This document shows positions 1 to 64,000 of a stretch of DNA of 64,000 nucleotides, piece by piece (the stretch's first letter is position 1; each line of letters starts with the position of its first letter). The DNA lies in the IMG/VR virus record IMGVR_UViG_3300006143_000275; one strand, written 5' to 3'. This DNA comes from a virus. Its lineage: Duplodnaviria > Heunggongvirae > Uroviricota > Caudoviricetes. A model generated the notes under the pieces. That model was given only the letters and a program-made list of their open reading frames with translations. It did not search any database and was not told the DNA's origin. A program made the position numbers and the translations under genes.

Positions 1-198
1 GGTATGCGATTGACCCATGGAAATCGTATCCACAGGATATTCACAGCCAACGACCATCCCGCTCTCTTTTACCTTTTCGACATCAAACTTACTGCCATTG
101 TCAGGCCATACGAGTTTTGCTGTGACCATTCTTTCACCACCTTCAACATAGGCGCGCAATACAAAAGGGCGGGCTTACGCCCGCCCCGTTGCGCTGGA

Positions 199-1794
199 TC
201 AACTTTCGATTGTCTTGAAGAAGATATCGGTTCTGCGGTTCTGCTCTGCATCGGGACCATGCGGGTCAGCGACCATGTTGGAGTTACCATTGCCGACTAC
301 AATGATGCGATTAGCATCAATTCCGTTGGCAACAAGATAATTCTTCACGGTCTTTGCACGTTCCTCAGAGAGCTTAATGCCGCCCTCTGTGTTGTTCACA
401 GAGTTGATATTGCCTTCAATCTGAATAATCGTCCCATCCAAGGTGTTTGCGATCTCAACGAATTCATGGAGAATGGAATCAGTCTCCGCCGTATCCAGGA
501 ACTTTGCGGTATCGGCAACGAAGTTGACCGTTGCGCTCTTGGAGAGCAATGCGGCTGTCTCCTTTGCAATATCACGCTGCTCCTGAGTAATCTCAGAAAC
601 AACCTTGGTGGTAGTCTGCGTATAGTGGTCAGACAGAGCCTTTACATAGCTCATATCAAACAAAGTCGCGCCGAGGTTGCGATCCACACTTTCGCCAATA
701 CTCTCCCAGATGTCGCACATATCCGAATAAATCACGGGGCAATCATTCTCCAGAGAAGCAATGTTATCTGCGTATCCCATCATACCGGCATCGCCACACT
801 GGGAGAGAATATCCTCGTCAGAAGCGTCCGCAAACATGGGCATAACGCTGCGGATATAGTCAAATTCTGTGGTATACATGGTATCCGCCGCTTGGAAGAT
901 ACCATCTGCGAACTTGGAAACGACGTCAGGATGCGCTTCAGCGAAATCGCTTCTAAACACAATGCCATCCATAATCAGCTTGTTGGAGGAGGCTGTGGAG
1001 AACAGGATATGAGAATTGGTGCTGTCCGCCGCGTTTGACAGGAACGGCTGCCAGGTCGCGGCCACATCCAGCTTGCCTGCAAAGAACGCCTGACCGGTGG
1101 CCTCGGCATCGTCCATCAGAATCATATTCTTGATGATCTCCTGCTTTGTGGTGTCAGGCAGATCGGACTTATTGACAAACCACACAACCAGTGTCTGCGC
1201 CTCGCTGAACTTCGGTACGCCAACCTTAGCGTTGGCCAGATCCTCAATGGAGTTAATACCATTCAGAGCAATGATGCCATCACCGCCATCTGAATAGTTG
1301 GTGAAAACTGGCATCACAACATCCAGACCAGCCTCCTTGAACTTGCCGGACAGGAATGCGACACGATTTATAGTATAGCCGGCGGCATTCAGGTCGCCCT
1401 TGATCAGCGCGTTGCTGGAAGAATCAGCGTCATTGATGATGTTGATGTTGACCTTAATACCCAGATTGTCAAAAATTGAACCTGACTTTGTTGTCAAGCC
1501 GCCGTTAGCGTCAATAATCGGCTTCCAACCAATCCACTCGTCCAAGGAGAGGTTGATTGTCGCGTCGCCGGTGCCCGTATGTACTGGCGTTGTTTGATTG
1601 GGAGCAGTGGAAACGCCAGGCGTCTGCGTTGTGCTCGGCTTCGGCGTGTTGGTGTTGTCTGACTGTGACGTGCCGAACAATCCGGGGTCGCGCTCAGAGA
1701 GGTATTGATACCCGAAGAACCCGGCCGTCCCAAGGATGGCAACGATCAGGACGAAGATAACAACACGCCCAGCTTTTGTCAGTCTCAATTTCAT
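199..1794 (-). CDS. ABC transporter substrate-binding protein (NMT1/SsuA-like) with N-terminal TM anchor, Ser/Thr-rich linker and C-terminal OmpA-like domain
   Basis: 531-aa ORF; N-terminal hydrophobic helix; NMT1-like periplasmic binding core; C-terminal NYLVANGIDANRIIVVGNGNS...RRTDIFF resembles the OmpA C-terminal fold. Confidence 0.55.
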   Translation of the reverse strand: MKLRLTKAGRVVIFVLIVAILGTAGFFGYQYLSERDPGLFGTSQSDNTNTPKPSTTQTPGVSTAPNQTTPVHTGTGDATINLSLDEWIGWKPIIDANGGLTTKSGSIFDNLGIKVNINIINDADSSSNALIKGDLNAAGYTINRVAFLSGKFKEAGLDVVMPVFTNYSDGGDGIIALNGINSIEDLANAKVGVPKFSEAQTLVVWFVNKSDLPDTTKQEIIKNMILMDDAEATGQAFFAGKLDVAATWQPFLSNAADSTNSHILFSTASSNKLIMDGIVFRSDFAEAHPDVVSKFADGIFQAADTMYTTEFDYIRSVMPMFADASDEDILSQCGDAGMMGYADNIASLENDCPVIYSDMCDIWESIGESVDRNLGATLFDMSYVKALSDHYTQTTTKVVSEITQEQRDIAKETAALLSKSATVNFVADTAKFLDTAETDSILHEFVEIANTLDGTIIQIEGNINSVNNTEGGIKLSEERAKTVKNYLVANGIDANRIIVVGNGNSNMVADPHGPDAEQNRRTDIFFKTIES

Positions 1795-1797
1795 CGT

Positions 1798-2541
1798 TTA
1801 CTTTCCTCCATATTTCTTTTTGAGAGATTCGAGATACTCGTCTCCGCGCATCTGCGCGGCCTTCTGCTCAGCGCGGGCAATCTTGGTGGAAGCGCGGTTC
1901 TCATGGACAATTCGCGCACCATCAACCTCCTTCTGGAGATCCCTCGACTTGTCCATCACAGCGTCAAGCATTCTGGACGTTGCGGTGTCCTTGCGGAGTT
2001 CGTCCAAGTCGCCAAGGAGATCCTTAAGCTGGCCGTTCATCTGGAGCTTTGCAACCGTCTCCTTCTTGACCCGCTTCAGATCTGTGAGCTTCTTCCCACA
2101 CGCAGCGTAGATTTGCCGTGCGTCTGCAACCATAGGTTTCAGCTTCTCTGCGCACTCCTTCTTCCGCTCGATCTCCGAAAGGATTTCGCTCCTTCGAGCG
2201 GAATAGACCTCCGCATCACTGTACTGCCCGCTTTTTACCAGACGCTCGCAGTTTGCCTCCACATCTCGCAGCTCCTTTGTGAGCCTTGCAATCGAATCCT
2301 CTGTACTTTTCAGCTCGCCAGACAGCTTATTGAATGTGGAAGCGGCTTTGTTGTAGTTGTTCTGGGCTTCTTGAATGGCCTGATTGAACACAGCTTCGGC
2401 GCCCTCCGGCGTCTTTGCCGCGTCCTCGACAAACACGTTCAGGAACCCGCCCACCAGAACCTTGATTTTCTTGCGAAACTCAGGGAAGATGAGCAAGGCC
2501 AGAAGAATAATCCCGAGAACAATGCCTAAGATCAGCTTCAT
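1798..2541 (-). CDS. PspA/IM30-like coiled-coil membrane-associated protein
   Basis: 247 aa; N-terminal TM helix followed by a long heptad-rich coiled coil resembling PspA. Confidence 0.4.
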   Translation of the reverse strand: MKLILGIVLGIILLALLIFPEFRKKIKVLVGGFLNVFVEDAAKTPEGAEAVFNQAIQEAQNNYNKAASTFNKLSGELKSTEDSIARLTKELRDVEANCERLVKSGQYSDAEVYSARRSEILSEIERKKECAEKLKPMVADARQIYAACGKKLTDLKRVKKETVAKLQMNGQLKDLLGDLDELRKDTATSRMLDAVMDKSRDLQKEVDGARIVHENRASTKIARAEQKAAQMRGDEYLESLKKKYGGK

Positions 2542-3080
2542 TTGGTTTCCTCCATTCCATTACAAAATTCCACCAGACCGTCAATGACGCTGATCTCGTC
2601 AGAAACGGACTGTTTGGTGGCGTTGATAATTTCCTCGGCCTCCCTGATCTTAATATTCGCGGCCTCAATCGCCTGCTTGAGAGACTCGATGTCCGCATTG
2701 GCCTCGGAGATTTCGGCGTTGCGCTCGCCGACGATTTTGTCACGCGCCGCAGTCAGGGTCTCAATACGCTTTGCGGCGTCGTCCAAAAGATCCTGAACGG
2801 ACTTTCCAGACACCTGGAGAATGCCAGACACAGTTGCCTGCTTCTTGGCGGTCGTCATTTCAGACGGCAGCGTGGCAATGAGCGCCTGGACAGTGAAGAT
2901 AGAGTTGCTCTTATCGCTCAGATCGTTCTGGGCATAAATGTCGCTTACCACGCTCTCTGGAGAACTCACCTCCGCGTCAACATCCGGCAGGTCGCTATCG
3001 ACATTGACAGGCGCTTGATATGTGCTGTCCAGCACCGGAGCTTCGCGCTCAACAAGCCCAATTTTTTCAAATAAATTCAT
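2538..3080 (-). CDS. hypothetical coiled-coil protein
   Basis: 180-aa ORF in operon with the ABC transporter genes; overlapping stops/starts. Confidence 0.35.
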   Translation of the reverse strand: MNLFEKIGLVEREAPVLDSTYQAPVNVDSDLPDVDAEVSSPESVVSDIYAQNDLSDKSNSIFTVQALIATLPSEMTTAKKQATVSGILQVSGKSVQDLLDDAAKRIETLTAARDKIVGERNAEISEANADIESLKQAIEAANIKIREAEEIINATKQSVSDEISVIDGLVEFCNGMEETK

Positions 3081-3733
3081 GTTTCTCCTCCAAGTTTTAT
3101 AATTTTGTCACACATTTTTCGCGCTTCGTCCTCGCTGTGCGTAACCATCACGACGGTGCTGTTTGTTTCCTGATGAATGTCCATAATCAAACGCTGCATC
3201 TTCGCTCTGGTCGCATCATCCAGCGCGGACAGTGGCTCGTCCATAAGCAGATACCGAGGCCGGACAAACAGAACCCTTGCTAACGAAAGGCGCTGCTGCA
3301 TTCCACCGGACAGTTCTGTTGGATACCAATCCATATACTCGCTGAGTCCAACCTGCTCCAAGATTGCCTCTGCAACCGGCTTTAGCTCTTTTCTTTTTCG
3401 CCTCTGCCGTACTGCTATCAGAACATTGTCGATACATGTCAGCCAGTTGAAATTTGTATACCGCTGGTGCATCATATAGATGCCTTTGTCATCGTCAAAT
3501 TGAACGGAACCAGAAAGTGGCTTTATCATTTTGGACACTGTTTTCAGAAGTGTACTTTTGCCGCAACCAGACTTGCCAAGAATACCGTACACGAGGCCAT
3601 CCTCAAACGTCATGCTGATTGGCTCCATTAGAGGCTTTTGATAGCCGATTACCAAATCATTCAAGATTATCATCCAAGTACCTCCATCTGAACACGCGGT
3701 GGATAACCTTGTTCCCGATTTTGTCAAACACAT
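3077..3733 (-). CDS. ABC transporter ATP-binding protein (NitT/TauT-like)
   Basis: Walker A GILGKSGCGKST, ABC signature LSGGMQQRLSLAR, Walker B LLMDEP. Confidence 0.8.
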   Translation of the reverse strand: MCLTKSGTRLSTACSDGGTWMIILNDLVIGYQKPLMEPISMTFEDGLVYGILGKSGCGKSTLLKTVSKMIKPLSGSVQFDDDKGIYMMHQRYTNFNWLTCIDNVLIAVRQRRKRKELKPVAEAILEQVGLSEYMDWYPTELSGGMQQRLSLARVLFVRPRYLLMDEPLSALDDATRAKMQRLIMDIHQETNSTVVMVTHSEDEARKMCDKIIKLGGET

Positions 3734-4400
3734 AGCTGAACAGTACGATCACAATGATTGCAGCAAACACGATTGTCGTTTTACCTCTTGCGGCTCCTAC
3801 ATTTATAATGAATCCAAGACCTCTCTTGGCGTTTGTCGCTTCAACCACAGCAACGTACGTCCATCCGATTCCATACATCATCAGGAAGGAACTCATAATA
3901 GATGGGAGTGCGGCTGGCAGGAGAATTTCCGTAATGATTTCATGCTGGCGCATTCCAATGGACTTCCCTGTATCAATCAAATCCTGTGGAACATCCTCCA
4001 AGCACATGACCGTAGACGGCAGGACATATACGAAGGTGGCCAAAAATAAAAACGAGACCTTCATTGTCTCGTCAATTCCGAACCACAAAATCAGCAGAGG
4101 AGAGAACGCGGTTACAGGTATGTACCGCATGGCAGACACCACTGGCGACACCATGTCTTTCAAGAACTTTACTGAGCAGATCAGCAAGGCGAGCGGAACC
4201 GCTGTTGCCATAGAAAGTAAAGATGCCGCTGTGATTCTGGTAAGAGAATACAGCAGGCCCGGAATGAGCTGCCCTGTTCCGTACAAACCAACCAGTGCTT
4301 TCCATACAGATAGCGGAGACGGAACAAAGAGTGGGATTGTTACCATTGATCCGATCTGCCATACTGCCAAAAGGAGAAGTAATCCGAGGACCTTTTTCAT
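3657..4400 (-). CDS. ABC transporter permease (SsuC/TauC-like)
   Basis: Multi-TM ORF; likely start at the internal MKKVLGLLLLLA (codon 19 of the listed ORF) to avoid overlap with the ATPase gene. Confidence 0.65.
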   Translation of the reverse strand: MKKVLGLLLLLAVWQIGSMVTIPLFVPSPLSVWKALVGLYGTGQLIPGLLYSLTRITAASLLSMATAVPLALLICSVKFLKDMVSPVVSAMRYIPVTAFSPLLILWFGIDETMKVSFLFLATFVYVLPSTVMCLEDVPQDLIDTGKSIGMRQHEIITEILLPAALPSIMSSFLMMYGIGWTYVAVVEATNAKRGLGFIINVGAARGKTTIVFAAIIVIVLFSYVFDKIGNKVIHRVFRWRYLDDNLE

Positions 4401-4407
4401 GATGCAC

Positions 4408-4989
4408 CTACTCGATCCAACACCATATGGTTTCATCATCAATCCGGATGCCATCCGGATTGTCTCGAATTATCTTCGCCAGCTTATCACATTTCCACAA
4501 GGGGTATGGCTCGGTAATATCAATCCCTACATCATCCATATAGGGAAGCTTCGCGGCATCCCCAGGCTCACGGTATTCTTCATATTCCTCATTACTCTCA
4601 ACCCACACGACATCGAAAAGGAACTTCTCTGTGCTGATATCGACAGTAACGCGGCCTTCCTCCCATCTTCGCGTATCCTCAATGCCTTCTGGAGTAACAG
4701 AGAGCAGTCCCTCGTTTCTATCAACTGCATCGCGGAACTTGATACCATCAAATTTGCCGCTTTTGTCCATACGGATTCTGCTCTTTTCCTCGTCATCGAC
4801 ACCAGCTCCAGTAGCCTGCAGGATTTCGACCGCAACGCGCAGAGGATTGATCTCAGTCCTGTTTTTATAGGCTTCGATGACATTCTCCAGTATTCCGAGC
4901 GAGGAGCTTGTGTAGGCAGACCAGTGATAGTATGCGTTGGCGAGCACTTCGCCGTCATAGCATACCTCAAAGTTCAACCGCTGACCCAT
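4408..4989 (-). CDS. hypothetical protein
   Basis: 193-aa ORF, acidic, no recognised motif. Confidence 0.35.
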   Translation of the reverse strand: MGQRLNFEVCYDGEVLANAYYHWSAYTSSSLGILENVIEAYKNRTEINPLRVAVEILQATGAGVDDEEKSRIRMDKSGKFDGIKFRDAVDRNEGLLSVTPEGIEDTRRWEEGRVTVDISTEKFLFDVVWVESNEEYEEYREPGDAAKLPYMDDVGIDITEPYPLWKCDKLAKIIRDNPDGIRIDDETIWCWIE

Positions 4990-5006
4990 ACTGTATCCCT
5001 CCCGTC

Positions 5007-5447
5007 TTATGTATATAGATGGTACTTTTTACTGATAGAGTGCGCTGTCTCATCTGGCAGAGGAGCAAACCAGATGCCGGTAAGAGTCGTCCCATCGTCT
5101 TCCTCTGGCGTCAGTTCTGTCAGACACTTATCATAAATCAGCCCGAACCCCACCCCTTCGACCAGACCAAGTTCCTCTGCAACGGTCTTCGCCTTCAACA
5201 GGTGACTTTTGTTTCTGGCCTCACAGATGGTCTTGACAAACGAGCCACAGACATAATCCTCAAAAATTTCCTTATCCACATGAACGGAGCAAGTAACAAA
5301 ATCCATTCCGTCATGTGTGATTTTTCGCCTGAGAAGATGCGTCCAATAGGCTTCAGCACAATGCGATACCTGTGCAGCCAGCTTGCCTGGAGACATGGCA
5401 AGGTCTTTTCGCATAATAAACAGACGTCTGTATCCCATTGGCTTCAC
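5007..5447 (-). CDS. peptidyl-tRNA hydrolase PTH2-like protein
   Basis: MRKDLAMSPGKLAAQVSHCA matches the PTH2 family GK(I/L)AAQxxHA motif; true start probably the internal Met near 5414. Confidence 0.5.
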   Translation of the reverse strand: MKPMGYRRLFIMRKDLAMSPGKLAAQVSHCAEAYWTHLLRRKITHDGMDFVTCSVHVDKEIFEDYVCGSFVKTICEARNKSHLLKAKTVAEELGLVEGVGFGLIYDKCLTELTPEEDDGTTLTGIWFAPLPDETAHSISKKYHLYT

Positions 5448-5951
5448 CTAATTTCTTGATTTCTTGGAACTATGGATTTCTGTGACCTTACCGTTTGCAT
5501 AGTAAATCCTTGCGTCCGGCGTTGTCCAACCGTACTCGTCAGCAAGAAATTGCGCATATTCCTCAATATCAGCAAAACAAATGCTGCCAGTGGCATATAC
5601 ACTACGGTAGAAAATCTTATTCTCAAGCGCTGGCGCGCTGACAACCTGGAACTTTCCATAACGTTTGTTCCATTCTGCAATAGCACTGTCGCGGTCTTCG
5701 CTGCTGGCGCTCACACTGTACCCATTTGTGGCGAATTCCAGAAGATTGATTTCATCCGCATACGGAGTCCAGCGATCTCCGCAGCACGGACAATCAATTC
5801 CATCCGTAACGCCGTTCCAGTAGCATCCAAGATCTTCTGCCTTGGCGATTGCCTCCTCCTCGCTGTTCGCTTCGATGAACAACCGATGACAGACATTATC
5901 GTCCACAATGAACGAACCACCAGAGTTGTTCTGATCAAATTCATAAAACAC
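5448..5951 (-). CDS. hypothetical protein with CxxC pair
   Basis: 167-aa ORF. Confidence 0.35.
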   Translation of the reverse strand: MFYEFDQNNSGGSFIVDDNVCHRLFIEANSEEEAIAKAEDLGCYWNGVTDGIDCPCCGDRWTPYADEINLLEFATNGYSVSASSEDRDSAIAEWNKRYGKFQVVSAPALENKIFYRSVYATGSICFADIEEYAQFLADEYGWTTPDARIYYANGKVTEIHSSKKSRN

Positions 5952-5962
5952 GATCTCACCTC

Positions 5963-6421
5963 TCAGTCATACCAGCACCGTACCCCATCATCACTGATAT
6001 CGAACTCATCAGCGAAACGGAACATCATAGCAAAGTCAATAATATCCTGCTGACTTGGCGCCGTTTTCTTCCCAACACCCTCAAAAGTAATTCTGAAATC
6101 GTTCCTGTCTGGGCCAATACAGTAACCGTGAACATACCATCCGTCTGTCTCCCGCTTGCGGAGAAACTCAATAATTTCTCCGGCAGTAGGGGAGTCATTC
6201 TGGGAGTCTCTCTTATCAATAACACCAACTTCCTCAAGCTGGTCGATTTGAGAAATCGTAAGTTCGTGGAAACGTCTCAGCCCGCCGCCATATTTCTCGG
6301 ATTTGTAGTCCTCACCAAAAACAATCTGGTCGCGCTGGTCGGCAAGGCTTAATCTGAAAATATCCAACATATGTATGACCTCCTTAATACCACTCCCAGT
6401 AGACAAGCGCAGAAGTCTCAC
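5963..6421 (-). CDS. hypothetical protein
   Basis: ORF in a co-directional gene string. Confidence 0.3.
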   Translation of the reverse strand: MRLLRLSTGSGIKEVIHMLDIFRLSLADQRDQIVFGEDYKSEKYGGGLRRFHELTISQIDQLEEVGVIDKRDSQNDSPTAGEIIEFLRKRETDGWYVHGYCIGPDRNDFRITFEGVGKKTAPSQQDIIDFAMMFRFADEFDISDDGVRCWYD

Positions 6422-6956
6422 TTGGCGCCTCTACAAGAATGTTGTCTTCCGGGAATTCCTTATTGAAAGCCGCAATCTGCTGTTCGTTCAGCACATAGTA
6501 ACCTGTATTCTCAACGGGTTCCGGGATGTTTTTGTGGAACCAGTCTTGAATGTCGTACGCCTTACGCCAGTAACATACCTCATCCCGGTCGCACACATAG
6601 CAGGTTTCCTCGCGGTCAATGGTGTATTTGCTCTCAATCAGCTCATCTGGGATGGTCACATGTTCGCTCGCGCCGTTTTTCTTTCCATAGATGCTTGTGG
6701 CGGAGGAACCGTTGCTGTCGCAACTCCAACCTCCGATATGAGCATCTTCCAGCCCGTAGTCCTCTCCGATCTTCTTCAAATCGTAGTAATGGTTGACAAC
6801 TCGGACTTCCACGCAGTACGGTGCAAGCTGCCGGTACATTGGAGACACGATGTCCTCACTGCTAAGTACAATGCCATCAAGCTCATCTCTGTCATACACT
6901 TTCCCTTTGTCGATAGCCGGTTTTTGGATACGAAACACATTCATATCAAGTCCCAC
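6384..6956 (-). CDS. hypothetical protein
   Basis: 190-aa ORF. Confidence 0.3.
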   Translation of the reverse strand: MGLDMNVFRIQKPAIDKGKVYDRDELDGIVLSSEDIVSPMYRQLAPYCVEVRVVNHYYDLKKIGEDYGLEDAHIGGWSCDSNGSSATSIYGKKNGASEHVTIPDELIESKYTIDREETCYVCDRDEVCYWRKAYDIQDWFHKNIPEPVENTGYYVLNEQQIAAFNKEFPEDNILVEAPSETSALVYWEWY

Positions 6957-7521
6957 GATGATTCCTCCCTTTCGTATTTGTGCGAAAAAAATACCCGAAC
7001 CGCCATGGATTTGGTAGTCCGGGTGCTGTTTCTTATGTTCGGCTGTCTTGTTCAGAGTCAGGGTTTCCTAATTCATTTCAACCAATTTCTTTGCTCATAC
7101 GAGTAAAATTATCTGAAGAGGACGGGTACATCCTCATTATAGAATTGCGTTTTCAAGACGCAGCAATCAAAGATTTTAATTAGAACGGCGTATATGGAGG
7201 CGTGTATCGTGCTCCGCAATGTTCGAGTTGGTGAGTTTTCGAGTAGATGCTTAGAACGCCGTAACGATTTGCGTCAAAAAAAGTACGATGAACAGGTAAC
7301 GCCTACTTTCTTGATATGGATTATCAGTCCACATTTATATATTTCAAGTCCAGACCATTACCTTAAAATGGCGGAATCTTCCTGTTTTTGAAAGATTTCA
7401 TTTGAGTTCTATGGCGCACTCAATTCGCCCCGCAGCACTACACTTCGTCTGTGGCTGAAGCGGTTGAAATTTCATATTCCACTCTGACCCTGAACGAGAC
7501 AGCCGAATGGCTGTCTCATGT

Positions 7522-8160
7522 TTACTCCGCAGGGTGGGCTGCTTCGATAAACTGTGCTACGATATCCTCGAAGGAGTCGTTGACACTGTATTCGGGATCG
7601 TATTCGACAACCAGTTCCACCATCAGCTTGTCGATACTGGTGGAAACCTCGTCAGACTTTGCAACCATGGCACGGCTCGCGTCTCTGACCTTGTTCCGGT
7701 CAAAGTCGATGGTCGTAACCTGCTTGACATCGTAGTTGTACGGGACCTGATTGCCCTCGCCGTTGAACTTGTAGGCGGTTCCACGGATAACGCTCTCGGA
7801 GGGACGCGCCTTGCTCATGTCGGCAAGGACTCCAGCCACCTTTTGGCGAGTTCGATTATTGGCCAGTTCCGCGTCAATGTCGATATCGCTGGTACGCTTT
7901 GCTGCGCTGATGGCGGCCGTGAGCTTCTCCTTCTCCTTCATCAGATGCTCAAGGAAACTCACCAGTTGATTGTTGGTACAGTCGAACGGACGATCAACGA
8001 CCACCTCGACCGTCTCGTCCTCCGCCTCGTGATTTGCCTTCTTACGCAGATGCACCTGCGTCGTCTTTGTGATGTAGTTGCGGTTGCCCAGATACATTGT
8101 GGTGCGGTCAACCATCCGGCTCAGAAAATTCTGATACCGAAAAGCTTCTTTCAGATACAT
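7522..8160 (-). CDS. hypothetical protein
   Basis: 212-aa ORF. Confidence 0.3.
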   Translation of the reverse strand: MYLKEAFRYQNFLSRMVDRTTMYLGNRNYITKTTQVHLRKKANHEAEDETVEVVVDRPFDCTNNQLVSFLEHLMKEKEKLTAAISAAKRTSDIDIDAELANNRTRQKVAGVLADMSKARPSESVIRGTAYKFNGEGNQVPYNYDVKQVTTIDFDRNKVRDASRAMVAKSDEVSTSIDKLMVELVVEYDPEYSVNDSFEDIVAQFIEAAHPAE

Positions 8161-8164
8161 CCTT

Positions 8165-8485
8165 TTATTCCTCCTCTGTTGTTGGCTGATATAGACCCAT
8201 GCGGATCTCGCTCAACTTGTAATATTCAACCAGCCCGTTGTAGGACTGCACCCCGATTTCATCCGGGTCGGCAACGGTTTGGAAACCTACTAGGAAATCG
8301 CCGTTACCCAGAGGGACGCACTCAATAACGAAGCCATAGTTTGCGCTTGAATCCTCGAACATACTCTCATCCATGAAAGCCTGCTGCTGTTCATATGGCG
8401 TATACACCTTCCGGTACACCCAGAATCGAAAGATGTCGTTCTGGTGAGATCGAAAGAAATCAGATACGGACTGAAATTCAACCAT
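8165..8485 (-). CDS. hypothetical protein
   Basis: 106-aa ORF. Confidence 0.3.
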   Translation of the reverse strand: MVEFQSVSDFFRSHQNDIFRFWVYRKVYTPYEQQQAFMDESMFEDSSANYGFVIECVPLGNGDFLVGFQTVADPDEIGVQSYNGLVEYYKLSEIRMGLYQPTTEEE

Positions 8486-8927
8486 CCTGCTCTATCCTCC
8501 AATCTTTGTACGGTTCCACGCAACGCCGCAGCTCTTCCTCTATGACCATCTGATGAAACCGCATCCATAAAGGCTCGTCGATATTCTTGTCTCCGTAACC
8601 ACCTCTATACTTTTGGTCGGTTATATCCTGGTCAAGCACGTAAAGCGTTTTCTTGGTCACATGTGGAAGGAAGGGAATGATGAAGTCGATCACAACACCA
8701 GGCATGTATGTCTGGCGGCCGATGGCATACCGAACAGCGCAGTTGAGAATGCAGCCAAAGTTATCATTGTCTGCCCTAATATGCGGAACCATTGGTTTCT
8801 TTGGTGTACTCACAGCTTTATCCCCGTCTGCTTTGGTTTTCGTGCGGCGAGTGCTTTCTGCACACGCTTCTCGCGTACTTCTGGGTTCCAACCGCACTTG
8901 TAGCAGGGTCGAAACTCCCCGGAGCAC
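8478..8927 (-). CDS. hypothetical protein
   Basis: 149-aa ORF, probable internal start. Confidence 0.3.
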   Translation of the reverse strand: MLRGVSTLLQVRLEPRSTREACAESTRRTKTKADGDKAVSTPKKPMVPHIRADNDNFGCILNCAVRYAIGRQTYMPGVVIDFIIPFLPHVTKKTLYVLDQDITDQKYRGGYGDKNIDEPLWMRFHQMVIEEELRRCVEPYKDWRIEQDG

Positions 8928-8964
8928 TCAATCATCTTGTTATGTACGCAGTTATTTGATTCCT

Positions 8965-9294
8965 TCATTCATCTACCTCCTCAAACAAGATACAATCCCG
9001 GACAATTCTGCGTTCCCAACTGAGGTCATCAAATGTTGGCCATCTTTTCCAATCGTACTGATCCGTACAGTCGCCGGTTATGTCATAGATATGGCCATCA
9101 ATCCGGCATCCGAAATGGTTGACAGGAGCATCATAGACGATTGCTACATTAGCATCCCACTCATACTGCTTGAAACGTTCGTATAAAATCTTGGCGAACC
9201 AATAGCACGCTCCGCAAGTGAAGATTTTGATGACCTCCTGATACTTCCCGTCGTTGGTAAAGCGAGAAATAAAAGACAAGACCTTTTGTTCCAT
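8965..9294 (-). CDS. hypothetical protein
   Basis: 109-aa ORF. Confidence 0.3.
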   Translation of the reverse strand: MEQKVLSFISRFTNDGKYQEVIKIFTCGACYWFAKILYERFKQYEWDANVAIVYDAPVNHFGCRIDGHIYDITGDCTDQYDWKRWPTFDDLSWERRIVRDCILFEEVDE

Positions 9295-9776
9295 CAGAAG
9301 TGATAGTCAACAACGCCGCCCAAATAGTACGTCCCCAGCGGCTCTACCGTGCGCATCCACTGCTGCATTGTATACAGTTCATCTTCATTCCACACATAAA
9401 AGCCGAATTGATCACTGTACGATTTTTTCAGGTCGTACATAGCCGAGTCAAGGCCGCAACAGACGGTTGATTTTGCAACAAATTGATTGAAGTCAATTTT
9501 TGACAGAGCATCGACCGCCTTCTTAAACTTCTCAAAATATTCGTCAAAGTAGTCGCCAATATCAATTTTGAATGTGAGCGTATCGCCGTCTCTGGTACAC
9601 ACCCGGCCGAAACTCGTACTCATCAACCATTCAAGTTCTTCATTGCGGTTCTCGTCGCTAACATCGGAAACATAATCAGCGATGGAACCAGTGAACCACT
9701 CTGGAATAGAATCTGCGCAGATGCGGTCTTCTACATCGACTGGCAAGCTCTCAATTTGAAAAATTCTGCTGTGCAT
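9294..9776 (-). CDS. hypothetical protein
   Basis: 160-aa ORF. Confidence 0.3.
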   Translation of the reverse strand: MHSRIFQIESLPVDVEDRICADSIPEWFTGSIADYVSDVSDENRNEELEWLMSTSFGRVCTRDGDTLTFKIDIGDYFDEYFEKFKKAVDALSKIDFNQFVAKSTVCCGLDSAMYDLKKSYSDQFGFYVWNEDELYTMQQWMRTVEPLGTYYLGGVVDYHF

Positions 9777-9780
9777 CGTA

Positions 9781-10701
9781 TCACCCTTGTTTCTTCAGAT
9801 ATTGGAACATTTCTGTAATATCGTTTGTAATATCGTGCCGGATGGAGCAACAGGAATTCTTTGCGAATTTCCCCTCGACAGCGTCGATATACATGGAGGC
9901 GGACGTGAACTCTCCATCCATACCGTCGTCCCCCATGTAGAATTCCTTCCACTGATCCTCCGACATCAGCCGCCTTACATCGAGCTGGCGAATAGCAAGA
10001 TTGTCAAAGCTGACTGCTTTGAAGAAGCCATGTTTCACAGCGTCACCCAATGCGTTATAGAGTGCAACCTTTTTAGCCGCGATGTCTTCGCCGTGCCGCT
10101 CCAAGTTGTCCTCGCCGCGCCGGAAATCTTTATACCCGAGAATCAGAATCTTCAGGTTGTGACCAGCCAGCGACCTGAACCCCTTCATCGAAATCATACC
10201 GTTGATGATGTGAATGACAGCATTGGGGTAATACTTAACCATCTCAATAAAGCTGTCTGTGTCTTCCGTCCAGTCCAGATAGGAGATACCAAGCCCATAA
10301 ATTAACCCATGCTCCGTCAGGTATCGGAGCATGGGAAGATTTTTCATGAAATGCGTTTTGTTAACCGTGATATTGGGAATCAGCTTCCGCTCTTTGAGTT
10401 GCTGTAGAAATGGAATCAAATCTGGATGGGCGAGCGGATTGCCGCCGCCAATAGCAAGCTCAGTATAGGGGCGGATAGAATCCAAGAATGGCAGATGCAG
10501 GATGTCTCCATGTCTGCCATCCGGTCTTGAGTCCTCGTGACACATAGCGCATCCCATATCACACTGGTTTGTGATCTTGATGTCAAACGACTCTGGGAAC
10601 TCAGGCTCAAAGAAATCCAGGTCGTTTTCACGAACCTTCGTTCCGTCGCTATAGATTCTCACACGGTAATTCCCGTTGGTGTACTCGCCTAAAATACTCA
10701 C
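9781..10701 (-). CDS. radical SAM protein, function unknown
   Basis: CxxxCxxC cluster (ITNQCDMGCAMC) followed by a Gly-rich SAM-binding segment (LAIGGGNPL); about 300 aa. Confidence 0.6.
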   Translation of the reverse strand: MSILGEYTNGNYRVRIYSDGTKVRENDLDFFEPEFPESFDIKITNQCDMGCAMCHEDSRPDGRHGDILHLPFLDSIRPYTELAIGGGNPLAHPDLIPFLQQLKERKLIPNITVNKTHFMKNLPMLRYLTEHGLIYGLGISYLDWTEDTDSFIEMVKYYPNAVIHIINGMISMKGFRSLAGHNLKILILGYKDFRRGEDNLERHGEDIAAKKVALYNALGDAVKHGFFKAVSFDNLAIRQLDVRRLMSEDQWKEFYMGDDGMDGEFTSASMYIDAVEGKFAKNSCCSIRHDITNDITEMFQYLKKQG

Positions 10702-10719
10702 GAAGGTTCCTCCCTTATC

Positions 10720-11049
10720 TTATCCGTCTCTCCCGTACTCACCAAACGCGACCATCTTGTCTCCACTCGGCGTAGTGAAGTAGTGGGAGTATGATTCCAT
10801 AGAACCCCAGTCACTGTAACCCAAGTGTCGATGATCCTGATATCGGTATTCCTCAGATTCGAGGAGCAGCTTTGAATACGGAACGAGTTTGCCATCGAAG
10901 CAGTCATACATCAGTTCATCCTGCTTGAATTTCTCGTATTCTTCCTGCGTGCAGATAACGATGCTATGCGTGGAGCTGCTGTTTGTTTCAAACACTCCAC
11001 ATCTTACTTGTCTCATACGCTCTCCTTTTTGATTGCGATTAAAACTCAC
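10720..11049 (-). CDS. FETNSSSTH-motif protein (paralog of 15550-16068)
   Basis: N-terminus MRQVRCGVFETNSSSTHS is nearly identical to the N-terminus of the ORF at 15550-16068. Confidence 0.4.
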   Translation of the reverse strand: MSFNRNQKGERMRQVRCGVFETNSSSTHSIVICTQEEYEKFKQDELMYDCFDGKLVPYSKLLLESEEYRYQDHRHLGYSDWGSMESYSHYFTTPSGDKMVAFGEYGRDG

Positions 11050-11803
11050 ATTTTATAGGCCGCGATGTCACATTCTGAAAGAATGGCATCGGCAGGAGCT
11101 TGTGCAGGTTACGCTCGTTCATGGTCTTGATTTTACTGTCAAGCGAAGGATCTCCTGTTGTACCGACCATGATGTACTTGTCGAGCTGCGCATAGGTAAA
11201 ACCGAGATTGTCCTCGTCACTTTTGCCACACAGGCCGTCAGACGGCGTTTTGTCCACCAGTTCACGCGGAATGGGCAATTCGTACCCGATTTGCAGGACT
11301 TCACTCACCAGGAGACTGGCAAGAGGACTGAAATCTCCCGCACTGTCCCCAAACTTTGTGGAATATCCCACATAATCCTCTGAGCCATTACATGTGTTGG
11401 CTACCCGTCCGCCGTTCGGAAGCGACTGCGCAACCGCATACAGTGTTGCCATGCGGATGCGAGCTGGCAGATTTACCTTCGACTGCTCCGTTACAGGCAT
11501 ATAACCGCGAATTTCCAAAGTCAGACGCTCAATCGCTCCTCCGATATTGATAGTGCAGTGCTCAATGCCAAGCGTCTCCACTACCTTTCGGCTGTCCTTG
11601 ATGTCGTGCTGGACACCATTTGGCATCAAAACACCAAATACGCGGTCTTTGCCGAGCGCCTCAACGCACAGGGCGGCGACAATCGAGCTGTCTTTCCCGC
11701 CAGAAATTCCGACAACCGCACTGCACTCCGGGCCGTTTTCCTGAAAATAATCACGAATCCACTGAACGATTGCGTCTTTTGTGTGTTTTGGGTTTGGAAG
11801 CAT
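11039..11803 (-). CDS. nadE: NH3-dependent NAD+ synthetase
   Basis: PP-loop SGGKDSS; C-terminal PSDGL...DE..LG..Y..LD.Y pattern typical of NadE. Confidence 0.75.
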   Translation of the reverse strand: MLPNPKHTKDAIVQWIRDYFQENGPECSAVVGISGGKDSSIVAALCVEALGKDRVFGVLMPNGVQHDIKDSRKVVETLGIEHCTINIGGAIERLTLEIRGYMPVTEQSKVNLPARIRMATLYAVAQSLPNGGRVANTCNGSEDYVGYSTKFGDSAGDFSPLASLLVSEVLQIGYELPIPRELVDKTPSDGLCGKSDEDNLGFTYAQLDKYIMVGTTGDPSLDSKIKTMNERNLHKLLPMPFFQNVTSRPIKCEF

Positions 11804-11806
11804 AAA

Positions 11807-12249
11807 TTACCCCTCTTTTCTCCATAGTTCTACCGTGTATTGCTGGCCAAGAATCTTCTCAATGATTCCGAACACAACACCCCAGTTGCCTCCACCAAGA
11901 CCACATCCAATCTTGTATGGCATTGCAATCGTCTCGCCAGCAGGAACGATCTGTTTTAATTGGAGTAGACACTTTTCAAAAGCTGCATAGTCTGTGTACT
12001 GCCTTCCGTTATAACCGTACTGGTCTTGAGAAAACAGATTGCAAACAACCTGGGGATCAATATTCTTGCCATCAACAGGTGTGCGCCCTCATCGCACCTG
12101 ACCTTATACCATTTGTAAACTGTGGGGAATTTTGTCCTTATCTGCTTTGCGACGCCGCTTCCCATTTTCCCTTGGCAGTTCACTTGGTGGCAAATATAAT
12201 TTGATTTTGTAGAGAACAGGTCTCCATCAATTATTTTGATAGACATCAA
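11807..12249 (-). pseudogene. macro-domain (ADP-ribose binding/processing) gene split by a frameshift
   Basis: Frame A (11956-12249) gives the macro N-terminus IIDGDLFSTKSNYICHQVNCQGKMGSGVAKQI; frame +2 (11807-12088) gives NIDPQVVCNLF...IAMPYKIGCGLGGGNWGVVFGIIEKIL and ends 4 nt before the nadE start. Confidence 0.5.
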
Positions 12250-13772
12250 AATTCCCCTCCATGGAGATTCTGCCGAACCTCATCCAAGGTATAAATTTTG
12301 ATGAACTCCCCATTCTTGAAGACCACCCGTAATTCATTGTTCTCTTGAGCCTCAGCCCAAGTTAGGCCATCCTTATAGATGTAGTTATCACCGTTTTTGA
12401 TCACACGGCAGCAACCCCGCTGAGACTTCTTGAAGTGACCAGTGTCGGTCTTGGGATTCTTGAAAATCATGATGGGCTTGCCGTCTGCATCCTCGGCATA
12501 GGTGGCCTTAACGGCGATACCAAAGGTGTCACGGGTGTATGGTGCGTATGTCTTATTGACAACAGAGATACCGGAAACGGGATTGGGTTCACTTCGTTCC
12601 AAAGTCTCCAAGCACTGCATGGAGAAGGAACCGACGCCAAGGGAGACATTGTTAATGGCAAACCCGTTGGATTCCAGAATCTGATAGATTTGCTTGCATC
12701 GCTGGGGAGTAATGCTGTCACCATACAACGCCTTGACGTGCGGATTCAGCACTTTGAACCCCTTGCTGTTCACGGTGCCTCCAAAAATGTCCCACAGCTT
12801 GAACGCAGTCTTGGTCACGACCTCGACGGGGTCTCCACTGTCTCCACGGATAAGCAGACATCCATCGTGTGCCAGAATCTCGTCTTTGAGCTGCGGCAGG
12901 ATGTTGTCTACCAGATTCCAGTAATCGTAGCTGTCACTGACCATGGAGAAGTTCTGGTGAGGGTAAATCTCGGTCAGCAGACGGCGGATATGGGTGACCT
13001 CGTCACCGTCCATAGCGAAGTTGGAACACATCACGCTGTGTTCGGTGGACAAAGCGCCATAGGCTACCGGCTCCTTAGCACAGTCGCAGTGATAGTTGTC
13101 CTCCAGCCACAGGATTGCGGGAACAGTGGCGGTGTTCAGGAAGCTGAGACAGAAAGCGGCAGAACTTTTGGTGGCGCTCTCCACGCTCTCTTGACCACGC
13201 ATGGAAAAATCGCCAAGGAGTCTGGCGCGGACCACGCTGTCATCACAGGTGCGATCTGTAAACTCGTTGACGATTTGGCGGTAGCGATAGCCGACCTCGG
13301 CGGAAACTTGGGTGTGCCACATGGTGCAGGACAGCATGGTCTCAATGGAGTTCACCAGCCACACAAAGTTCGGATGGGTGTTGGAAATCTCAATTTGCGG
13401 CACCTTGATATTGGTACGCACACCCTCCGGCACGGCCCGAATCTCTAGGGGAAGATAGCCCAAGTCATGAAGAGCTTTCAGGCGCTTTTCTCCAACACCA
13501 TCGGTGTTGATGGTGGCGTTGAGAACCCGCTTATACTCGCTGAGGACATCCTCCCAGTCCTCTTGGAAGAAAAAGTGGTTGAAGGCATCAACGAGGTACT
13601 CCTTGATGAACGCCTGGAGGCCAAACATCGTGACCTTATCTGTGTCTCCCAGCCGGGTCATGCGGGGAGTGTAGTAGGAGACCATCTTGGTCAGGGTCTG
13701 CGGATACTGCTCTGCGTGGGCCGTCTTGTAAAAGTCCAGGCAAAGCAGTGGATTGTAGCAACAACCACTCAT
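12246..13772 (-). CDS. nadV: nicotinamide phosphoribosyltransferase (NAMPT/NadV)
   Basis: 508 aa; N-terminal LDFYKTAHAEQYPQ matches the NAMPT DSYK(V)THyKQYP signature; length typical. Confidence 0.8.
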   Translation of the reverse strand: MSGCCYNPLLCLDFYKTAHAEQYPQTLTKMVSYYTPRMTRLGDTDKVTMFGLQAFIKEYLVDAFNHFFFQEDWEDVLSEYKRVLNATINTDGVGEKRLKALHDLGYLPLEIRAVPEGVRTNIKVPQIEISNTHPNFVWLVNSIETMLSCTMWHTQVSAEVGYRYRQIVNEFTDRTCDDSVVRARLLGDFSMRGQESVESATKSSAAFCLSFLNTATVPAILWLEDNYHCDCAKEPVAYGALSTEHSVMCSNFAMDGDEVTHIRRLLTEIYPHQNFSMVSDSYDYWNLVDNILPQLKDEILAHDGCLLIRGDSGDPVEVVTKTAFKLWDIFGGTVNSKGFKVLNPHVKALYGDSITPQRCKQIYQILESNGFAINNVSLGVGSFSMQCLETLERSEPNPVSGISVVNKTYAPYTRDTFGIAVKATYAEDADGKPIMIFKNPKTDTGHFKKSQRGCCRVIKNGDNYIYKDGLTWAEAQENNELRVVFKNGEFIKIYTLDEVRQNLHGGEF

Positions 13773-13993
13773 TTCTCATCATCCTCACTTTCAACTTTCT
13801 TTCCCGCATAGTAGATTGCAAATGCAAGAGGAGCCACGATAAACCACAAAGCCATGATCCATATTGGTAGATAGTGCATATCTTCCAGGTCGCTATAGCT
13901 GTTCTTTTTATACATCAGGTAGTAGTAAAAACCGCCAAGAGAAGAACCAATCAGAATGTAAGTGATAACAATTAAAACGATTAGAAACAGCAT
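13769..13993 (-). CDS. small membrane protein
   Basis: 74 aa with two hydrophobic helices. Confidence 0.3.
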   Translation of the reverse strand: MLFLIVLIVITYILIGSSLGGFYYYLMYKKNSYSDLEDMHYLPIWIMALWFIVAPLAFAIYYAGKKVESEDDEK

Positions 13994-13995
13994 AT

Positions 13996-14163
13996 TGTCA
14001 CCTCAATAGTGAATTTTCTGGACATAACCACACTTTTTGCAACGGTATATTTCTGTGTATCCAATAGGCATATCCTGTGGAGCCCACTCAGAATAGTTGG
14101 TTACTCTCGTGATATGTTCCCACTCATGTTTGCAAAACAGCGAGCGGATATAGTTGATAAGCC
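13996..14163 (-). CDS. small Zn-ribbon protein (55 aa, not in the ORF track)
   Basis: ATG preceded by AGGAGGTG; MRWLINYIRSLFCKHEWEH...CKKCGYVQKIHY. Confidence 0.25.
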
Positions 14164-14186
14164 ATCTCATCGCGCACCTCCTATGA

Positions 14187-14987
14187 CTACTCTAATACAG
14201 CCACTTTCTCATGTTCACCACGATAGATGCTGTTTGTTGTAAATACTCGTGAAATCTGGCCATCTGTCAACACGGAGCCCTTGAAGATGGTGCTCTCACA
14301 ATGGGACACATACAGAAAAATTTCCTTTGCACCAGCTTCTTTCAGGGCAGCAGCAGTATGGGTAAACGTACCGCCACGGGAGCAAATGTCGTCCACAATA
14401 AGAACATTTCGACCGGCGACCTTCTCACTGTTGGCGAGTTCAAGCCCTTCAATTTTGCCAGTGCGCCAGTCACGGTGCTTGATACCGAACACATACTCCC
14501 GGCCCATCAGGTCGGAGTACCGCTTGGCAGCGCCCTCGTCCGGGTAGCACATCAGAACATCAGTATCGCCTGTATCAGCCATGACACGCTCAATAGCCAG
14601 ACGGATATTGTCCGCAGGCTCCTTCACGCAGATGCGGTCGATAAGCGCTGCCGCCACATTGGAATGTGGATCAAGCACTTCAACCTTACGAAAGTTGAGA
14701 GTGTTAATGAACTCGGCGAACCATTTCAGGGTGAACACCTCGTCGCCGCTCTTGACCCTGTCCATACGAGCATTGGGAATGTACGGCAAAACGAGCTCAA
14801 TATCCACACCCATCCGATTGTTCGCCCGAATGTGATGCACCAAATGCCACAGGAGCATACACTCGTGGTCGCCATCATACCGCCACTCAATACGGAACCA
14901 GACAGCGTCTTTGGTATCAAGGCGGAAGGATGTGGTCCCGTCTGGGAACTGCGTAAAGTTAACAGGGGTTCTGTTCACCAGAATCAT
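14187..14987 (-). CDS. prs: ribose-phosphate pyrophosphokinase (PRPP synthetase)
   Basis: PRPP-binding loop VLIVDDICSRGGTFTHTAAALKEAGA; about 266 aa. Confidence 0.75.
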   Translation of the reverse strand: MILVNRTPVNFTQFPDGTTSFRLDTKDAVWFRIEWRYDGDHECMLLWHLVHHIRANNRMGVDIELVLPYIPNARMDRVKSGDEVFTLKWFAEFINTLNFRKVEVLDPHSNVAAALIDRICVKEPADNIRLAIERVMADTGDTDVLMCYPDEGAAKRYSDLMGREYVFGIKHRDWRTGKIEGLELANSEKVAGRNVLIVDDICSRGGTFTHTAAALKEAGAKEIFLYVSHCESTIFKGSVLTDGQISRVFTTNSIYRGEHEKVAVLE

Positions 14988-14990
14988 GTC

Positions 14991-15539
14991 TTACTCCTCC
15001 CAGTTCTCAATGTTGATTTGACACATCTTCATGGCCTTGAGGGCATTTTCGTGGCTCTCTGGTGTCACGCCAGCGCAGCAAGCGGCATCCACCGTAATTT
15101 TGACTTCCGGCAAAAACGCTTTAAGCAGCAGCGCGTTGGAAATGACACAGATATCGGTGCAGAGGCCGACCAGGACAATCTCGTCAATATGGCTCGACAC
15201 GCTGTTTTTAATGCGCAGGTACTCGCCAAGTTCAATAGAGCCAAACGTTTTCTTTCTGAAAGTAGAAGTCCACTCCTCCTTGTCTACGATTGCATTGAAA
15301 AGCACATCAGGGGCGCACCAGCCCTCGGTCTTATCAATGCAGTGCTCAACGGGGAGCATCTTCCCTTCCTGCGTCTCCAGATAGTCCTTATCGTGGGTAT
15401 CAAAGGTTGCAAGGATCTCGCCGTCAAACTCTTCGGCTTTCGCAACAACCTTCGGCAGAATCGCCTGCGCCTCTTTGGTGCCAAGAGACCCATCAATGAA
15501 ATCGTTTTGCATATCAACAATGACCAATACCTTACTCAT
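14991..15539 (-). CDS. pncA: nicotinamidase / isochorismatase-family hydrolase
   Basis: VLVIVDMQNDF signature; start taken at the internal MSKVLVIV. Confidence 0.7.
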   Translation of the reverse strand: MSKVLVIVDMQNDFIDGSLGTKEAQAILPKVVAKAEEFDGEILATFDTHDKDYLETQEGKMLPVEHCIDKTEGWCAPDVLFNAIVDKEEWTSTFRKKTFGSIELGEYLRIKNSVSSHIDEIVLVGLCTDICVISNALLLKAFLPEVKITVDAACCAGVTPESHENALKAMKMCQINIENWEE

Positions 15540-15549
15540 ATGTACCTCC

Positions 15550-16068
15550 TTAGTTCCCCTTGTAGTAAAATTCGTGCCGGTAATCGACATGGAAATTTTC
15601 CACGCGATCATCGTCAATTTCATCACTTGTTGTTAAAACAACGCTTTTATCGGAGAATAAATAACGGAGCAGCCGCCCGCTGCTCCGAAGTATTCCGTCC
15701 ACGAACCTCAGATGATCGTCCTCACCAGCATGATCGACAAAAGCATTAACGCAATAAACGCCGCTTCCATATCTGTGATAGGTGGCCTTTTCAAACTCAC
15801 ATTGAACACCAACTTTCATCAGTTCTTCCATAATCCATGTCTTTGCGTTCTCTGCCTTTTTCATTTCATAAAGCGACAGGATACTGGAGTATAAATACGC
15901 AGCCTTATCCTCGACTGACCGCAGTTCAGCAGGCTCTCGGCCAAAATCGTCACATCGAAAATACACCTTTTCTGGATATTCTAGTTCAGCCTTCCTGTCC
16001 GTCACAATACAAATACAGTGGGTGCTGCTGGAATTGGTCTCAAACACCGAATTTCGTACTTGCCGCAT
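15550..16068 (-). CDS. FETNSSSTH-motif protein (paralog of 10720-11049)
   Basis: MRQVRNSVFETNSSSTH N-terminus; the listed ORF is over-extended upstream, start taken at M63. Confidence 0.4.
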   Translation of the reverse strand: MRQVRNSVFETNSSSTHCICIVTDRKAELEYPEKVYFRCDDFGREPAELRSVEDKAAYLYSSILSLYEMKKAENAKTWIMEELMKVGVQCEFEKATYHRYGSGVYCVNAFVDHAGEDDHLRFVDGILRSSGRLLRYLFSDKSVVLTTSDEIDDDRVENFHVDYRHEFYYKGN

Positions 16069-16241
16069 TGGTTTTCTCCTTAAACTGATATGTTGTTCGT
16101 TCTGTAATCCGTCATTACAGATGTCCAGGTGAGATGTGACTGGACATCTGAATGATGCCAAAGGACTCGCGAGCGGCGCGACTTCGTCGGCGTCAGCCGA
16201 CCTCGTCGCGCTCGCGCAGCGAGGAAACAAACAAATCCATA

Positions 16242-16266
16242 CTCCGATTAACAATACGGAGTGCCC
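16242..16266. repeat. conserved hairpin motif copy E (CTCCG-ATTAACAATA-CGGAG-TGCCC)
   Basis: Stem changed by compensatory substitutions relative to copies A-D. Confidence 0.5.
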
Positions 16267-16355
16267 GCTTTATGTATTGATTGGTTATAACAGGCGATAT
16301 ACATTACAGAACTGTCGGAATTTTCTTTTTGCAGCCTTGAAGAAGTGACGCCGAT

Positions 16356-16403
16356 GATCCAAGATCCGGGAGGATCGCCCGCGATCCGTACGGATCTTTG
16401 ATC
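16356..16403. promoter_or_regulatory. cluster of six GATC sites with 10-bp periodicity inside nested palindromes
   Basis: TGATCCAAGATCCGGGAGGATCGCCCGCGATCCGTACGGATCTTTGATCA. Confidence 0.4.
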
Positions 16404-16438
16404 ATTCGGAGGAACTTCTTTGAGCGTGTGAACGGTTA

Positions 16439-16474
16439 CCCTTGCGTTTCTCTGATTCACAATACAGAGTGCCC
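16439..16474. repeat. conserved hairpin motif copy D
   Basis: CCTTGCGTTTCTCTGATTCACAATACAGAGTGCCC. Confidence 0.5.
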
Positions 16475-16515
16475 TATGTACGCAGACTGTGGGCTAATAC
16501 GCTGCAAAATGATTA

Positions 16516-17130
16516 TTACTCCTGGAACCTGTAGTCAACTCTCTCCCAGTTCCCAGGTCTTAGATATGTGATATAGATTTTGTCAAACGCCCAAGAACCG
16601 ACATCTCCCATGCCAGCCTCTCCGCGATAATCTCCGCCTCCCATGCCATTCCCGATGCAAGTGAGAAGCGGAAGCGGGTTGATACACCACACGCCAGACA
16701 TCCCGTATCTGTCGCGGACGGAGTTCCGCCTTATGTATTCCTCTATGTCGATGTAGCACTTTTTCGTTGCATTCACCAGATAGCACCCGGCGCTGTCGAG
16801 ATCGAGCTTATATTGTGGCGTTTCCGGTGAGATATCCTGAACGCTTCTGTATTCACCCCACACGCCGTTATACTTTTCAAGGAAGGCTTCAACACTTGTG
16901 ATATATCCATCACCAAAGTTGCATCCATCCTCCACTGCATCGGTGGCATAGTCTCCCATCCATGCGATACGGGCCGGTCTGTCCTCGATTTCATGCAGCA
17001 CCGCGTTAACAAAGTTATTGCCGATCCATGAGTGCTCCATCAGCTTGAGCCCATTGTCAAATGCGTGAGAATACGCAGACCGTTCCTCTCCGTCTTCAAA
17101 AATCATCAGCGGTCTATAATACTGTCCCAT
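16516..17130 (-). CDS. hypothetical protein
   Basis: 204-aa ORF. Confidence 0.3.
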   Translation of the reverse strand: MGQYYRPLMIFEDGEERSAYSHAFDNGLKLMEHSWIGNNFVNAVLHEIEDRPARIAWMGDYATDAVEDGCNFGDGYITSVEAFLEKYNGVWGEYRSVQDISPETPQYKLDLDSAGCYLVNATKKCYIDIEEYIRRNSVRDRYGMSGVWCINPLPLLTCIGNGMGGGDYRGEAGMGDVGSWAFDKIYITYLRPGNWERVDYRFQE

Positions 17131-17570
17131 CAGCTCGCCCTCCCAAGCACAGCTATAAAGCTGTCCGTTTCAATATCCTCCTCGATGTCAGCAGGCGCAA
17201 ACCAGTCGTCGGCATCTTCATCGGTGTCTTCTTCAATATCGTCTTCGACATTTTCTTCTTCTTCATCCCACGCTTCGTTTTCGTCCATATGCCGGAGGAC
17301 TTCGTTCTTGTAGTCGTCAAATGAATAATCTGCGTCCTCATATCCGCCATATCCATCCTCGCGGTAGTAATCGCAACGAGTCGGAATGTTCGCCAGAAGG
17401 CCACGGATTTCTTCCCAGTCACGCATATTGCCGATTGTTTCCAGCAGGATTTCATTGAGGTATTCTGCATCATAAACATCGTTGCAGAGATCATCAATTC
17501 CCTCATCAACACAGAAACTGATTAGGTCGCCGAATGAGTTTACACCTTCGATAAATTCCTGACGTGTCAT
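17130..17570 (-). CDS. highly acidic small protein with a conserved C-terminal tail (DSFIAVLGRAS)
   Basis: 146 aa, D/E-rich; C-terminus matches the tail shared by six other small ORFs. Confidence 0.4.
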   Translation of the reverse strand: MTRQEFIEGVNSFGDLISFCVDEGIDDLCNDVYDAEYLNEILLETIGNMRDWEEIRGLLANIPTRCDYYREDGYGGYEDADYSFDDYKNEVLRHMDENEAWDEEEENVEDDIEEDTDEDADDWFAPADIEEDIETDSFIAVLGRAS

Positions 17571-17594
17571 GAAGAAGACCCCTTTCTGTTGAAT

Positions 17595-17669
17595 TGGTGA
17601 CCCGGACGGGAGTCGAACCCGCGTTACCAGAGTGAAGGTCTGGTGTCTTAACCGCTTGACTACCGGGCC
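17595..17669 (-). tRNA. tRNA-Glu (anticodon TTC)
   Basis: Cloverleaf read by eye; T-loop GGTTCGACTCC; encoded CCA. Confidence 0.6.
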
Positions 17670-17672
17670 GTA

Positions 17673-17748
17673 TGGTCTGAGTGGGGAGGATCGAACTCCC
17701 GGCCTCGTGATCCCAAATCACGCGCTCTGCCAACTGAGCTACACCCAG
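17673..17748 (-). tRNA. tRNA-Pro (anticodon TGG)
   Basis: Anticodon loop TTTGGGA; T-arm GGGAGTTCGATCCTCCC; CCA. Confidence 0.6.
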
Positions 17749-17752
17749 ATAT

Positions 17753-17919
17753 TGTGCGGGCGGGGATTTTCACCCCGCATAGGTAAGATTATGTACCTGC
17801 TACCGAGCTTGTCGCCCATCGGCTACTTCACCGAACCCAAACAGGAGGACAACGATGGACTCGAACCATTGTCTTACCCTACCTCTCGTTATAGCGTCTA
17901 CCTATTCCGCCACCGCACA
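17753..17919 (-). ncRNA. atypical tRNA-like element, about 167 nt, with a tRNA-Leu-type D-arm and a large internal insertion
   Basis: 5' TGTGCGG pairs perfectly with 3' CCGCACA; D-arm GTGGCGGAATAGGTAGACGC matches tRNA-Leu; internal T-arm-like GGACAACGATGGACTCGAACCATTGTC; no clean anticodon arm. Confidence 0.3.
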
Positions 17920-17935
17920 TTTTGTATTGTGTAGC

Positions 17936-17970
17936 TCTAAAAACAGGACTCCCGCAGGCGAGCGTCCCTG
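17936..17970 (-). terminator. rho-independent terminator (minus strand)
   Basis: Hairpin CAGGGACGCTCGCCTGCGGGAGTCCTG followed by TTTTT on the minus strand. Confidence 0.45.
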
Positions 17971-18039
17971 TAAACCTGCTACACTCGGTTTTGAGCGTGC
18001 CCATCCCGCAGGGCGGCGGGGTGCTCCGTGTACTTTGGA

Positions 18040-18073
18040 GCAAAGAAAAAGATCGTGCCGAGAACTACGGCAC
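18040..18073 (-). terminator. rho-independent terminator after tRNA-Gly (minus strand)
   Basis: Hairpin GTGCCGTAGTTCTCGGCAC then TCTTTTTCTTTG on the minus strand. Confidence 0.5.
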
Positions 18074-18075
18074 GC

Positions 18076-18151
18076 TGGAGTGAGAGACGGGACTTGAACC
18101 CGCAGCTTCCGACTTGGAAGGACGGCACTCTGCCAGTTGAGTTACTCCCAC
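18076..18151 (-). tRNA. tRNA-Gly (anticodon TCC)
   Basis: Anticodon loop CTTCCAA; T-arm GCGGGTTCAAGTCCCGT; CCA. Confidence 0.55.
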
Positions 18152-18154
18152 AGA

Positions 18155-18574
18155 TGGTGGAGCCGGCGGGAATCGAACCCGCGTCCGAAATTCCTACATG
18201 AGCAAGACCTTTTTACGCAATAGGTTTCCTTTTAGGTGGATGCCTTATGGCGGGGCACCAAGATGGAATCCAAATCTACCCCAGGGCGTACCAGTTAAGT
18301 ACACCTCCACCACCTTGTCTTTTTGAACAGATTACAAGGAAAACTGTTTTTCTGGCGTATCCTCGACCGCAGGTACTTACCCAGCCAGAGGTGTACCGTT
18401 TTGGAATCCTGCCGACAGTTAAGCGGCGACCCTCTCTGCCATGAAGGCGGCGAAAGCGGGATGGATCATAACAACACTCATATCATTGTCATTTCATTTT
18501 TTGTTTAGCCTTAAGGCGGTCTCTACCTGCGAATCTTACTCTCTCAGAACCCCGTCGAAACCTTTACGGCCCCG
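18155..18574 (-). ncRNA. ssrA: tmRNA (ssrA)
   Basis: 5' end GGGGCCGTAAAGGTTTCGACGGGG matches the tmRNA 5' consensus GGGGCUGAUUCUGGAUUCGACGGG; 3' end GGACGCGGGTTCGATTCCCGCCGGCTCCACCA matches the tmRNA tRNA-like 3' end; the termini pair as an acceptor stem; about 420 nt; internal short ORF ending VAA-TAA. Confidence 0.6.
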
Positions 18575-18677
18575 TAAAAGAGGCCCGGCGTATAGCCGGG
18601 CCGTTCCCCACATTGTTATAGACCGCATGGGTGCGCTGTCTTATTAAATACCATGTTTGCACGTTCCCCTTTCGGGG

Positions 18678-18753
18678 TGGAGCTGGTAACAGGAGTCGAA
18701 CCCGCGACACTCGGAGTACAAAACCGATGCTCTACCAACTGAGCTATACCAGC
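18678..18753 (-). tRNA. tRNA-Thr (anticodon TGT)
   Basis: D-arm GCTCAGTTGGTAGAGC; anticodon loop TTTGTAC; CCA. Confidence 0.55.
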
Positions 18754-18756
18754 AAA

Positions 18757-18832
18757 TGGAGCTGATGCACGGACTCGAACCGCGAACCTAAGCTTTACGA
18801 AAGCCTCGCTCTGCCATTAGAGCTACATCAGC
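18757..18832 (-). tRNA. tRNA-Thr (anticodon CGT)
   Basis: Anticodon stem AGGCT/AGCTT with loop TTCGTAA; T-arm CGCGGTTCGAGTCCGTG; CCA. Confidence 0.55.
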
Positions 18833-18836
18833 ATGT

Positions 18837-18911
18837 TGGCTGGGGTGACTGGATTCGAACCAGCGAATGAGGGAGTCAAAGTCCCTTGCCTTGCCGCTTG
18901 GCGACACCCCA
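18837..18911 (-). tRNA. tRNA-Gln (anticodon TTG)
   Basis: 5' U, 3-bp D-stem, anticodon loop CTTTGAC; CCA. Confidence 0.55.
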
Positions 18912-18916
18912 ATATT

Positions 18917-18942
18917 GGGAGCGGTCGAATTGACCGCTCCGT
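18917..18942 (-). terminator. perfect 9-bp hairpin between the metallophosphatase gene and the tRNA cluster (terminator or processing site)
   Basis: GGAGCGGTC-GAATT-GACCGCTCC. Confidence 0.35.
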
Positions 18943-18946
18943 AGGA

Positions 18947-19621
18947 CTATACAAGCATTACCTTATTGTATAAGGCAATGAATTGATCATTCATAATTTT
19001 GTCGATATGGTAGTGTCCAAAATACCAACGTTTGAACTGAAGGTCAACCATAATACGCTCCAGATAGCTTACGAGCGGATCATTTTCATACCAATCTGCA
19101 ATCATGGTCTGAATGCTTCTTGGCGCACAGTGCGTTAACACATAATCAACAGACCATCCGTTGTTATCAAGCGCGTTGATCCCCCGTTCCATCTCTTCCA
19201 TAGATGGCATTTCGTCTTTCCACCAAGAAATATGTTCTGTACGATATTCTTTGTCATGAGATCTTGCACCGCCCATCACAAAGAACCTTTGCCCGTCGAT
19301 GGTCAGAACTTGTCCTCTCTCCAGATGGTAAATATTTGGCGCTATTTCTCGGACTTTACCACCGAACTTATCTTGAAGCGAAAATTTGCGGAGGATATCA
19401 AAATTCTCATGGTTCCCATCGATCCAGAGCGTGGTGAAGTTTTTACCCGCGAGCCATTTTTTCCACCATATCTCTCGTGTAGAACCGTCCCATATGAGCC
19501 CAAAATCCCCACAGACAATTAAATAATCCTTCTTAGTGAGCGATTTTTGCATCGGGAAGTTCTTGACAGACAACTTTTTTATGTCAATGTCCGCATGAGT
19601 ATCCCCTGTCACATAGATCAT
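18947..19621 (-). CDS. calcineurin-like metallophosphoesterase (phage Ser/Thr phosphatase-like)
   Basis: GDTHAD, GDFG, GNHEN motifs. Confidence 0.6.
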   Translation of the reverse strand: MIYVTGDTHADIDIKKLSVKNFPMQKSLTKKDYLIVCGDFGLIWDGSTREIWWKKWLAGKNFTTLWIDGNHENFDILRKFSLQDKFGGKVREIAPNIYHLERGQVLTIDGQRFFVMGGARSHDKEYRTEHISWWKDEMPSMEEMERGINALDNNGWSVDYVLTHCAPRSIQTMIADWYENDPLVSYLERIMVDLQFKRWYFGHYHIDKIMNDQFIALYNKVMLV

Positions 19622-19899
19622 TTTGAACCTCCAAGCATACGCATAAAGCTGTCTTCCTCAATGTCGATGGTTCCTTCTGGTTCATACAGCCTGATCTCAT
19701 TGCGTCCAACATACCATCCAAGTCCATGCTTGCAAGTATGTCCGCAGTCGTGTCCTCTTTGGATGGGCTTACCCCAATTAACACCAATATTATCTGATAC
19801 CCTGCATACTGTGCCAAGGTCGCCTATCTTGATATCAGGATTGCCGTCTGGATGATTACGAATAGCTTCGACACAATCTCCTACTTGAAATTCCATCAC
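19618..19899 (-). CDS. small Cys/His-rich protein (HDCGHTCKHGLGWYV) with a ubiquitin-like C-terminal tail ...SFMRMLGGSK
   Basis: 93 aa; paralog of 19856-20190. Confidence 0.4.
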   Translation of the reverse strand: MMEFQVGDCVEAIRNHPDGNPDIKIGDLGTVCRVSDNIGVNWGKPIQRGHDCGHTCKHGLGWYVGRNEIRLYEPEGTIDIEEDSFMRMLGGSK

Positions 19900-20190
19900 G
19901 CTTTGTCACCCCCCCCGCACGGAGAGCGACACCAAGGAAGGAGTTCTCGTCGATATCTTCAACATCATCTTCGTACGGCCTGATATATCTCGTATGGACA
20001 TACCACCCGTGGCCGTACTCACAATTTCCGGAGCAATCATGTCCTTCACCTAATTCATTATCCCAATCGACACCAACATGATCTCCGTCAATATCGCACA
20101 CCGTTCCAGTATCGCCAACCATGATATAGTCACTCTCATCTGGGTTGTTGACGATAGCTTCTACTCGATCTCCAATTTGATACCTTGCCA
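19856..20190 (-). CDS. small Cys/His-rich protein (HDCSGNCEYGHGWYV); C-terminus ...SFLGVALRAGG reads through a G8 tract
   Basis: Start at MARYQIGDRVEA with an AAAGGGTGG ribosome-binding site; the G8 tract (plus-strand C-run 19909-19916) sits on the GG codons; one G fewer gives ...LRAGG-stop. Confidence 0.4.
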
Positions 20191-20636
20191 TGGATACCAC
20201 CCTTTCGTGAAAGTCTGGCGCAATACTTAAAACCTGTGTTTTATCCCATACATAATAGCCATACTGCATGGGATGGCAAAAGGACGCTGAACTCGGGATT
20301 TTCCACTACCTCTTATTTCAAATAAATACTCGGATCAGCGTCCTAAAGTCCTTGAAATACGCACTTTGTTGTTTGTGATCTGCATTATATCTCGGCAGGC
20401 TACGAGGAGGGCTCCCTGCATCCGGATACAGCTCCCGGTTACTGCTGTCATCTGGTTTGGAATGATGTCGTGTGTCTGTGGGTTCCTGACATCGGGTGCC
20501 GAACTCCTTGAGTCTCAGTGTGTTGGCGGGTTTGGTGACCTTTGTCCTGATGGCCCCTGTGCGGGTCGGCGCCTGAGCAGGTGGTCGTCGGCTGCCGCGG
20601 GATCTCTGATCGCACGCACTGCGGCCGCCAAGCCGT

Positions 20637-20683
20637 CATCCTCCACCCAACCATTCGTTACTCTGATTTACAATACAGAGTTT
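20637..20683. repeat. conserved hairpin motif copy A
   Basis: CATCCTCCACCCAACCATTCGTTACTCTGATTTACAATACAGAGTTT. Confidence 0.55.
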
Positions 20684-20719
20684 AAGTCTTTCGACTTAAA
20701 ATACATCGCAACAACAAAG

Positions 20720-21298
20720 TTATTTTATATGCACAATATATCGCCCGCCGGTCGGCGGCTCTTGCTCAACGACCCGAAAACCAACAGAAGAATACTGATC
20801 CCAAACCTGTCCCCAGTTGATATAGTCGGTCAGCACGTCTTTACTGAGGGTGTCAAGCATCTCGTCTGTAACACCGTGGTCAAACGGCACTTTGAGTTCA
20901 GTCGCCAGATAACAAGCTGCGGTCTCCTTTGCGTTCATCGCCCAATGAAGATCAGATATGTCCTCGAACATAAAATCGTTTTCTTTCAGCTTACGCACAA
21001 ATTCCGGATCGAACAGGTCACCAGAAGACGAAGCTTCCATCAGAACCTTCAAATAATCTTCCGTCATCCCAGGATTTTCGCTGTTGATATCATCCAGTAT
21101 ATCGTTCAATCCACTGATATCGTCGTTTCGGCTGATTGGAATGTTGGGCGTGGTGGACAGAATAATGTAATCATAATGATTCTCTAATTCTGCCCGCAGA
21201 TTACATGGCAGTACAATGACTTTGGATTCGCCGCAATCCAAATCACTGACTTCGACTGCCAGTTGAATCATATCAACCACCTCTTTCATGCTTTGCAT
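20720..21298 (-). CDS. acidic hypothetical protein
   Basis: 192 aa, D/E-rich; sits between two copies of the conserved intergenic motif, immediately downstream (minus sense) of the RT gene. Confidence 0.35.
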   Translation of the reverse strand: MQSMKEVVDMIQLAVEVSDLDCGESKVIVLPCNLRAELENHYDYIILSTTPNIPISRNDDISGLNDILDDINSENPGMTEDYLKVLMEASSSGDLFDPEFVRKLKENDFMFEDISDLHWAMNAKETAACYLATELKVPFDHGVTDEMLDTLSKDVLTDYINWGQVWDQYSSVGFRVVEQEPPTGGRYIVHIK

Positions 21299-21552
21299 AA
21301 ACTTTGTAATCTACCATAAGGGATAGGAAGCTGGCCATGGTTTCCTCCAGAGAGGTGAGTCTGGGAATGTCATCTCGTGTGTTCCCGGCTGTCCGAACTG
21401 GTGTCAGGTTTCAGGAATTTTTGTGACGGAGTTCCTGCTGATTTCCTGGCGAAATGTGCAGTTCGGTAATAGTTCCGTTCTTCGTGATGTTGGTAAGGGT
21501 GTTTAGCATCTCCTGCTGCCGTCGCGGCCGGCAGCACTGCGCAGCCTGGCAG

Positions 21553-21601
21553 GCTCCCTTCTCCCAGCCATTCGTTACTCTGATTTACAATACAGAGTGC
21601 C
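21553..21601. repeat. conserved hairpin motif copy B
   Basis: CTCCCTTCTCCCAGCCATTCGTTACTCTGATTTACAATACAGAGTGCC. Confidence 0.55.
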
Positions 21602-21643
21602 TTTTGAGGAACAAAAGGCTATACATTACAAAATTTTGCTTAT

Positions 21644-22783
21644 TTATGCGGCCAAATCCTCATGGATGGTACGCATTACGTCCGTTTGATATTTTTCGTT
21701 GTTGTACTTGATGACCTCGTCAACATACTTTTCTTCAACCATCCGGTAGTAGTTGATAAGGCCGCGCAAAACCTGAACATCGTGCAGTTCCCAGACAATT
21801 CCGTTCTTACGGTCGAGGATGTAGTTGCTGATCATTGCACGAAAACGCTGCTTGTTCTTGTGACCGATGGTGATCTCATTGTCCTTATTGAGCATGAGCC
21901 CGAGGTTCCAATTACTGCCGGCTCTGGAACCATACCTCGTCTTCTCATCCTTGATCTTGAACGGCGCATGGAAATCATCCAGCGTCTGATTGATGAAGTC
22001 GATGACCTTATTGTAGTCAAACTCTCTCCGGCTTGAAATTAGAGAGTCGTCTGCGTATCTGGTGTAAACGAACGACTGCCCGTTAAAATCACGCAGGGTA
22101 TTGTATACCTTGTGATCAAGGGGGATCATCATCAGATTTGTGAGCATCGGAGAAATCGGCGTGCCCTGCGGCAATCCGCCATGAAGAAAACAGAGGTTGA
22201 GTGCCTTGTCCAGTGCTGCTCTGCCCCGTTCTGACTTGACAATCTCGCTGAACGGGAAAATCAAAGAGAGCGAATACCGAAGGAATACCAGCGTTGTGTC
22301 CCCAAAAAAGTTCGAGAAATCCGTCTTTAAGAACCAATGACTGTCATTCCTCTGGTGACGTTTGATGGCGTCAATGGTGGAACGATTCTTAACATAGGCA
22401 AAGGCGGAGGTGTGGTACAGCGCAAACATCTTGGTCTCAAACAAAGTCTTCAGATTCCGAAGCGCCGTCATCAGTTCTGGCACAGGGGCATTGATCTCAC
22501 GCAGGCCGCCGGACTTCTTCGGAATATGGAATGTGGTATAGAGGGCTTCTCTCGGAACGGCATACAGCTCGGCATTTTGTTCGCAAAAACTCTCCAGAGC
22601 GGAGACCATACCGGCGAAATCGAACCGATCCAGAAACTGTGGCTTGAGTCGCTGTGCGAAATGCGTTCTGGTATTGGTGCTGTTTGAAGTTATCATAGAC
22701 TGCATGTTGACCTCACCAGATATGATTTCCTCAAATGATATCTGATGGTATGCAGGCGATTGCATGACGGTTATGTATGGCAT
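21644..22783 (-). CDS. reverse transcriptase (retron / group II-like RT domain, standalone)
   Basis: RT motifs YTTFHIPKKSGGLREINAP, GLPQGTPISPMLTNLMM and YTRYADDSLIS (YxDD box); 379 aa; no maturase/endonuclease or RNase H extension. Confidence 0.8.
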   Translation of the reverse strand: MPYITVMQSPAYHQISFEEIISGEVNMQSMITSNSTNTRTHFAQRLKPQFLDRFDFAGMVSALESFCEQNAELYAVPREALYTTFHIPKKSGGLREINAPVPELMTALRNLKTLFETKMFALYHTSAFAYVKNRSTIDAIKRHQRNDSHWFLKTDFSNFFGDTTLVFLRYSLSLIFPFSEIVKSERGRAALDKALNLCFLHGGLPQGTPISPMLTNLMMIPLDHKVYNTLRDFNGQSFVYTRYADDSLISSRREFDYNKVIDFINQTLDDFHAPFKIKDEKTRYGSRAGSNWNLGLMLNKDNEITIGHKNKQRFRAMISNYILDRKNGIVWELHDVQVLRGLINYYRMVEEKYVDEVIKYNNEKYQTDVMRTIHEDLAA

Positions 22784-23082
22784 ATTTTTAATACCTCCTG
22801 ATGTCTGTATTCTGGTATACAGTAGGTTGAGGAATTCAGGATGCGATGGGTACTTGAGAGCTGGGACTGAGTGCGGGCTCGGTGGGTAATCTGGTGAGTG
22901 ATTTGCGGCGGTCCGATGGTTCTTGGGGTCGCCATCTGTCTTCCTGTTTGCTGTCCGTCACCTTTCTGGTCGAGATGTCAAGAGTTCTTTGCGTATTTGG
23001 AGCAGTAGAAAACAGTTTATTTATTACCTCTTGACCTCGGTGGCGGGCAGGCGCCTTCAGATTCCGCCTCCGGGCGGGGTGT

Positions 23083-23128
23083 CCCTTCTCCCAGCCATGC
23101 GCAACTCTGATTTACAATACAGAGCACC
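23083..23128. repeat. conserved hairpin motif copy C (start of the RT leader)
   Basis: TCCCTTCTCCCAGCCATGCGCAACTCTGATTTACAATACAGAGCACC. Confidence 0.55.
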
Positions 23129-23227
23129 CTCAGAATAACTCTGAAAGTAATGCAATACAGACTATATGGAAGGGGCAGCGGCAACCAAAGCCACTGCCCC
23201 TATAGAACTATCGTAAAACGTGATGCC

Positions 23228-23899
23228 TTACACGGCGATCACGTCGAATTCAAAAGCATCCACAAGAATCATCTTGCGGAGTTTCTCGCCCTTCACGAAG
23301 TTGATGAAGTTGGCTACGCCGTAGGCAACGATCGTTCGCACCGTCGGAACAACCGACAGTGTGATATTGCAGGCAGAAACGGGCGTCGCCTCTTTTGCCT
23401 CATCATGAGAGAACGCCATGCTGTCGATAAAGTTCTCCACCATCTTCTTGTCGCTCCAGTCAGCGGCATAGTGCTGGGCGTCCGTCAGCCGCATCCGGAA
23501 GTCGAACATCCCCTTGACGAACGTGTTCTCCTTACAGGAGGTGGCGATCTCCCGGCGGAGGTCAATGTTGTCCACCGCCAGGAACACATAACCGGAGAGA
23601 CGCTGGCCTGTCCAGCCCTCTTTGACCAGCTTCAGATCGGGGGCGCAGTCCGGATTGATCTCGGTGAGATACTCAGCCAAAGCATCAACCTTGGCCTTGC
23701 CGATATCCGTATTCCGGAACATCTGGTTGGCAATGTTGTGGGCTTCTACGGTATCGAAGTCATACAGCGTGATTTTCGTAATGCCGAACCGCACCAGATT
23801 CTCAGCGACCGTGGAACCAATCGCTCCACAGCCGATGATATGAATCCGCGATTCGAGCATATCCGGCTTGAAGAATTCGTAGGACTTCGCCAAATCCAT
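23228..23899 (-). CDS. ThiF/MoeB-family E1-like adenylyltransferase
   Basis: Rossmann IHIIGCGAIGSTVAENLVRFGITKITLYDFDTVE; 223 aa. Confidence 0.7.
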   Translation of the reverse strand: MDLAKSYEFFKPDMLESRIHIIGCGAIGSTVAENLVRFGITKITLYDFDTVEAHNIANQMFRNTDIGKAKVDALAEYLTEINPDCAPDLKLVKEGWTGQRLSGYVFLAVDNIDLRREIATSCKENTFVKGMFDFRMRLTDAQHYAADWSDKKMVENFIDSMAFSHDEAKEATPVSACNITLSVVPTVRTIVAYGVANFINFVKGEKLRKMILVDAFEFDVIAV

Positions 23900-23916
23900 T
23901 GTTTGTCTCTCCTTTC

Positions 23917-24789
23917 TTACTGTCCGAGGTATAGGCGGTCATAGGGATCGTCTTCGTCGAATTGGTAGTCGGAAAAGGACCGGCCAATGCCGGTATCACC
24001 TCCGTTTACCTTCGGTTTTGTTTTGACTCCGACGACGCTCGCACCGGCCGTCGCCGCCGGCGTTGTTGTCTGACTGATGGGTGTGACGACCCGCGTCTGC
24101 GTCTGCTGATAGGTTCCCTGAAAACCGGTGACAGGCTTATAGGTTCTGTTGGTGACGATCTCCTTGGCGCTGCTGATGAAAGCCTGAAGATCCACGCCGA
24201 CATCTCCAATATACACATCAACATCTGCCGTGTCGTACAGGGTGTTGTTCTTCAGATCGAAGATGCGGACAAAGTGCTCGTACCGCTTGTTCCAGATCAT
24301 GAAGATGTAGTAGTCGTCATCGGAGATTTGCTCCAGAATCTTCTCCTGGTGAGTTGTGTCCACACCAGAGGGAGACACGCCCATATTGACGTGGCTGTGT
24401 CCTTGCATCCGGATGTTATTGAACACATCATCATCAAAGGAGTAAAGCCACGTCTGGTACGCCTCTTGATCGGTGTTGACCGTTGCGCCGGTAACAACCT
24501 GCGGGTATACCAAAATGTCGGTGATGTGGAAGATGGACGGATCCTGCTCATCACGGTGAACCACGCCGTGCCACGCGACCTCGTCGTTGAACTGCTGAAT
24601 GAGCGAGTTCATCTTGGCGAAGGCAATCGAGGACAGGTAGACAGTTGCCCGGTCGTCATCGCCCTCCCACTTGAACGTCCGGCTGTATTCCAGCTTTCCG
24701 TCAAACATCTTGGTGGACTTCACCTTTGCGATGAACTCCTCCTGAATTTTTTGCAGCAGCTCGTCCGTGAGCTTAATGGGCTTACTCAT
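23917..24789 (-). CDS. JAB/MPN (JAMM) metalloprotease-domain protein
   Basis: JAMM motif GHSHVNMGVSPSGVD (HxHx7Sx2D) with an upstream Glu; start taken at MSKPIKLTDELL. Confidence 0.65.
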   Translation of the reverse strand: MSKPIKLTDELLQKIQEEFIAKVKSTKMFDGKLEYSRTFKWEGDDDRATVYLSSIAFAKMNSLIQQFNDEVAWHGVVHRDEQDPSIFHITDILVYPQVVTGATVNTDQEAYQTWLYSFDDDVFNNIRMQGHSHVNMGVSPSGVDTTHQEKILEQISDDDYYIFMIWNKRYEHFVRIFDLKNNTLYDTADVDVYIGDVGVDLQAFISSAKEIVTNRTYKPVTGFQGTYQQTQTRVVTPISQTTTPAATAGASVVGVKTKPKVNGGDTGIGRSFSDYQFDEDDPYDRLYLGQ

Positions 24790-26275
24790 GGCTCTCCTCC
24801 TGTTCTTTTTCTTTCTTCGCCTTGACATCTTGTTCCTCCAACCACAATACGGCCTCAAACGGCGTCTTGGTCGTACCGTCGGGCATTTCGATTACCTTAC
24901 CGATCCTGTTCGAGAACAGCAACTGCGTCATCTTGCCGGTTGTTGCGCTCTCCTGAACATTGACGCTCTTTGCCGACTGAACACAAGCAGCTACCGCGCC
25001 GACATAATCCCGGTTACGCATAGATTGGCGAATTGTCGCCTCATTTCCACCAAGGCAGTGAAACGCCTGGATGTGCTGGTTCGGCGTGTGATCCATGATG
25101 ATATCCGACGGGAAATCGTATCCGCTAATCCCGGCGTACCTGCCGTTATCGAAGTTCAGCGAATATGCGGCGCAAATGCGAATCTTCATCGTCTCTTTGA
25201 CGAAAATCTCCGTCATCAGACGCTTAATGCGCTCTACCGTCATATTTTCGTTGTCACGATATTCATAGATGTAGCTACGGTTATTCTGAATGACGGACTC
25301 CGCTGCGTCAGGATCGAAGTTTGCAACCGTGGTGGTTACAATGAACTTGATTTCGCCATTGTATACGCTGACCAGATGCAGCGAATTGTTGCATAGGAAG
25401 TAGTCCAAAAGCTCGCTGCTCTCCGCGCCGCCTCCGTGTGTGATTTTATCGACCAGACCGCACTCCTGCGTTCTCAGGTCGTCCATCTGCTGGTAGTAAT
25501 TGGAGAAAGTGCTCTCCAAATCACGCATCCTGCGATCCATATCGTTGATCTGGCTGCGGACGGACTCCAGCTTCCGGCGGTCAAAGTGTGTTTCAAAGCC
25601 GGTCAACTGATTGCGGATAACCTGTGACCGGAAGTCAAACCGCTTGGCGAACTCCTGAATCTTCGTTTCATAGCTGGGGGCGTAACGCTTTGTGAGCGTC
25701 TTGACGATCTCAATCTCCTCGTCAGTCATCGGATTGGACTCGAAGTACCACGGGAAGTAGCGGGAAATCAGAGACTCCAGCATGTGCCACCGCTTCATGT
25801 TCATCTTTTCCGTGAAGATGATGGTGTTGCGGTACTCCTCGTTCACATAGACCTTGGCGCGGAACTTTGCGTCGCTCTCAATCCATGCGGACAGATCCGC
25901 CAGGAGCTTGTATCCAGAGACTGTCTTTGGAACACCTTCAACGAGTTTCTCGAAGCAGGTTGTGTTGCTCTCGTCGCTCCCCTCAAATGAATGGATGAGC
26001 AAAATGCCGGTTGAACCATCCATAATCGGAGTTCGGTTAAAGAAAGCCCTGACGCAGTCTCTCGGAGACGAGCCAGATAACTGCCCGGAACTGTAGTCTG
26101 TGCTTTTATATCGCAGTGTGATTGACTCCTCTTTCGGAACCCTGCTATACAGCAAAGCTCTCAAGGTCGCAACGAACGACTCGTCATTGCGGAACTTATC
26201 TCCGCCGATATTCGGGAATACGGTCGATGCGATCTCATTGGTGAGAGTCAGACCAGTGATTTCTTTTGAGAACAT
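24782..26275 (-). CDS. large hypothetical protein (497 aa) in the E1/JAB operon; possible E2-like region
   Basis: C-terminal DHTPNQHIQAFHC loosely resembles the UBC HPN...C catalytic motif (weak). Confidence 0.35.
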   Translation of the reverse strand: MFSKEITGLTLTNEIASTVFPNIGGDKFRNDESFVATLRALLYSRVPKEESITLRYKSTDYSSGQLSGSSPRDCVRAFFNRTPIMDGSTGILLIHSFEGSDESNTTCFEKLVEGVPKTVSGYKLLADLSAWIESDAKFRAKVYVNEEYRNTIIFTEKMNMKRWHMLESLISRYFPWYFESNPMTDEEIEIVKTLTKRYAPSYETKIQEFAKRFDFRSQVIRNQLTGFETHFDRRKLESVRSQINDMDRRMRDLESTFSNYYQQMDDLRTQECGLVDKITHGGGAESSELLDYFLCNNSLHLVSVYNGEIKFIVTTTVANFDPDAAESVIQNNRSYIYEYRDNENMTVERIKRLMTEIFVKETMKIRICAAYSLNFDNGRYAGISGYDFPSDIIMDHTPNQHIQAFHCLGGNEATIRQSMRNRDYVGAVAACVQSAKSVNVQESATTGKMTQLLFSNRIGKVIEMPDGTTKTPFEAVLWLEEQDVKAKKEKEQEESHE

Positions 26276-26364
26276 AGCCTGCTCCTTTTCTGAAAGATTT
26301 AAGGGCTCCCACCGCTCAGATGGGAGCCCTCGGCCCTATGTATAGGGGACTGCGGTGGGTCTGA

Positions 26365-26619
26365 TCAGGCGTTGTCAGCCTTGACGACGGAGATCAGGAA
26401 GCACTTGTCGTGGCCGGGCTCGCCGGTGTAGCCCATCTCGGCGAAGGTCTGATCCAGCTTGGCACCGGTGACGGTCTCGCCGTCCAGGGACAGCATACCC
26501 ACGGAGTAGTCGATGCCGGTCTCGCCCTGGGTGCTCTCCAGAGCCTGGCGGATGGTGGTGTTGGGGTTCAGGTTGAAACGGGCGCGCTTCAGGTTGTTAC
26601 CGATAGTGACGTTAATCAT
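26365..26619 (-). CDS. small protein (84 aa), possible beta-grasp/Ubl-like
   Basis: Alternating strand/helix pattern MINVTIGNN...MLSLDGETVTGAKL reminiscent of ThiS/MoaD; C-terminus is not GG. Confidence 0.3.
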   Translation of the reverse strand: MINVTIGNNLKRARFNLNPNTTIRQALESTQGETGIDYSVGMLSLDGETVTGAKLDQTFAEMGYTGEPGHDKCFLISVVKADNA

Positions 26620-26706
26620 GATTCATTCTCCTTCTTATTCAAAAAATTTTGGGTTGACAGGTTTGTGTTGCCGGGCGGGGATTCCCCCGCCCGGACTTAG
26701 CCATCC

Positions 26707-27108
26707 TTAGATGACGGTGATGTTAGCCATGACCTCGGCGTTCTCAGCCTCGACCTCGGCCAGGGCATCGTCGATGCCGGCCTCCACCTTGTTCAGGCGA
26801 ACCACGGCCTTGCCGACCAGCTTGGCAGCATAGTCGATCACGTTCTCAGTCCCAGCGGGGACGGGAATCGTGATGGTGGCCAGCTTCGCCTCGTCGTGGG
26901 TCTCGGAGGCGAAAGTCGCGCCGTTCTGGTTGATGCTGCCGGCAGCAGCGGCGGTCTCCACGCGGAAGATTTCCTCCTTCTTACCGTTCTCATCGGTCTC
27001 GATGAGACGAAGAGCCTTCGGGCGGTACTCCTCCAGCGTCTTCAGAGCCTTGAGGCTCTTGCCGCTGGTGACGATGATCGCGTCACCAGCAATGGTGATC
27101 TTTGCCAT
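26707..27108 (-). CDS. hypothetical protein (start at MAKITIAGD)
   Basis: Ribosome-binding site AAAGGATG upstream; the listed ORF extends through a structured leader. Confidence 0.35.
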   Translation of the reverse strand: MAKITIAGDAIIVTSGKSLKALKTLEEYRPKALRLIETDENGKKEEIFRVETAAAAGSINQNGATFASETHDEAKLATITIPVPAGTENVIDYAAKLVGKAVVRLNKVEAGIDDALAEVEAENAEVMANITVI

Positions 27109-27219
27109 ACTGATACATCCTTTCTGTTCGGGCTTTGCCCTTAATATGTACCCCGTTTGCTCACCCCCCCCCATCGGGGGCTCCCCAGCCTGAACCACGA
27201 GGAGGTGGGGCCGATCAGG

Positions 27220-27253
27220 CCGCAAAGAACCCCGTAACTTTTCAGCTACGGGG
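27220..27253 (-). terminator. rho-independent terminator (minus strand)
   Basis: CCCCGTAGCTGAAAAGTTACGGGG followed by TTCTTTG. Confidence 0.5.
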
Positions 27254-27259
27254 CTCTTG

Positions 27260-27703
27260 TCAACTTCTGATGATTCGATTGAATGCGTCTTCTGATATTT
27301 CCGGGTTATTGCAGGCCATCCCCTCTGGATGGTATTCAAAGTGGCAGTATGGATACCAGTCGTTATAGTCTCCGGTTCCAACCTCCAAAATGATCTCGTC
27401 AGTTACCTCGTCTTGCATCACCAGGATGTCATTATCGTATCCGCCATCTTCTTCGTTCTTCATGTAACATTTCATGGCCTGCGGCGGAAACGAATATCTC
27501 GGCGGATCATCGGACACAACAAGCTCCCTGCATCTGCTTCTATATCCATCTTCCGGGTCTTCGACAGCCATGTAGTGAACACCGTCAAGCGTAAACTTTA
27601 CGAAGTTGCAATCCTGTGATTCACCCCAACTATCATCCACACATATACGTCCGGTTTCGACACCTGACAGTTTGTGTGTTCCTACCAAATCGGAAAGTTC
27701 CAC
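27260..27703 (-). CDS. small protein with conserved C-terminal tail ...EDAFNRIIRS
   Basis: 147 aa; GTG start after GGGAGGTG. Confidence 0.4.
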   Translation of the reverse strand: MELSDLVGTHKLSGVETGRICVDDSWGESQDCNFVKFTLDGVHYMAVEDPEDGYRSRCRELVVSDDPPRYSFPPQAMKCYMKNEEDGGYDNDILVMQDEVTDEIILEVGTGDYNDWYPYCHFEYHPEGMACNNPEISEDAFNRIIRS

Positions 27704-27707
27704 TTAA

Positions 27708-28022
27708 TCACCTCCCGATGATAGCCGCAAAACTTTCGTCGGAGATGTCCTCTTGCTCTTCCCCATAGAAAGTGCATTTCATGTAGTCGTCCGCATCGTT
27801 CTTTGACCCATATCTCACAGTATCGCCTCTGATATAGTAGCAGAAATTACCACGGTGTTTCTCCCAGTAATTTTTCTTCAGAGGACTCTCGCCGGTCGGG
27901 TATTTGATGCCAAACGCGACTAATATTGCGGCAAATTCACGCTCCAAATCTGCTTCTGGGCAATTTACAGCAACATAGCTGTTTTCTCCCAGCATTGATG
28001 TATCAAATGGCCTGTCCCACAT
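27708..28022 (-). CDS. small protein (paralog of 28028-28384), tail ...DESFAAIIGR
   Basis: Shared CPxxDL...KCTFYG core with the next ORF. Confidence 0.4.
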   Translation of the reverse strand: MWDRPFDTSMLGENSYVAVNCPEADLEREFAAILVAFGIKYPTGESPLKKNYWEKHRGNFCYYIRGDTVRYGSKNDADDYMKCTFYGEEQEDISDESFAAIIGR

Positions 28023-28027
28023 TTGTC

Positions 28028-28384
28028 TTACCTCCCTTGATTACCCCCCCCCGCAGAGATAATTGCTTCAAATCCGGCATCGGAGATTTCAAAGTCGGGC
28101 TCCACGCCGTAAAATGTGCATTTGATATAATTTCTGTATGCGCTGTCTGAGTAACATGTTCTGCTCCCATATTTCATTGTTCCTCGCGGTTCAATGCGAT
28201 AACAGGTTTCTTCTCTGTTCTCATGCCAATGAGTTTCTCCAACTGGCTCATCACCATACCATTTTATATCGTTTTCTTCTAAAAACGAAAACAGTTCATC
28301 TACCAAGTCTTTGTCAGGACAATGGATGATGACACCGTTGAATAGCATTGAAATCTCAAGCGGAGTGTCTGGCCAATCTACCAT
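28028..28384 (-). CDS. small protein, tail ...DAGFEAIISAGGGNQGR through a G9 tract
   Basis: G9 (plus-strand C-run 28044-28052) encodes GGG; two fewer G give ...ISAGG-stop. Confidence 0.4.
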   Translation of the reverse strand: MVDWPDTPLEISMLFNGVIIHCPDKDLVDELFSFLEENDIKWYGDEPVGETHWHENREETCYRIEPRGTMKYGSRTCYSDSAYRNYIKCTFYGVEPDFEISDAGFEAIISAGGGNQGR

Positions 28385-28390
28385 TGAGAC

Positions 28391-28636
28391 TCACCCCCCC
28401 CGAGTTAGAATATTGAGCAGAGACTCGAAGTCGGTGTAATCGTAAGGATTGATGGGATGACCATTATACATAGCAAAGAGCACTTTTGCATCGTTGGCTG
28501 GAACAAAATTGCATTCACCATTCCAATCGTCAACGACGCCCTGAAGGTACTTAGCCTGAATCAAGTACGGATCGCCATCTGCGTTTTCAGTGACGACAAC
28601 CGTATCGCTACCAAGCATAACAGTTTTCAGATCCAC
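28391..28636 (-). CDS. ubiquitin-sized protein (81 aa) ending ...LNILTRGG
   Basis: The C-terminal RGG is encoded inside a G8 tract (C-run 28394-28401) and followed directly by a stop; GTG start. Confidence 0.4.
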   Translation of the reverse strand: MDLKTVMLGSDTVVVTENADGDPYLIQAKYLQGVVDDWNGECNFVPANDAKVLFAMYNGHPINPYDYTDFESLLNILTRGG

Positions 28637-28641
28637 TCATT

Positions 28642-28815
28642 TCACCTCCGTTTTCGTTCTGCCCAATCGTTATTCCATCCACGATGCCGGGTGTTGTACG
28701 ATTGGTGTATGATGACGGATTCAAGCCACCATAACTTATCTCCGATAATGGTAGGCAGAATCATAAATCGGGTCACAATTCTCGTTTCTCCAGCAATCGG
28801 AAAACTCCAAACCAT
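28642..28815 (-). CDS. small hypothetical protein (57 aa)
   Basis: AGGAGGTG ribosome-binding site and ATG; the longer listed ORF runs through two tRNA genes. Confidence 0.25.
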   Translation of the reverse strand: MVWSFPIAGETRIVTRFMILPTIIGDKLWWLESVIIHQSYNTRHRGWNNDWAERKRR

Positions 28816-28836
28816 GGTTTGCACCTCCTGATATAA

Positions 28837-28922
28837 TGGTGTCGATGATGGGATTTGAACCCATACGGCGTTAGAGCCAACAGGGTTTGAGCCTGTCATG
28901 TCTACTATTCCATCACATCGAC
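28837..28922 (-). tRNA. tRNA-Leu (anticodon CAA), type II
   Basis: Anticodon loop CTCAAAC; long variable arm; T-arm ATGGGTTCAAATCCCAT; CCA. Confidence 0.5.
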
Positions 28923-28925
28923 ATA

Positions 28926-29012
28926 TGGTGTGGGCGGCGGGAATTGAACCCGCACATCGAACCCGATATAGAGGCTTAAACTCCATGTGTCTTCCAATTC
29001 CACCACGCCCAC
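28926..29012 (-). tRNA. tRNA-Leu (anticodon TAA), type II
   Basis: Anticodon loop TTTAAGC; variable arm with ATCG/CGAT stem; T-arm GCGGGTTCAATTCCCGC; CCA. Confidence 0.5.
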
Positions 29013-29024
29013 AGAAGAGTAATT

Positions 29025-29276
29025 TTATGTTATTCCGTGAGATTGCTCAAACGAAACAAGTTTCTCAATCGCGTCGTCATATGCAGCTCGCGTCTTCTCG
29101 TTATTGGTTCTTGATACAATGCTTCCAAAATACTTTGCAGCAGATTTCAACGCGTCCAAAGTGCGTTTCTCCGCCATGGTTAATCCCATGTGGGCAGCCT
29201 CACATTCCTCAATCGCATCATGGCTCAGAGACTCTTTGCCGCAATGTTCACAGACATACATTTGATACATCCTCAC
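29025..29276 (-). CDS. small CxxC zinc-ribbon protein
   Basis: 83 aa, CEHCGK...C..AH. Confidence 0.3.
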   Translation of the reverse strand: MRMYQMYVCEHCGKESLSHDAIEECEAAHMGLTMAEKRTLDALKSAAKYFGSIVSRTNNEKTRAAYDDAIEKLVSFEQSHGIT

Positions 29277-29289
29277 GATGTCCCCTCCA

Positions 29290-29496
29290 TTACCATGGCC
29301 AGTTCATGATGGAATAAAACGTTGCACCACCCAGAAAGAACCAATCTAACAAATCCAAAAGCCTCTTGTATGTTAAATAGTAACTTTCTTTCGACAGAAA
29401 TTGAAGCGCCAAACGCAGCAACGAAAGGATGATAATTGCAGAACAATAAATGAGGAACAATATGCTTTCTTCCATCTTTGGCCGCCTCCTAATCAA
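29290..29496 (-). CDS. small membrane protein
   Basis: 68 aa, hydrophobic. Confidence 0.25.
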   Translation of the reverse strand: MIRRRPKMEESILFLIYCSAIIILSLLRLALQFLSKESYYLTYKRLLDLLDWFFLGGATFYSIMNWPW

Positions 29497-29590
29497 AGGA
29501 CTGTTTTATTCATCGTACTCGATATCCGTGGTTACAGCCCAAACCAAGCCTGTCAGGCCAACCAGGAAATAAATGTTTTCTTACTCATTT

Positions 29591-30391
29591 TTATCTCCAG
29601 TTCGTACCAATCCGACCGTCTGGGTGGATTATGATATTGGAGTATCCGGCTCCATAGTCATTCTGGCGTTGCTGCCACATATCTCCAAGTGTTACGCGGG
29701 CGTGCTTTCCATCGTAGTCAAAGGTCGCATAGACAAAGAAGTCACCGATTCTGAATGTATGTATATCAATTTCTTCGTCCTCTTGCAGAGCATTCCAGAT
29801 ATCTACCGGGTAATCCTTCTTCTCAAGCCTGCTAAGAAACCGGAACGAAAAGCTGTCGGCATCTATCTTCATGTAATCTTTGATTGATGAGAGAGACGGA
29901 CTTTCCATCACTGTTTGGACTGTGCAACCAGGAAACCGGGCCGGATTTGCATGGACGAACTCATTGTGGGACAGGTTGATATGAGCCAACCCACTCAGGT
30001 CTGCGTTGAAACCAGCAGTATTGATAGAGCAAAAAACATTGTTGCTATTACACCTGTATGTCTCAGCGATATTCGCAATCTGCTCTGGATAAAGTCCTGG
30101 TTCTCCACCTGTTATGGTAAGTCTGGCATCTGGATGCTCGCCAAGTACCATTTTCAGAGCCTCGATTTGGGCAGGGAAATTATTGTCGCCCGTCATGGGG
30201 TTTTGCCGCTCCAAACAGAACGGGCAGTTAAAGGGGCACTCTTCCGTTGTAATCAACTGGACATTGATACGGTAGTACAGAGGTCGGCCAAGGGACGTTT
30301 CCGCCTTCCTGCTCTGTAATCTATACCTCAGGTCATCCCGCATCTCAGTCCTTATGTCTTCGTAGGAACCAATAAATGGAATTCTGTTCAT
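29591..30391 (-). CDS. radical SAM protein (paralog class of 9781-10701)
   Basis: CPFNCPFC cluster and TITGGEPGL SAM-binding motif; start taken at the internal MNRIPFIG. Confidence 0.55.
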   Translation of the reverse strand: MNRIPFIGSYEDIRTEMRDDLRYRLQSRKAETSLGRPLYYRINVQLITTEECPFNCPFCLERQNPMTGDNNFPAQIEALKMVLGEHPDARLTITGGEPGLYPEQIANIAETYRCNSNNVFCSINTAGFNADLSGLAHINLSHNEFVHANPARFPGCTVQTVMESPSLSSIKDYMKIDADSFSFRFLSRLEKKDYPVDIWNALQEDEEIDIHTFRIGDFFVYATFDYDGKHARVTLGDMWQQRQNDYGAGYSNIIIHPDGRIGTNWR

Positions 30392-30593
30392 TTTGCTACT
30401 CACTCGCGCCAACCTCCTTCGCATCAAAGAACTATTTGATTGCTGTAACGATAATGAAAAGTATGACTATCGCCAAACACCAGAAGCCTTGTTTTTGGTA
30501 GAGTTTGCGGCAACAAGAACGTTCCTCGACATACCGTTCCCATGCCAAATCAGATACGAAATCTTCTCGTTTCATTCAAGACGCTCCTCTCTC

Positions 30594-31037
30594 TTACCAT
30601 GGAGCGCTTTCCGAAAGCCCAAGGATACAGTATCCATCGGCCAACCCATATTCTTTTGCGTCTTTAAGGATGTACTGAATCATACGGATGGAATACTCTC
30701 CGGTGTATCCGTTGTCAGAGCTCCATTCTCGAAGCACCACAATATCGCCAACCACAAAGTCCCTATCGTTCCTCCGAAGTTCGAAGTTTTTCTCAAAGGA
30801 AAAATATTTCGGAAGAATTTTGAGTTCATGGACTTTTATCGTTTCACCCACAAATCTTGGATTTTCATCATATTTAATTGCGTGACGATCAAAGAACCTT
30901 CCGCTTTCCAGTCCTGGTATACAATCTTTGCATGGGGCTTCCGCTACCGAACAAGAAAAGTGCTTGCAGGAATGGCAAGTACACCGCCTGCCATTGTGGT
31001 AAAAGCTCAGATAATCCATCATATTGCCTCCATTCAA
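30594..31037 (-). CDS. ASCH/DUF3850-like protein with N-terminal Cys cluster
   Basis: HELKILPKYF...FELRRNDRDFVVGDIVVLREW resembles DUF3850 (ASCH-like). Confidence 0.45.
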   Translation of the reverse strand: MNGGNMMDYLSFYHNGRRCTCHSCKHFSCSVAEAPCKDCIPGLESGRFFDRHAIKYDENPRFVGETIKVHELKILPKYFSFEKNFELRRNDRDFVVGDIVVLREWSSDNGYTGEYSIRMIQYILKDAKEYGLADGYCILGLSESAPW

Positions 31038-31040
31038 AAC

Positions 31041-31238
31041 CTATCGGATTGCCCGTTCATATGACTCTTTATCCAGGAATCTGTCATTATGCCATCCGCG
31101 AATTGTTATGTCTGGCCTCCATTCCTGACGGAGATAAACTGTCTCAAGCCACACAATTTCATGATCGACTTTGACAGGGAAAATTGCAAAACGCTTAATG
31201 AATCGTTCTTCTCCCCAATATGGCATATGGATTCTCAC
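31041..31238 (-). CDS. small hypothetical protein
   Basis: 65 aa, GTG start. Confidence 0.25.
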   Translation of the reverse strand: MRIHMPYWGEERFIKRFAIFPVKVDHEIVWLETVYLRQEWRPDITIRGWHNDRFLDKESYERAIR

Positions 31239-31267
31239 GTCATCACCCGTCCTAACTAAATTTCATA

Positions 31268-31343
31268 TGGTGGAGATAGTCGGGATCGAACCGGCGACCT
31301 CCTGCTTGCAAGGCAGGCGCTCTCCCATCTGAGCTATATCCCC
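31268..31343 (-). tRNA. tRNA-Ala (anticodon TGC)
   Basis: GGGGATATAGCTCAGATGGGAGAGCGCCTGCCTTGCAAGCAGGAGGTCGCCGGTTCGATCCCGACTATCTCCACCA. Confidence 0.6.
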
Positions 31344-31348
31344 ATATT

Positions 31349-31434
31349 AGAGAGTGGTGGGAATCGAACCCACGCAGCGCATATCCGGTTGACAGGCATG
31401 TATCTGCCCCGCTCTGCCACTGAGCTACACTCTC
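31349..31434 (-). tRNA. tRNA of uncertain identity (about 86 nt) with an apparently 8-nt anticodon loop and a long variable region
   Basis: Canonical acceptor, D-arm (GCTCAGTGGCAGAGC) and T-arm (GTGGGTTCGATTCCCAC); best anticodon stem GGCAG/CTGTC encloses ATACATGC; no encoded CCA. Confidence 0.35.
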
Positions 31435-31493
31435 ATAGAACCGGCTTTCACGGTGCGTCTATATTGACGCGCTTGAATTTCACACTCACGATG

Positions 31494-32423
31494 TTAGTCG
31501 ATCCCGTCAACACCGACAATAGTGCCGCCAGACGAATTAACCTTGGGGAGAACACCGTTCCACTGCTCATACTTGATCTTTTCAATCAGCTCGGGCGTGA
31601 GAGACTGTGCAATCTGCTGGTTAGCCGCCGCCTCTGCTTCTGCGGCGATCCGAACCACCTCTGCAGCTGCATTGGCCTCAATGATTTCCGTCTCTGCCTG
31701 AATTTCGGCAGCCTCTTTTTCCTTCTGAGCCTGAATCAGAGCAACCTCGCGCTCTTTCTCCGCCTGTACCTTGGCTGTCTGAGCCTCGATATTGGCCAGC
31801 TCCAGCTCCTGCTGGGCGGTAACCTTTTTCTGAATGGCCGCAGCAGTTTCAGCATCAACAGAAATATCGGTGAAGTTCACGGTGTCAATGATGATGCCGT
31901 ACACATCAAATTTCTGTCGCAGGTAGGTATCCAACTCCGCATTGATAGCAGTACGCTTATCACCGAAGATGTCGGTAACGGGATAATTAGCGGAAACCTC
32001 CTGCGTCCAGGCGATGACCTTGGGCTTGATGAATGTGTCCTTGATAGTCTCGCCGGACTTGCCCTTGAATGTGACGAACGTCTGCGCCACACGTGCCTCG
32101 TCAAACCGGTAGGAGAACTCAAGGTTCACACGTACGGTCTTTCCATCGGACGTTGGGATACTGAAACTCTCGTCGTCCTTGGAGTCACCCTTGTCCTCAG
32201 CGGTCAGATAGGACTGCTCAATGCCGATGGAGTATGTAGTGACCTTCTTTGTGGGAGAGACCAGATGCCAGCCCTGGGTCAGAATCTCTCCGTCAACGCC
32301 GCCGTTCATGTTGTAAACCACCCCAACATAGCCGGCAGGCACACGCTCCAGACAGATAACGGCACCAATCAGGCCAAGGATCAGGGCAAGTGCCAGAAGC
32401 AGCGCACCAATTTTACCTTTCAT
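31494..32423 (-). CDS. SPFH/band-7 (stomatin/prohibitin-like) membrane protein
   Basis: N-terminal TM, SPFH core, Ala/Glu-rich coiled-coil tail; start at MKGKIGALLL. Confidence 0.65.
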   Translation of the reverse strand: MKGKIGALLLALALILGLIGAVICLERVPAGYVGVVYNMNGGVDGEILTQGWHLVSPTKKVTTYSIGIEQSYLTAEDKGDSKDDESFSIPTSDGKTVRVNLEFSYRFDEARVAQTFVTFKGKSGETIKDTFIKPKVIAWTQEVSANYPVTDIFGDKRTAINAELDTYLRQKFDVYGIIIDTVNFTDISVDAETAAAIQKKVTAQQELELANIEAQTAKVQAEKEREVALIQAQKEKEAAEIQAETEIIEANAAAEVVRIAAEAEAAANQQIAQSLTPELIEKIKYEQWNGVLPKVNSSGGTIVGVDGID

Positions 32424-32601
32424 TCGATGAATCGTCCTCCCATTCTTCAAAGTATTCCTCGGACTCGTCGTCCTCGATTTCTCTTTTTGCATCGTTGAAT
32501 AGGTCTAAAAACCACCCGCCAATGTCTTTGAAGGCAAAGCTCAGGCAGAACCAGACCAGAACCAACACGATAATGACGAGAAGCCAGAAAACAATGTTCA
32601 T
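32413..32601 (-). CDS. small membrane protein upstream of the SPFH gene
   Basis: 62 aa, one TM then acidic tail. Confidence 0.35.
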   Translation of the reverse strand: MNIVFWLLVIIVLVLVWFCLSFAFKDIGGWFLDLFNDAKREIEDDESEEYFEEWEDDSSNER

Positions 32602-32666
32602 ACAGACTCCTCCTTGAATTTCGGATGGGCGGCTTTTAAGAGGAGCCGCCAGAACCTCGCTGGGGA

Positions 32667-33983
32667 TTACTCCGCGTCAGCAACCTCGTCAGCCTCAGTC
32701 TGCTGGACAACCGGAGCCGGAGCAGGAACAGCCGCAGGAGCCTGAAACAGGCCGCCGCCCATCATCTGGCTCAGCATCAGCATCTTCATCATACCGCCGG
32801 ACTCGCCATCGTCATCGCCGCCGGACAGAGCCATCAGCATCAGGGGGTTGATCCCACCGAACAGGCCACCGGTGGGAGCCGCAGCAGCGTTGCCGCCCAT
32901 CATGGTCATCATGGCAACAGTGGTGAACAGATCGTCCTCGCTGTCGGCGTCGCCCATCAGCATCAGGAACATGGGGTTGATGCCCTCAGCACCCTTGCCG
33001 TTCATCATGGTGAACAGAGAAGTGACCTTGGCGTAGGGGCAGTAGCCCATCACGGTGTTGATCTCCTTCACCAGAGTGGCGGTACGGCCACTGTCCAGAG
33101 ACACACCCTTGATGGCACCCGAGTGGGTGATGTTGGTGATGTAGATATACTTTCCGCCGTTGAGAACCACGTCGCCGACGCTGACGTCCTTCACGGGCAT
33201 GACGAAGACCATCTTGTCCAGCGCCTCGGAACCCAGCACCAGATCCATGCAGTTGTTGATGGACTTGCTCTCGGGATCGTAGAAGACATAGTCGCCGTTC
33301 TTGCGCTGGTAGGCGATGTCGCCGGAGATGCTCAGAGCGACGGAGCCGTCATCGATGGCGTGGGGCATGTACTGCTTCAGCATTTTCTTGAAATCAAACT
33401 TCATTTTGGACTTCTTCCTTTCATTCTTTGTTGTAGTGTTGGTCTGGGTGCCGCAGGTGATTCCGCCAGTCACAGTAGGCTGAACAGGAACGCCGGGGAT
33501 GCAGGGAACTGTGGATCTGCAGGCGGGCGCCGTCGTGCGGGTGAACCGCTGGATAGCAGGACCGGCAAAGTCGTTAGCGTGCCAGACCCACATTCCATCG
33601 TCTTCAGCGATGGAGTAACCGGGTTCGCTCCCGAACACGTCCACCACATCCTCCCCAGTGATCGTAACTTCGCGGCCAGCCAGTTCCCGCATCGCAGGGG
33701 CATGAAGGTCGTCGAGGTCAGACCTCACCATAACCTTATCGCCGACATGGTATTTGACAGCAAAACCTGCGAACATTTCGTCGGTCCACCCCCATCCACC
33801 GCAGTCCTCTCGGATATGGTAGCCGTAACAGTCAACTTCTTCGATGGTCACAACTTGACCGCGGAGATGCGTCATTTCGGGCACAACACTATTGTGATGA
33901 CTACCATCATCCATGTAGTACCCGCTGCGCACTTCGAGATCGTCCAACACCTTGACCTTATCCCCCTCTTTGTATTTGGGCAT
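32667..33983 (-). CDS. hypothetical protein with Met/Gly-rich low-complexity C-terminus
   Basis: 438 aa; C-terminal MMTMMGGNAAAAPTGGLFGGINPLMLMALSGGDDDGESGGMMKMLMLSQMMGGG. Confidence 0.35.
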   Translation of the reverse strand: MPKYKEGDKVKVLDDLEVRSGYYMDDGSHHNSVVPEMTHLRGQVVTIEEVDCYGYHIREDCGGWGWTDEMFAGFAVKYHVGDKVMVRSDLDDLHAPAMRELAGREVTITGEDVVDVFGSEPGYSIAEDDGMWVWHANDFAGPAIQRFTRTTAPACRSTVPCIPGVPVQPTVTGGITCGTQTNTTTKNERKKSKMKFDFKKMLKQYMPHAIDDGSVALSISGDIAYQRKNGDYVFYDPESKSINNCMDLVLGSEALDKMVFVMPVKDVSVGDVVLNGGKYIYITNITHSGAIKGVSLDSGRTATLVKEINTVMGYCPYAKVTSLFTMMNGKGAEGINPMFLMLMGDADSEDDLFTTVAMMTMMGGNAAAAPTGGLFGGINPLMLMALSGGDDDGESGGMMKMLMLSQMMGGGLFQAPAAVPAPAPVVQQTEADEVADAE

Positions 33984-34246
33984 TGACTAAACTCCTTTCC
34001 TTTATGTACTTAGATCAAACGCTCGGGGAGAGCGCTAATCCCAATGGGATTGGCATCGTCAATCGACACCATCAAGTTCGTCCAACGCTTCTTTCATGGT
34101 ATCCGCGCTGAACTGAAAGACACCATCGAGGAAGACCTCAATGTGTCCTCTGACCCATTTGAACTGATACATGAGGCACCTCACTTTCTTCCTCTGGCGA
34201 GTAAAAAAGACACTAACTGTCTCCAGCCAGTGTCTGTCGTTTCCCT

Positions 34247-34346
34247 ATCTACAATAGTACAGAGATTCTCTTTAAGGGTAACACCCCTCAAACCATTGCA
34301 AATCAAGGACTTTTTGAGCGTTTTGCCACCTCGATGGTGGCAAGCG
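34247..34346. repeat. 100-bp direct repeat copy 1 (TACAGAGATTCTCTTTAAGGGT...TTTTGCCACC-N4-TGGTGGCAA)
   Basis: About 80% identical to 42081-42196; ends in an 8-9-bp inverted repeat. Confidence 0.5.
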
Positions 34347-34371
34347 ATTGCCCACTCTGCGTTTCTGAACC

Positions 34372-34401
34372 GGGCTTGTGACCGGCTATGGCCGCATTAG
34401 G
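34372..34401. repeat. 30-bp repeat R1 (GGGCTTGTGACCGGCTATGGCCGCATTAGG) followed by an 8-bp-stem hairpin
   Basis: A second copy at 35764-35793 is followed by a different hairpin. Confidence 0.4.
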
Positions 34402-34487
34402 CAGGCGGCCCGCTACTTTGCAGGCCGCCTATCGGAAAGGAAAGAACCGCTGGATGTAACCTACGGCATTGGGAAGCGCCTATGGCG

Positions 34488-34553
34488 CTGGCATCGGGAG
34501 TGGGATTTGAACCCACGGACGGTTTCCCGCCTCCAGTCGCTCGGCCACCCCGA
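34488..34553 (-). ncRNA. tRNA-Ser-derived tRNA-like element lacking an anticodon arm (about 66 nt)
   Basis: Acceptor GTCGGGG/TCCCGAT, D-arm GCCGAGCGACTGGAGGC (matches tRNA-Ser GGCCGAGCGGTTGAAGGC), T-arm GTGGGTTCAAATCCCAC, CCA; only 11 nt (GGAAACCGTCC) where the anticodon and variable arms should be. Confidence 0.4.
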
Positions 34554-34575
34554 CTTAGGGTGGTGGTTTTTGTTC
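34545..34575 (+). terminator. rho-independent terminator (plus strand)
   Basis: CCACCCCGACTTAGGGTGG followed by TGGTTTTTGTTC. Confidence 0.4.
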
Positions 34576-34950
34576 AGGCAGAACCACCAAACTGCTGATA
34601 GGCCGGCATTCAACGGGGAGCACATATGACTCCCCAGGTTGATGTCAAGGTTCGGCAAACCTCCTTTACTCATCGGTAAAGCATGGACTTCACGCCGTCT
34701 GGCAAATCTGCCGGCGGCGCCGTAAAATCTTTCAATTTAATCTTCGATAATCAATCTATTATGAAGATTTGGGCTGGTCGCGTGCTCGATGCAAAACCTT
34801 CCCTCCTTTTCGAGGTTCCGTCCCCGGCGCAATGGGCCCGGTCTACCGCCGGGCGCGGCGGGCATAAATTCTCGGATACCTCCATGAAGATAATATTCAA
34901 ACACTCCTAGGCGTCTTCAGAGTGCAGAATAACGAAATAAAACTACCGTT

Positions 34951-35496
34951 TTAGGTTTCCTGGTCGATGCTATCAGGATCAGGAATGTCTTCCGAACCCT
35001 CATCGGGATCTCCAAACGGGTACTGAACCATCACGCCGTCAACATTGGTTGGGTGTCGGATAGAGAACCCAAAGTTCTCGAACAGGTATTCCTCGACGAT
35101 TGAGGCGATTTCATCAATTTCCTGTGGAGAAATTCCCGCCTTTGCGGGGTCTTCGTCAAGCATGACGGTAAGCATGTCCTCGACGGAACCGATGATTTCA
35201 TTGACCCGTTCTTCATCGCCCGACACATAATCTTCCTCATCATCGTCGGGATAGATATATGTGGAAAGCAAGTTATCATAGGTCTTCTCTGCGTCGAGGT
35301 ACGAATAGGTCTTGACGTTGTGAACCTCCTCGCCGTCAACCTCAACAGAGAAACAGGGGAAACCTCCATCTTCGGCGACATAGATTTCAACGCCTTGATC
35401 TTCATCGCTGGCAATTACCTGATACTCATTTGCCAACGCTTTCCTGTGCTCTGAGAAATATTCCCAAAGCTCATCCACGGTGATGTTTTCTTTCAT
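34951..35496 (-). CDS. acidic hypothetical protein
   Basis: 181 aa, D/E-rich. Confidence 0.35.
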   Translation of the reverse strand: MKENITVDELWEYFSEHRKALANEYQVIASDEDQGVEIYVAEDGGFPCFSVEVDGEEVHNVKTYSYLDAEKTYDNLLSTYIYPDDDEEDYVSGDEERVNEIIGSVEDMLTVMLDEDPAKAGISPQEIDEIASIVEEYLFENFGFSIRHPTNVDGVMVQYPFGDPDEGSEDIPDPDSIDQET

Positions 35497-35508
35497 GACC
35501 TCACCTCT

Positions 35509-35715
35509 TTATACAATCACGATTTTGCGGCTGAACAGAAACCACAGACCGAGTGGGAGCGTGATGAAGATTGCGGTACAGTCCTGGTCTTCAGGTGTTA
35601 CGCCGGTTGAAGCGAGCCAGAAGATGAGACCTGTGATAAGGAGCATAATCAAACCCATGACCCTTTGCTGTGCCATTAGCTTCTGGCGGCGCTGATTTCT
35701 TGTATAAGCTGCCAT
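35509..35715 (-). CDS. small membrane protein
   Basis: 68 aa with TM helices; GGGAGG ribosome-binding site. Confidence 0.3.
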   Translation of the reverse strand: MAAYTRNQRRQKLMAQQRVMGLIMLLITGLIFWLASTGVTPEDQDCTAIFITLPLGLWFLFSRKIVIV

Positions 35716-35763
35716 CTAAAACCTCCCTCTCGTTGCGGGTTTCTCACTCTGCATTTCTCATGC

Positions 35764-35793
35764 GGGCTTGTGACCGCCAATGGCTGCATTAAG
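35764..35793. repeat. 30-bp repeat R2
   Basis: GGGCTTGTGACCGCCAATGGCTGCATTAAG followed by GCCGTCCGGAAATTCTGGACGGC. Confidence 0.4.
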
Positions 35794-36042
35794 AAGCCGT
35801 CCGGAAATTCTGGACGGCGACCCACGCTACTGAGGTTTCTTATTTCGTAAGTGTGCGTGTAGCTTAGTCCGTATCAATTCATAAACTAAACTATCGGATT
35901 TTCCCGACTTTCTACCCACTGCTGGGTCATCCCCTCAGACCAAGGAATGGGGACGCCTCCCAATCCCTTCCGTATCTCGGTACTCTTTTCACGATACGGT
36001 ATGCCGCGTAAAGCCCGTCGCGGTCAGCTTTGCCATGTGGTT

Positions 36043-36115
36043 TAGCGTGGACCGGGCTTGAACCGGCGACACACGGATTATCAATCCGCAGCTCTACCTA
36101 CTGAGCTACCACGCC
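36043..36115 (-). tRNA. tRNA-Ile (anticodon GAT)
   Basis: GGCGTGGTAGCTCAGTAGGTAGAGCTGCGGATTGATAATCCGTGTGTCGCCGGTTCAAGCCCGGTCCACGCT; no encoded CCA. Confidence 0.5.
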
Positions 36116-36170
36116 ATATGCAAACCGAACCTCAAAATCGGTATGAGGATCGGTTTACTAACTGAAATCA

Positions 36171-36326
36171 TGCCGGCTGTTCTTCCACCACATCAGAGAT
36201 GAAAACCCGTCCGCCGACAAGTTCTTTTGCCTGTTCCCATGCTTCTTCGATTTTCAGCGCGAAGACATAACAGACCGGAATATTGGGGTTATACCCATAA
36301 CCGAAAACTGCAAAGCGTTTCATATC
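36171..36326 (-). CDS. small hypothetical protein (51 aa, not in the ORF track)
   Basis: ATG after GGGGGA; MKRFAVFGYGYNPNIPVCYVFALKIEEAWEQAKELVGGRVFISDVVEEQPA. Confidence 0.2.
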
Positions 36327-37171
36327 TAATCCCCCTATGCAAATGAACCGCTATGATTTTTACCACGAGGCCAGCCTCCACCTCGTTCAACGCCGCCAAC
36401 CTCCGAACACGGCGCACTGGCCAGATGTTACCTTAAAACCCTTCTGGGCATGGATACAGAAGCACCCTCGAATGTGGCGACAACGAGAGAGTGAGTAGCT
36501 GCGATAGCACACCTATCGCAATCCAGATGCAAACCCCTATTGCAGCACACATCGCAGGAGTAAGAGAAATTCTTTCTTGCGTGGCCGATGGATACAGCTT
36601 CATGCTGGAGCTCAACGCCGCGCTGCTCAAACTTGGTCATCGTATCACCCTCTCATATTCGATTTTGGTTTGAAACCTGATGGCGGAACAGCATACAGTT
36701 CCATTACCCTCAGCTCAACAGTTCACTTGAAGCAAATCGAGGGAGTTTAGCCTGTGAACCCGGCAACATGGGTGACTCGAACGCGGCCCCTATATGCCTG
36801 TTCCGCCGACCGCCCTATTGGGCGGTTTCGTCGCAATTTTCAGCGACTCGTCAGGGCGGCTATATGCCGACTACTTACTGCCGGAAACCTTCTTGCCCTT
36901 CTTCTTGGGAGCGGGCGGGACATACTTCGGATTAGCGGAGCAATATCTGTTTCCGCAGGGCTTCTCCTGCCCGCATGTCTCCTTACAAGAATAATTCGCC
37001 ATAGATTTCCTCCGTTCATTTTTTGATTTGTGAACCTCAGCAGACAGTATTCCATCCGCGGACGGGCAAAAGCCCGTTTCGCCGTCATTACGGCTCATCA
37101 GCGCGGCTATCAAATGGGCATAAAAAAGACCCTCTGGGTCGAAACCTCAGAGAGTCCTTTTATACGCCTGT

Positions 37172-37510
37172 TCAGTTGTCGTCGAAAACGCCTTTCACCG
37201 TCATCGAAGCCCTTAGACCGCCATTGTTCAATGGAACCAGCTCGAAGGTATTGCACTTGCTCAAAGCGTCTCTCAGCATAGAAACCTTTTCTCCTTCCAA
37301 GTGGATGTCAGGAATCTCAATCGAAACGCTCCCAGAAGTGAACGTCGGGTATAGCTTCAAGGTCGCCGCCGCTCCAATGATGTCGGAAACCTCATTGTAA
37401 ACGGATTTCAAAACCTCATACTGACCATCGTTCACAGTGCATTTGTCCGAAGGGCCGTCCCTTACGGCAGCCACAAGCAGAGCCTCGAAGATGTGCTCAA
37501 ACTGGTACAA
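37172..37510 (-). CDS. hypothetical protein
   Basis: 112-aa ORF. Confidence 0.3.
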   Translation of the reverse strand: MYQFEHIFEALLVAAVRDGPSDKCTVNDGQYEVLKSVYNEVSDIIGAAATLKLYPTFTSGSVSIEIPDIHLEGEKVSMLRDALSKCNTFELVPLNNGGLRASMTVKGVFDDN

Positions 37511-37602
37511 TCCATCACGCTCCTTGCCTAAAGTTTAAGCCAATTATACCATCAGCAGAATTGATTTGCAATCAGAAACCTCACCAGAGCAGAGCCAAAA
37601 AC

Positions 37603-37989
37603 CTAACCCTGGCTTACAACATACGGCGGATGACTCAGCTCAAGGATCACATAGCCGGAGTATTCTGTTTTCAAAATCACATCATCCAGGATGGTGTCGG
37701 GCGTCCCGTTACAATCCCACAAGAGAATCTCGGCAATATCGCCGGTACACCAATCCTCACAGCCAGCGAATTGCCAACGAAAACCTACAGCGTCCACGAG
37801 ATAAACCGTATCCGCTTCATAATCCAAGGACACCACCTCAGCAGTCCTCAGATGGTAGGCCGAAACGTCAGGCGTTTCGATTGACAGACCTCCCAGAATG
37901 GGACCGATAGCAAACGCGGTGGAACCTATCGCCATCAGGGATACGGCCATCACGACCGCAGAGATGAGAACCGTCAAACGTTTTCTCAT
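37603..37989 (-). CDS. secreted / lipoprotein-like hypothetical protein
   Basis: Start at MRKRLTVLISAVVMAVSLMAIGSTAFA (signal peptide). Confidence 0.35.
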   Translation of the reverse strand: MRKRLTVLISAVVMAVSLMAIGSTAFAIGPILGGLSIETPDVSAYHLRTAEVVSLDYEADTVYLVDAVGFRWQFAGCEDWCTGDIAEILLWDCNGTPDTILDDVILKTEYSGYVILELSHPPYVVSQG

Positions 37990-38126
37990 ACAAAACCTCC
38001 TCCTGGCCTTCAGGCCGTAAGTCAAAACCTTTTGCCCTCTCTGCGTTTACACGGACTTGAGACCGTTAGCGGACAACGTCCGCCAGTCGCATTAGGCGCG
38101 GAGGTAAAACCTCCGCTGTGCCGCAA

Positions 38127-38990
38127 TCAGGCGGCGGCAGGAGCCTTCTCGGCGGTCATCGGCTCAGGAGTGGAAACCTCAGCCGCCTTGGACTTCTTGG
38201 CGCGGGTCTTGGAACCCGTTTTGGCCTTGGGCGCAGAACCCTTCTCATCCTTGGGCTCGGTGGCGGCGGCACCGTTGCGCTTGTAATCCACGCCGTAGAC
38301 ACCCTTGGTAACGATGCGGTAGAAAACGTCGCCCATCAAGGACATCAGGATGGTGTGCTTGGAACACTGAACCCGCAGGGCGGCGCGGTTGTTGCGCTTG
38401 GTGTAACAGGACATCACATAGCCCAGGTCGTGGCCGTTGACCTTGCCCTCACCGGGGGAAAGCATGTCCAAAACCCGTTGCATATGCTTGACGACCTGGG
38501 TGTCGCTGGTGGGTGTCTTGCCCAACTGGATTTCAGACGCCAACTTGTCCATGTTGTAGGAGTCATCAATCCGCTTCATCTCAGCGGCGGTAACTCCGAT
38601 GGTCTCGGCGACGCGGAGCGTCAGCCGCTTGTTGAGAGCCTGAAGCTCATAGAACCAGCCCAGGTCGAACCCCTTGACCTCGCAGAACTTCTTAAGGTCG
38701 ATTTGAACGGTGCGCTCGGCCTTCTCAACGCCGGTCATGCGGCCCTCGTCGGTGGTCTTCTTGTGGCCGATGGTGGTGAAGTGGTGAAGCTCGATGGCCT
38801 GGTGGGTGTCCAGAAGCCCGGCGAACACCTCGGACTCGCGCAAGGAGCGATACTCCTTCTCGATGTTGACGAGCTCAGCCAGCTTGCCCTCAACGTCGGC
38901 GTTCGTTCCCTTGGCGCAAGCCTGGTTGACCTCGGCGATCTTCGCCTCGTAATCCTTCAGCAGCTCTGCCTTACGATTTTTCGTTGCCAT
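38127..38990 (-). CDS. hypothetical protein with Lys/Ala-rich basic C-terminal tail (possible DNA-binding)
   Basis: 287 aa; tail KDEKGSAPKAKTGSKTRAKKSKAAE. Confidence 0.35.
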   Translation of the reverse strand: MATKNRKAELLKDYEAKIAEVNQACAKGTNADVEGKLAELVNIEKEYRSLRESEVFAGLLDTHQAIELHHFTTIGHKKTTDEGRMTGVEKAERTVQIDLKKFCEVKGFDLGWFYELQALNKRLTLRVAETIGVTAAEMKRIDDSYNMDKLASEIQLGKTPTSDTQVVKHMQRVLDMLSPGEGKVNGHDLGYVMSCYTKRNNRAALRVQCSKHTILMSLMGDVFYRIVTKGVYGVDYKRNGAAATEPKDEKGSAPKAKTGSKTRAKKSKAAEVSTPEPMTAEKAPAAA

Positions 38991-39731
38991 AACGTAACCT
39001 CCTAATAAGATTTTCTATGGGCAAGCCCATAATGAAGCCCTGGAACGAAGCCGCTCCAGGGCTCGATATAGGTTTGCACTCCCTCTGGTGACTTCTGCTC
39101 TGCGCTCAAGTCCACGGGACGTAAAGACGCCCGCACCACTTGTCGCAGTATTCACCGAAGTGCGCGGCATTTCAACCGCTCACCATTGGGAGAGAAAAAT
39201 TCACGTTATCATGCTATCAAATCCACTCCGGCCAACTATTCCGCTCGCTGTACTAACTCCCTTAGAGCCTTCCGGCGGCGATGTGCCACGCAACGCGCAA
39301 CCCTCCTTGAGAACTGCGACGCCTTTTAAGCATAGTCACAAAGCTGCTTTATAGCTGAGCCATCCTGAACCGTCAAGCACTTATCCACCCACACGTTTCC
39401 ATCACGTTTGCAGTTGGAGCGGAACCAACTGATTGCCGAGAACTCAATACTGCCCGCGTTCAGTACCCGCGCACTGGGAGCCTAACTCTCCCAATTTTTG
39501 GCTGGCCTTCTCTTGGGACGGTTGGAGCCGTCACATGTTGCAAGAGTACACTTCTTCTGATGGCAGAAGTACCCCTTGAGCAAGCGTGGGATGCCCTCAA
39601 GGTGGCGCTGAGATACCCCTCTGCATTACAGGCTTGGGACTGACCGGCCAATACCCATAAGGGATTGACTGGGCTGCATTGGTATCTTGTTTTTTTTGGT
39701 GGGGCGGTGCTGTGCCGTTCGCCCTACATAT

Positions 39732-39752
39732 ACGCATGGGCTTGTATGTCAC
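39732..39752. repeat. 21-bp repeat ACGCATGGGCTTGTATGTCAC, copy 1, in the terminator loop downstream of the regulator gene
   Basis: Identical 21-mer at 40731-40751. Confidence 0.45.
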
Positions 39753-39764
39753 CAGAGGGCGAAC

Positions 39765-39806
39765 GAAAAAAAAAAAGAGGGGCGCGGCGTGTGCCGCTCC
39801 CCTCTT
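39765..39806 (-). terminator. rho-independent terminator downstream of the sigma-like regulator gene (minus strand)
   Basis: AAGAGGGGAGCGGCACACGCCGCGCCCCTCTT followed by T11 on the minus strand. Confidence 0.55.
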
Positions 39807-39822
39807 GCGTGGTGGCCTGGTA

Positions 39823-40605
39823 TCACTTTTTCTTGTCCCAACGTGCGCGGTGGCGTAAAATGTTCAACGTTTCGTCAATGTCGCTTGCCGTGTATCCAGC
39901 GGCGGTGAACGCTTGTAAATTGACGTCAATTTCAACGGCGCGGGAAAGTACCTTGTAATAAGCCCTGTAAAGCGTCTGGTAGACGGTGGCGCGTTTCGTG
40001 CCTGTTTCGTCTGCTATGTCTTGCACGCTTTTGCCCTGTTCATAGGACATCAAAAGCGCGTTCATTTGCCCATCTGTCATATCCGCGCTTTTGACGGCTT
40101 TTCTAATCAGTCTGTCAAGGGCCGGGCAAGTGGCGCGGGCCTCTCGCGGCGTAACGTTGCAAGCAATCCAGCCGGGCATATATTCCCGCTCACTATTCCT
40201 GTCCTTTTTGCCCTGTTCTGTGCGGATAGCAGAAAAGGCGGCGGTTTTCAGCGTGTGCATATCGGCGGCGGCGTTCTCCGCAAATATGGCGTTGATTGCT
40301 ACACATGCAATCATTACCATGTCTTCACGCTCCCATATGTTACGGCGTTGGGGGTTCAATACGGCGTTATTGTTGCGTCGCTCCCAATTTTCCACGCTTG
40401 CCAATGTGTGACGCGCAAGCTCCATTTGCGCCGCTCCATCGGTGGGAGTACAGAAGGGATAAACGCGAATATCCGCCAATTTATACCCTTGTGCCGTGGC
40501 CTGTTCGGTGGCCTGTGCGATTGTGTCCGCTTCCACTTGTGCGGTGGCTGTGACTGTGCGCCCCTGTTCGGTGGCTGCTCCCAATGTGCAAATTTGGTAT
40601 TTCAT
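39823..40605 (-). CDS. transcription regulator with C-terminal sigma-70 region-4-like HTH
   Basis: MNALLMSYEQGKSVQDIADETGTKRATVYQTLYRAYYKV resembles sigma/ECF region 4; start at MKYQICTLG. Confidence 0.5.
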   Translation of the reverse strand: MKYQICTLGAATEQGRTVTATAQVEADTIAQATEQATAQGYKLADIRVYPFCTPTDGAAQMELARHTLASVENWERRNNNAVLNPQRRNIWEREDMVMIACVAINAIFAENAAADMHTLKTAAFSAIRTEQGKKDRNSEREYMPGWIACNVTPREARATCPALDRLIRKAVKSADMTDGQMNALLMSYEQGKSVQDIADETGTKRATVYQTLYRAYYKVLSRAVEIDVNLQAFTAAGYTASDIDETLNILRHRARWDKKK

Positions 40606-40730
40606 GGTGTATTCCTTTCTATTCACCAATGGTATCGGGTGGCACGTTTGCGGCGTGTCTGCCCTGGTGATATAGCTACTATACACCACCGAACGCCACT
40701 TGTCAACACTTTTCTTTATGGCGCATAGTA

Positions 40731-40751
40731 ACGCATGGGCTTGTATGTCAC
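40731..40751. repeat. 21-bp repeat copy 2, in the divergent control region; carries a TATGTCAC half-site
   Basis: Identical to 39732-39752. Confidence 0.45.
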
Positions 40752-41088
40752 TATGTGGAGTGTGGGCCGCTTTTCTCCCTGTTCCCTATGTCACAAAATG
40801 ACACTATGTCCCATAGGGGCGTAATTTCCATATTTTGAGACGGCAACGCCGCGCCCCAGCCCATTAGTTGCCCCATCTCCCACACCCAATTTTTCCTCAC
40901 TTCGGCACCGATTTCTCGCCCATCAATCCGTTGTGTTTCAAGCCCTTTTATTATCGGGGATGGTGCCTTGAACAAGCCAATTTCTATATAGGATCATCAC
41001 AGATAATAAAAGGGTGCCTTCCAAAGTGCCTTGATTTGTGACTTTGATCCACGGCTCCAAAATCAACAATTTTTTATGAAGAAAACGC

Positions 41089-41124
41089 TTGACATCTTGG
41101 CCAGATGTGGTATAATGGTATCGT
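41089..41124 (+). promoter_or_regulatory. sigma70-type promoter for the integrase gene
   Basis: TTGACA, 17-bp spacer, TATAAT (cTTGACAtcttggccagatgtggTATAATgg). Confidence 0.6.
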
Positions 41125-41181
41125 AGTCAACAGGCATTTATGAGGCGGTTTCGCCAGATACATAGGAGGTCACCAAATACG

Positions 41182-42003
41182 ATGAACAAGGTAATTACCG
41201 TAGATTTCAGAGCGAGGAGTGAGGACTCCATCATTGATGTTAAGGCGGTTGCCCGGTCTGCCAGGGCTCTCCGAGATGGCCTGATCGCACCGGCCACAGA
41301 GGATACGAGCTACGAGATCGCCAACGAACACACCAGCGAGCCAATCAAGAGTGTGGACGACATATACGCCGTCTCTGAGTGGTTTATCTCCAATGGCCGG
41401 TACAGAGACAACATGCTCTTCATTGTTGGCATCAACTTTGGCCTGCGAGTGAGCGATCTGCTGACGCTGCGGTTCTCCCACATCATCGACGAGCAGTTCA
41501 GGTTCAAGACTACATTTCCCATTCTGGAGAAGAAGACGAAGAACACCAGAAATGTAAAGAAGAACAGATACATCACCATCAACGATGCCGTTGTGGATGC
41601 TGTCACCCTCTATCTGGAGAACACGCCCAACGTCAGGCTTAGCGACTTCATGTTCAAGGGCGTGAGCAACAGGTGCGGTAAAGACAACAACAAGTCTCTC
41701 TCCAGGAAGTCAGCAGATCGTGTGCTGAAGGAGGTCGGAGAGGCATTAGGTCTCGACATCCACATTGCAACACATACACTCCGCAAGACATTCGCCTATC
41801 ATCAGATGGTCATGAGCAACAACGATCCGCGCAAGCTCCTGCTCCTGCAGAAGATGTTCGGACATAGCACCTCCGCCCAGACACTGGACTATATCGGCAT
41901 TACTGGTGAGGAGATCGAGGATGCGTACCTGAAACTCAATCTGGGTGGACGTCGCGAGCTGCATCTGGTGGACAGCACCATCATCGAACAGACTGCCGGC
42001 TGA
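41182..42003 (+). CDS. int: tyrosine recombinase / phage integrase
   Basis: C-terminal HTLRKTFAYHQM...LLQKMFGHSTSAQTLDYIGI (R, HxxR and catalytic Y boxes); ATG after AGGAGG. Confidence 0.8.
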   Translation: MNKVITVDFRARSEDSIIDVKAVARSARALRDGLIAPATEDTSYEIANEHTSEPIKSVDDIYAVSEWFISNGRYRDNMLFIVGINFGLRVSDLLTLRFSHIIDEQFRFKTTFPILEKKTKNTRNVKKNRYITINDAVVDAVTLYLENTPNVRLSDFMFKGVSNRCGKDNNKSLSRKSADRVLKEVGEALGLDIHIATHTLRKTFAYHQMVMSNNDPRKLLLLQKMFGHSTSAQTLDYIGITGEEIEDAYLKLNLGGRRELHLVDSTIIEQTAG

Positions 42004-42080
42004 CCCGACGTCTCTGGCACCATTGCACCTTGACAATTTCATAGAGTACCATAGCCCTCTGCTACGTTGTTTTAAGGCTC

Positions 42081-42196
42081 TATAGCTACAAGTGTTCCTA
42101 CAGAGATTCTCTTTAAGGGTCACCCCCTGAAAAGCCCCATTTCAAGGGACCAAATTTTCGTTTTGCCACCTTGGTGGTGGCAAACGGTGGCAAGGA
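42081..42196. repeat. 100-bp direct repeat copy 2, immediately upstream of the ORF at 42200
   Basis: TACAGAGATTCTCTTTAAGGGTCACCCCCT...TTTTGCCACCTTGGTGGTGGCAAACGGTGGCAAGGAGG. Confidence 0.5.
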
Positions 42197-42199
42197 GGT

Positions 42200-42583
42200 T
42201 TGCTTATGAAAAATAATTGGTTACAGTTCTATAGGATTTGCAGCGCCGTACCGGTGGAGGAGGACTTCGACGACTACGGCTCTGGCGAGGATCACCGCAT
42301 ATCTATCGGTGATGAGCTGGAGGCATCAGATAAGAGCGGTGTTGTCCACGCCGGGGTGGTAGTCGGAATCATCCGCGACATCAATGGGTGTCCAGTATGT
42401 TATAAGGTGTGGGATGAGGAGCACGATGACTTTGATTACATCCAAGCATCAGACAGTATCGTGTGCGAACCGTGCGGATCGTCGCAGTGGGCGTTAGAGC
42501 GTATTGGATACAAGAAGAAGTACGAGGCCGGCGAGCATGGCTTTTACTTTAATGACCGGATAAAGGACGTGATCTTTTGGTAA
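42200..42583 (+). CDS. hypothetical protein with Cys cluster
   Basis: 127 aa; preceded by a GGAGG ribosome-binding site and the 100-bp repeat copy 2. Confidence 0.35.
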   Translation: MLMKNNWLQFYRICSAVPVEEDFDDYGSGEDHRISIGDELEASDKSGVVHAGVVVGIIRDINGCPVCYKVWDEEHDDFDYIQASDSIVCEPCGSSQWALERIGYKKKYEAGEHGFYFNDRIKDVIFW

Positions 42584-43803
42584 AAGTATGCGACGCCATT
42601 ATGGGCACGGGGAAAAGTTCCGCTGCTATTACATACATGAACGAGCACCCTGAAAAAAGATTCGTCTATATCACACCGTATCTGGAGGAGGCGACGCGGA
42701 TCGTAACGTCATGCCCACGTCTCCAATTCTTCGAGCCCAAAAAGAAAACAGAGTTTAACGGTTCCAAAACGCTCCATACACTTGATCTGGTGAAACGCGG
42801 GGAAAACATCGCCACCACACACCAGGCGTTCAGATTCTATCCACAGGAGCTGCTGGACATGGTTAGGGATCGTGGATACACGCTTATCATCGACGAGAAC
42901 GTTGACGTGTTGGAGACGCTGGAGGAAGACCCGGCGGACATTCAAATGGCGATAGATGCCGGGTATATCGAAGAAGTCCGGCAGGACGTATATCATCTCG
43001 CCAGAGACGTATACAACGGGAAGACTCACCGCGAGTTGTTCCGCATCCTGCGGACGCGAGATCTGATCCGTATGACTGGTGAGAAAAAGGAATCTTTCTT
43101 CTATTGGCAGTTGCCGCCAGAACTTATCACTTCATTCGACGAGGTGTTTATCCTGACATACCTGTTCGAGGGGCAGAGCCTTCACCACTTTCTGGAGATG
43201 TACGATATCCCGTATGAGTTCATCGGAGTGCAGCGAGACGAAAGTGTCGGGTTCAGATTCAGTGATTCATCGGGTTATGTCCCTGAGTACGTTGCAACGT
43301 TGAAGGATATGATTCATGTGGTGGATGATCCAAAGCTGAACAAGATTGGAGAGTCAGAGTTCTCTCTGTCCTTGAACTGGTTCAACAAAGAGGGGTCGGA
43401 CATCAATCAGTTGAAGAACAACCTATACAACTTTTTCCGTCATATCTGCGGTACAGATACTGCCGAGAAGATGTGGAGTACATATAAAGACGCTAAACAC
43501 AAGATACAGGGTAAAGGGTACACCAGAGGATTTATCCCATTCAATAAGAAAGCAACCAATGAGTATAGAGATCGCACTGCCGTGGCGTATTGCGTCAATC
43601 TTTACATGAACGTTGGACAAAAGATTTTCTATGAAAATAACGGTGTTGATGTAAACGAAGACGCTTATGCGCTGTCCATCATGGTACAGTGGATTTGGAG
43701 AAGTGCAATCAGGGATGGGAACGAGATTTGGCTGTATGTCCCAAGCAAGCGTATGCGCGATCTGCTCACCAACTGGATGGAGGAGGTGAGTGTACGTGGC
43801 TAA
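42577..43803 (+). CDS. P-loop NTPase, putative replication initiation/loader-type protein
   Basis: N-terminal Walker A IMGTGKSSAA; 408 aa. Confidence 0.45.
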   Translation: MVKVCDAIMGTGKSSAAITYMNEHPEKRFVYITPYLEEATRIVTSCPRLQFFEPKKKTEFNGSKTLHTLDLVKRGENIATTHQAFRFYPQELLDMVRDRGYTLIIDENVDVLETLEEDPADIQMAIDAGYIEEVRQDVYHLARDVYNGKTHRELFRILRTRDLIRMTGEKKESFFYWQLPPELITSFDEVFILTYLFEGQSLHHFLEMYDIPYEFIGVQRDESVGFRFSDSSGYVPEYVATLKDMIHVVDDPKLNKIGESEFSLSLNWFNKEGSDINQLKNNLYNFFRHICGTDTAEKMWSTYKDAKHKIQGKGYTRGFIPFNKKATNEYRDRTAVAYCVNLYMNVGQKIFYENNGVDVNEDAYALSIMVQWIWRSAIRDGNEIWLYVPSKRMRDLLTNWMEEVSVRG

Positions 43804-43972
43804 ATGCGATAAATGCTTGTGGGCAGACCAGTGCTATACAGCCAAGAATGAGTGCAGCGATTATACCCCCATGGACGAATACGATAACAAGGAAGATGTA
43901 ATTGAGGGCGGATTGTACGAATTTCGGAGACTTTGGACGGTTTATACCCGCAATAACGGAGACGAAGTTTAA
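43790..43972 (+). CDS. small CxxC protein
   Basis: 60 aa. Confidence 0.25.
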   Translation: MYVAKCDKCLWADQCYTAKNECSDYTPMDEYDNKEDVIEGGLYEFRRLWTVYTRNNGDEV

Positions 43973-44005
43973 TTTTTTAGCCATTCAACACTAAATTATG
44001 AGGCG

Positions 44006-46762
44006 GTGAGCAATATTTCCAAACAACAGTCTTGTCAAAAGTTTATCTATAAGATACATAGCGCACGCTTACGCAAGGCGAGATGGAATTTGACGCTCCC
44101 AATCTCCGAGGCACGGAGAAACGATGAGGTTATTTCCTTGAGCGACAGCCAGATGCTGCGCTTCATAGATAGGCTGAACGGTATCGAAAACGGGGACGAG
44201 GTTGCAAGAAATATCAAAAATGAGATAAAAATGCTCAGAAAACAGCCAAATTCCCTACAAAATCGCAAGAAAATCAAGAGATTATACGAAGAATTGGACG
44301 AAATTCAGTACAAGCCTGACTACATGTGCCTGATTATCGACAAGGAGAAGGACTACTGGAGAGCTTGCAAGGGCTTCAAAATCAACGGTGTTGCGTATGC
44401 CAGACTGCTTGGAACGAACGGCGGTATCAAGAACTCGACAATCGTATTTGTCAGTGAGCGGCTCGCCCCAGAGCTTCGGCGGCTGATTGATAACGGGCGT
44501 GATAAGAGCAAGGAGTTGGTGCCGGCCAAACTGGAAGCATATCAGGCTCTGGTGTGCAGTGGATCTATTCCGGTGTCTATACCGCATGGTATCGCTGTGG
44601 TGGATGACTGTGTAACGCACTTCAAATCCGATGTCGTCAACATCGAAGACGCGGACGGAGAGCCAAAGATGTGGTTCGAGGAGGGCGCAGACGTAGAACT
44701 CGACGAGTCCGACGGATATGGTATCATGCTCCCTTCTCTGGCGAGAAGGTGGTCTGAAGAATTAAAACTCGATTATATGGTGAGCGGGGTGAATACGCGG
44801 CTCTCTTTCGAGAAGGGCATGGTGTTTACCTTTGACTTCCTAGAGTTTGCAGATCAGGTAGCTGGAACGCGCATCATCAAAGATGCGTGGGGTAACGAGG
44901 TAGACCTTTCCAATGTGGAAATGGTGTTGACTACATCAATGGTTAAGCTATGGGACAGCTATGCGAGCTGCGACGACTACATAAGAAACTGTGTTGAGAA
45001 CGGATATACCTTCGGGATTACAAAATCGTGTCCAAGAGTGCTAGAGAATGAGAGAATGACCAACTACCAGTTCCTACAGGTATACGATTTGAACGACGAA
45101 CAGATCGAGGAGCTGATTCAGCCAACCATACAGGAGATTCACGACATCCTTGCACTTGATTGGAGGAAGGCTGTTCTATTCCTGAAGGGCACCGGTATCA
45201 CCGAGGACAACATAGACTTTGTTGACTCTGATTTTGCAAAGGCTATTATGATCGACCAGCGAATGATGGATGATCCATTTATCACCAAAAAGATATACGC
45301 GCTCATTAAGAAGCGTATTGTAGATGCAAAAATTGGTGTTATCAAGGCACGGGGGAATTACTCCATCATATCTGGAGACCCATACGCACTATGCCAAAAC
45401 ATGTTTGGGTTAGAGGTCACAGGTATTTTGCAAGCTGGAGAAATCTACAATCACTATTGGCTGGAGCACGGGGTCAACACAGTATCATGCTTCCGCGCTC
45501 CGATGACCTGCGCCAACAATGTTGTAAAGATGACTGTGAACGGCAGTGACGATGCGAGACACTGGTATCAGTACATGACTGCGTGTACGCTGCTGAACGC
45601 ATGGGACACGACGGCGGCAGCACTGAACGGCGCGGATAAGGACGGGGATCTGATCTTCACCACCGACAACCGTATTTTGGTGGAGTGTCACAATCAACTA
45701 CCGGCGCTCATATGCGCACAGAGGAAAGCAACGAAGTGTGTGCCGTCAGAGGAGGACATTATCCACTCTAATATCGCCAGCTTTGGTGATGATATCGGGA
45801 AGATCACTAATCATATTACATCTATGTTTGATATCATCGCTCAGTACGACAAGGACAGCCAGGAGTACGCGACGTTGGACTATCGTATCAAATGTGGGCA
45901 AAAATTCCAACAGGATTCTATCGACAAGGCGAAAGGCATCATCTCCAAGCCGATGCCGAAGGGCTGGTACGACCGTGTTGCCGCAAAGGGCGATGACGGC
46001 GATGACGAAGCTACAGTGCAGCTCAATTTGCGGGTGGTGGCCGACAAGAAGCCATACTTCATGCGGTACATCTATCCCTCGTTGATGCGCAAGTACAATA
46101 CATATATCTCCAACACGAACAAGAAAGCGCTCAGGGAATTCCGCATGACGATGGACGAGTTAATTGAGCGAGAGAACGCGGGCGAGAGTACAGAAGAGGA
46201 ACGGGAATTTCTCCACTACTACTGCGTCAAGATGCCAGTTGGTGTAAATAACTGCGTTATGAACAGGATTTGCCGCCGGTTTGAGGCGGAGTTCGATGGC
46301 TATATTGCAAGACATACTTCAGAAACTGAGTTCGATTACACAATCATGAAGAGTGGCACGGAGTATTCGCAGACGCAGTACAACACGATTCTAAGGCTAT
46401 ATGAAGCATATAACAGACGGATACAGGATTATATGCAGTATGCCAAGAAGGAGCGGCTGGACGAGGATGAGCACACCAATCTGCGGTTTGTGATGGTTCA
46501 GGATTTCCGCAGAGAGTGCCAGATCGCTTGTTCCAACAAAGATCAGTTGTGCGATATCCTTCTGGATATATGCTACCAGAAAGAAGGATCAAAACAGTTT
46601 GTATGGGATATGGCAGGTGAAGATATCATCGACGCTCTGCTCAGGAATAATGGCGGACGTATCTCGTTTCCTGTTCGTGCTGAGGATGGTGATATTACTT
46701 TCGGAGGAGATCAGTTCACATTCGTAACGAAACAGATTGGAGGGGGAAGACGATGGGGATAG
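44006..46762 (+). CDS. large replication/transcription-module protein; candidate YonO-like single-subunit RNA polymerase
   Basis: 918 aa; NGADKDGDLIF resembles the universal RNAP NADFDGD Mg-binding motif; no DNA polymerase or helicase motifs recognised. Confidence 0.35.
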   Translation: MSNISKQQSCQKFIYKIHSARLRKARWNLTLPISEARRNDEVISLSDSQMLRFIDRLNGIENGDEVARNIKNEIKMLRKQPNSLQNRKKIKRLYEELDEIQYKPDYMCLIIDKEKDYWRACKGFKINGVAYARLLGTNGGIKNSTIVFVSERLAPELRRLIDNGRDKSKELVPAKLEAYQALVCSGSIPVSIPHGIAVVDDCVTHFKSDVVNIEDADGEPKMWFEEGADVELDESDGYGIMLPSLARRWSEELKLDYMVSGVNTRLSFEKGMVFTFDFLEFADQVAGTRIIKDAWGNEVDLSNVEMVLTTSMVKLWDSYASCDDYIRNCVENGYTFGITKSCPRVLENERMTNYQFLQVYDLNDEQIEELIQPTIQEIHDILALDWRKAVLFLKGTGITEDNIDFVDSDFAKAIMIDQRMMDDPFITKKIYALIKKRIVDAKIGVIKARGNYSIISGDPYALCQNMFGLEVTGILQAGEIYNHYWLEHGVNTVSCFRAPMTCANNVVKMTVNGSDDARHWYQYMTACTLLNAWDTTAAALNGADKDGDLIFTTDNRILVECHNQLPALICAQRKATKCVPSEEDIIHSNIASFGDDIGKITNHITSMFDIIAQYDKDSQEYATLDYRIKCGQKFQQDSIDKAKGIISKPMPKGWYDRVAAKGDDGDDEATVQLNLRVVADKKPYFMRYIYPSLMRKYNTYISNTNKKALREFRMTMDELIERENAGESTEEEREFLHYYCVKMPVGVNNCVMNRICRRFEAEFDGYIARHTSETEFDYTIMKSGTEYSQTQYNTILRLYEAYNRRIQDYMQYAKKERLDEDEHTNLRFVMVQDFRRECQIACSNKDQLCDILLDICYQKEGSKQFVWDMAGEDIIDALLRNNGGRISFPVRAEDGDITFGGDQFTFVTKQIGGGRRWG

Positions 46763-47487
46763 TGTTGAATGAGCTTGACTATGTGAGAGATATCCTGGAC
46801 AGAGGCGAGCTTGGCTCGAAACCAACAGAAACACTATCGCGGGTAGCACGATACTATTCGTCTCTCAAGGGAGCCACCAAATCGAGCGTCAGCGCGAGTC
46901 TTGAGGACTTCATGCTCCGGTGTGATCCTACTATCAATCTGGTAAAGTGGCAGGACACCATTGACAGAATTGTTAGAGGTGCGAATAAGTTCCCGCTGAT
47001 TAACATAGAGAGCGTTCCCATTACAGAAGGTGAAATGAAAATCTGTGACTCTCTGGAGGGAGTTCAATGTCGCCGGCTGTTGTTTACGCTGATTTGTTTA
47101 GCAAAATACTCAGATCTTGTTAATGAGAAAAACGGCGGATGGGTGAACAAACAGGACAAAGAGATTTTCAAGTTGGCCAACGTGGTCACGTCTATCAAAA
47201 GACAGTCGCTCATGCTGAATGACTTTCGTTCTGCCGGACTGATCCGTTTTAGCCGGAAGGTGGATAACGTCAATATCAATGTGCAGTGTCTGGATACTGG
47301 TGGGAAGACTGTTTTGAAAATTCGAGATTTTCGCAATCTCGGATATCAATATATGCGTTTCCATGGAGACCCGTACATCGAATGCGAAGAGTGCGGACTT
47401 GTTATTAAGAAGCGCAGCAACGCTCAAAAATACTGCCATGACTGCGCGATTGATGTGAACAGGCAGCGTGCGCGTAATCGAATTTGA
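46753..47487 (+). CDS. hypothetical protein with C-terminal zinc-ribbon
   Basis: 244 aa; CEECG...CHDC. Confidence 0.35.
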   Translation: MGIVLNELDYVRDILDRGELGSKPTETLSRVARYYSSLKGATKSSVSASLEDFMLRCDPTINLVKWQDTIDRIVRGANKFPLINIESVPITEGEMKICDSLEGVQCRRLLFTLICLAKYSDLVNEKNGGWVNKQDKEIFKLANVVTSIKRQSLMLNDFRSAGLIRFSRKVDNVNINVQCLDTGGKTVLKIRDFRNLGYQYMRFHGDPYIECEECGLVIKKRSNAQKYCHDCAIDVNRQRARNRI

Positions 47488-47518
47488 TGTAAAATTTTCT
47501 GATTTAGTTTGAAATAGA

Positions 47519-47559
47519 AGTGGTCTGTAAGGACGCAGTTCACGCTTCTTACAGACCAC
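47519..47559. terminator. 12-bp perfect stem hairpin (terminator-like)
   Basis: GTGGTCTGTAAG...CTTACAGACCAC. Confidence 0.35.
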
Positions 47560-47822
47560 GATGCAATGTGCCTATTTATGTAAGGGAGAATAATGGCCGT
47601 GTTCTGCGTCTGTTCTCCTAAATATAAGGTTGAAAGGATGTTTGTTTGTGATTGCGATTAACGCAAAGGAAAAAGAAATTATTGCGGAACGTCTTCCGGA
47701 GACTCATATCCGAAGGACGGTAAAACAGAAGTCTAAGCGCCATCGGTACTACGCAGAAGAGAGCCGTGGCGTGATGCGTATCTTGAGGTCGCTTCGCAGG
47801 CCCGCATAAAGAGGAGGACTAC

Positions 47823-49016
47823 ATGGACAAGCTTTCGAAAAGGCCAAACGAAACAGATTTGGCGTATCACAAGCGTCTGATCTATGGGAAGTTGGTTGAC
47901 GGGACGCTTGCCGACGAGGACTACTCAGAACTGGCTCCATATGTCTATGGCAGAGAATACAGTACAGATGTTGCACGCAGGATGATGTACGGCAGTAAGC
48001 GGACGCTTGAAATTATGAGCGATAGCATTGAGCGGTCTATTACGTCGGATGACGTCTTGAGTGAACTGGATGAAAAGAAAATCGCTCTCCAAAAGGAGAA
48101 GCAGAAATTCTTTGATCAGAGATCCGCGCTTAGTAAGCTGATCCGAGAACGCGCCCGTCAGGAAGAACTGAATGAACTTCTGGTTGACGCAGTATCTAAC
48201 GGTAATCTCCCGCGCCTTGATTATTCGCCATCCGGTGTTGTTTCGTCAGACAATGATATTTTGGTGAGTCTGAACGATATCCATTATGGTGCGAATGTAG
48301 ATAATTACTGGAACAAGTACAATTCTGATATCTGCCGTGACATGATGCGCCGGTATCTGGATCGTATCATCGAAATCGGAGAATTACATAACAGTGAGAA
48401 TTGTATTGTATGGGAAAATGGCGACGCTATCTCTGGTAATATCCATCACTCCATCGCGGTCACAAACAAAGAGAATGTGATCGAGCAGGTGGTTGGTGTG
48501 TCTGAACTGATTGCCGAATTTCTGGCAGAACTGAGCAAGCACTTTACAACAGTGCAGTTCGTCAGCGCGTCAGGAAATCACTCGCGTATCGACATCAAGG
48601 ATCGGGCGCTGAAGGACGAAAGACTTGATGATCTTGTGGAATGGTATTTGTCTGCGCGATTACAGAATTTTGAAAATGTCATTATCGGCGCGGGGGACAA
48701 AGTTGACTCCACAATGTATTTGATTGATGTCCGTGGGAAGACATACTGTGGTATTCACGGAGATTACGATGGAAGTGCTGCGAAAGTGCAAGCACTTCAA
48801 ACAATGGCTCGCAGACCGCTCTATGCGGTCTTGTCGGGACATTTACACCACTGTCGAATGGATGAAGTCCAGGGAATCAAAACGGTTATGGCCGGCAGCT
48901 TCCTTGGAATGGATGATTTTTGTGTTAGTAAACGAATCTATGGGAGACCGGAGCAGATGATTTGTGTCTGTGACGGGTCTGGCATCAGGTGCTCGTACAA
49001 CATTGATCTTAGCTAA
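47823..49016 (+). CDS. metallophosphoesterase, SbcD/Mre11-like nuclease candidate
   Basis: DIHYG, GDAISG, GNHS, GHLHH phosphoesterase motifs. Confidence 0.5.
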   Translation: MDKLSKRPNETDLAYHKRLIYGKLVDGTLADEDYSELAPYVYGREYSTDVARRMMYGSKRTLEIMSDSIERSITSDDVLSELDEKKIALQKEKQKFFDQRSALSKLIRERARQEELNELLVDAVSNGNLPRLDYSPSGVVSSDNDILVSLNDIHYGANVDNYWNKYNSDICRDMMRRYLDRIIEIGELHNSENCIVWENGDAISGNIHHSIAVTNKENVIEQVVGVSELIAEFLAELSKHFTTVQFVSASGNHSRIDIKDRALKDERLDDLVEWYLSARLQNFENVIIGAGDKVDSTMYLIDVRGKTYCGIHGDYDGSAAKVQALQTMARRPLYAVLSGHLHHCRMDEVQGIKTVMAGSFLGMDDFCVSKRIYGRPEQMICVCDGSGIRCSYNIDLS

Positions 49017-49020
49017 AGCG

Positions 49021-49057
49021 ACCGGGAGGGGTGAACAACCCCTCCCTTTCTTTTTTA
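49021..49057 (+). terminator. rho-independent terminator
   Basis: GGGAGGGGTGAACAACCCCTCCC followed by TTTCTTTTTTAT. Confidence 0.65.
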
Positions 49058-49059
49058 TA

Positions 49060-49133
49060 TCGCGGAGTCGTCTAATGGTAGGACGCCTGGTTCATGCCCA
49101 GGAAATCAGAGTTCGAGTCTCTGCACCGCAACC
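49060..49133 (+). tRNA. tRNA-Met (anticodon CAT) with initiator-like C1-A72 mismatch
   Basis: 5' CGCGGAG / 3' CACCGCAACCA; anticodon loop TTCATGC; T-arm CAGAGTTCGAGTCTCTG. Confidence 0.5.
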
Positions 49134-49179
49134 AAGAATATTCTAACATTTATATAAGCAAAGACGAAAGGGTGAATTT

Positions 49180-49467
49180 ATGGTAACAAAGGACGAGTTC
49201 GTCGAACGTCTGTCAAAGAAGGGATACACAAAGCGGGATGCAGGCGTTGTAATGGACGACTTTATCAAAACATTGGAAGAGGCTCTTGTTAATGGAGAGT
49301 CTGTTATGTTCCATGGGTTCGGGACATTTGAGATTCGTGAGCGTGCTGAGCGCAAGGGTACGAATCCTCAAGGTGAGCCCATCGTGATTCCCTCTTATCA
49401 AACCGCGCACTTCACGCCTGGGAAAAAGCTGAAGCGTGAGATCAAAGAGGGATTTATCCGGGAGTGA
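49180..49467 (+). CDS. HU/IHF-family DNA-binding protein
   Basis: 95 aa with the HU signature GFGTFEIRERAERKGTNPQGEPIVIP. Confidence 0.8.
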   Translation: MVTKDEFVERLSKKGYTKRDAGVVMDDFIKTLEEALVNGESVMFHGFGTFEIRERAERKGTNPQGEPIVIPSYQTAHFTPGKKLKREIKEGFIRE

Positions 49468-49478
49468 GGTGACGCACG

Positions 49479-50555
49479 ATGCCAAAGCAGAGTAAGATTA
49501 CCAGTTCCAGGCCGAATGTAGCCGCTCCTGTCAAAGATAAGCCTGACAGATTTTATTGCACACGCTGTCCCAGGTCTTTTACCAAACAGAAATCGAATTT
49601 TCCTGCGGTGCAAAGTCCAATGTGGCGTGAGAATGGCGGTTATCTCCCTGTTTGCAGGCATTGCGTTGATGAACTGTACGATCACTACAAGGAACATTAT
49701 AGAGATGTGCTCGGAGATGAAAAGGCCGAGAGGGCTGCTCTCAGACGTATTTGTCTGAAGTTCGACATCTACTGGAGTGACGACATTTATAAGATGCTCA
49801 ACAAATCTTCTACAACGAACTCCAGGGTTTTAAGCTATATCAGTAAGTCGAATCTATATCAGTTTGTCGGAAAGACATTTGACGACACACTGGACGAGGA
49901 GGCAGCAGCGGAAGCTGATAAATCGGCGTGGATGCTGCGGCAGCACGACGGCAACGTTGAAGGTGAGGATCAGGAGCAAGACATACAGATTGACCAGGAT
50001 GTTATTGACTTCTGGGGACCTGGGCTTACTCCAACCATGTATATCGAACTTGAGCAGAGAAGGAATTATTGGATGAGCAACCTTCCTGAAGGCGTTGATC
50101 TCGGTATCGGTATCAAAGCTCTGATCCGGCAAATCTGCAACCTTGAGGTTGACATCAACCGCGACCGTGCTGCAGGAAAATCTGTGGACAAGGCAATCGG
50201 TACACTGAACACACTGCTTGGGAGCGCTATGCTGAAACCAAGTCAGAAAGCGGACAATGCAGATGGTTCTATGGAGAAGACGCCATTTGGAGTGTGGATC
50301 AAACGATGGGAAGATAAAAGGCCAATCCCGGAGCCAGATCCAGAGATGCAGGATGTTGACGGCATTGTCAGGTATATAGATATCTGGCTCAGAGGTCATC
50401 TATCAAAGATGCTCGGGAAAAAGAACGCCTATTCTGCGCTTTATGAAAAAGAAATCGCAAAACGGCGGCTGGAGCGACCGGAGTTTGACGACGAAGATGA
50501 TGAGACCTTCTTCTCCGATGTGTTTGGAGAGGAGGATCAGGATGACGAAAGTTGA
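49479..50555 (+). CDS. putative terminase small subunit
   Basis: Immediately upstream of and overlapping terL; N-terminal Zn-finger CTRCPRS...CRHC; acidic C-terminus. Confidence 0.4.
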   Translation: MPKQSKITSSRPNVAAPVKDKPDRFYCTRCPRSFTKQKSNFPAVQSPMWRENGGYLPVCRHCVDELYDHYKEHYRDVLGDEKAERAALRRICLKFDIYWSDDIYKMLNKSSTTNSRVLSYISKSNLYQFVGKTFDDTLDEEAAAEADKSAWMLRQHDGNVEGEDQEQDIQIDQDVIDFWGPGLTPTMYIELEQRRNYWMSNLPEGVDLGIGIKALIRQICNLEVDINRDRAAGKSVDKAIGTLNTLLGSAMLKPSQKADNADGSMEKTPFGVWIKRWEDKRPIPEPDPEMQDVDGIVRYIDIWLRGHLSKMLGKKNAYSALYEKEIAKRRLERPEFDDEDDETFFSDVFGEEDQDDES

Positions 50556-52272
50556 ACGGGTTATGGAAGGCGTAGCTCAATACTGCGCCTACTATCGAGC
50601 GAACCCACACAGGTTCGTCAAAGACTATTTACATATTGACCTGAGACTGTTCCAGAAGATCGTCATTATTATGATGATGCGAAGCACGAACAATGTGTTC
50701 ATTGGCTCGCGTGGTATTGGCAAAACTTATCTGAGTGCTATTTTTTGCTGCGTTAAGGCTATCTTGTGGCCTGGGTCGAAAATAGTCATTGCGTCTGGTA
50801 CGCGAGGTCAGTCTATCAATGTGCTTGAGAAAATCATGCTGGAACTGAAACCAAACTCACCAGAATTGGCCGCAGAAATTGAAGATGCGAAAATCAACGG
50901 AACGGATGCAAAGATCATATTCAAAAATGGCAGCTACATCAAGGTTGTCACTGCTGGTGACTCCGCGAGAGGTAATCGTGCCACCGTTCTGATTTTGGAT
51001 GAGTTCCGTCTGATCTCAAAAGATGTCATTGATACGATCCTCCGCAAATTTCTAACGCAGCGCCGTATGCCGAAGTATGAGGAATTGTCAAAGGCGGAGC
51101 GCAACATTGAGTACGACAAAGATAAGAATATGACGGCGTATCTCAGTTCCGCATATTATACGGATCATTGGAGCTATACGAAATGTGTGGACACCTTTGA
51201 AGAAATGCTCAATGACTCAAAGTCTCAATTTGTATGCAGCCTCCCTTATCAGCTTTCGATTGAAGAAGGGCTGCTGGACGCAAATACGGTTTTGGACGAA
51301 ATGTCTGAGACAGATTTTTCAGAAGTAAAATTCTCAATGGAGTATGAAGCATTGTTCTATGGCTCCAGCGAAGATGCGTTCTTTGATTTTGAGTCGCTGT
51401 CCAAGAATCGACGCATCAAGTATCCGATGTTGCCGGACAATATATCCGGTAAAATATCCTCTAATCAGAATATCCGCATTGTTCCAAAGAAGGTCGGAGA
51501 GAAAAGAATTCTCTCCGTTGATATCGCTCTTATGCGCAGTAAGAAACGAAAGAATGACGCAACGGCAATCTTTATCAATCAGATGCTACCAACAAAAGCT
51601 GGCCGGTATGTGAGTAATATCGTGTATGCGGACAGCAACGAGGGTATGCACACTGCAGACCAGGCTTTACTTATCCGCAAGATGTTTGATGATTACGATT
51701 GTGACTATCTTGTAATCGATGCCAACGGTGTGGGCGCGGGCGTTGCGGATCTGATTATGCGAGACATTCCAGACCCCGTTACTGGTGATATTTATCCAGC
51801 CATATCGTGTTGCAATGATCCAGAGATGGCGGCGCGGTGTACGGTTCCTGACGCCAGAAAAGTGATCTGGTCAATCAAAGCATCCAAGAAGTTCAACTCC
51901 GATATTGCGTATCTTCTGCGCGAAGGATTCAGAAGCGGACGTATTCGCCTTTTGGAGACCGAGGTTGGCGGAGAAACCAGTATGAGCGAATTGCGCGGAT
52001 ATTCATCCCTTAATCCGGTAGAGCGCACGCAGTTATCTCTTCCATATGTCCACACGACGCTACTGATTGATGAATTAACGAAACTGCAGCACGAGGAAAA
52101 GGATGGGTATGTGCGGATATTTGAGCGTTCTGGCAAACGGAAGGACAGATATTCCAGCTTAGCCTATAATTATTGGGTCGCCTGCCAAGTTGAAAACAAG
52201 ATGCGCAAAAGGAGCGCATCTCTGCCTTCAACAGGGCAGACGTTTTTGTTTAGGGCACCAAAAATCAAGTAA
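50542..52272 (+). CDS. terL: terminase large subunit
   Basis: Walker A FIGSRGIGKTYL; Walker B VLILDEF; C-terminal nuclease-like region; start at MTKVERV after GGAGGA. Confidence 0.8.
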   Translation: MTKVERVMEGVAQYCAYYRANPHRFVKDYLHIDLRLFQKIVIIMMMRSTNNVFIGSRGIGKTYLSAIFCCVKAILWPGSKIVIASGTRGQSINVLEKIMLELKPNSPELAAEIEDAKINGTDAKIIFKNGSYIKVVTAGDSARGNRATVLILDEFRLISKDVIDTILRKFLTQRRMPKYEELSKAERNIEYDKDKNMTAYLSSAYYTDHWSYTKCVDTFEEMLNDSKSQFVCSLPYQLSIEEGLLDANTVLDEMSETDFSEVKFSMEYEALFYGSSEDAFFDFESLSKNRRIKYPMLPDNISGKISSNQNIRIVPKKVGEKRILSVDIALMRSKKRKNDATAIFINQMLPTKAGRYVSNIVYADSNEGMHTADQALLIRKMFDDYDCDYLVIDANGVGAGVADLIMRDIPDPVTGDIYPAISCCNDPEMAARCTVPDARKVIWSIKASKKFNSDIAYLLREGFRSGRIRLLETEVGGETSMSELRGYSSLNPVERTQLSLPYVHTTLLIDELTKLQHEEKDGYVRIFERSGKRKDRYSSLAYNYWVACQVENKMRKRSASLPSTGQTFLFRAPKIK

Positions 52273-52286
52273 GGAGGTGAGTAAGT

Positions 52287-53843
52287 TTGGCAAGGAAAAT
52301 TGTAGATGCACAGGAGAGTGTTGATAATCCGCATAAAGAACCACTGACATTTGATGCGAACGGGCTGATTAGAATTCCGCAGAGATTTGCGGCACTTAAT
52401 CGTGTGATTATGCGCGATCTGAACGGCAGCGGAAGAAGCCCTACATTCTATAAGTATACGAAAGATCAGATTGCGACTTATCTGACAAATCCGTATTCTT
52501 ACCAGAAGAATTTGCGTAATGCGGCAATCTATATGTATGCAGCAAGTTCGCATTTCAGACGGTTGATACAGTATTTTGTAGCTTTGTCCGATTTGTCTTA
52601 TATCGTATCTCCGTACAGGATCGACACAAGTACCGCCAAGGCGGCCACGATAGGGAAGCAGTACAGGCGTACGCTCAATATGCTTTCCGCTATGGATATC
52701 AAGAATCAGTTTCCTAAGATATTGACTGTCTGCCTGCGCGAGGATACCTTCTTTGGGACTATGTGGGTCACCAATGACAATGTAACCATTCAGCAACTCC
52801 CGTCTGATTACTGTGAGATTGCAGTAATTGAGGGTAACGTGTTGAACGTGTCATTCGATTTCTCGTATTTTGATTCAAATAGCGAGTTCCTTGAACTGTA
52901 TCCTCCTGAGTTCAATAAAAAGTACAATCTGTACCAAGACGACAGAACTGGGATGAAATGGCAGGAACTTGACTCACCCACTTCGTTTGCCGTGAAGTGC
53001 AACAACGATATTTTGAATTATTCCGTTCCTCCGTTCGCCGGTATTTTCAGAGATATTTACGACCTGGAAGATTACAGGAATTTGAAGATGACAAAAACGG
53101 AACTGGAGAATTACGCCTTACTGGTCATGCGTCTTGGCATCAATAAGGATGGCGAGTGGGAGATGGACTTTGACAAGGCGAGGGAGTTTTACTCTAACCT
53201 CGACGGTGTATTGCCGGAGGAAGTCGGAGCCGTATTGTCCCCAATGGACATCAACAAAATAAGTTTTGAAAAGTCCAATACCGGTGACACAGACACGATT
53301 GCAGATGCGGAACAAAATCTGTTTACCTCTGCTGGCGTATCGACCCTGCTCTTTAACAACGATAAAGCGTCGAGCAATGCGCTTTTGCTGTCTATCAAGG
53401 CAGACCAAGCTCTGACATATGGAATCGTGAAGAGCATCGAGTGTGTGGTCAACCGTTTTATCCAGAGTTACTCCTACGGAAAGAATTTCAAGGTTACATT
53501 CCTCGATGTGAGCCCATACAACCGGCGCGAGATCGGAGAACAATATTTGAAGGGAGCGCAGTATGGGCTCCCCATGCTGTCACATTATTGTGTTTCGCAA
53601 GGACTTTCACAGGCCGACATGGATTGCATGGACTTTTTGGAAAATGACGTGCTTGACCTTAAGAGCCGGTTTAAGCCGCTGCAGAGTTCTTCGACTATCA
53701 GTAGTGGACAATCTGAGAATTCTGGCAGCGGTTCTGACGGAACTGGCGACGCTGGGAGGCCAAAGAAGGAAATTGGTGACCTGACGGATTCCGGAGAGTC
53801 GTCACAAGAGCATGATGATGGCGACGACAGCATGAATGGGTAA
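52287..53843 (+). CDS. portal protein (candidate)
   Basis: 518 aa directly downstream of terL; acidic C-terminus. Confidence 0.5.
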   Translation: MARKIVDAQESVDNPHKEPLTFDANGLIRIPQRFAALNRVIMRDLNGSGRSPTFYKYTKDQIATYLTNPYSYQKNLRNAAIYMYAASSHFRRLIQYFVALSDLSYIVSPYRIDTSTAKAATIGKQYRRTLNMLSAMDIKNQFPKILTVCLREDTFFGTMWVTNDNVTIQQLPSDYCEIAVIEGNVLNVSFDFSYFDSNSEFLELYPPEFNKKYNLYQDDRTGMKWQELDSPTSFAVKCNNDILNYSVPPFAGIFRDIYDLEDYRNLKMTKTELENYALLVMRLGINKDGEWEMDFDKAREFYSNLDGVLPEEVGAVLSPMDINKISFEKSNTGDTDTIADAEQNLFTSAGVSTLLFNNDKASSNALLLSIKADQALTYGIVKSIECVVNRFIQSYSYGKNFKVTFLDVSPYNRREIGEQYLKGAQYGLPMLSHYCVSQGLSQADMDCMDFLENDVLDLKSRFKPLQSSSTISSGQSENSGSGSDGTGDAGRPKKEIGDLTDSGESSQEHDDGDDSMNG

Positions 53844-53855
53844 GGGGGTTCTGGT

Positions 53856-54047
53856 ATGCGCTTTGTCTATGTGAAGAGCGAGCAGGATAGAGACCTGATG
53901 CTTGCGCTTGGATATGCCCTGATGAAGGAAGACAAACGGAACCATATATGGATATTTCAAAACAAAAACGACATTGCATTTGACAGTGATGGAAAGCTGG
54001 ATAATGTCGGTGTGAAATTTGTTTTGTCCAATACGCTTACATTTTAA
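53856..54047 (+). CDS. small hypothetical protein
   Basis: 63 aa. Confidence 0.2.
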   Translation: MRFVYVKSEQDRDLMLALGYALMKEDKRNHIWIFQNKNDIAFDSDGKLDNVGVKFVLSNTLTF

Positions 54048-54085
54048 GCGGATGTGATATGGGTGCGTTGGAGGTGACATTGTAA

Positions 54086-55651
54086 ATGGATAACCAAATC
54101 CGTCTGCAGTTCACTTCCTCTATCGAAGATATTTGCGATATTAACGAGTCGTTTGCCTCTGCCCGTCTGAAGGCATTTTATCTTGGCGGGAATCGGAATG
54201 GCTCATTTATCAACAAGTCAAGTACAGAAGATGCAATTCCATCAATGTTCAACTGTCCAATCGTATGTAATTACGATGTAGAGTCCGATACGATTGGCGG
54301 CCATGACATAGATATTGTGGCCACCGATTCTGGCGATGTTAAGCTGATCAATTTGACATCGGCTGTCGGCGTTATTCCGATGGGGGCAAAATACAGTTTT
54401 GAAAAGATCGAGGAAGAAGACGGGTCTGTTCATGAGTATTTTATTGTGGACGCGATCCTATGGAAACGCTCTCCCGCTTATGACAAGATTAAGCGAGATG
54501 GAATCGTATCTCAGTCGATGGAGATTACAGTTACCGAAGGACACATGCAGGGAGACCTGTATGTGATCGAGAAGTTTATCTTCACAGCGTTCTGCCTGCT
54601 CGGTGAGGGCGTAGAGCCCTGTTTTGAATCTGCATCACTGCAGTTATTTGATAGAGGAAACTGTAGGCAACAATTTGCTCTGATGATGAAAGAGTTGAAA
54701 CAAAACATCAAATCGGTCAATCCATCTATTCAGGATGACAATAATACACAAAATTTCGCAACGGAAGGAGGAGAAAAGGAGTTGGACGAGAAAAAGAAGC
54801 TGGCCGCTGAATATGGACTCGATATTGAGAGTCTGGGCTTTTCCGTGGACGATATGTCTCTCGATGAACTGCGGACAAAGTTTGAGGAAATGAAAGCCGC
54901 CAGCAATGACAACAACGGCGAAAACGGCACACAGGACTTCTCTCTGGAAGGCACATTCCGTGATGAACTCCTCAATGCGCTTTACGAGGAGAAGGTTGGG
55001 ACTTCGTGGGGTATGGACTCCCATTATTGGTTCTGGGATTACGACAGGGATTTGTCTGAGGTGTATGCGACAGATACATGCGACTGGAATCTGTATGGGT
55101 TTGGATTTTCCATGGACGGCGACCGCGTCGTGATCGATTTTGCCAGCAAGAAGCGCATGAAGCTCGCTGTTGAGCCCTTTAACGAGGGGAGCGCGGATTC
55201 TCCATATCGAGAGATGTTCAATGCGGTCCTTGAAAAATCGGTTGCCGCAAAAACAAGTGAACTCCAATCAAAGTTTGATACAGAGAAGGCTGAGTTGGAG
55301 GGAAAGTACCAAGCTGCGTTCGGGACAATCGAACAAATGAATACGGAACTTAACGAACTGCGCCAGTATAAGCAGCAGAAGCTCAGTGATGAGCGTGATG
55401 CCGCTGAGGGTGCAGTTTTTGCTATGTTCCCAGATCTGAATGGTATCGAGGCGTTTGAGAAGCTGCGCGAAAATTGCGCAGAGATGTCAATCGAAGATAT
55501 CGAGGACAAGTGCTTCGCTATTCGTGGACGGAATGCTTCAAACCAGACATTCTCTGCACAGAAGCAGAAGACACCGCGTCTGCCCATCGAAAAAGGCGCG
55601 GCTGATGAACCATACGGCGGGCTTTTTGTTGAGTTCCCACCACAGCGATAA
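54086..55651 (+). CDS. head morphogenesis / scaffold-like protein
   Basis: 521 aa with coiled-coil segments between portal and capsid genes. Confidence 0.35.
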   Translation: MDNQIRLQFTSSIEDICDINESFASARLKAFYLGGNRNGSFINKSSTEDAIPSMFNCPIVCNYDVESDTIGGHDIDIVATDSGDVKLINLTSAVGVIPMGAKYSFEKIEEEDGSVHEYFIVDAILWKRSPAYDKIKRDGIVSQSMEITVTEGHMQGDLYVIEKFIFTAFCLLGEGVEPCFESASLQLFDRGNCRQQFALMMKELKQNIKSVNPSIQDDNNTQNFATEGGEKELDEKKKLAAEYGLDIESLGFSVDDMSLDELRTKFEEMKAASNDNNGENGTQDFSLEGTFRDELLNALYEEKVGTSWGMDSHYWFWDYDRDLSEVYATDTCDWNLYGFGFSMDGDRVVIDFASKKRMKLAVEPFNEGSADSPYREMFNAVLEKSVAAKTSELQSKFDTEKAELEGKYQAAFGTIEQMNTELNELRQYKQQKLSDERDAAEGAVFAMFPDLNGIEAFEKLRENCAEMSIEDIEDKCFAIRGRNASNQTFSAQKQKTPRLPIEKGAADEPYGGLFVEFPPQR

Positions 55652-55680
55652 CGCTGTAACACTATAAGGAGGAATATATC

Positions 55681-56178
55681 ATGGCTTATACAGTTTTTCG
55701 GTCTGACCTGATGCACGGAACGGATTCTGGCGTGGATCTGGTCTCTGTCCGTGTCTATGATGCAAGTGACGAACCTATTGCCGTGGAGAATGGCGCCATT
55801 GTCGAGCTGAAGGAGTATGAGGACGGCGAGCGTGAGGTATGGAAGGGTGTTCTTGCGACCGCTTCCAGCAAGCTGTCTGATTGCGTCGTTATTGGCTCTG
55901 AGGAAGTCTTCTACGATGAGCGAAAGAAGAACCTGGATGAGTTTATCAACGATGCTGGCTCCATCTGCCGTGGGTACATCCTGCGCAGCCGCAATATGTT
56001 CAGCGTCACAAAGGAAGGCTTTGTTGGCGGCACTGCTCCCGCCAAGGGCGACGCCGTTGGTATCGGCGCAGACGGTAAGATCAATGCTTCCGGTTCTGGT
56101 CTGGGAACTACGCAGGCCGTTGAAGCTGCCGGTCGCTACACCTACTATGTGATCCGTATTGGTAATACGGAAGCCTAA
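55681..56178 (+). CDS. hypothetical head protein
   Basis: 165 aa, upstream of the capsid gene. Confidence 0.3.
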   Translation: MAYTVFRSDLMHGTDSGVDLVSVRVYDASDEPIAVENGAIVELKEYEDGEREVWKGVLATASSKLSDCVVIGSEEVFYDERKKNLDEFINDAGSICRGYILRSRNMFSVTKEGFVGGTAPAKGDAVGIGADGKINASGSGLGTTQAVEAAGRYTYYVIRIGNTEA

Positions 56179-56187
56179 TGAAGGAGG

Positions 56188-57213
56188 GTGAAAAAGATGG
56201 CTGAAATGAATGAAATTGTTCGGCTTGCTGTTGACGCTTATCATGGCGTTACCACTGGCAAGTATTCCATGAACGAGTCCATGGACACGCTGCGTCAGGC
56301 GCTGGTTGCCGCCAACAACGGTTCCACGAAGATGGACTATAAGGCGATCCGCGACGGTAAGTGCGTTGGCCTGTTTACTCTGATCGAGGAAATCCTGTCC
56401 CGCACTGTCGTCGAGGGTTTCCAGGGCGACGAGTATTTCAACGCTCTGGTCGATTTCCGCAATGTCGCCCTGGGCGACAAGAACATTTTTGAGGTCGAGG
56501 ACAGCAACTTGTTTGTGGTTGCCGACGCCACTGAGGGAACTCAGGGCATCCGCCGGCAGCGCCTCGGCGGGGTCACGCAGACCTCTATCCCCACTCATCT
56601 CAAGGTCGTTAAGATTTATGAGGAAATGAACCGGGTGCTGTCTGGTCAGGTGGACTTCAACTACTTCATCAACAAGGTCGCCGAATCCTTCCGCCGGAAG
56701 CTGCTGGATGACATCTACGGACTGTGGAGCACCGCCACTTCCGCTGACTTCGGTGGCACGACTTATTTCCCTGCTGCTGGTACATATGACGAGGACGCTC
56801 TGCTCGACCTGATTAACCATGTCGAGGCCGCCGCGAATGGCCGCAACGCAACCATCATCGGCACCAAGAAGGCTGTCCGCAATCTGGCGCCAGCTATTGA
56901 GGGTACAGATTCCAAGAGCGACCTGTATAACATGGGCTACTATGGCAAGTTCTATGGAACAAGCGTCGTGGTGACTCCTCAGCGCCACAAGGTCGGTTCT
57001 ACTGACTTTATCTTCCCCGACAACACCCTGACCATCATTGCCGGAGACGACAAGCCAATCAAGTGCGTGTATGAGGGTCAGTCCACTGTCATCATGGGCG
57101 ACATGTTCAAGAATGCCGATATGACCCAGGACTACTACTATGCTGATCGTTACGGCATGGGTATCGTCCTGGCTGGCGGCAACGCTGGCATCGGCCGTTA
57201 CGAGATGGCGTAA
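56188..57213 (+). CDS. major capsid protein (candidate)
   Basis: 341 aa; position and size typical of HK97-fold major capsid protein. Confidence 0.5.
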   Translation: MKKMAEMNEIVRLAVDAYHGVTTGKYSMNESMDTLRQALVAANNGSTKMDYKAIRDGKCVGLFTLIEEILSRTVVEGFQGDEYFNALVDFRNVALGDKNIFEVEDSNLFVVADATEGTQGIRRQRLGGVTQTSIPTHLKVVKIYEEMNRVLSGQVDFNYFINKVAESFRRKLLDDIYGLWSTATSADFGGTTYFPAAGTYDEDALLDLINHVEAAANGRNATIIGTKKAVRNLAPAIEGTDSKSDLYNMGYYGKFYGTSVVVTPQRHKVGSTDFIFPDNTLTIIAGDDKPIKCVYEGQSTVIMGDMFKNADMTQDYYYADRYGMGIVLAGGNAGIGRYEMA

Positions 57214-57288
57214 CAAAGACAACACCAAGTGGCAGCTTCGTGTTTTGCGGGGCTGCCACTTATATGCTGAATGAAAGGAATGTGAATC

Positions 57289-57891
57289 ATGCCTAATACT
57301 ACCACTGGCAGCAAGGTTCGGAAGACAACTGCCACATCAAAAAGCTCTACTAAAGCTAAAAAGGCGGTGGAGACGGTGCCTGCGGCTGCAGAAGTGGCTG
57401 CTGAAACGGTCGCCGCACCCGCAGAGAAACCAGTCTATAAGGTCAAGAATGACCTCAACCCCAATATGGTCGTTACAGTTAAGAACGGTTTCAACGGCAC
57501 ATTGGTGTATAAGAGCAAAAGAACCGGCGAGGTATTTGTATGGGATGTTTTCGGAAGCGAGCAGGAGATGGAACTGCAGGATCTGAAAGCAGCCAGGAAT
57601 ACATACAAGGCGTTTTTCATCAATAACTGGTTCCTGTTTGATGACCCGGAGGTTATCGAGTGGCTTGGTATGACGCAGTATTACAAGCACGCCCTGAACA
57701 GCGAATCCTTCAACGATCTGTTCTCTGGAACACCAGATGAGATCAAGGAGACTGTCGCTAAACTGTCTGACGGACAGAAAAAGTCCGTTGCGTTCCGTGC
57801 AAAACAGCTTATTCAGGAGGGCGAGATCGATTCGATCAAAGTCATCAATGCGTTGGAGGAAAGCCTCTCTATCGATCTGATTGAGAGATAA
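57289..57891 (+). CDS. hypothetical structural protein
   Basis: 200 aa. Confidence 0.3.
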   Translation: MPNTTTGSKVRKTTATSKSSTKAKKAVETVPAAAEVAAETVAAPAEKPVYKVKNDLNPNMVVTVKNGFNGTLVYKSKRTGEVFVWDVFGSEQEMELQDLKAARNTYKAFFINNWFLFDDPEVIEWLGMTQYYKHALNSESFNDLFSGTPDEIKETVAKLSDGQKKSVAFRAKQLIQEGEIDSIKVINALEESLSIDLIER

Positions 57892-57903
57892 CGGAGGTGT
57901 CTT

Positions 57904-58401
57904 ATGAACGTACCATACGATGTATTCGCCGGCGCATTTCTCGGGAAAGTTACTGAGTATGATTTTCTGCGGCTTGACGATTATGACAGGAACAAGACCG
58001 TGGATGGATATATGAAACGTGCTATCGCTGCGTTCAAGCATGTCTGTAAATATGACCTTACAAATACTGCGGATGACAACGTGCGAGAGTTCATCATCAA
58101 GACAGACAGAGATGATCCAGACGGAGAGTTGCAGAAACGATTGGATAAGGAATTGGAAGAAGACCTGGACGAAATCGTTGATATTGTATCGGAGGGTATG
58201 CTGGTACAATGGATGAAGCCGTACTTTTTCCGGGCAGACAATCTTGAAAATGTATTGAATACTGCGGATTTTTCAGCATATTCCCCGGCTGAATTGCTGT
58301 ATCGAATCACCAGCGCCTATAACGAAGCAAAGAGGGACTTCAGGAATATGGTGAGGGAATACTCGTATAACCATGGAGACTTGAGTAATCTTGCGCTATG
58401 A
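57904..58401 (+). CDS. hypothetical head-tail connector region protein
   Basis: 165 aa. Confidence 0.3.
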   Translation: MNVPYDVFAGAFLGKVTEYDFLRLDDYDRNKTVDGYMKRAIAAFKHVCKYDLTNTADDNVREFIIKTDRDDPDGELQKRLDKELEEDLDEIVDIVSEGMLVQWMKPYFFRADNLENVLNTADFSAYSPAELLYRITSAYNEAKRDFRNMVREYSYNHGDLSNLAL

Positions 58402-58727
58402 GAACGACAAATGGTTATAACATCCCTACTGAAATGGTTGGGAACTATTTGGGCGGCCTTGTGAACCAGTTCTTCAAAATTCTCCCCATTAAAGAAAGCG
58501 GGGAGCCCTCTTTGAACGAGTTCATGCGGAGCCTACAAGTGGAGCTGCTTGGGCATAAGGGCTTGATGCGGTATCTCAAATATGACTCCATGTATATGGC
58601 GCTTCTGTCAATTCTCCAATATCTGATTGACAATGATTGTGATACGCCGGTGGTTAAACGCGAAGTATTCAAGGCAATTTCGATTTGCAAAAAGCTACGA
58701 GAAAAATATTGCGGTGGGGAGGGGTGA
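58398..58727 (+). CDS. hypothetical protein
   Basis: 109 aa. Confidence 0.3.
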   Translation: MRTTNGYNIPTEMVGNYLGGLVNQFFKILPIKESGEPSLNEFMRSLQVELLGHKGLMRYLKYDSMYMALLSILQYLIDNDCDTPVVKREVFKAISICKKLREKYCGGEG

Positions 58728-58732
58728 TCTGA

Positions 58733-59545
58733 ATGAGTGTATGGAGCACTTATGAGGCGCGGTTTGCGCAAGGGAATCAGGATATGGACCCACGCTGGAA
58801 CTCCGCCCAAGATCACATCCAAAGCAGAATGCGTCGAAAGCTTGTTTCTTCCCTTTCGTATAAGCGCGTAAAGTGCTCAGGCGCAGATATGCAAATGGCG
58901 ATTGTCGATGTCTCAAATGATTTTGGGACTAAGAAAATCTTCTCCATGCCTGGCGAGACACTTCCACATGGATCAGTTATTGAATGGGAAGACTCGTATT
59001 GGCTAATCACAGAACTGAATGCCCATAAGGAGCTATGCTCTGAGGGGAAGATGCGGCGCTGCAACTACTACCTCAAATGGATCAATGATAAAGGCAATGT
59101 AATTGGTCGCTGGTGTGTCGTTGAAGACGGAACTAAGTATCTGATTGGTGAACGCGAAGAAGATACTATGTCGATTGGTGATGCCAGAATGGCTGTTACT
59201 ATCGGCAAGGACACGGAGACAAGCCAAATCAGTCGTGGAAGGAGATTCCTGATTGACGATATAGACTCGAAAGATGTGCTTGCGTTCGAGGTAACAAAGC
59301 CCAATAAGATGTTCAATGTCTTCAATGGTAAAGGTGTATTTCGGTTTATCATGGGAGAGTCAAATCTGACAGACAATGATAATACTCAGTTGCGAATTGC
59401 AGATTATTATAGCTGGAAGCCACGGACTGACCGTATTACGCCAGACACCAAGATAGAGGCGACATTTGAAGAAATTGCGGCTGCGGCTGTCGAGAAGGAT
59501 AAGGCCACACAAGAAGAAATTGAGAGAAATGGGGTGTGGTTGTAA
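58733..59545 (+). CDS. hypothetical protein
   Basis: 270 aa. Confidence 0.3.
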   Translation: MSVWSTYEARFAQGNQDMDPRWNSAQDHIQSRMRRKLVSSLSYKRVKCSGADMQMAIVDVSNDFGTKKIFSMPGETLPHGSVIEWEDSYWLITELNAHKELCSEGKMRRCNYYLKWINDKGNVIGRWCVVEDGTKYLIGEREEDTMSIGDARMAVTIGKDTETSQISRGRRFLIDDIDSKDVLAFEVTKPNKMFNVFNGKGVFRFIMGESNLTDNDNTQLRIADYYSWKPRTDRITPDTKIEATFEEIAAAAVEKDKATQEEIERNGVWL

Positions 59546-60042
59546 TGCTTCTTAATGAATTTTTTGACTACAAGAACAAGCTGATGGAAACGTTGTGCAA
59601 GAACGAGAATATTGTCAGGTTAGTGACAGATAGCGAGAGCGCACCGGTTCCAAATTACAGCTTGGCATACACTCAACTATTTCCGTTTGAATACATCCCG
59701 GAGACTGTGGATGATGGCAGAATATTCATCTGCTTTGATGTGGATATCGCACAAGTATACGACAAGACATATTACGAGCCAGTGCTTTACTTATGGGTGT
59801 TCGCCCATAAAAGCAAAATGCGTTTGAGTCAAGGTGGCATTCGCACGGATCAACTGGCCGTTGAAATCAACAAGGAGCTAAACGGCAGCAGATATTTTGG
59901 GCTTGGCGAATTGGATCTGTATTCAGTGGGCAGGTTTTCCCCGATTTCAGATTACCAAGGCCGCGTTATGACATATGCGGCAAAGGACTTTAATCGTCTT
60001 GGCATATCCAAAAAGCCGCCGGCAAATCGTAAGAGGCCATGA
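59536..60042 (+). CDS. hypothetical protein
   Basis: 168 aa. Confidence 0.3.
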   Translation: MVVMLLNEFFDYKNKLMETLCKNENIVRLVTDSESAPVPNYSLAYTQLFPFEYIPETVDDGRIFICFDVDIAQVYDKTYYEPVLYLWVFAHKSKMRLSQGGIRTDQLAVEINKELNGSRYFGLGELDLYSVGRFSPISDYQGRVMTYAAKDFNRLGISKKPPANRKRP

Positions 60043-60752
60043 GTAGCGGGTATTTGTATGCGCGATCTTTCCCGGTCAATGATTACATCTCAATCACAAT
60101 ACCAACAGTTGGTCAGATATGGGATAACGAAGCCGAATATTATGGTCTTATTACATCCATCATCGCAACCCCGTCAGACTTCATGGTTCAGCTTGACGAT
60201 ATAGGAATCGACTTTTCCTCGATTTCATCGTTCGAGCTTTTTTTATTACTTTTTAACGGAATCAGGTCAACAGACACAAGCCTTGTTTTTGGGGACCTCG
60301 ATCTATCCGGATTCAAAACGGCAATCAACGAGAAGAACGGGAAAGTTGTCCTGGTGGATCAGGATAAAGATATTGTGATAGATCGGGCTATTCATGACCA
60401 GATTCGGAGAGTGATACGCAAGATCAACCACCTTGAAAAGAGCGACAAAAATCCCGGCAATGAAGAAGCCAAAAAATACATGATCGAACGTGCACGCATC
60501 AAGCAAAAGAGAGCGGCACGCAGACCGCATAAGTCGCAGTTGGAAGACCTGATTATTGCGATGGTCAACACCGAGCAATACAAGTACGGGTACGAGGAAA
60601 CAAGAGACTTAACGATTTACCAGTTTCACGCCAGTGTTTATCAAATTATCAGGAAGATCAATTACGACAACACAATGATCGGCTGCTATGCAGGGACGAT
60701 CAACGCAAAGGAATTGAGCCAGGATCGACTAAACTGGCTGACATCAAAATAG
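60039..60752 (+). CDS. hypothetical protein
   Basis: 237 aa. Confidence 0.3.
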   Translation: MSSGYLYARSFPVNDYISITIPTVGQIWDNEAEYYGLITSIIATPSDFMVQLDDIGIDFSSISSFELFLLLFNGIRSTDTSLVFGDLDLSGFKTAINEKNGKVVLVDQDKDIVIDRAIHDQIRRVIRKINHLEKSDKNPGNEEAKKYMIERARIKQKRAARRPHKSQLEDLIIAMVNTEQYKYGYEETRDLTIYQFHASVYQIIRKINYDNTMIGCYAGTINAKELSQDRLNWLTSK

Positions 60753-60756
60753 GAGG

Positions 60757-61614
60757 ATGATATCAATGGTTAATGTCAACGATATTACCGTGACCAGTAT
60801 CGAAACGATCACTGCGTTTGACATCAGTTCAGGTGCGTTCAAGTGGGTCCTGGACGAACTTCAGAACGCGACAATCGCAAACACGCAGGAAACGACCGAC
60901 ATCACCGGTAAGCAGGGACGGCTGCTGAACACGCTGAAGAAGAACAAGGCTGTGACTGTGAGCGGCAGCAACGGTCTGATCTCCGGCGGCCTGCTTGAGA
61001 CCCAGACCGGCAGCGCCTTTGAAAAGAAGATGACTTCCATCATGTACCCCGACTACCTGACTGTGGCTGGCAACAAGGCGACTACATCCTACAAGGCAGT
61101 CGGCACCGCCGGTAATGAGATTGAGACCATCTATATCCGCAATAACGATGGTACGCTTGGCACAGCGCTGACCCAGGATTCTGCCGTCGGCCCCGGCAAG
61201 TTCACCTACGACCCCGACACCCGCGAGATCGAGTTCTATCCTGGTGATTCGGCTGCTGATCCTGCTGTTCCGGCTGACGTTGCGGACGGCGAAGAGATCG
61301 CCGTGTACTACTTCCGCAAGATTCAGGCCAATGTGCTGGAGAACCTTTCTGACCACTATTCCGAGAAGGTGTCTCTGTACGTGGACGCTTTTGCCGAGGA
61401 CAAGTGCGCCAATGTGTTCCGTGTGCAGTTCTACATCCCGAAGGCCGACTTCAACGGCAACTTTGACCTGGAGTTCGGCGAGAACCAGAGCGCCCATGCG
61501 TTCGAGGCCCGTTCTCTTGCTGGCAGCGCTTGTAACGGTGCAGGCAATGGCAATTCCGGTGCTACCCTGTGGACTTATACCATTTTTGGCGAAGATACCC
61601 CTGACGCTGAGTAA
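60757..61614 (+). CDS. major tail (tube) protein candidate
   Basis: 285 aa; position after the head-tail joining genes. Confidence 0.4.
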   Translation: MISMVNVNDITVTSIETITAFDISSGAFKWVLDELQNATIANTQETTDITGKQGRLLNTLKKNKAVTVSGSNGLISGGLLETQTGSAFEKKMTSIMYPDYLTVAGNKATTSYKAVGTAGNEIETIYIRNNDGTLGTALTQDSAVGPGKFTYDPDTREIEFYPGDSAADPAVPADVADGEEIAVYYFRKIQANVLENLSDHYSEKVSLYVDAFAEDKCANVFRVQFYIPKADFNGNFDLEFGENQSAHAFEARSLAGSACNGAGNGNSGATLWTYTIFGEDTPDAE

Positions 61615-61622
61615 TTTGCGAG

Positions 61623-61934
61623 GTGGTAACTATGCCAAAACAGACGAAGGTATGTCGCGTTTGCGGTAAGACTTATGAGTCCTGCCGCAGTATCAAAAAC
61701 GGCAGCGGCGTCTTCAACTGGCGTGAGATGTGCTGTTCTCCTGAGTGCGGGCAGACTTACTTCCAGCGCGTGCAGGAGGCCCGTAATCCGGCTCCTAAGC
61801 CGAAGGACAGGAAAGTACATACCCGGCGCGAGGTGGCCATCAGACAGGCTCCTGTGGCCTCTGAGACGGCCTCTGCTGTCAAGCAGGACATTCAGCCCGC
61901 AGAGCCAGAAGTTGACGCGCCTGCAGAAAACTAA
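61623..61934 (+). CDS. small zinc-ribbon protein
   Basis: CRVCGK...CCSPECG. Confidence 0.3.
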   Translation: MVTMPKQTKVCRVCGKTYESCRSIKNGSGVFNWREMCCSPECGQTYFQRVQEARNPAPKPKDRKVHTRREVAIRQAPVASETASAVKQDIQPAEPEVDAPAEN

Positions 61935-61982
61935 ATTCTTTGGGGAGGAGGAGAAGAAAGATCTCCCCTCCCCTGTTTTTGT

Positions 61983-62552
61983 GTGGTGATATATTTGAAC
62001 ATCCTTGCAATCGACCAGGCGCGGAATGGGGCTTGGGCTGTCTTTGACTATGAGAAAGGCGAGCTGATTGGGTATGGCACGTTTGAGTTTTCTCTTGAGA
62101 AGTATACATACGCAAAAGCAATTATGCACATCAAAGAGCTGATTGCAGCGGTGTTGAAAACATACGACATTGACGCTGTGTTTATTGAGGACATACAGAT
62201 GCGCGTTTCAGTGTCTTCATTCAAGAAGCTGGCACAGCTTCAGGGCGTCCTCGTTAACCTTTTTGAGGAGAACGAATACTTGTATGGCTATATTGCGCCA
62301 TCGCAATGGCAGAATTTCTGTCGTGCGCGTGGGCGTAACACAAAAGAAAAAAGCGCCCGTGTGCTTGCTCTTGAAAGGTCAGGCGTGAAACAGTCAAAGA
62401 TCCTTTCCATACAGTTCATAAAAGACCAGTTTGGTATAGATACAGAGAACGATAACTTGGCAGACGCGATATGCCAAGGGTATTACATCGTAAATGCTGT
62501 TGAAATACTGAAAAAGGACAAGGTGCTCCGCAAACGCGGAGATAAGAAATAA
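61983..62552 (+). CDS. RuvC-like Holliday junction resolvase
   Basis: LAIDQARNGAWAV...FIEDIQM...DAICQGYY RuvC/YqgF-like catalytic acidic residues. Confidence 0.55.
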   Translation: MVIYLNILAIDQARNGAWAVFDYEKGELIGYGTFEFSLEKYTYAKAIMHIKELIAAVLKTYDIDAVFIEDIQMRVSVSSFKKLAQLQGVLVNLFEENEYLYGYIAPSQWQNFCRARGRNTKEKSARVLALERSGVKQSKILSIQFIKDQFGIDTENDNLADAICQGYYIVNAVEILKKDKVLRKRGDKK

Positions 62553-62564
62553 AGGAGAATCGCT

Positions 62565-63227
62565 ATGAGCAAGAAGTCGAATCGAATTTCTATCAATAAA
62601 CTTGAATCCATTGTGCAGAACAACACCGTTACGGTTCCTATGGATGGGAACCCTGATATTGAGATCATAATCCGTCGTATTCTTCCCCTGCAGGAAGTTC
62701 TCCAGTTTGTTGAGGACGTTGTGTCTTCCTGCATTGATGTGGAGACTGGACAGTACATCCCTGAAATCCAGGCATTCACAGTCAGAGCGTCTGTTTTGAC
62801 GCGATATGCGAATTTTACGCTTCCCAAAGATCCAGAAAAGCAATATGACCTGATCTACAATACGGACGCATTTCAGCAGGTAATGGGGCACATTGACCGG
62901 GTGCAGTACGACGAAATTCTGTACGCTATCAACGAGCGTATTCGTCATGGTGTCGCTATGGCAGAGAATGCACTTGCAGCCCAGATGGCAGAACTGACCG
63001 CAAAGTTGAATTCCTTTATCAACAACAGCGAAGAACTGTTTGGTTCTGTTAAGGGGGACGACATGGCTACGCTGGTGAAGAATCTTGCCAATGCCGGTAG
63101 CATTGATGAGAGCAAGCTGGTTGAGGCTGTGTTTGATGCGCAGAAGAAGACGAATGAGCATCCCAATGATAATGTCGTAGTGGCTTCTGACGGAGACGTT
63201 GTTACGCTTCGCAAGAGGAAGGTCTGA
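62565..63227 (+). CDS. hypothetical protein (tail assembly region)
   Basis: 220 aa. Confidence 0.3.
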   Translation: MSKKSNRISINKLESIVQNNTVTVPMDGNPDIEIIIRRILPLQEVLQFVEDVVSSCIDVETGQYIPEIQAFTVRASVLTRYANFTLPKDPEKQYDLIYNTDAFQQVMGHIDRVQYDEILYAINERIRHGVAMAENALAAQMAELTAKLNSFINNSEELFGSVKGDDMATLVKNLANAGSIDESKLVEAVFDAQKKTNEHPNDNVVVASDGDVVTLRKRKV

Positions 63228-63232
63228 TAGCA

Positions 63233-63688
63233 ATGCCTGATTATGGTAGCTGGGAAGAACTTTGTGATGCAGCGCAAAAGAAGTGCCATGATGTTTTGAA
63301 ACGAGATGTGGCACCTGTTGCAAAGGAAATTGTTAAAAAACATATCCAGAGTGACATTTATGATGTATACACTCCAACTCCACATGGGTGGGTTAACGGA
63401 ACGACATATCAACGCCGCCATGTACTTAACAGCTCTGTATATTGCGAGTTTGTGAATGATGATGAAATCATGGTGACAAGCAGGGCGACCGCGTCGAAGT
63501 CGGTTGTTCCTGGGTACAGCTTCCATAACAGGCGGCCTGGATCATTTCTGAAGTTATTAGAGACAGGAAGAATGGGAATCTGGAGGAATGGATTCCCAAG
63601 ACCTGCAATCGGTAATGCGCAAAAAGAAATAGATCATAGTTCGGCAATTCGGAATGCAATACAGTCCGGGCTGGACAGATATTTTTAA
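63233..63688 (+). CDS. hypothetical protein
   Basis: 151 aa. Confidence 0.3.
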   Translation: MPDYGSWEELCDAAQKKCHDVLKRDVAPVAKEIVKKHIQSDIYDVYTPTPHGWVNGTTYQRRHVLNSSVYCEFVNDDEIMVTSRATASKSVVPGYSFHNRRPGSFLKLLETGRMGIWRNGFPRPAIGNAQKEIDHSSAIRNAIQSGLDRYF

Positions 63689-63740
63689 TCATTGATGGGC
63701 GGGAGAAATCCTGCCCATTTTTCTAAGGACGGTGATAAAA

Positions 63741-64000
63741 ATGGCAGGTTTTGGCGCGAAGGTTAAACTTACTGTTGATCGGTCGAGTAAGGCTGAGTTC
63801 AACAAGCAAATCAACAGCATGGTCGGTCAGATCAAGATCAGCAATAAGTTCACGGTTCTGCAAAAGGACATGGACCGCGTGAGAAAAGAAGCGCAAGCCA
63901 TGCTGAACAGCAACCCAATGACCTTGAAGGTGAACAAGATTGACTGTTCTGCCGCCGTAACGAATGTAAAGAAGCAACTCCAGACAATGCTCAGCTCTCT
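63741..64000 (+). CDS. partial ORF at the window end (possible tape-measure N-terminus)
   Basis: ATG after GGTGATAAAAATGG; runs off the window. Confidence 0.2.
   Translation, partial: MAGFGAKVKLTVDRSSKAEFNKQINSMVGQIKISNKFTVLQKDMDRVRKEAQAMLNSNPMTLKVNKIDCSAAVTNVKKQLQTMLSS

Follow-up and report, generated by a model that had tools for sequence, protein, structure and literature searches.

Bacterial ubiquitin-like genes occur in the BilABCD defence operons, which are ordered Ubl-E2-DUB-E1 and whose DUBs trim the Ubl precursors (PMC10557695). In CBASS an E1 can activate proteins that are not of the beta-grasp fold (PMC10097602). The window, by which we mean the whole 64 kb stretch of phage DNA that was analysed, carries a comparable set of genes:

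26365..26619, minus strand: ubiquitin-fold protein (Ubl), 84 aa, ending VVKADNA; AF2 pLDDT 86
24782..26275, minus strand: conserved 497-aa protein, in the E2 position of Bil operons
23917..24789, minus strand: JAB/JAMM peptidase, 290 aa from MSKPIKL, with an intact HSH-x7-S-x2-D motif by sequence reading
23228..23899, minus strand: stand-alone ThiF-type E1-like adenylation domain, 223 aa (Pfam ThiF 1.6e-26)
21644..22783, minus strand: retron-type reverse transcriptase (RT) (Pfam RVT_1; PADLOC retron RT_II-A 6e-47)

The order of Ubl, large protein, JAB peptidase and E1 matches BilABCD, as does the pairing of a single beta-grasp Ubl with a JAMM peptidase. The top Foldseek matches of the 84-aa protein are ubiquitin, SUMO and NEDD8 (TM 0.6-0.7). 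Its C-terminus is conserved, and some relatives end in KSDGGSN or KSDGGIQ; this DGG followed by two extra residues is what would be expected of DUB pre-processing, as in BilABCD. The peptidase has weak matches to the PADLOC JAB (E 0.004) and to Rpn11 (E 0.004), and the E1-like protein matches Uba1, MoeB and Cap2 in the PDB and E1-E2 in PADLOC. Unlike its BilABCD counterpart, the latter is 223 aa long with a single adenylation domain and no evident IAD-AAD tandem or CYS domain. The 497-aa protein is conserved in more than 95 loci and differs from the Bil E2 in having no detectable E2 similarity; it has no match in Pfam, PHROG, PADLOC or PDB, and hhalign against UBE2D2 was negative. The present Ubl ends in ADNA, and the module, again unlike BilABCD, is phage-borne and always coupled to the RT, which follows it in every case (same position in L001, L012, L014, L016, L025-L103, L176 and L177). 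PADLOC 2.0 makes no call for the module. The 84-aa Ubl is likely the cognate substrate of the E1 and JAB proteins, and because it ends VVKADNA the cognate C-terminus in this phage would not be GG.

A shared tail on small proteins of different sequence

A sequence-only reading of this DNA had proposed that seven small proteins flanking the module, with unrelated bodies, share a ubiquitin-like C-terminal tail and may serve as donors or substrates for the E1, or else carry a common degron or packaging signal. Reading the ORFs of the 64 kb recovered all seven on the minus strand:

17130..17570, minus strand: p146, very acidic, 146 aa; tail DIETDSFIAVLGRAS at 17133-17177
19618..19899, minus strand: p93, SH3-like body; tail DIEEDSFMRMLGGSK at 19621-19665
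19856..20191, minus strand: p137, paralogue of p93; tail DIDENSFLGVALRAGG, ending at 19910
27260..27703, minus strand: p147, singleton body; tail EISEDAFNRIIRS at 27263-27301
27708..28022, minus strand: p104, with a "CP..DL...KCTFYG" body; tail DISDESFAAIIGR at 27711-27749
28028..28384, minus strand: p118, paralogue of p104; tail EISDAGFEAIISAGG... at 28031-28090
28391..28636, minus strand: p81, ending ...YTDFESLLNILTRGG-stop, encoded by CGG GGG GGG TGA

The coordinates needed one correction: the ORF placed at 19856-20190 was off by one, p137 being 111 aa from an ATG at 20191 or 137 aa from 20269.

The compact tail motif, [DE]-I-[DES]-[DET]-x-[SAG]-F-x-x-Φ-Φ, occurs six times in the six-frame translation. 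A strict pattern, [DE][IVL][DES][DETS][DENA][SAG]F..[IVLMA][ILVA], likewise has six matches in six frames of the 64 kb, all of them in minus-strand ORFs, 2-22 residues ahead of the stop. Residue-shuffled ORFs give a mean of 0.017 matches and a maximum of one; taken alone, the count is circular, since the pattern was drawn up with the six tails already known. Run alongside it were HMMs from which one body family was left out, a non-circular test that scored about 435 six-frame ORFs. When left out, p93, p147 and p104 still ranked first, p146 third and p137 fourth, with p118 below the top four, and the p147 tail had the top score with every HMM. At 2-3 bits, the p81 tail scores within noise. The shared tail is real in six of the seven ORFs, and p81 is a marginal member, included for its position and RGG ending only. 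All six bearers lie within 6.5 kb of the Ubl module, and none occurs in the remaining ~50 kb.

With tails removed, relatedness is confined to two pairs, p93 with p137 (48% identity, E 1e-25) and p104 with p118 (38%, E 3e-16), which leaves p146, p147 and p81 as singletons. The claim of unrelated bodies holds at the sequence level, with five groups between which no similarity is detectable, rather than "at least four". In L051, L089 and L100, homologues of the p146 body are encoded between JAB and E1. The AF2 model of p93 has a confident SH3-like body (a beta barrel of residues 1-70, for which Foldseek returns SH3, CAP-Gly and Xrn1-SH3-like folds), then a linker of low confidence, and last a short helix, DSFMRML, that stands detached and has a pLDDT of only ~54.

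Tails across the phage lineage

The tails are lineage-wide in phages of Oscillospiraceae and related Clostridia whose genomes are large (about 110-250 kb). Run on the 1416 ORFs of loci that carry the module, a broad tail HMM reaches 6 bits or more at about 60 distinct C-termini; in the controls it does so for 3-4 mid-protein segments, 0-2 N-termini and 2-6 reversed tails. At 8 bits or more the count is about 47 of the 1416 ORFs versus 1 of 1670 in 60 control loci from other large gut phages that lack the module. The bodies that carry tails in the lineage include SH3-like (SH3_12), DUF6273, DUF551 and Fic/DOC proteins. An HMM built from distant relatives' tails only gives low scores to most window tails, 10 bits for p147 and no more than 4 bits for the others; that one motif spans the lineage is suggested mainly by homologous bodies with a tail at the same position. 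Within a body family, tail position is constant in distant relatives, while the motif residues vary from phage to phage.

The tailed DUF6273 protein lies between the Ubl gene and a 495-aa gene in L014 and between the E1 and RT genes in many loci. Two distant low-GC relatives (L176, L177) have the module with no tail-bearing neighbor, and L015 has at least eight tails with no module within its 11 kb, so the link between tail and module may reflect just common ancestry and a common region.

A Fic/DOC enzyme among the bearers would suit a virion-packaging or ejection signal. The tail would then be a cargo-loading peptide that binds the procapsid interior, scaffold or portal, and the SH3-like binders, Fic, DUF6273 and other proteins would be effectors packaged and then injected with the DNA. 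Encapsulin cargo-loading peptides and the acidic Dot/Icm E-block likewise consist of a C-terminal peptide behind a flexible linker, a layout that the tails share on diverse and partly enzymatic cargo. We consider packaging unlikely: the genes sit among tRNAs, RT and NAD-related genes in an early- or accessory-looking block, opposite in strand to the plus-strand gene block at 41-64 kb; there is no adjacent capsid, portal or scaffold gene; and the motif is unlike the LxIGSL-type encapsulin consensus.

Origin of the glycine-rich endings

The residues G-G, G-R and R-G-G that follow the hydrophobic pair arise from the in-frame reading of G7-G10 runs, or of a GGAGG(T) or GGGAGG that precedes the next start codon by 5-9 nt. 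In p146, GGGAGG at 17139-17144 encodes G-R and is the Shine-Dalgarno sequence (SD) for the following gene; the ATG of that gene overlaps the p146 stop at 17130. In p93, GGAGG at 19628-19632 encodes G-G and is the SD of a metallophosphatase gene starting at 19621; in p104, GGGAGG at 27711-27716 encodes G-R and is the SD of p147 (GTG at 27703). No gene follows p147, which has a GC-rich hairpin 3' and ends ...IIRS, not G-rich.

The remaining three have poly-G tracts, which are 7-10 bases long and differ in length between assemblies. In p137 a TGA in the +1 frame follows a G8 run (19909-19916), and therefore the ORF continues past ...RAGG and extends 17 codons into p93, the next gene; relatives with other run lengths end RAGGG-stop (P0003) or RAGGGDEA-stop (P0004). 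A G9 run in p118 (28044-28052) shifts the frame to ...GGGNQGR-stop, with a separate GGGAGG at 28031-28036 as the SD of p104; its orthologues end ...ISAGG-stop (G7, L001) or ...ISAWGG-stop (L004-L010). The RGG end of p81 is present as described, but it is encoded by G8 (28394-28401), which doubles as an SD-like element for p118 (start 28384), and the orthologues alternate between RGG-stop (G8) and RGG plus an extension (G9). Of 1337 distinct ORF ends, those with an SD core in the last eight codons have GG among their final six residues in 17% of cases, versus 2.6% for those without. The G/R/G residues are largely translated SD or slippage-prone poly-G and lie outside the signal, which removes the proposed consensus end (G/S)-(R/G)-(G) as a peptide motif.

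In the ubiquitin-like interpretation, JAB would trim after GG, and the neighboring E1 would adenylate the product for conjugation, as Cap2 does with CD-NTases in type II CBASS. The hydrophobic stretch followed by x-x-G-G does resemble ...LRLRGG, the intact JAMM peptidase and E1 adjoin, and GG-stop is found in three families in most assemblies (RGG-stop in p81, AGG-stop or WGG-stop in p118, AGG at G7 in p137), the p118 GG being distinct from the SD of the next gene. Yet the GG derives from an SD or a poly-G tract and is found in the present clade only, and p147 and p104 have none. Relatives that have retained the E1/JAB module carry homologous tails whose last residue is V, T, R, E, P, L or K (endings include EVV, LLR and MAQP), and Gly-free tails such as ...NALFREVV, ...AAFADLLR, ...LAFQKLMME and ...EELLSLLS are found; in L014 it is the SD, read in another frame, that gives ...EVV. 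The E1 consists of one adenylation domain of 223 aa, without a fused E2, and it would not be tuned to GG in this phage, since the module has its own Ubl ending in ADNA. The only tail-bearing body modelled, p93, is an SH3-like barrel and not a beta-grasp. Neither a ubiquitin-like tail nor a role as E1 donors is supported by these comparisons, and we regard this model as very improbable.

Selection on the tail peptide

The SD does dictate the last 2-4 residues, and the whole likeness might be a by-product of DNA features at gene boundaries (translational-coupling signals, recombination linkers or gene conversion) with no peptide function, and the tails of p146 and p93 are 69% identical in DNA by our own count. 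Between families, however, tail nucleotide identity averages 52% (39-73% over pairs), and where tails of different families share a residue (54 cases) the codon is also shared in 22, versus 23.8 expected from codon usage, which is no excess. Serine is encoded by AGC, TCC and AGT, and the Phe, Ile, Asp and Glu codons differ too. Among p104 orthologues the tail is 100% identical versus 57% for the body, and every nucleotide difference in the tail is synonymous; for p118 orthologues the values are 92% and 67%. Together with the constant position of the tail in each body family, even where residues vary, these data largely refute the DNA by-product explanation, for which we see hardly any chance. 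Selection acts on the tail peptide and not on a DNA repeat. What stands of the sequence-only reading is a conserved C-terminal peptide, selected at the protein level, on diverse small proteins flanking a Ubl/E1/JAB module.

The tails also evolve in concert within a genome. With tails anchored by hand, BLOSUM62 scores per position average 0.99 between tails on unrelated bodies in the same genome versus 0.33 between those on homologous bodies in other genomes. The signal sits in positions -6 to -1, none of which is ever SD-encoded (0.92 vs -0.14, permutation p < 3e-4). Concerted change of this kind is predicted by co-evolution with one genome-specific partner, and a per-phage packaging receptor would fit it as well.

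A proposed docking function

We infer from these results both a docking role for the tail and the identity of its partner. The tail would begin with a linker that is acidic and flexible and continue with one hydrophobic residue, usually I or V, and two to four residues that are acidic or small; after these would come a short amphipathic stretch, Φ-x-x-Φ-Φ (in the window F-x-x-I-I or F-x-x-V/M-L), often Gly-capped. Appended to the C-termini of unrelated accessory proteins in one phage lineage, this short linear peptide would tether all of its bearers, non-covalently, to one common partner that differs between phages. The leading candidate for the partner belongs to the adjacent Ubl / 497-aa / JAMM / E1 module. 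We give this reading a probability of about 0.45. The occurrence of one motif on unrelated bodies, always C-terminal, speaks for docking, as do the tail genes that flank and interleave with the Ubl module, and the p93 model, with its confident body, low-confidence linker and short helix, is the usual picture of a disordered docking motif.

The strict C-terminal location counts against docking, because a docking helix needs none and a targeting signal or degron would fit at least equally well. C-terminal, disordered peptides that are both hydrophobic and acidic are common protease tags, and this phage carries its own tmRNA, so the tail might be a shared degron through which a protease, from the host or the phage, clears a set of early proteins at a given time. 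ClpX-type tags require a defined terminus, though, and here the extreme C-terminus varies widely, with 1-14 residues of any chemistry past the core; the phage tmRNA tag, at the canonical position, reads ...AERVAA and is dissimilar to the tails; and a host protease that is conserved gives no reason to expect concerted change specific to each genome. A degron accordingly seems to us a doubtful explanation.

Comparison with known systems

SIM and LIR/AIM motifs are, like the tails, short disordered peptides with a hydrophobic core (ψψxψ, ψxψψ, [FWY]xx[LIV]) and an acidic or Ser-rich flank; the tails place Φ-x-x-Φ-Φ after D/E/S-rich runs. Both have many unrelated bearers, and the reader of SIM and LIR is a ubiquitin-fold protein; here a ubiquitin-fold protein, a putative reader, is encoded 0.6-1.5 kb from four of the tails. 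One tail homologue has DENSFVEI, compared with SEDSFVEI in optineurin. Unlike SIM and LIR, which need no C-terminal position, the tails are strictly C-terminal; the p93 tail is modelled, at low confidence, as a helix and not an extended strand; and two module-bearing relatives are tail-less. The resemblance is of little informative value.

F-box, SOCS-box and poxvirus PRANC proteins join variable target-binding bodies to a common C-terminal element that plugs into a Ubl-conjugation machine, and the present tail genes are, like those docking-box receptors, multiplied and clustered in a viral genome. Those boxes are folded, of ~40-50 residues, with known partners (Skp1, Elongin BC), whereas the present tail is a ~12-residue peptide, the putative conjugation module having no recognisable E3 or adaptor.

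Encapsulin peptides and the Dot/Icm E-block are short C-terminal signals (acidic in Dot/Icm) on unrelated cargo or effectors that share one receptor; the tails differ in consensus and have no linked shell, portal or secretion receptor, export or packaging being hypothetical here.

The SSB tip (DDD[IL]PF), T7 gp2.5 and gp4 have an acidic run ending in Phe behind a disordered linker as a handle for many partners, and some relatives' tails end ...SIDDLF-stop, ...EDELF-stop or ...EDDLF-stop, like SSB-type tips. In the window tails, unlike the SSB tip, Phe stands 7-10 residues before the end, Pro is absent, and two more hydrophobic residues are conserved. SSB is one protein with many partners; here the handle is carried by many different proteins.

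A common tail on proteins with unrelated bodies

The window, which covers part of a larger phage genome, carries minus-strand genes to about 41 kb and plus-strand genes past that point, together with a tmRNA and 12 tRNA genes. The phage is regarded as SPbeta-like because its relatives have YonO-like RNA polymerase and YonV-like genes; MAGs hosting these relatives belong to the Oscillospiraceae, Acutalibacteraceae, Ruminococcaceae and other Clostridia. An ARAGORN tRNA beside tRNA-Ala (31349-31434, minus strand), to which the program assigns no identity, has a four-base anticodon (acat); it may be a mis-call, or else an unusual tRNA, for instance one resembling frameshift suppressors.

All seven small minus-strand ORFs for which a shared C-terminus had been claimed are present; they are named here by length in amino acids (p146, p93, p137, p147, p104, p118 and p81). 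The tail comprises an acidic linker and a short amphipathic segment, F-x-x-Φ-Φ, where Φ is a hydrophobic residue. The strict pattern [DE][IVL][DES][DETS][DENA][SAG]F..[IVLMA][ILVA] matches six times when all six frames of the 64 kb are translated, each time 2-22 residues ahead of a minus-strand ORF stop, against a mean of 0.017 in ORFs with shuffled residues. The pattern was composed after the fact, and leave-one-body-family-out HMMs were therefore added and used to score some 435 six-frame ORFs. When left out, p93, p147 and p104 each ranked first, p146 ranked third and p137 fourth; p118 was not among the top four in this scoring. The supposed family of seven accordingly holds for six ORFs and loses the 81-residue p81 (...YTDFESLLNILTRGG), which scores 2-3 bits, within noise.

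With the tails removed, kinship is detected only between p93 and p137 and between p104 and p118, leaving p146, p147 and p81 as singletons. Searches of the seven proteins with Pfam, PHROGs and PADLOC gave no matches besides SH3-like profile matches for p93 and p137, and megablast of the region against INPHARED phages gave none. Another minus-strand ORF (5963-6421), ending ...ADEFDISDDGVRCWYD*, came up repeatedly below threshold (6-8 bits) in the leave-one-out searches; of the tail it has the acidic "DISD" half and lacks the F-x-x-Φ-Φ half.

Glycine-rich endings and the ribosome-binding site of the next gene

The "ubiquitin-like" ending is mostly the ribosome-binding site of the next gene. In p146, p93, p104 and p118 the G-R or G-G residues are encoded by GGGAGG or GGAGGT, 5-9 nt ahead of the next start, so that a GGAGG-type Shine-Dalgarno (SD) core in the last codons is followed by a start within 5-10 nt (for p118, at a second site).

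Codons read at the ends of four tail genes
p146: CTT GGG AGG GCG AGC TGA-TG
p93: CTT GGA GGT TCA AAA TGA, next ATG overlapping
p104: ATC GGG AGG TGA TTAA GTG
p118: ...GGG AGG TAA GACAA ATG

A poly-G run stands in for the SD core in p81 and p137, while p147, with a hairpin and no gene downstream, ends ...IIRS and has no G-rich ending. Relatives of the phage follow the same rule: in L015 the codons ttt gga ggt TGA give ...LFGG*, and the next start follows after 2-3 nt; in L016, ...GIGGG* comes from gga ggt ggg TAG ggt ATG. Reading of the SD in a different frame (cag gag gtg gtt TGA-TG) yields ...QEVV* in L014, where tails end ...EVV from GGAGGTGGTT. Among 1337 distinct ORF ends of the phage group, GG is found in the last six residues of 17% of those that have a following start and an SD core within their final eight codons, versus 2.6% otherwise; for EV the figures are 20% and 1.8%. 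The same effect is seen in tail-less proteins of the window (...NLHGGEF*, ...KKYGGK* and ...KYCGGEG*). A first Gly follows the hydrophobic pair in 25 of 40 well-anchored tails. In a 268-aa DUF6273-like family (...DEELFELLGMAQP*) this Gly is not SD-encoded, and it may therefore be a genuine cap residue.

The three "AGG" or "RGG" endings arise from poly-G, reading GCG or CGG, GGG, GGG and then TGA or TAA. Only four G/C homopolymers of at least 6 bases exist in the window; all are 8-9 long, with G on the coding strand:

19909-19916, poly-G tract
27164-27172, poly-G tract
28044-28052, poly-G tract
28394-28401, poly-G tract

Three abut the stops of p137, p118 and p81, and the fourth lies between genes, some 55 nt upstream of the gene for a 133-aa protein. 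Tract length is 7, 8, 9 or 10 among close relatives (L001, L004-L010, P0003 and P0004), and it toggles the C-terminus between GG-stop and a frame-shifted extension. For p81 and p118 the GG-stop is the commoner state across assemblies, so that ...SAGGGNQGR and ...RAGGVTKRD... in the window are length variants. Those at the stops are G/C runs of at least 7 at frame-critical sites, differing in length among close relatives, and the tracts are either hypermutable or else recurrent assembly (sequencing) errors; the more distant relatives L012, L014 and L015 have no such tracts. More generally, C-terminal GG, GR or RGG in tightly packed genes of Firmicutes phages is largely the translated SD of the next gene, and such endings need comparative support before any ubiquitin-like reading.

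Peptide-level selection on the tail core

By its codons and orthologues, the tail core is a selected peptide. Codons vary between copies (Ser AGC/TCC/AGT, Phe TTT/TTC, Ile ATT/ATC/ATA), and the same codon is used at 22 of 54 residues identical across tails of different families, with 23.8 expected from codon usage; the lack of an excess speaks against either a repeat at the DNA level or gene conversion of recent date. Between orthologues the tail is at least as conserved as the body in three of four families, and p104 tails of orthologues have synonymous differences only.

Orthologue identity of tail and body
p104: tail 100%, body 57%
p118: tail 92%, body 67%
p81: tail 83%, body 77%
p147: tail 58%, body 79%

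A pure by-product model of the tails fails on these codon and orthologue tests.

An AF2 model of p93 (19 sequences, mean pLDDT 83.7) has a confident SH3-like barrel at residues 1-70, then a low-confidence linker and a short, weakly predicted helix over DSFMRML (pLDDT about 54). Foldseek places the body with SH3, CAP-Gly and Xrn1-SH3-like folds; the CAP-Gly matches of the model (ma1c368d3cb7d; 19618-19899) are weak (E 0.016-0.05), and B. subtilis SPbeta YorP is also matched weakly. Eukaryotic CAP-Gly domains bind acidic C-terminal ...EEY/F tails, and it is pure speculation that the multi-copy SH3-like family might itself be the receptor for the tails.

Tails in related phages and their concerted evolution

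Homologues of p137 and p93 keep the tail with diverse endings (...DIDDDSFIGIISHIAR, ...EIDENSFLSIALKE, ...IDTDAMNALFREVV, ...ITEDSFLQIIS and ...MSDLSLIL); the last residue of homologous tails is V, T, R, E, P, L or K, and many of them contain no Gly. Further tails on other bodies occur in syntenic relatives (L001, L004, L012, L014 and L016, and 92 metagenome or genome loci), where the bodies include DUF6273, DUF551, a Fic/DOC enzyme, p146-like acidic proteins and many of no recognised family. One such Fic/DOC-domain protein (L025, 17108-17839; Pfam 7.5e-23) ends ...LDEYLSIASK*. A broad tail HMM, whose seed was hand-anchored, picks out about 60 different C-termini scoring at least 6 bits from 1416 ORFs, with 3-4 hits in mid-protein controls, 0-2 at N-termini and 2-6 with reversed tails. 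An HMM iterated from window-type tails alone found nothing beyond its 13 seeds, and the p104/p118 family alignment is too divergent to serve as a search query. Four IMG/VR phage contigs that are more distantly related (L017, L020, L021 and L023) encode SH3_12-like homologues without a tail. In 60 module-less loci of other large gut phages, drawn from an AAA-protein scan started from an L015-type phage and serving as a negative control, one of 1670 ORFs reaches 8 bits; the closest two loci of that scan (L116 and L117) have no synteny with L015 upstream of the AAA gene.

Within a genome, tails resemble one another more than their bodies would predict. For 33 tails of eight genomes, anchored on the first hydrophobic core residue (manually, which is a weakness of the comparison), mean BLOSUM62 per position is 0.99 for unrelated bodies of the same genome, 0.33 for homologous bodies of different genomes and 0.18 for unrelated bodies of different genomes (Mann-Whitney p 3.6e-4; no permutation reached the observed difference). 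The effect resides at positions -6 to -1 (0.92 vs -0.14, permutation p < 3e-4), which are never SD-encoded, and is absent at +1 to +5. Such within-genome likeness, arising without homogenisation at the DNA level, is what would be predicted if many tails co-evolve with one genome-specific partner.

The neighbouring Ubl module

The two groups of tail genes are separated by a conserved phage or prophage module, which is also found in L001, L004, L012, L014, L016, L024-L115, L176 and L177:

21644-27108, minus strand, module of six genes in the order 133-aa protein, 84-aa Ubl, 497-aa protein, JAB peptidase (290 aa), ThiF-type E1 (223 aa) and retron-type reverse transcriptase (RT)
23228-23899, minus strand, the ThiF-type E1 gene
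22784-23227, the stretch between the E1 and RT genes

Across loci the large protein has 470-530 aa and the E1 221-225 aa, and the RT is always present. The JAMM motif of the JAB peptidase (HSHVNMGVSPSGVD) is intact on reading the sequence. The 84-aa protein has a ubiquitin fold (AF2 pLDDT 86), with ubiquitin, SUMO and NEDD8 as top Foldseek matches at TM 0.6-0.7. Its C-terminus, VVKADNA, is conserved except in three relatives: two have a diglycine followed by two more residues, as in Ubl precursors (KSDGGSN or KSDGGIQ), and the third ends VAKGNNAGPN. This Ubl is the likely cognate substrate of the E1 and JAB, and in the window phage it ends without GG.

For the large protein, no PDB sequence match was found, comparison with UBE2D2 by hhalign was negative, and a single-sequence search of IMG/VR found nothing; an alignment search recovered 80 metagenome and 12 genome loci. 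A "PN.H...CLGG" stretch recalling the E2 HPN...C motif is a mere impression. Some family members (L051 and L089) end in an acidic ...EDDLELLDEDELF or ...DDFLEEDDLF. The nucleotide-binding motif of ThiF and MoeB is D.D.V..SNL.RQ; that of the E1 reads DFDTVEAHNIANQ, the conserved Arg being apparently swapped for Asn. The stretch of about 445 nt between E1 and RT holds no credible ORF; a retron non-coding RNA would be expected at this position. Many relatives have there a 264-274-aa DUF6273-like gene with the tail ...DEELFELLGMAQP*. PADLOC does not call the module as a system, and it may be an undescribed RT-coupled Ubl system.

The sequence-only reading had taken the tails for ubiquitin-like C-termini, possibly serving as donors for the adjacent E1 or as precursors processed by JAB. 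Comparative tests speak against this: a C-terminal Gly(-Gly) is not conserved, GG being confined to the clade of the window phage and encoded by SD or poly-G; the tail termini (GR, GGSK, RS, AGG and RGG) are unlike the VVKADNA of the cognate Ubl; and p93, the one body modelled, is an SH3-like barrel and not a beta-grasp fold.

Do the tails belong with the module?

In favour of a link, each of the six robust tail genes is found no more than 6.5 kb from the module, and the rest of the 64 kb holds none. In L051, L089 and L100, p146-like genes are found between the JAB and E1 genes, and in L014, L012, L032 and many further loci the genes of tail-bearing DUF6273 proteins stand within the module or directly behind it. 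Against a link, two distant, low-GC elements (L176 and L177) have the whole module, RT included, with no tail-bearing ORF within 11-15 kb. The 11 kb of L015 likewise hold at least eight tails without the module; a second query for the module elsewhere in the L015-type phage found nothing. The association is established at the level of lineage and neighbourhood, which falls short of functional dependence.

With the donor or precursor and by-product models failing, a shared C-terminal recognition peptide remains. The reading preferred here, at a probability somewhat below one half (about 0.45), is that the tail is a non-covalent docking peptide for one phage-specific partner; it is favoured because of the concerted evolution, the anatomy of disordered linker and short amphipathic segment, and the interleaving with a conserved module. 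A recognition peptide could also serve as a packaging signal or as a degron, both of which had been suggested from the sequence. Those three lines of evidence point rather to docking, and for a degron the variable tail termini also differ from the defined LAA/VAA-type end of an ssrA-like ClpX signal; either role is improbable. The tail is also unlike the phage's own tmRNA tag, which ends ...RVAA. The tmRNA itself (18155-18573, minus strand; Rfam RF00023, 96 bits) has an ARAGORN tag, AVEDTPEKQFSL, that falls outside the usual tag region, and the ORF at the canonical position encodes ...NDNDMSVVMIHPAFAAFMAERVAA*, whose VAA end is typical.

Should the tail prove to be a shared docking handle, about 60 distinct proteins annotated without function, from a widespread human-gut phage lineage, would become one functional set, and one peptide could be used to fish out one partner. 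A bolder version, which we consider doubtful, though a shade less so than packaging or degradation, makes the tail proteins interchangeable adaptors or "readers" of the phage's own Ubl system, with the tail as a SIM/LIR-like or F-box-like handle. Each body (SH3-like, DUF6273, DUF551, Fic and others) would then have a different target, from the host or a rival phage, to bind or to act upon, and the common acidic-hydrophobic tail would plug it onto the 84-aa Ubl or the 497-aa/E1/JAMM machinery. Eukaryotic and poxviral ligases use modular receptors; adaptors of this kind would form a virus-encoded network of substrate receptors serving Ubl conjugation in bacteria, and a partner within the adjacent module would be the first indication of modular receptors in a phage-borne ubiquitin-like system.

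Comparison with known motifs and systems

Several known motifs do not account for the tail. The SSB tip (D-D-D-[IL]-P-F last) differs in that the Phe of the window tails is 7-10 residues from the end and Pro is absent. Beta-clamp-binding motifs (Q-L-[SD]-L-F, Q-L-x-L-x-L) differ in that window tails have neither Gln nor a Leu before Phe; some relatives have ...[SD]LF endings. A MinD-type membrane-targeting helix is rejected since the tail is acidic rather than basic, and a ClpP-docking IGF loop since its defining residues are absent in the window. The tails, with cores FIAVL, FMRML, FAAII, FNRII and FEAII, each preceded by a D/E/S-rich run, do fit the hydrophobic SIM/LIR core (ψψxψ, ψxψψ or [FWY]xx[LIV]) and its acidic flank, a pattern of low specificity. 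The cognate ubiquitin-fold protein that such a motif requires is present as the 84-aa beta-grasp protein of the module; SIM/LIR motifs bind a Ubl as an added beta strand, whereas the p93 monomer model has a weak helix.

In gene order (Ubl, then large protein, JAB and E1) the module follows BilABCD, whose DUB carries out pre-processing of the Ubl (PMC10557695); it departs from BilABCD in that no E2 similarity is detectable in the 497-aa protein and the E1 consists of an adenylation domain alone. Type II CBASS (CD-NTase/Cap2/Cap3) has the E1-E2 fusion Cap2 beside the substrate gene, whereas here a 223-aa ThiF domain stands alone, matching only the E1 part of Cap2 models. A CBASS-style disordered tail ends in Gly or Ala; here the p93 tail is modelled as disordered, and the tail endings vary between S, K, R and, depending on poly-G length, G. 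No description of the tail motif or the phage module was found in the searchable literature, and no library recognises either. A short C-terminal signal common to diverse proteins is of a well-known kind, whereas the present instance and its genomic setting are new.

Follow-up and report, generated by a model that had tools for sequence, protein, structure and literature searches.

A large gut phage encodes a complete one-piece tmRNA (ssrA) that we consider functional, with a probability of about 0.8, and that would give the phage extra ribosome-rescue capacity with a tag of its own, acting via host factors. The window, that is, the whole stretch of 64,000 nt analysed here, is of phage origin and carries gene families of phages, among them terminase and portal; its source is an uncultured, widespread gut phage of ~141 kb. 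Phage tmRNAs as such are already known (~2% of isolate phages), and the gene at 18155-18573 adds to this class. The first-pass annotation of this DNA had described them as uncommon in phages, which matches the published frequencies of 402 among 18,146 isolate phage genomes (PMC9004378) and 7 among 788 gut viral genomes (PMC12291355). It has a 23-residue tag specific to its family and a G-rich linker that does not vary. The features are as follows.

5007-5447, minus strand: PTH2-like gene (peptidyl-tRNA hydrolase 2 family, PF01981), 146 aa
17595-17748, minus strand: tRNA-Pro (UGG) and tRNA-Glu (UUC), downstream end of the cluster
18076-18151, minus strand: tRNA-Gly (UCC), 3 nt downstream of the tmRNA CCA
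18155-18573, minus strand: complete one-piece tmRNA (ssrA), 419 nt, CCA end encoded (RF00023 and ARAGORN)
18155-18220, minus strand: 3' half of the tRNA-like domain (P2 3' strands, T-arm GCGGG/CCCGC, acceptor 3' strand, ACCA)
18223-18397, minus strand: pseudoknot-rich region with PK2, PK3, PK4 and an extra hairpin
18304-18316, minus strand: family-specific G-rich linker AAGGUGGUGGAGG, identical in 27/27 family sequences
18411-18426, minus strand: hairpin of helix 5 (GCCG/CGGC), whose loop contains the stop codon
18419-18490, minus strand: tag reading frame from the resume codon GAC to the stop TAA, encoding DNDMSVVMIHPAFAAFMAERVAA (tmRNA positions 84-155)
18546-18573, minus strand: 5' half of the tRNA-like domain (acceptor 5' strand GGGGCCG, GGUUUCGAC loop, P2a 5' strand)
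18582-18602, minus strand: G+C-rich hairpin followed by a U-run, directly 5' of the tmRNA, within a conserved leader
18678-18911, minus strand: tRNA-Gln (UUG), tRNA-Thr (CGU) and tRNA-Thr (UGU), upstream of the tmRNA

Identification of the tmRNA gene

The first-pass annotation had proposed a phage-encoded tmRNA on the minus strand and suggested checking it with ARAGORN and an Rfam covariance model. Both searches placed a tmRNA at 18155-18573 on that strand. The RF00023 match obtained with cmscan covered model positions 1-374 of 374 and scored 96.1 bits (E 3.2e-36), above the gathering score of 47 bits; the family relatives described below scored 81-94 bits. The 5' and 3' end sequences named in the annotation were both present and paired as a 7-bp acceptor stem (GGGGCCG with CGGCUCC) that contains G3:U70 and is followed by the 3' ACCA. 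G3:U70 is an alanine identity element, and both this pair and the ACCA end were invariant in 27/27 family sequences. The T-arm had a GUUCRAnUC-type loop, and a long connector helix, P2, was found in place of an anticodon arm.

Two other tmRNA types were considered and rejected. The permuted two-piece model (RF04321) scored 43 bits, below its gathering score of 47, and this match spans tRNA-Thr and the 5' part of the tmRNA, which indicates an artefact of their adjacency. A mini-tmRNA consisting of the tRNA-like domain (TLD) only, as in mycobacteriophage DS6A, was ruled out, as the mRNA-like domain is complete and its frame conserved.

A tmRNA family found in one phage clade

We found 43 related tmRNA copies, every one of them on a contig from a single clade of large gut phages; 27 complete distinct sequences (404-431 nt) were used for the family alignment. 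Identity to the window tmRNA ranged from 65 to 82%, except for one contig, L095, at 99%. The tmRNA itself was 100% identical in six independent assemblies. It is flanked by phage genes on both sides, with synteny in relatives, and every family copy with known neighbour genes lies among genes of the same phage clade. Across this clade the tmRNA is stably present and always located inside large tRNA arrays. So far, the family is known only from phage contigs. The exact sequence of a neighbouring protein was present in ~240 blocks of a public assembly collection. A ROOL RNA is associated with the tmRNA in relatives, and a NAD-salvage gene set lies near the cluster.

A megablast search with 20 kb of the phage found no close relative among GenBank phages. 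The portal protein is 30-40% identical to those of phages of Firmicutes, and one family copy comes from L047, a contig of 168 kb assigned by binning to a Butyricicoccus MAG; its tmRNA is identical to those of two viral contigs (L007 and L019). The portal identity and the MAG label hint that the hosts are probably gut Firmicutes.

Conservation of the fold

The tmRNA fold is strongly conserved in the family. Among the 27 complete distinct sequences, 65 family-conserved base pairs were paired in 97.9% of cases, compared with 39-48% in slid controls, and 22 compensatory pairs were counted, compared with 1-3 in these controls. None of 500 shuffles reached the observed values for pairing and compensation. 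In the tRNA-like domain, acceptor pair 6:430 changed from C:G to A:U with compensation in 13 of the 27 sequences, and the T-arm had three compensatory pairs. P2a, P2b and P2c together comprise 22 pairs, with four compensatory pairs in P2b. The stop-codon hairpin was complementary in every family member despite differing sequences (for example UGCUUGA/UUGAGCA, CCGCC/GGUGG and UUGCU/AGCAG).

Because MAFFT gave no reliable register in the loops of the pseudoknots, their second stems were located sequence by sequence. For PK2, PK3 and PK4, both stems were backed by varied complementary versions, with five compensatory pairs in PK2 stem 1 and many differing versions of PK2 stem 2, PK3 stem 1 and PK4 stem 2 across the family. 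The PK1 hairpin stem had three compensatory pairs; the second, knot-forming stem of PK1 comprises just four pairs, which are invariant and were found in 20 of the 27 sequences.

The tag reading frame and its peptide

An internal short frame ending in VAA-TAA near 18420 had been noted at first pass, and identification of the resume codon and tag had been proposed as a check. This frame is the real tag. It follows PK1, has no start codon, resumes at GAC, encodes DNDMSVVMIHPAFAAFMAERVAA and stops at 18419-18421 (tmRNA positions 153-155). The full tag as added would be (A)DNDMSVVMIHPAFAAFMAERVAA, the leading Ala coming from the charged tmRNA. An A-rich tract, AAAAAAUGAAAU, precedes the frame, and GAC sits on the consensus resume codon in the Rfam alignment, in a context (UGA-AAU-GAC) parallel to the UAA-ACU-GAC of bacterial tmRNAs. 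The frame was intact in 29 distinct family sequences, with a single indel of 6 nt, and its pN/pS was 0.16, compared with 1.37 and 2.54 for the shifted frames. These results demonstrate that purifying selection acts on the tag peptide.

For the window, ARAGORN reported a different tag, AVEDTPEKQFSL (gene positions 204-242). We regard this as an artefact, as it falls within the PK2/PK3 region, is broken in relatives by indels that are not multiples of three, and is wholly altered by a 1-nt indel in the 99% identical L095. Here the first-pass frame outperforms the program's call, since both the frames of the relatives and the selection analysis agree with it; in 14 relatives, ARAGORN itself independently chose the frame homologous to it, with GAC as the resume codon.

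Tag length across the family was 21-23 residues. Among RNAs ~65% identical, the core MIHPAFAAF was invariant or nearly so, within the consensus C-terminal stretch ...MIHPAFAAF(M/V)AER(V/I)AA. All copies retained the C-terminal Ala-Ala, ending in VAA or IAA and not LAA. The bacterial tags at the smpB-ssrA loci examined had 8-17 residues, making the phage tag two to three times longer. Because of its ending and its length, the fate of the phage tag may differ from that of bacterial tags. A scan of 185,579 species-representative genomes for the tag core, with a pattern strict on codons that could miss a counterpart, found it in no bacterial chromosome; the matches were the Butyricicoccus-binned contig L047 and two chance hits. 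The tag string was also sought in the literature, and no paper was found.

None of 17 comparison tmRNAs from other families contained the G-rich linker. This linker is complementary to the tag codons GCUUUCGCCGCCUU (98.9% of cells paired, zero compensatory changes), and RNAalifold proposed a 14-bp helix between the two. We did not accept this helix as structure: compensatory changes are missing from it, its 3' strand does not vary, and two helices that covary occupy part of the same sequence.

The tRNA cluster and associated translation genes

Six tRNAs flanking the tmRNA had been predicted at first pass, and ARAGORN and cmscan found exactly these within 17595-18911. Further tRNAs elsewhere in the window had also been predicted; they exist, although the two programs found six (Leu twice, Ala, an odd 86-nt tRNA, Ile and Met) rather than the five claimed, giving 12 in the window. 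The spacers between the tmRNA and the adjacent tRNAs are 3-12 nt. The encoded tRNAs mostly have U34 anticodons, which read A/G-ending codons, suggesting that codon supply accounts for them no less well than evasion of host defence.

The hairpin and U-run directly upstream of the tmRNA look like a terminator or attenuator, and this complicates simple co-transcription with the upstream tRNAs. In one relative (L037), the hairpin has kept its stem but not its loop, and it is separated from the tmRNA by a tRNA-Ser.

The PTH2-like gene, which the first-pass annotation had also listed, matched PF01981 at 47.5 bits (cutoff 23, E 2.4e-12) as well as phrog_1866 (function unknown), and lies 13 kb from the tRNA/tmRNA cluster. 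No SmpB gene was detected by Pfam scans or an SmpB query in the window (64 kb of the ~141 kb) or at any family locus; as a positive control, the same query detects smpB beside bacterial-type tmRNAs. Without an SmpB gene of the phage, the tmRNA would have to use SmpB, alanyl-tRNA synthetase (AlaRS) and EF-Tu of the host.

Comparison with known tmRNAs

One-piece tmRNAs known from cultured phages include those of the mycobacteriophages Bxz1, Cali, Catera, Rizal, ScottMcG, Spud and Wildcat and of Bacillus phage G, likewise complete genes in large phages. These phages are also rich in tRNA genes. Their tmRNAs are unrelated in sequence to the gut family: in a blastn search against 50,697 GenBank phage records, the universal 3' 35-45 nt alone matched. 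The cultured phages also infect another host group and have other tags, and the gut family is accompanied by ROOL RNA in relatives. The function of the cultured-phage tmRNAs is without experimental demonstration (PMC4131195).

The huge-phage tmRNAs reported by Al-Shayeb et al. (2020; PMC7162821) likewise come from uncultured phages, lie within a set of translation genes and were read as serving ribosome rescue during infection. Those genomes exceed 200 kb and some encode SmpB, whereas the gut phage is ~141 kb and SmpB was not found in the 64 kb analysed. The marine phage Melnitz and pelagiphages also have an ssrA unlike that of the host, for which maintenance of hijacked translation or tagging of host proteins was suggested (PMC9004378); the Melnitz gene is a permuted two-piece form with a glutamine riboswitch, in contrast to the standard one-piece gene here.

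Bacterial tmRNAs from smpB-ssrA loci with the same 5' 24-mer are ~350 nt long and encode tags such as DNNNYQLLAA and ANNNRLVAA. They share with the phage RNA the tRNA-like ends, the resume context (stop-NNU/ACU-GAC), the Ala-Ala C-terminus and probably the four-pseudoknot plan. However, identity is 38-49%, and the phage RNA is 50-80 nt longer, has a 21-23-residue tag and AAGGUGGUGGAGG, and has no adjacent smpB. The extended tag of Mycoplasma tmRNA, which ends in AFA and is degraded by Lon, resembles the phage tag in being long and aromatic/hydrophobic, and shows that the sequence of a tag can change in concert with a different protease (PMC3985003). Unlike it, the phage tag keeps the canonical Ala-Ala end.

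Proposed function and alternative explanations

In the mechanism that we favor, the tmRNA would probably be transcribed together with the neighbouring tRNAs and probably excised by host tRNA-processing enzymes. Host AlaRS would charge it via G3:U70, and host SmpB and EF-Tu would deliver it to stalled ribosomes whose mRNA is broken or has no stop codon. We assume that SmpB and AlaRS of the host, whichever species this is, are compatible with it, because the tRNA-like domain is conserved. The ribosome would then switch to the internal frame at GAC, add Ala and DNDMSVVMIHPAFAAFMAERVAA, and end at UAA, so that the ribosome is freed and the truncated protein is labelled. Trans-translation and recognition of C-terminal (A)LAA are established (PMC3985003), and the Ala-Ala C-terminus suggests that labelled proteins may go to host ClpXP-type proteases. 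The phage would thus bring both rescue capacity and its own tag into the infected cell, with a likely benefit during infection.

The first-pass annotation had read the tmRNA, the tRNAs and the PTH2-like gene as a translation-rescue toolkit that may act against ribosome-stalling or tRNA-targeting defences. Taken further, this set would serve specifically to overcome mRNA- or tRNA-cleaving or ribosome-stalling immunity, such as toxin RNases, anticodon nucleases and CRISPR-associated RNases; stalled ribosomes would be cleared and cut tRNAs replaced. The presence of the tmRNA, 12 tRNAs and a PTH2-like gene in one phage is in keeping with this idea, as is the nearby NAD-salvage gene set. Such sets are linked to counter-defence in other phages. 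Cleavage of mRNA by RelE-type toxins also yields substrates for trans-translation (PMC3985003), which counts in its favor. Against it, the stable occurrence of the tmRNA in tRNA arrays throughout the clade fits general translational upkeep equally well. To our knowledge, established targets of nucleases are not over-represented among the encoded tRNAs, which also argues against a defence-specific role. General ribosome-rescue upkeep during infection explains the same data, and counter-defence, though plausible, would be a special case of it with no separate mechanism; as an explanation in its own right, we consider it possible but rather unlikely.

It is doubtful that the tag serves a purpose beyond plain disposal, such as routing proteins to Lon or FtsH, or marking or sequestering host proteins for the phage. 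This idea draws on the tag's length relative to the 8-17 residues of bacterial tags, on the hydrophobic/aromatic core that is near-invariant despite ~65% RNA identity, and on the core's absence, under a pattern strict on codons, from the bacterial chromosomes of the 185,579 species representatives. A precedent for a joint switch of tag and protease is provided by Mycoplasma (PMC3985003, which cites Gur and Sauer, 2008, and Ge and Karzai, 2009). On the other hand, the C-terminal Ala-Ala in all copies is that of an ordinary ClpX-type degron, and tag length varies widely among bacteria. A broader version is a speculation to which we attach little weight: this phage-borne lineage would have evolved a tag of its own with a role beyond routine disposal, for instance a change of protease or the diversion of rescued host polypeptides; AAGGUGGUGGAGG, by pairing with the tag codons, would clamp or regulate the frame; and the tmRNA would form a translation-takeover module with the ROOL RNA and the tRNA array.

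It is highly improbable that the gene is a captured, decaying passenger that has fallen out of use, or a TLD mimic that titrates SmpB and so inhibits trans-translation in the host, as proposed for the DS6A mini-tmRNA. TLD-only tmRNAs are known from phages, and their expression in E. coli inhibits tmRNA (PMC4131195, PMC11915505), but here purifying selection acts on the structure as well as on the tag peptide, and the mRNA-like domain is complete. We give almost no credence to host DNA, i.e. a bacterial ssrA at a prophage edge or in a chimeric assembly, because, although many viral-database contigs with the same 5' 24-mer carry bacterial smpB-ssrA loci and the window contains an integrase-family gene, the tmRNA lies mid-contig among same-strand phage genes without smpB, a distance of 22 kb separates it from the recombinase gene, independent assemblies of up to 141.5 kb (Ga0080692_1000031) show the same arrangement, and the RNA is only 38-49% identical to comparison tmRNAs outside the family.

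Implications

ARAGORN missed 27 of 44 family copies and assigned a wrong tag to three. Published frequencies of phage tmRNAs are thus lower bounds, as ARAGORN-based surveys undercount or mis-annotate such genes; the huge-phage survey of Al-Shayeb et al. (2020) used this program (PMC7162821).

The family also ties tmRNA to the ROOL-tRNA islands of gut phages. We know of no experimental demonstration of the role of a phage tmRNA, and a family this widespread offers a practical handle on what phage tmRNAs do. As the tag is long and unlike every bacterial tag examined, peptides bearing its end in metaproteomes or infected cultures would directly identify the proteins that the phage tmRNA tags.

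Identification of the tmRNA and its tRNA cluster

ARAGORN and Rfam concurred on a tmRNA in the window, which scored 96.1 bits against the full RF00023 model (gathering score 47; E 3.2e-36). The terminal sequences quoted in the first-pass annotation were found in the window, where they form an acceptor stem of 7 bp that includes G3:U, followed by a 3' ACCA. The RNA is confirmed as a tmRNA, as that annotation had proposed. Its listing of the surrounding cluster was exact, and the PTH2-like gene that it had named scored 47.5 bits against PF01981 (cutoff 23). It had counted five more tRNAs elsewhere in the window; ARAGORN and Rfam found six there.

17595-18911: tRNA-Glu, tRNA-Pro, tRNA-Gly, tmRNA, tRNA-Thr, tRNA-Thr and tRNA-Gln
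17749-18075 (minus strand): 327-nt spacer from tRNA-Gly to tRNA-Pro
18076-18151: tRNA-Gly, adjoining the tmRNA on one side
18155-18573 (minus strand): tmRNA, 419 nt
18574-18677 (minus strand): leader upstream of the tmRNA
18678-18753: tRNA-Thr, adjoining the tmRNA on the other side
5007-5447 (minus strand): PTH2-like gene
31349-31434 (minus strand): 86-nt tRNA

Gaps between the tmRNA and the neighbouring tRNAs are only 3-12 nt, which suggests that host tRNA-processing enzymes may release the tmRNA from the cluster. The leader is common to the window and the related locus L037 (L037:1676-1875); in both it includes a TATAAC box as well as a G+C-rich, U-run-bearing hairpin whose stem is preserved while the loop differs, and it may act as a promoter plus attenuator. 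A tRNA-Ser (GCU) is inserted between leader hairpin and tmRNA in L037 and in L124, a 123-kb contig.

The spacer between tRNA-Gly and tRNA-Pro, only 24 nt long in L037, has a hairpin resembling a terminator at 18054-18074. It also holds a tRNA-like remnant, in which GGCGGAAUAGGUAGACGC is like a D-arm and a hairpin at 17848-17873 like a T-arm. The remnant, called as a tRNA by no tool, is probably a decayed tRNA gene. The 86-nt tRNA, directly beside a tRNA-Ala, has a long variable arm (Rfam tRNA, 46.4 bits); ARAGORN read its anticodon as four bases, 'acat', without assigning an amino acid. This tRNA may be of an unusual or frameshift type, or its fold may have been miscalled.

The tmRNA is an internal phage gene

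Phage protein families matched in the window included terminase large subunit, portal, exonuclease, NAMPT and a PRPP-synthase-like protein. The portal shares 30-40% identity with large siphoviruses of Firmicutes and a human faecal contig, and no DNA-level relative of the window was found among GenBank phages. The exact sequence of the protein beside the RNA cluster is on record in about 240 public assembly collection blocks, on contigs that reach 141.5 kb and share the window's gene order, and the tmRNA was 100% identical across six independent assemblies among those carrying it. An integrase-family gene (41140-42003) lies 22 kb from the tmRNA. Taken together, the phage gene families, the recurrence in assemblies and the distance to the integrase indicate that the tmRNA is an internal phage gene and not a bacterial ssrA bordering a prophage.

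Further gene groups were observed in the window:

199-4454 (minus strand), at or near the left end: ABC-transporter ATPase and permease, NMT1/THI5-like binding and OmpA-like domains, which are unusual phage cargo; a protein of 531 aa (199-1794) has phrog_25518 as a match (E 6e-192)
11039-15626 (minus strand): NAD-metabolism run of NAD synthase (11039-11803), NAMPT (12246-13772), PRPP-synthase-like protein (14187-14987) and, ending it, an isochorismatase/nicotinamidase-family gene (~14991-15626) placed by Pfam marks on identical contigs
21644-26275 (minus strand): reverse transcriptase RVT_1 (21644-22783), ThiF/E1-like protein (23228-23899) and two large proteins without a Pfam match

The NAD-metabolism run resembles the sets for NAD+ salvage or regeneration that have been described in some phages. 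The reverse transcriptase block has a counterpart, 67-90% identical, at L057:345-4988, near the tmRNA of that phage.

A single clade of large gut phages carries the tmRNA

The 5' 24-mer of the window tmRNA was present in 42 IMG/VR contigs, the majority of which hold a tmRNA of about 350 nt with a short tag; these are bacterial loci, because they directly adjoin smpB. We therefore scanned viral contigs, species genomes and metagenomes with a codon-degenerate tag-core pattern and filtered the matches for true tmRNA context, which left 43 loci. Among these are 29 distinct sequences, of which 27 are complete. The tmRNAs span 404-431 nt and share 65-82% identity with that of the window, except for L095 (the same phage, 99%). 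Every copy whose available sequence includes neighbouring genes lies among homologues of the window's genes (exonuclease 54-68% identical, terminase 31-43%). The sole match in bacterial species genomes was L047, a contig of 168 kb assigned to a Butyricicoccus MAG, and its tmRNA is identical to those of the viral contigs L007 and L019. Large gut phages of a single clade carry the family.

A ROOL RNA (RF03087, 325-406 bits) shares the tRNA array with the tmRNA in most relatives, the two being ~0.1-1.5 kb apart, as at L043:9400-9988, L044:2520-3108, L045:904-1492, L061:4569-5167, L087:6022-6620, L090:2663-3261, L098:4665-5253 and others. Such arrays hold up to 27 tRNAs, usually in the order ROOL, tRNA-Ala, tRNA-Ile, tmRNA, tRNA-Pro, tRNA-Asn, tRNA-Met; no ROOL was found in the 64 kb of the window. 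When L124:10001-12000 was compared with window 17590-19621, the metallophosphoesterase was identical and the tmRNA, of the L037 type, just 84% identical, so the RNA island either outpaces its flanking genes in evolution or is swapped between related phages.

Earlier work has described tmRNAs in mycobacteriophages and phage G (PMC4131195) and in huge phages (PMC7162821). Of 18,146 isolate phage genomes, 402 carry one, the two-piece form of Melnitz being among them (PMC9004378), and so do 7 of 788 viral genomes from the gut (PMC12291355); the kind is therefore already known. What is new is the lineage, with its family-specific tag of 21-23 residues and invariant linker. It had no counterpart in 50,697 GenBank phage records, and no paper containing the tag string was found. 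Of the 44 family copies, ARAGORN overlooked 27 (including L007, L019, L037, L043-L047, L050, L051, L056, L057 and others), which Rfam scored at 81-94 bits, and gave a wrong tag in three (window, L095 and L120). The cited surveys used ARAGORN, and pipelines relying on it will undercount phage tmRNAs.

On a different viral contig (104.6 kb), a 316-nt tmRNA with the tag DNDYFENYLAA lies amid 13 tRNAs (L042:2025-2340); at 49% identity to that of the window, it probably represents a second, separate phage tmRNA lineage. Unrelated to the window tmRNA, an RT-2 RNA (RF03077, 153 bits; L029:8909-9173) was seen on a contig of the viral database, ~4 kb from a tmRNA of the bacterial type.

The tag peptide and the RNA fold are under selection

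The reading frame ending VAA-TAA, noticed in the first-pass annotation, is open in every family member, and the only indel there is 6 nt. In its 18-codon core pN/pS was 0.16, compared with 1.37 in one shifted frame and 2.54 in the other, indicating selection on the peptide itself. Synonymous changes are many, yet nine residues (M, I, H, P, A, F, A, A, R) and the terminal Ala-Ala never vary. The resume codon, which that annotation had left to be identified, is GAC: it sits on the consensus resume codon of the Rfam alignment, its context is UGA-AAU-GAC in the phage tmRNA and UAA-ACU-GAC in bacterial tmRNAs, and ARAGORN called DDTVVMIHPAFAAFVANRVAA at positions 85-150 in 14 relatives. The window tag therefore begins with Ala, supplied by the charged RNA, and continues as DNDMSVVMIHPAFAAFMAERVAA. 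The tag that ARAGORN gave for the window, AVEDTPEKQFSL (positions 204-242), is an artefact, disrupted by indels in relatives and wholly different in the 99%-identical L095. Tags of the bacterial tmRNAs found here are 8-17 residues long, shorter than those of the family.

We counted 65 pairs in 11 helices (P1, P2a-c, PK1 hairpin, PK2 stem 1, PK3 stem 2, three of the PK4 region and the T-arm) in alignment A3 of the 27 complete sequences. Standard pairs occupied 97.9% of all cells, as against 39-48% when partners were slid by 1-3 columns. Compensatory changes occurred at 22 pairs (1-3 in slid controls), and 0 of 500 shuffles reached the observed values. G3:U70 was invariant. Because the MAFFT alignment put the variable loops out of register, the remaining stems were sought sequence by sequence; the stop-codon hairpin, PK2 stem 2, PK3 stem 1 and PK4 stem 2 each occur in many differing yet complementary versions. 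The knot-forming stem of PK1 is the one stem still weak.

Between PK3 and PK4, the linker AAGGUGGUGGAGG (window 18304-18316, minus strand) is invariant in all 27 sequences and absent from the 17 comparison tmRNAs. It is complementary over 14 pairs to the tag codons GCUUUCGCCGCCUU (for AFAAF), with 98.9% of cells paired versus 41-67% when slid. This helix has no compensatory change, since one strand never varies. At its full 14 pairs it overlaps two helices that covary, though these could coexist with a core of 7 bp (UUYGCYG with UGGUGGA). Ala codons are almost only GCY inside the complementary stretch, whereas the one outside is mostly GCA, a suggestive but weak contrast. The linker is also complementary to the 3' end CUCCACCA (8 bp) and includes GGAGGUG, which is Shine-Dalgarno-like.

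Protein partners and role

No SmpB was found by Pfam scans of about 72/91 ORFs called in the window, or by tblastn with E. coli SmpB at E <= 10 in the window and all family loci. The query was validated in the same search by ~25 matches (E about 1e-35) adjoining bacterial-type tmRNAs. The phage tmRNA would therefore have to use host SmpB, AlaRS and EF-Tu.

Counter-defence, the reason suggested in the first-pass annotation for carrying the gene, is possible; the tmRNA is stable in the clade and always lies within tRNA arrays, however, which general upkeep of translation would fit equally well. Gene context contradicts a decaying passenger or SmpB decoy, as does selection on structure and tag, and it likewise contradicts host DNA. 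On the sequence evidence, the best-supported reading is ordinary trans-translation (for the process, PMC3985003), in which the phage-supplied tmRNA would add a phage-specific tag while keeping the Ala-Ala degron end.

Follow-up and report, generated by a model that had tools for sequence, protein, structure and literature searches.

Four long G-runs in a 64,000-nt stretch of gut phage DNA (IMG/VR record IMGVR_UViG_3300006143_000275; the whole stretch is called the window below) differ in length between genomes that are otherwise nearly identical and are therefore real hypermutable repeats. The phage is about 140 kb in size and common across gut metagenomes, and its host is probably a member of the Lachnospiraceae. 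The tracts lie on the sense strand of an early operon. Taken as a whole, the explanation that is favored here, and that is probably correct, is that they are hypermutable G-runs tolerated as near-harmless at places where G-rich RNA already serves a function. Exactly four plus-strand C-runs had been reported for this DNA in a first-pass annotation, and their positions and lengths proved accurate to the nucleotide (Table 1); they are also, as claimed there, the sole long C/G runs in the 64 kb, which contain no other G/C run of at least 6 nt.

Table 1. Features of the window; tract lengths are given as G-runs on the minus strand.
Feature	Position	Strand	Remarks
Tract A, G8	28394..28401	(-)	last codons of gene A; G6-G9 in other assemblies
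Tract B, G9	28044..28052	(-)	last codons of gene B; G7-G10 elsewhere
Tract C, G9	27164..27172	(-)	3' strand of P4 hairpin in HDV-like ribozyme candidate; G8 elsewhere
Tract D, G8	19909..19916	(-)	last codons of gene D; G7-G12 elsewhere, modal G9
Gene A, 81 aa	28391..28636	(-)	ends ...TRGG-stop with G8
Gene B, 118 aa in G9 state	28028..28384	(-)	ORFan; paralog of B'; 113, 114 or 126 aa in other states
Gene B', 104 aa	27708..28022	(-)	paralog of B; ends ...AIIGR-stop, encoded by GGGAGGTGA
Terminator-type hairpin	27225..27255	(-)	just upstream of predicted ribozyme cleavage site; compensatory changes in L022
HDV-like self-cleaving ribozyme candidate	27151..27221	(-)	Rfam HDV match and structural descriptor; previously unannotated
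E1/JAB cassette	23228..27108	(-)	133-aa protein, 84-aa ubiquitin-like candidate, 497-aa protein, JAMM/JAB, ThiF-type E1
84-aa ubiquitin-like candidate	26365-26619	(-)	within E1/JAB cassette; ends ...KADNA, without Gly
JAMM/JAB protein	23917-24858	(-)	motif HSHVNMGVSPSGVD
ThiF-type E1	23228-23899	(-)	ThiF match 1.6e-26; E1 domain of CBASS E1-E2 models 1e-20
Gene D, SH3-like small protein, phrog_22041	19856..20191	(-)	111 aa in G8 state
Gene D', 92 aa	19618..19896	(-)	tandem paralog of D; ends ...MLGGSK-stop

The length spectrum of G/C runs in the window is bimodal: 163 runs span 4 nt and 21 span 5 nt, runs of 6-7 nt are absent, and lengths of 8 nt and 9 nt are represented by two runs each. Extrapolation of the observed 4-to-5 decay ratio (0.13-0.19) predicts approximately 3-4 runs of length 6 and 0.05-0.2 runs of length 8 or longer; measured against this extrapolated spectrum, four long runs without intermediates are far from chance. 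Each of the four is directly followed by TGA or TAA.

Hypervariability of the slipped-strand type, which had been proposed for these tracts, was borne out by the comparison of related genomes, in which their lengths are not uniform. Ten independent assemblies per tract display 6-9 G for tract A, 8-10 for B, 8-9 for C and 8-12 for D within conserved flanks, and the overall ranges across hundreds of independent assemblies are G6-9, G7-10, G8-9 and G7-12, respectively. Assemblies with 99.5% or more identity to the window have no indels outside the tracts. One assembly matches the window without a mismatch over 4123 nt, yet tract A measures 8 nt in one and 9 nt in the other, and another pair with one mismatch in 5006 nt differs at tract D (12 versus 9). 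Genome pairs separated by no more than 0-2 substitutions over 4-6 kb have unequal lengths at one or two tracts, and a single tract changes about as often as one substitution arises in several kilobases of sequence. The tracts most likely gain and lose G's by slipped-strand mispairing during replication. Exact-sequence look-ups, whose contig counts are confounded by the shared ancestry of the samples, retrieved tract A as G6 (~26 contigs), G7 (~10), G8 (~34) and G9 (~14), tract B as G7 (~24), G8 (~16), G9 (~36) and G10 (~7) and tract D as G7 (~33), G8 (~51), G9 (~97), G10 (~22) and G12 (3), and natural genomes commonly carry each of the three frame states. Almost no credence can be given to a sequencing or assembly artefact, i.e. 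to miscalled homopolymers of truly uniform length. Homopolymers are error-prone and many of the contigs are thinly covered (3-11x according to their SPAdes names), but the same alleles are found on tens of contigs from various assemblers and sources (MEGAHIT, SPAdes, JGI, Logan), lengths span 6 to 12 and the 4-6 kb of near-identical sequence carry no other indels; A11 and T8 runs are invariant as well, though in a control of just four assemblies, all 100% identical to the window.

Beyond these close genomes, BLASTN searches of both regions against INPHARED phages yielded no match, and a search of IMG/VR yielded one distant locus without tracts for gene B and none for gene D. The tracts stay uninterrupted in relatives in which gene B is 62-71% identical, and the relative L022 keeps tract A though its flanks have diverged, while the tracts are absent altogether from the close relative L149 (gene A 81% identical). 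Another relative carries a G8 in a different gene, again 9 nt upstream of the next ATG.

The three coding tracts form the last 2-3 codons of genes A, B and D, and the translations quoted earlier for these genes hold on re-translation: in gene B, G9 gives ...AGGGNQGR-stop and G7 gives ...AGG-stop, whereas in gene D, G8 produces a 17-residue extension (GG-VTKRDGISSRRLCRSYS-stop) and G7 ends in ...LRAGG-stop. The start of gene D is the ATG at 20191 and not position 20190. In its modal G9 state, gene D encodes 98 aa and its stop overlaps the next start (TGATG). Length changes affect nothing but tails of at most 17 residues and the place of the stop codon. The tail options are ...GG-stop, ...GGGDKA-stop or ...GGGNQGR-stop and a read-through of 13-17 residues, and the stop codon ranges from 21 nt before (-21) to 38 nt after (+38) the next start codon. 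Protein A, whose fold resembles S. pneumoniae SP_1775 (4iaj), ends with a conserved helix, ...YTDFESLLNIL, followed by RGG-stop. The earlier designation as tail-family genes is unfounded, as the tract-bearing genes lack any function match in Pfam, NCBIfam or PHROG; searches of Pfam, NCBIfam, PHROGs and PADLOC returned no function for A, B, B' and the 147-aa and 133-aa proteins. In a sigma-70 scan, none of the tracts coincided with a promoter spacer, and a promoter-spacer model was rejected on this basis. Folding of the RNA that surrounds tracts A, B and D gave MFE z-scores of 0.36, 0.15 and -0.63, respectively, with no evidence of structure, and an Rfam search produced no match there.

Translation initiation signals provide one reason for G-rich RNA at these gene ends. 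Tracts A and D, each with the UGA that follows, read GGGGGUGA, which is the sole Shine-Dalgarno (SD) candidate for gene B (ATG 28384), 6 nt upstream of its start, and the sole SD-like sequence for D' (ATG 19896), 9 nt upstream; no other GGAGG-like motif precedes either start. The predicted duplex of GGGGGUGA with the anti-SD comprises 8 bp with one G.U and reaches -13.5 kcal/mol, compared to -14.4 for GGAGGUGA, under the assumption that the 16S 3' end of the host is canonical. Neighboring genes each have a GGAGG-type SD 4-9 nt before the start. At the matching position the paralogs B' and D' present a canonical SD, GGGAGGTGA and GGAGGG, respectively: in B', this element is an SD plus stop located where gene B has its tract, and in D', the SD of the following gene encodes the C-terminal end of the protein. 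The spacing of tracts B and C does not fit an SD; tract B is located 22 nt upstream of the next start, whose gene has its own SD (AGGGAGGU).

The same G-runs could be slippery sites for programmed recoding, in which ribosomal frameshifting or transcriptional slippage would generate several C-terminal isoforms from one genotype. On consecutive GGG codons, tRNA-Gly can re-pair perfectly whichever frame it slips into; a tRNA-Gly(UCC) gene is present in the phage itself, and SD-like sequences can stimulate frameshifting. Recoding is nevertheless highly improbable, as no downstream stimulatory structure is apparent (z-scores about 0), no extended alternative frame is conserved and variation at the DNA level already accounts for the isoforms.

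Tract C had been listed as intergenic, which is right for its position but incomplete, since it is located inside a candidate HDV-like ribozyme. The candidate features a 7-bp P1 (GGCCUGA/UCAGGCU) with a G.U as first pair and predicted cleavage 5' of G27221, J1/2 UCGGCCCC, a P3/L3 of ACC-UCCUCGU-GGU, GG for P1.1, a P2 of CCCC/GGGG and a J4/2 (GCAAAC) with a candidate catalytic C. A short P4, CCCCC-GAU-GGGGG..., holds tract C. The cmscan alignment displays nested P1, P2, P3 and P1.1, the conserved L3 and the J4/2 cytosine, and the full-length match to the Rfam HDV model scores 34.8 bits, short of the gathering threshold (50 bits), with E-values of 0.28 when the entire window is searched and 0.00079 for a 181-nt region. 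A structural descriptor identifies a single site in the window, with ~1e-4 expected and 0 matches in 300 shuffles. Orthologs of the candidate differ at unpaired positions only. Among unrelated phage ribozymes with an identical P3/L3 core (~20 distinct phage contigs), in which the P4 region is variable, P1 and P2 covary. Minimal HDV-like ribozymes cleave without P4 (PMC10879173). The nested architecture is common to the candidate and to the HDV-like (delta-like, including theta) ribozymes of gut phages (Kienbeck et al., 2024, PMC10879173; RF00094), as are the identical P3/L3 core ACCUCCUCGUGGU, the GG for P1.1, C-N-A-A in J4/2, the P2 partner, the intergenic location in sense orientation and a 7-bp P1 that opens with G.U. 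It differs from them by a short P4 of C5/G9, in contrast to none (theta) or a long one (HDV), and by the lack of an adjacent tRNA, being placed after a terminator hairpin and before the E1/JAB operon. The tract starts at the G of an ATG (27174-27172). If translation began at this ATG, the 133-aa protein would have a 155-aa form that tract C could turn on or off; this was rejected as the main reading because the ATG falls inside P4 of the ribozyme candidate and a separate start with an SD serves the 133-aa ORF. Twister and hammerhead candidates are also present on the transcript. The occurrence of an HDV-like ribozyme candidate ahead of a phage operon for E1, JAB and ubiquitin-like proteins may outrank the tracts in interest.

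SD sequences for tracts A and D and a ribozyme stem for tract C explain the positions of the tracts better than a toggling of E1/JAB substrates. The tract sites can be viewed as places where G-rich RNA already has a job. G.U wobble pairing would allow GGAGG to become GGGGG; tracts A and D with the next UGA would act as the GGGGGUGA SD of the following cistron, tract C would supply one strand of a dispensable P4 helix of the HDV-like ribozyme candidate, and tract B would represent the last codons of gene B just upstream of a canonical SD. The coding tracts occupy the final 2-3 codons, beyond the conserved C-terminal helix, so that the effects of a length change are confined to the exchange of a short tail and a shift of the stop. 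Long G-runs are presumed to be purged elsewhere in the genome and to persist at these sites because they would be nearly harmless there, and diglycine ends would be a by-product of G-runs that are read as GGG codons. Near-neutrality of the length changes is inferred. Against this, the bimodal spectrum and the preservation of tract A in L022 fit positive maintenance equally well, tract B is off the SD position and the unusually conserved DNA that surrounds it is left unaccounted for, and a stop triplet directly follows all four tracts while the SD argument covers only A and D.

Positive maintenance would imply adaptive contingency loci, with progeny forming a heritable mixture of C-terminal tails (A, B and D) and of stop positions that tune downstream translational coupling, a bet-hedging rheostat and not an on/off switch. 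This interpretation is rather unlikely. It is consistent with the persistence of four runs of 8-9 nt in a window devoid of runs of 6-7 nt, with tracts that are uninterrupted in relatives and, for tract A, outlast the divergence of their flanks, with three frames that each reach substantial frequency in place of one dominant allele with rare variants, with stop positions between -21 and +38 nt as counted from the start codon of the next gene and with precedents in Campylobacter phages (Sorensen, 2021, as cited in PMC12823448) and T2/T4 (10.1101/2025.10.21.683753). However, the tracts are missing from L149, the alternative tails are the SD/start region read in another frame and are not conserved in the wider families, and the allele counts reflect in part the common ancestry of the samples. 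No tract state turns a gene off, given that the tracts reside in the last codons and not in the 5' coding part or a promoter spacer. A stronger form of the idea, in which G-runs are deliberately kept at cistron junctions, each burst is a heritable mix of early-gene coupling and C-terminal tails, and one state exposes a GG usable by the E1/JAB of the phage, is quite unlikely.

The first-pass annotation had gone further and suggested that slippage toggles a free GG end, by which A, B and D would become E1/JAB substrates. In such a model, the longer tails would be JAB-cleavable pro-forms. The E1 and JAMM genes do sit between the tract-bearing genes, and alleles with GG or GGG ends are common in nature: ...AGG-stop for B G7 (~24 contigs), ...AGG(G)-stop for D G7/G10 (~55) and ...RGG-stop for A G8 (~34). 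On the sequence level, LRAGG and LTRGG ends resemble the LRGG of ubiquitin, and the ubiquitin-like candidate of the cassette itself ends without Gly. In type II CBASS, a protein without a ubiquitin fold is conjugated via its C-terminus. This model is, however, unsupported and very unlikely to be correct. Protein A is neither beta-grasp nor ubiquitin-like, and GG is conserved neither in the wider families nor in L149: A proteins of 49-70% identity end in RDKL, KEIQK, KSL and others and D proteins in FLEVV, ELVVRK and others, none of them with a C-terminal GG, and in family B, ...AGG is kept only inside the tract-bearing lineage. In addition, the modal B and D alleles end without GG, SD-derived G-runs account for the Gly codons, one of the four tracts lies in a ribozyme candidate and not in a protein, the cassette has its own ubiquitin-like candidate and no evidence of co-variation ties the tracts to the cassette. 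Bacterial E1/JAB systems (type II CBASS Cap2/Cap3; Bil and related) likewise combine a ThiF-type E1, a JAMM peptidase and a small beta-grasp-like protein. The cassette described here differs in being phage-borne, in the lack of a detectable E2 domain and in a ubiquitin-like candidate without terminal Gly, and nothing connects the tract-bearing proteins to it.

In Campylobacter phages, polyG tracts reportedly lie inside receptor-binding protein genes, where on/off switching changes the host range. The tracts of the window are similar in run length and in their frequent length changes and would likewise create mixed populations, but among small early genes they occupy last codons, SD sequences or a ribozyme stem, and none of their states removes a gene. 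Hypermutable polyG tracts of phages are already documented, for Campylobacter phages by a study cited in PMC12823448 (Sorensen et al., Cell Rep 2021), and those described here are a further natural example from a phage that is neither a Campylobacter phage nor a coliphage. In T2/T4 and other phages, repeats of at least 6 nt with elevated frameshift rates affect many gene classes and intergenic regions; most are runs that may consist of any base, mutants occur at frequencies of ~1e-4 to 1e-3 per read, and on/off phenotypes amenable to selection were demonstrated for agt and rIIA (Gomez, Barrick & Waters, 10.1101/2025.10.21.683753). Here, by comparison, only G-runs of at least 8 nt are involved and the variation is between natural populations. 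The poly-G/C contingency loci of bacteria (Campylobacter, Neisseria, Haemophilus) share the bimodal spectrum, the strand-specific mononucleotide repeats and polymorphism among near-clonal genomes, and the phage tracts have the slip-prone length of about 7 nt or more and vary among near-identical genomes. Classical bacterial loci, in contrast, carry the tract within the 5' part of the coding sequence or in a promoter spacer, with ON/OFF or graded expression, which is not the arrangement in this phage.

Public assemblies alone reveal sites in a common gut phage whose mutation rate exceeds that of the remaining genome by orders of magnitude, and they point to SD sequences that overlap the ends of genes and to a dispensable helix of a candidate ribozyme as locations where such runs are tolerated. 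Since the gene lengths read at the tract loci depend on the assembly (81/85/92/93 aa, among others), caution is advised for annotation, and the variability of the tracts calls for the same caution in strain tracking.

Four long G-runs, termed tracts A, B, C and D, lie on the minus (coding) strand at exactly the positions given for all four C-runs in the first-pass annotation, and its description of them as the only long C/G runs is correct, as the 64-kb window has no further run of G or C that reaches 6 nt. The run-length spectrum of G and C is bimodal, with 163 runs of 4 nt, 21 of 5 nt, none of 6-7 nt, two of 8 nt and two of 9 nt. Because extrapolation of the observed run-length decay predicts well under one run of at least 8 nt, the four long runs are not due to chance. 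All four are directly followed by TGA or TAA. The small early genes ending in tracts A, B and D translate as had been claimed: gene A (28391-28636) ends TRGG-stop with G8, gene B (28028-28384) ends AGGGNQGR-stop with G9 and AGG-stop with G7, and in gene D G8 opens a 17-residue extension and G7 gives LRAGG-stop, the start of this gene being 20191 and not 20190. The label "tail-family genes" proves baseless: genes A, B and their neighbours match no functional family in Pfam, NCBIfam or PHROG, and gene D encodes an SH3-like small protein that belongs to phrog_22041, a family without assigned function.

Coordinates of tracts, genes and RNA features (positions in the window unless a contig is named)
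Feature	Coordinates	Strand	Details
Tract D	19909-19916	-	C8 on plus strand, G-run on coding strand
Tract C	27164-27172	-	C9 on plus strand, G-run on coding strand
Tract B	28044-28052	-	C9 on plus strand, G-run on coding strand
Tract A	28394-28401	-	C8 on plus strand, G-run on coding strand
G8 of related contig L150	L150 1179-1186		3' end of 327-aa gene, 9 nt before next start
Genes with shared C-terminal motif	17130, 19618, 19856, 27260, 27708, 28028, 28391	-	
HDV-like self-cleaving ribozyme candidate	27151-27221	-	previously unannotated; core features all present
Twister-P1 candidates (n = 4)	34349-34403, 35741-35795, 38033-38098, 39613-39685	-	40.9-56.5 bits
Type III hammerhead candidate	36820-36876	-	28.7 bits
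RAGATH-4 RNA	39068-39202	-	73.3 bits
Retron-type reverse transcriptase	21644-22783	-	PADLOC RT_II-A 6e-47; NCBIfam retron St85 family 2e-51, below cut-off
Phage-encoded tmRNA	18155-18573	-	96 bits; tag AVEDTPEKQFSL
tRNAs (n = 12)	17595-18911, 28837-29012, 31268-31434		including tRNA-Gly(UCC)

The tracts are hypervariable. The phage, whose full genome has ~142 kb, is common: its neighbouring proteins recur unchanged in 118-333 blocks of the public collection of assemblies, the contigs reaching about 150 kb. Among ten independent contigs per locus, with flanks conserved in every one, tract A measures 6, 6, 7, 8, 8, 8, 8, 9, 9 and 9 nt, tract B 8 (n = 4), 9 (n = 5) or 10 (n = 1), tract C 8 (n = 4) or 9 (n = 6) and tract D 8 (n = 1), 9 (n = 7), 10 (n = 1) or 12 (n = 1). 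Compared with contigs of at least 99.5% identity, the window shows no indels over 4-6 kb other than the tracts, and one or two of these differ even between contig pairs separated by 0-2 substitutions: tract A has 8 nt in the window and 9 in contig L007, yet there are 0 mismatches in 4123 nt, and tract D has 12 nt in contig L019 and 9 in L020, yet there is 1 mismatch in 5006 nt. Exact-sequence look-up of the predicted protein products, counted per contig, recovers G6 (~26), G7 (~10), G8 (~34) and G9 (~14) for tract A, G7 (~24), G8 (~16), G9 (~36) and G10 (~7) for tract B, and G7 (~33), G8 (~51), G9 (~97), G10 (~22) and G12 (3) for tract D. The proposed slippage-type variability is thus borne out, as lengths differ in related genomes instead of being uniform. 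Sequencing or assembly error is a very unlikely source of these differences, because identical alleles recur in MEGAHIT, SPAdes, JGI and Logan assemblies; the invariance of the control runs A11 and T8 of the window, at 39690-39776, is weak as a control, since it covers only four assemblies, all identical to the window there.

Each coding tract follows the helix that is conserved at the C-terminus of its protein. Gain or loss of one G in tract A, B or D produces a different tail and moves the stop codon, which then lies, depending on the frame, at -9, +4 or +26 nt from the following start codon for gene A, -21, -8 or +17 nt for gene B and -12, -2 or +38 nt for gene D, and neither domain truncation nor start loss arises in any frame state of these genes. 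Programmed recoding at the tracts is highly improbable. A C-terminal motif, [DE]-x-x-F-x-x-[ILVM]-[IL] with 2-8 residues after it, recurs in seven small early proteins whose N-terminal domains differ; it is also kept in the wider families and may be a common docking helix.

It had been proposed that slippage toggles a free diglycine end used by the neighbouring E1/JAB cassette. This cassette is confirmed as present and phage-borne at 23228-27108 (-). It encodes a ThiF-type E1 (23228-23899; Pfam 1.6e-26, and 1e-20 for the E1 domain of CBASS E1-E2 models), a protein (23917-24858) that carries the JAMM motif HSHVNMGVSPSGVD and matches RPN11 and JAB models weakly, proteins of 497 and 133 aa, and an 84-aa ubiquitin-like candidate, whose predicted structure, of low confidence (pLDDT 62.7), has ubiquitin, SUMO and NEDD8 as its sole matches and which ends ...KADNA, without a terminal glycine; no E2 was detected. 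The toggle is improbable, as the tails of the wider families are unrelated to GG: in the wider A family (49-70% identity) the tails after the helix ...YTDFESLL.LL include RDKL, KEIQK and KSL, and wider D family members end FLEVV, ELVVRK or IISHIAR. In addition, contig L149 (gene A 81% identical) is without tracts, its gene A ending LCRGDL-stop and its B homolog IISI-stop immediately before AGGGAGG, and the modal alleles of B and D have ends other than GG. Because the link between tracts and cassette fails on family tails, L149 and modal alleles alike, the Gly-Gly ends are a by-product of G-runs translated as GGG codons.

Every gene of the block has a GGAGG-type Shine-Dalgarno (SD) sequence 4-9 nt upstream of its start. 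In the case of gene B and of D', the downstream tandem paralog of gene D, the tract together with UGA, GGGGGUGA, is the sole SD candidate, at 6 nt and 9 nt from the start codon, respectively; its predicted duplex with an anti-SD assumed to be canonical has -13.5 kcal/mol, compared with -14.4 for GGAGGUGA. At the corresponding position, B', the paralog downstream of gene B, and D' carry a normal SD, with GGGAGGTGA encoding the end ...AIIGR-stop and GGAGGG encoding ...MLGGSK-stop, and in L150 (gene A 70% identical) another upstream gene contains a G8, which likewise lies 9 nt ahead of the following ATG. Accordingly, the best interpretation of tracts A and D is that they are SD sequences in a G.U-wobble version whose length now permits slippage. 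The start codon that follows tract B is 22 nt downstream of it and has its own SD. Around this junction (~28000-28100, -), a stretch made up of the final ~85 nt of gene B, the junction and the initial ~20 nt of B' is 87-97% DNA-identical, synonymous sites included, in relatives whose gene bodies are only 35-70% identical, and the identity of contig L002 to the window jumps to 100% at ~28206; the conserved stretch may be a recombination junction or a nucleic-acid element.

The tracts are kept in the related contigs L022, L025 and L026 (gene B 62-71% identical), tract A although its flanks have diverged, and in L022 a G-to-T change interrupts the run and a re-expanded G8 follows. They are absent from L001 and L027 (42-46% identity) and from the Lachnospiraceae genome copies of the A family. 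This distribution fits lineage-specific birth followed by self-sustaining slippage, and selection for tract maintenance may be compatible with it as well; that the runs are adaptive contingency loci is possible but doubtful. L026 also has a C8 (L026 1057-1064) encoding F-P-P-Q inside the homolog of a 147-aa gene, and this run would constitute a genuine frameshift site within the gene.

Tract C belongs to the HDV-like ribozyme candidate. A permissive Rfam scan returns a full-length HDV ribozyme model match at 27147-27223 (-) with 34.8 bits, under the gathering score of 50 (E = 0.00079 in a local 181-nt search). The candidate comprises a P1 of 7 bp (GGCCUGA/UCAGGCU, first pair G.U), P2 (CCCC/GGGG), L3 (UCCUCGU), the GG required for P1.1 and J4/2 (GCAAAC) with a candidate catalytic C; cleavage would be expected 5' of G27221. 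A descriptor of these features matches the window at a single site, against an expectation of about 1e-4, and gives 0 matches in 300 shuffles. The identical P3/L3 core recurs in HDV itself and in some 20 distinct contigs of IMG/VR phages; among these phage contigs P1 and P2 differ yet stay fully complementary, and ortholog substitutions in the candidate fall at unpaired positions only. Tract C forms the 3' strand of a short P4 hairpin (CCCCC-GAU-G9), and its length changes should be tolerated, because P4 is absent from gut-phage HDV-like ribozymes of the minimal and theta kinds, which retain cleavage (PMC10879173). The candidate is placed between a terminator-type hairpin with compensatory changes, which directly precedes it, and the E1/JAB/ubiquitin-like operon. 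The twister-P1, hammerhead and RAGATH-4 sites, all scoring under Rfam gathering scores, are on the same transcript and share the early direction, outlining a ribozyme-rich phage operon.

The four runs are probably tolerated, hypermutable sequences derived from SDs and a ribozyme. Hypermutable polyG tracts have already been described in Campylobacter phages (cited in PMC12823448), as have contingency loci in T-even and other phages (10.1101/2025.10.21.683753). The present tracts are a new natural example of unproven adaptive value, and their location is unusual compared with the known phage hypermutable tracts.

Further features were observed in the window and its relatives. About 450 nt of non-coding sequence (22784-23227) upstream of the retron-type reverse transcriptase could hold a retron ncRNA, and ARAGORN assigns a 4-base "acat" anticodon to an odd tRNA at 31349-31434. 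Contig L014 carries a group II intron reverse transcriptase (609 aa; L014 4547-6279) downstream of the metallophosphoesterase, and L028 an extra segment of ~350 nt (L028 ~1388-1737) in the 39.7-kb intergenic region (window 39699-39753); both differences are strain-level mobile insertions.
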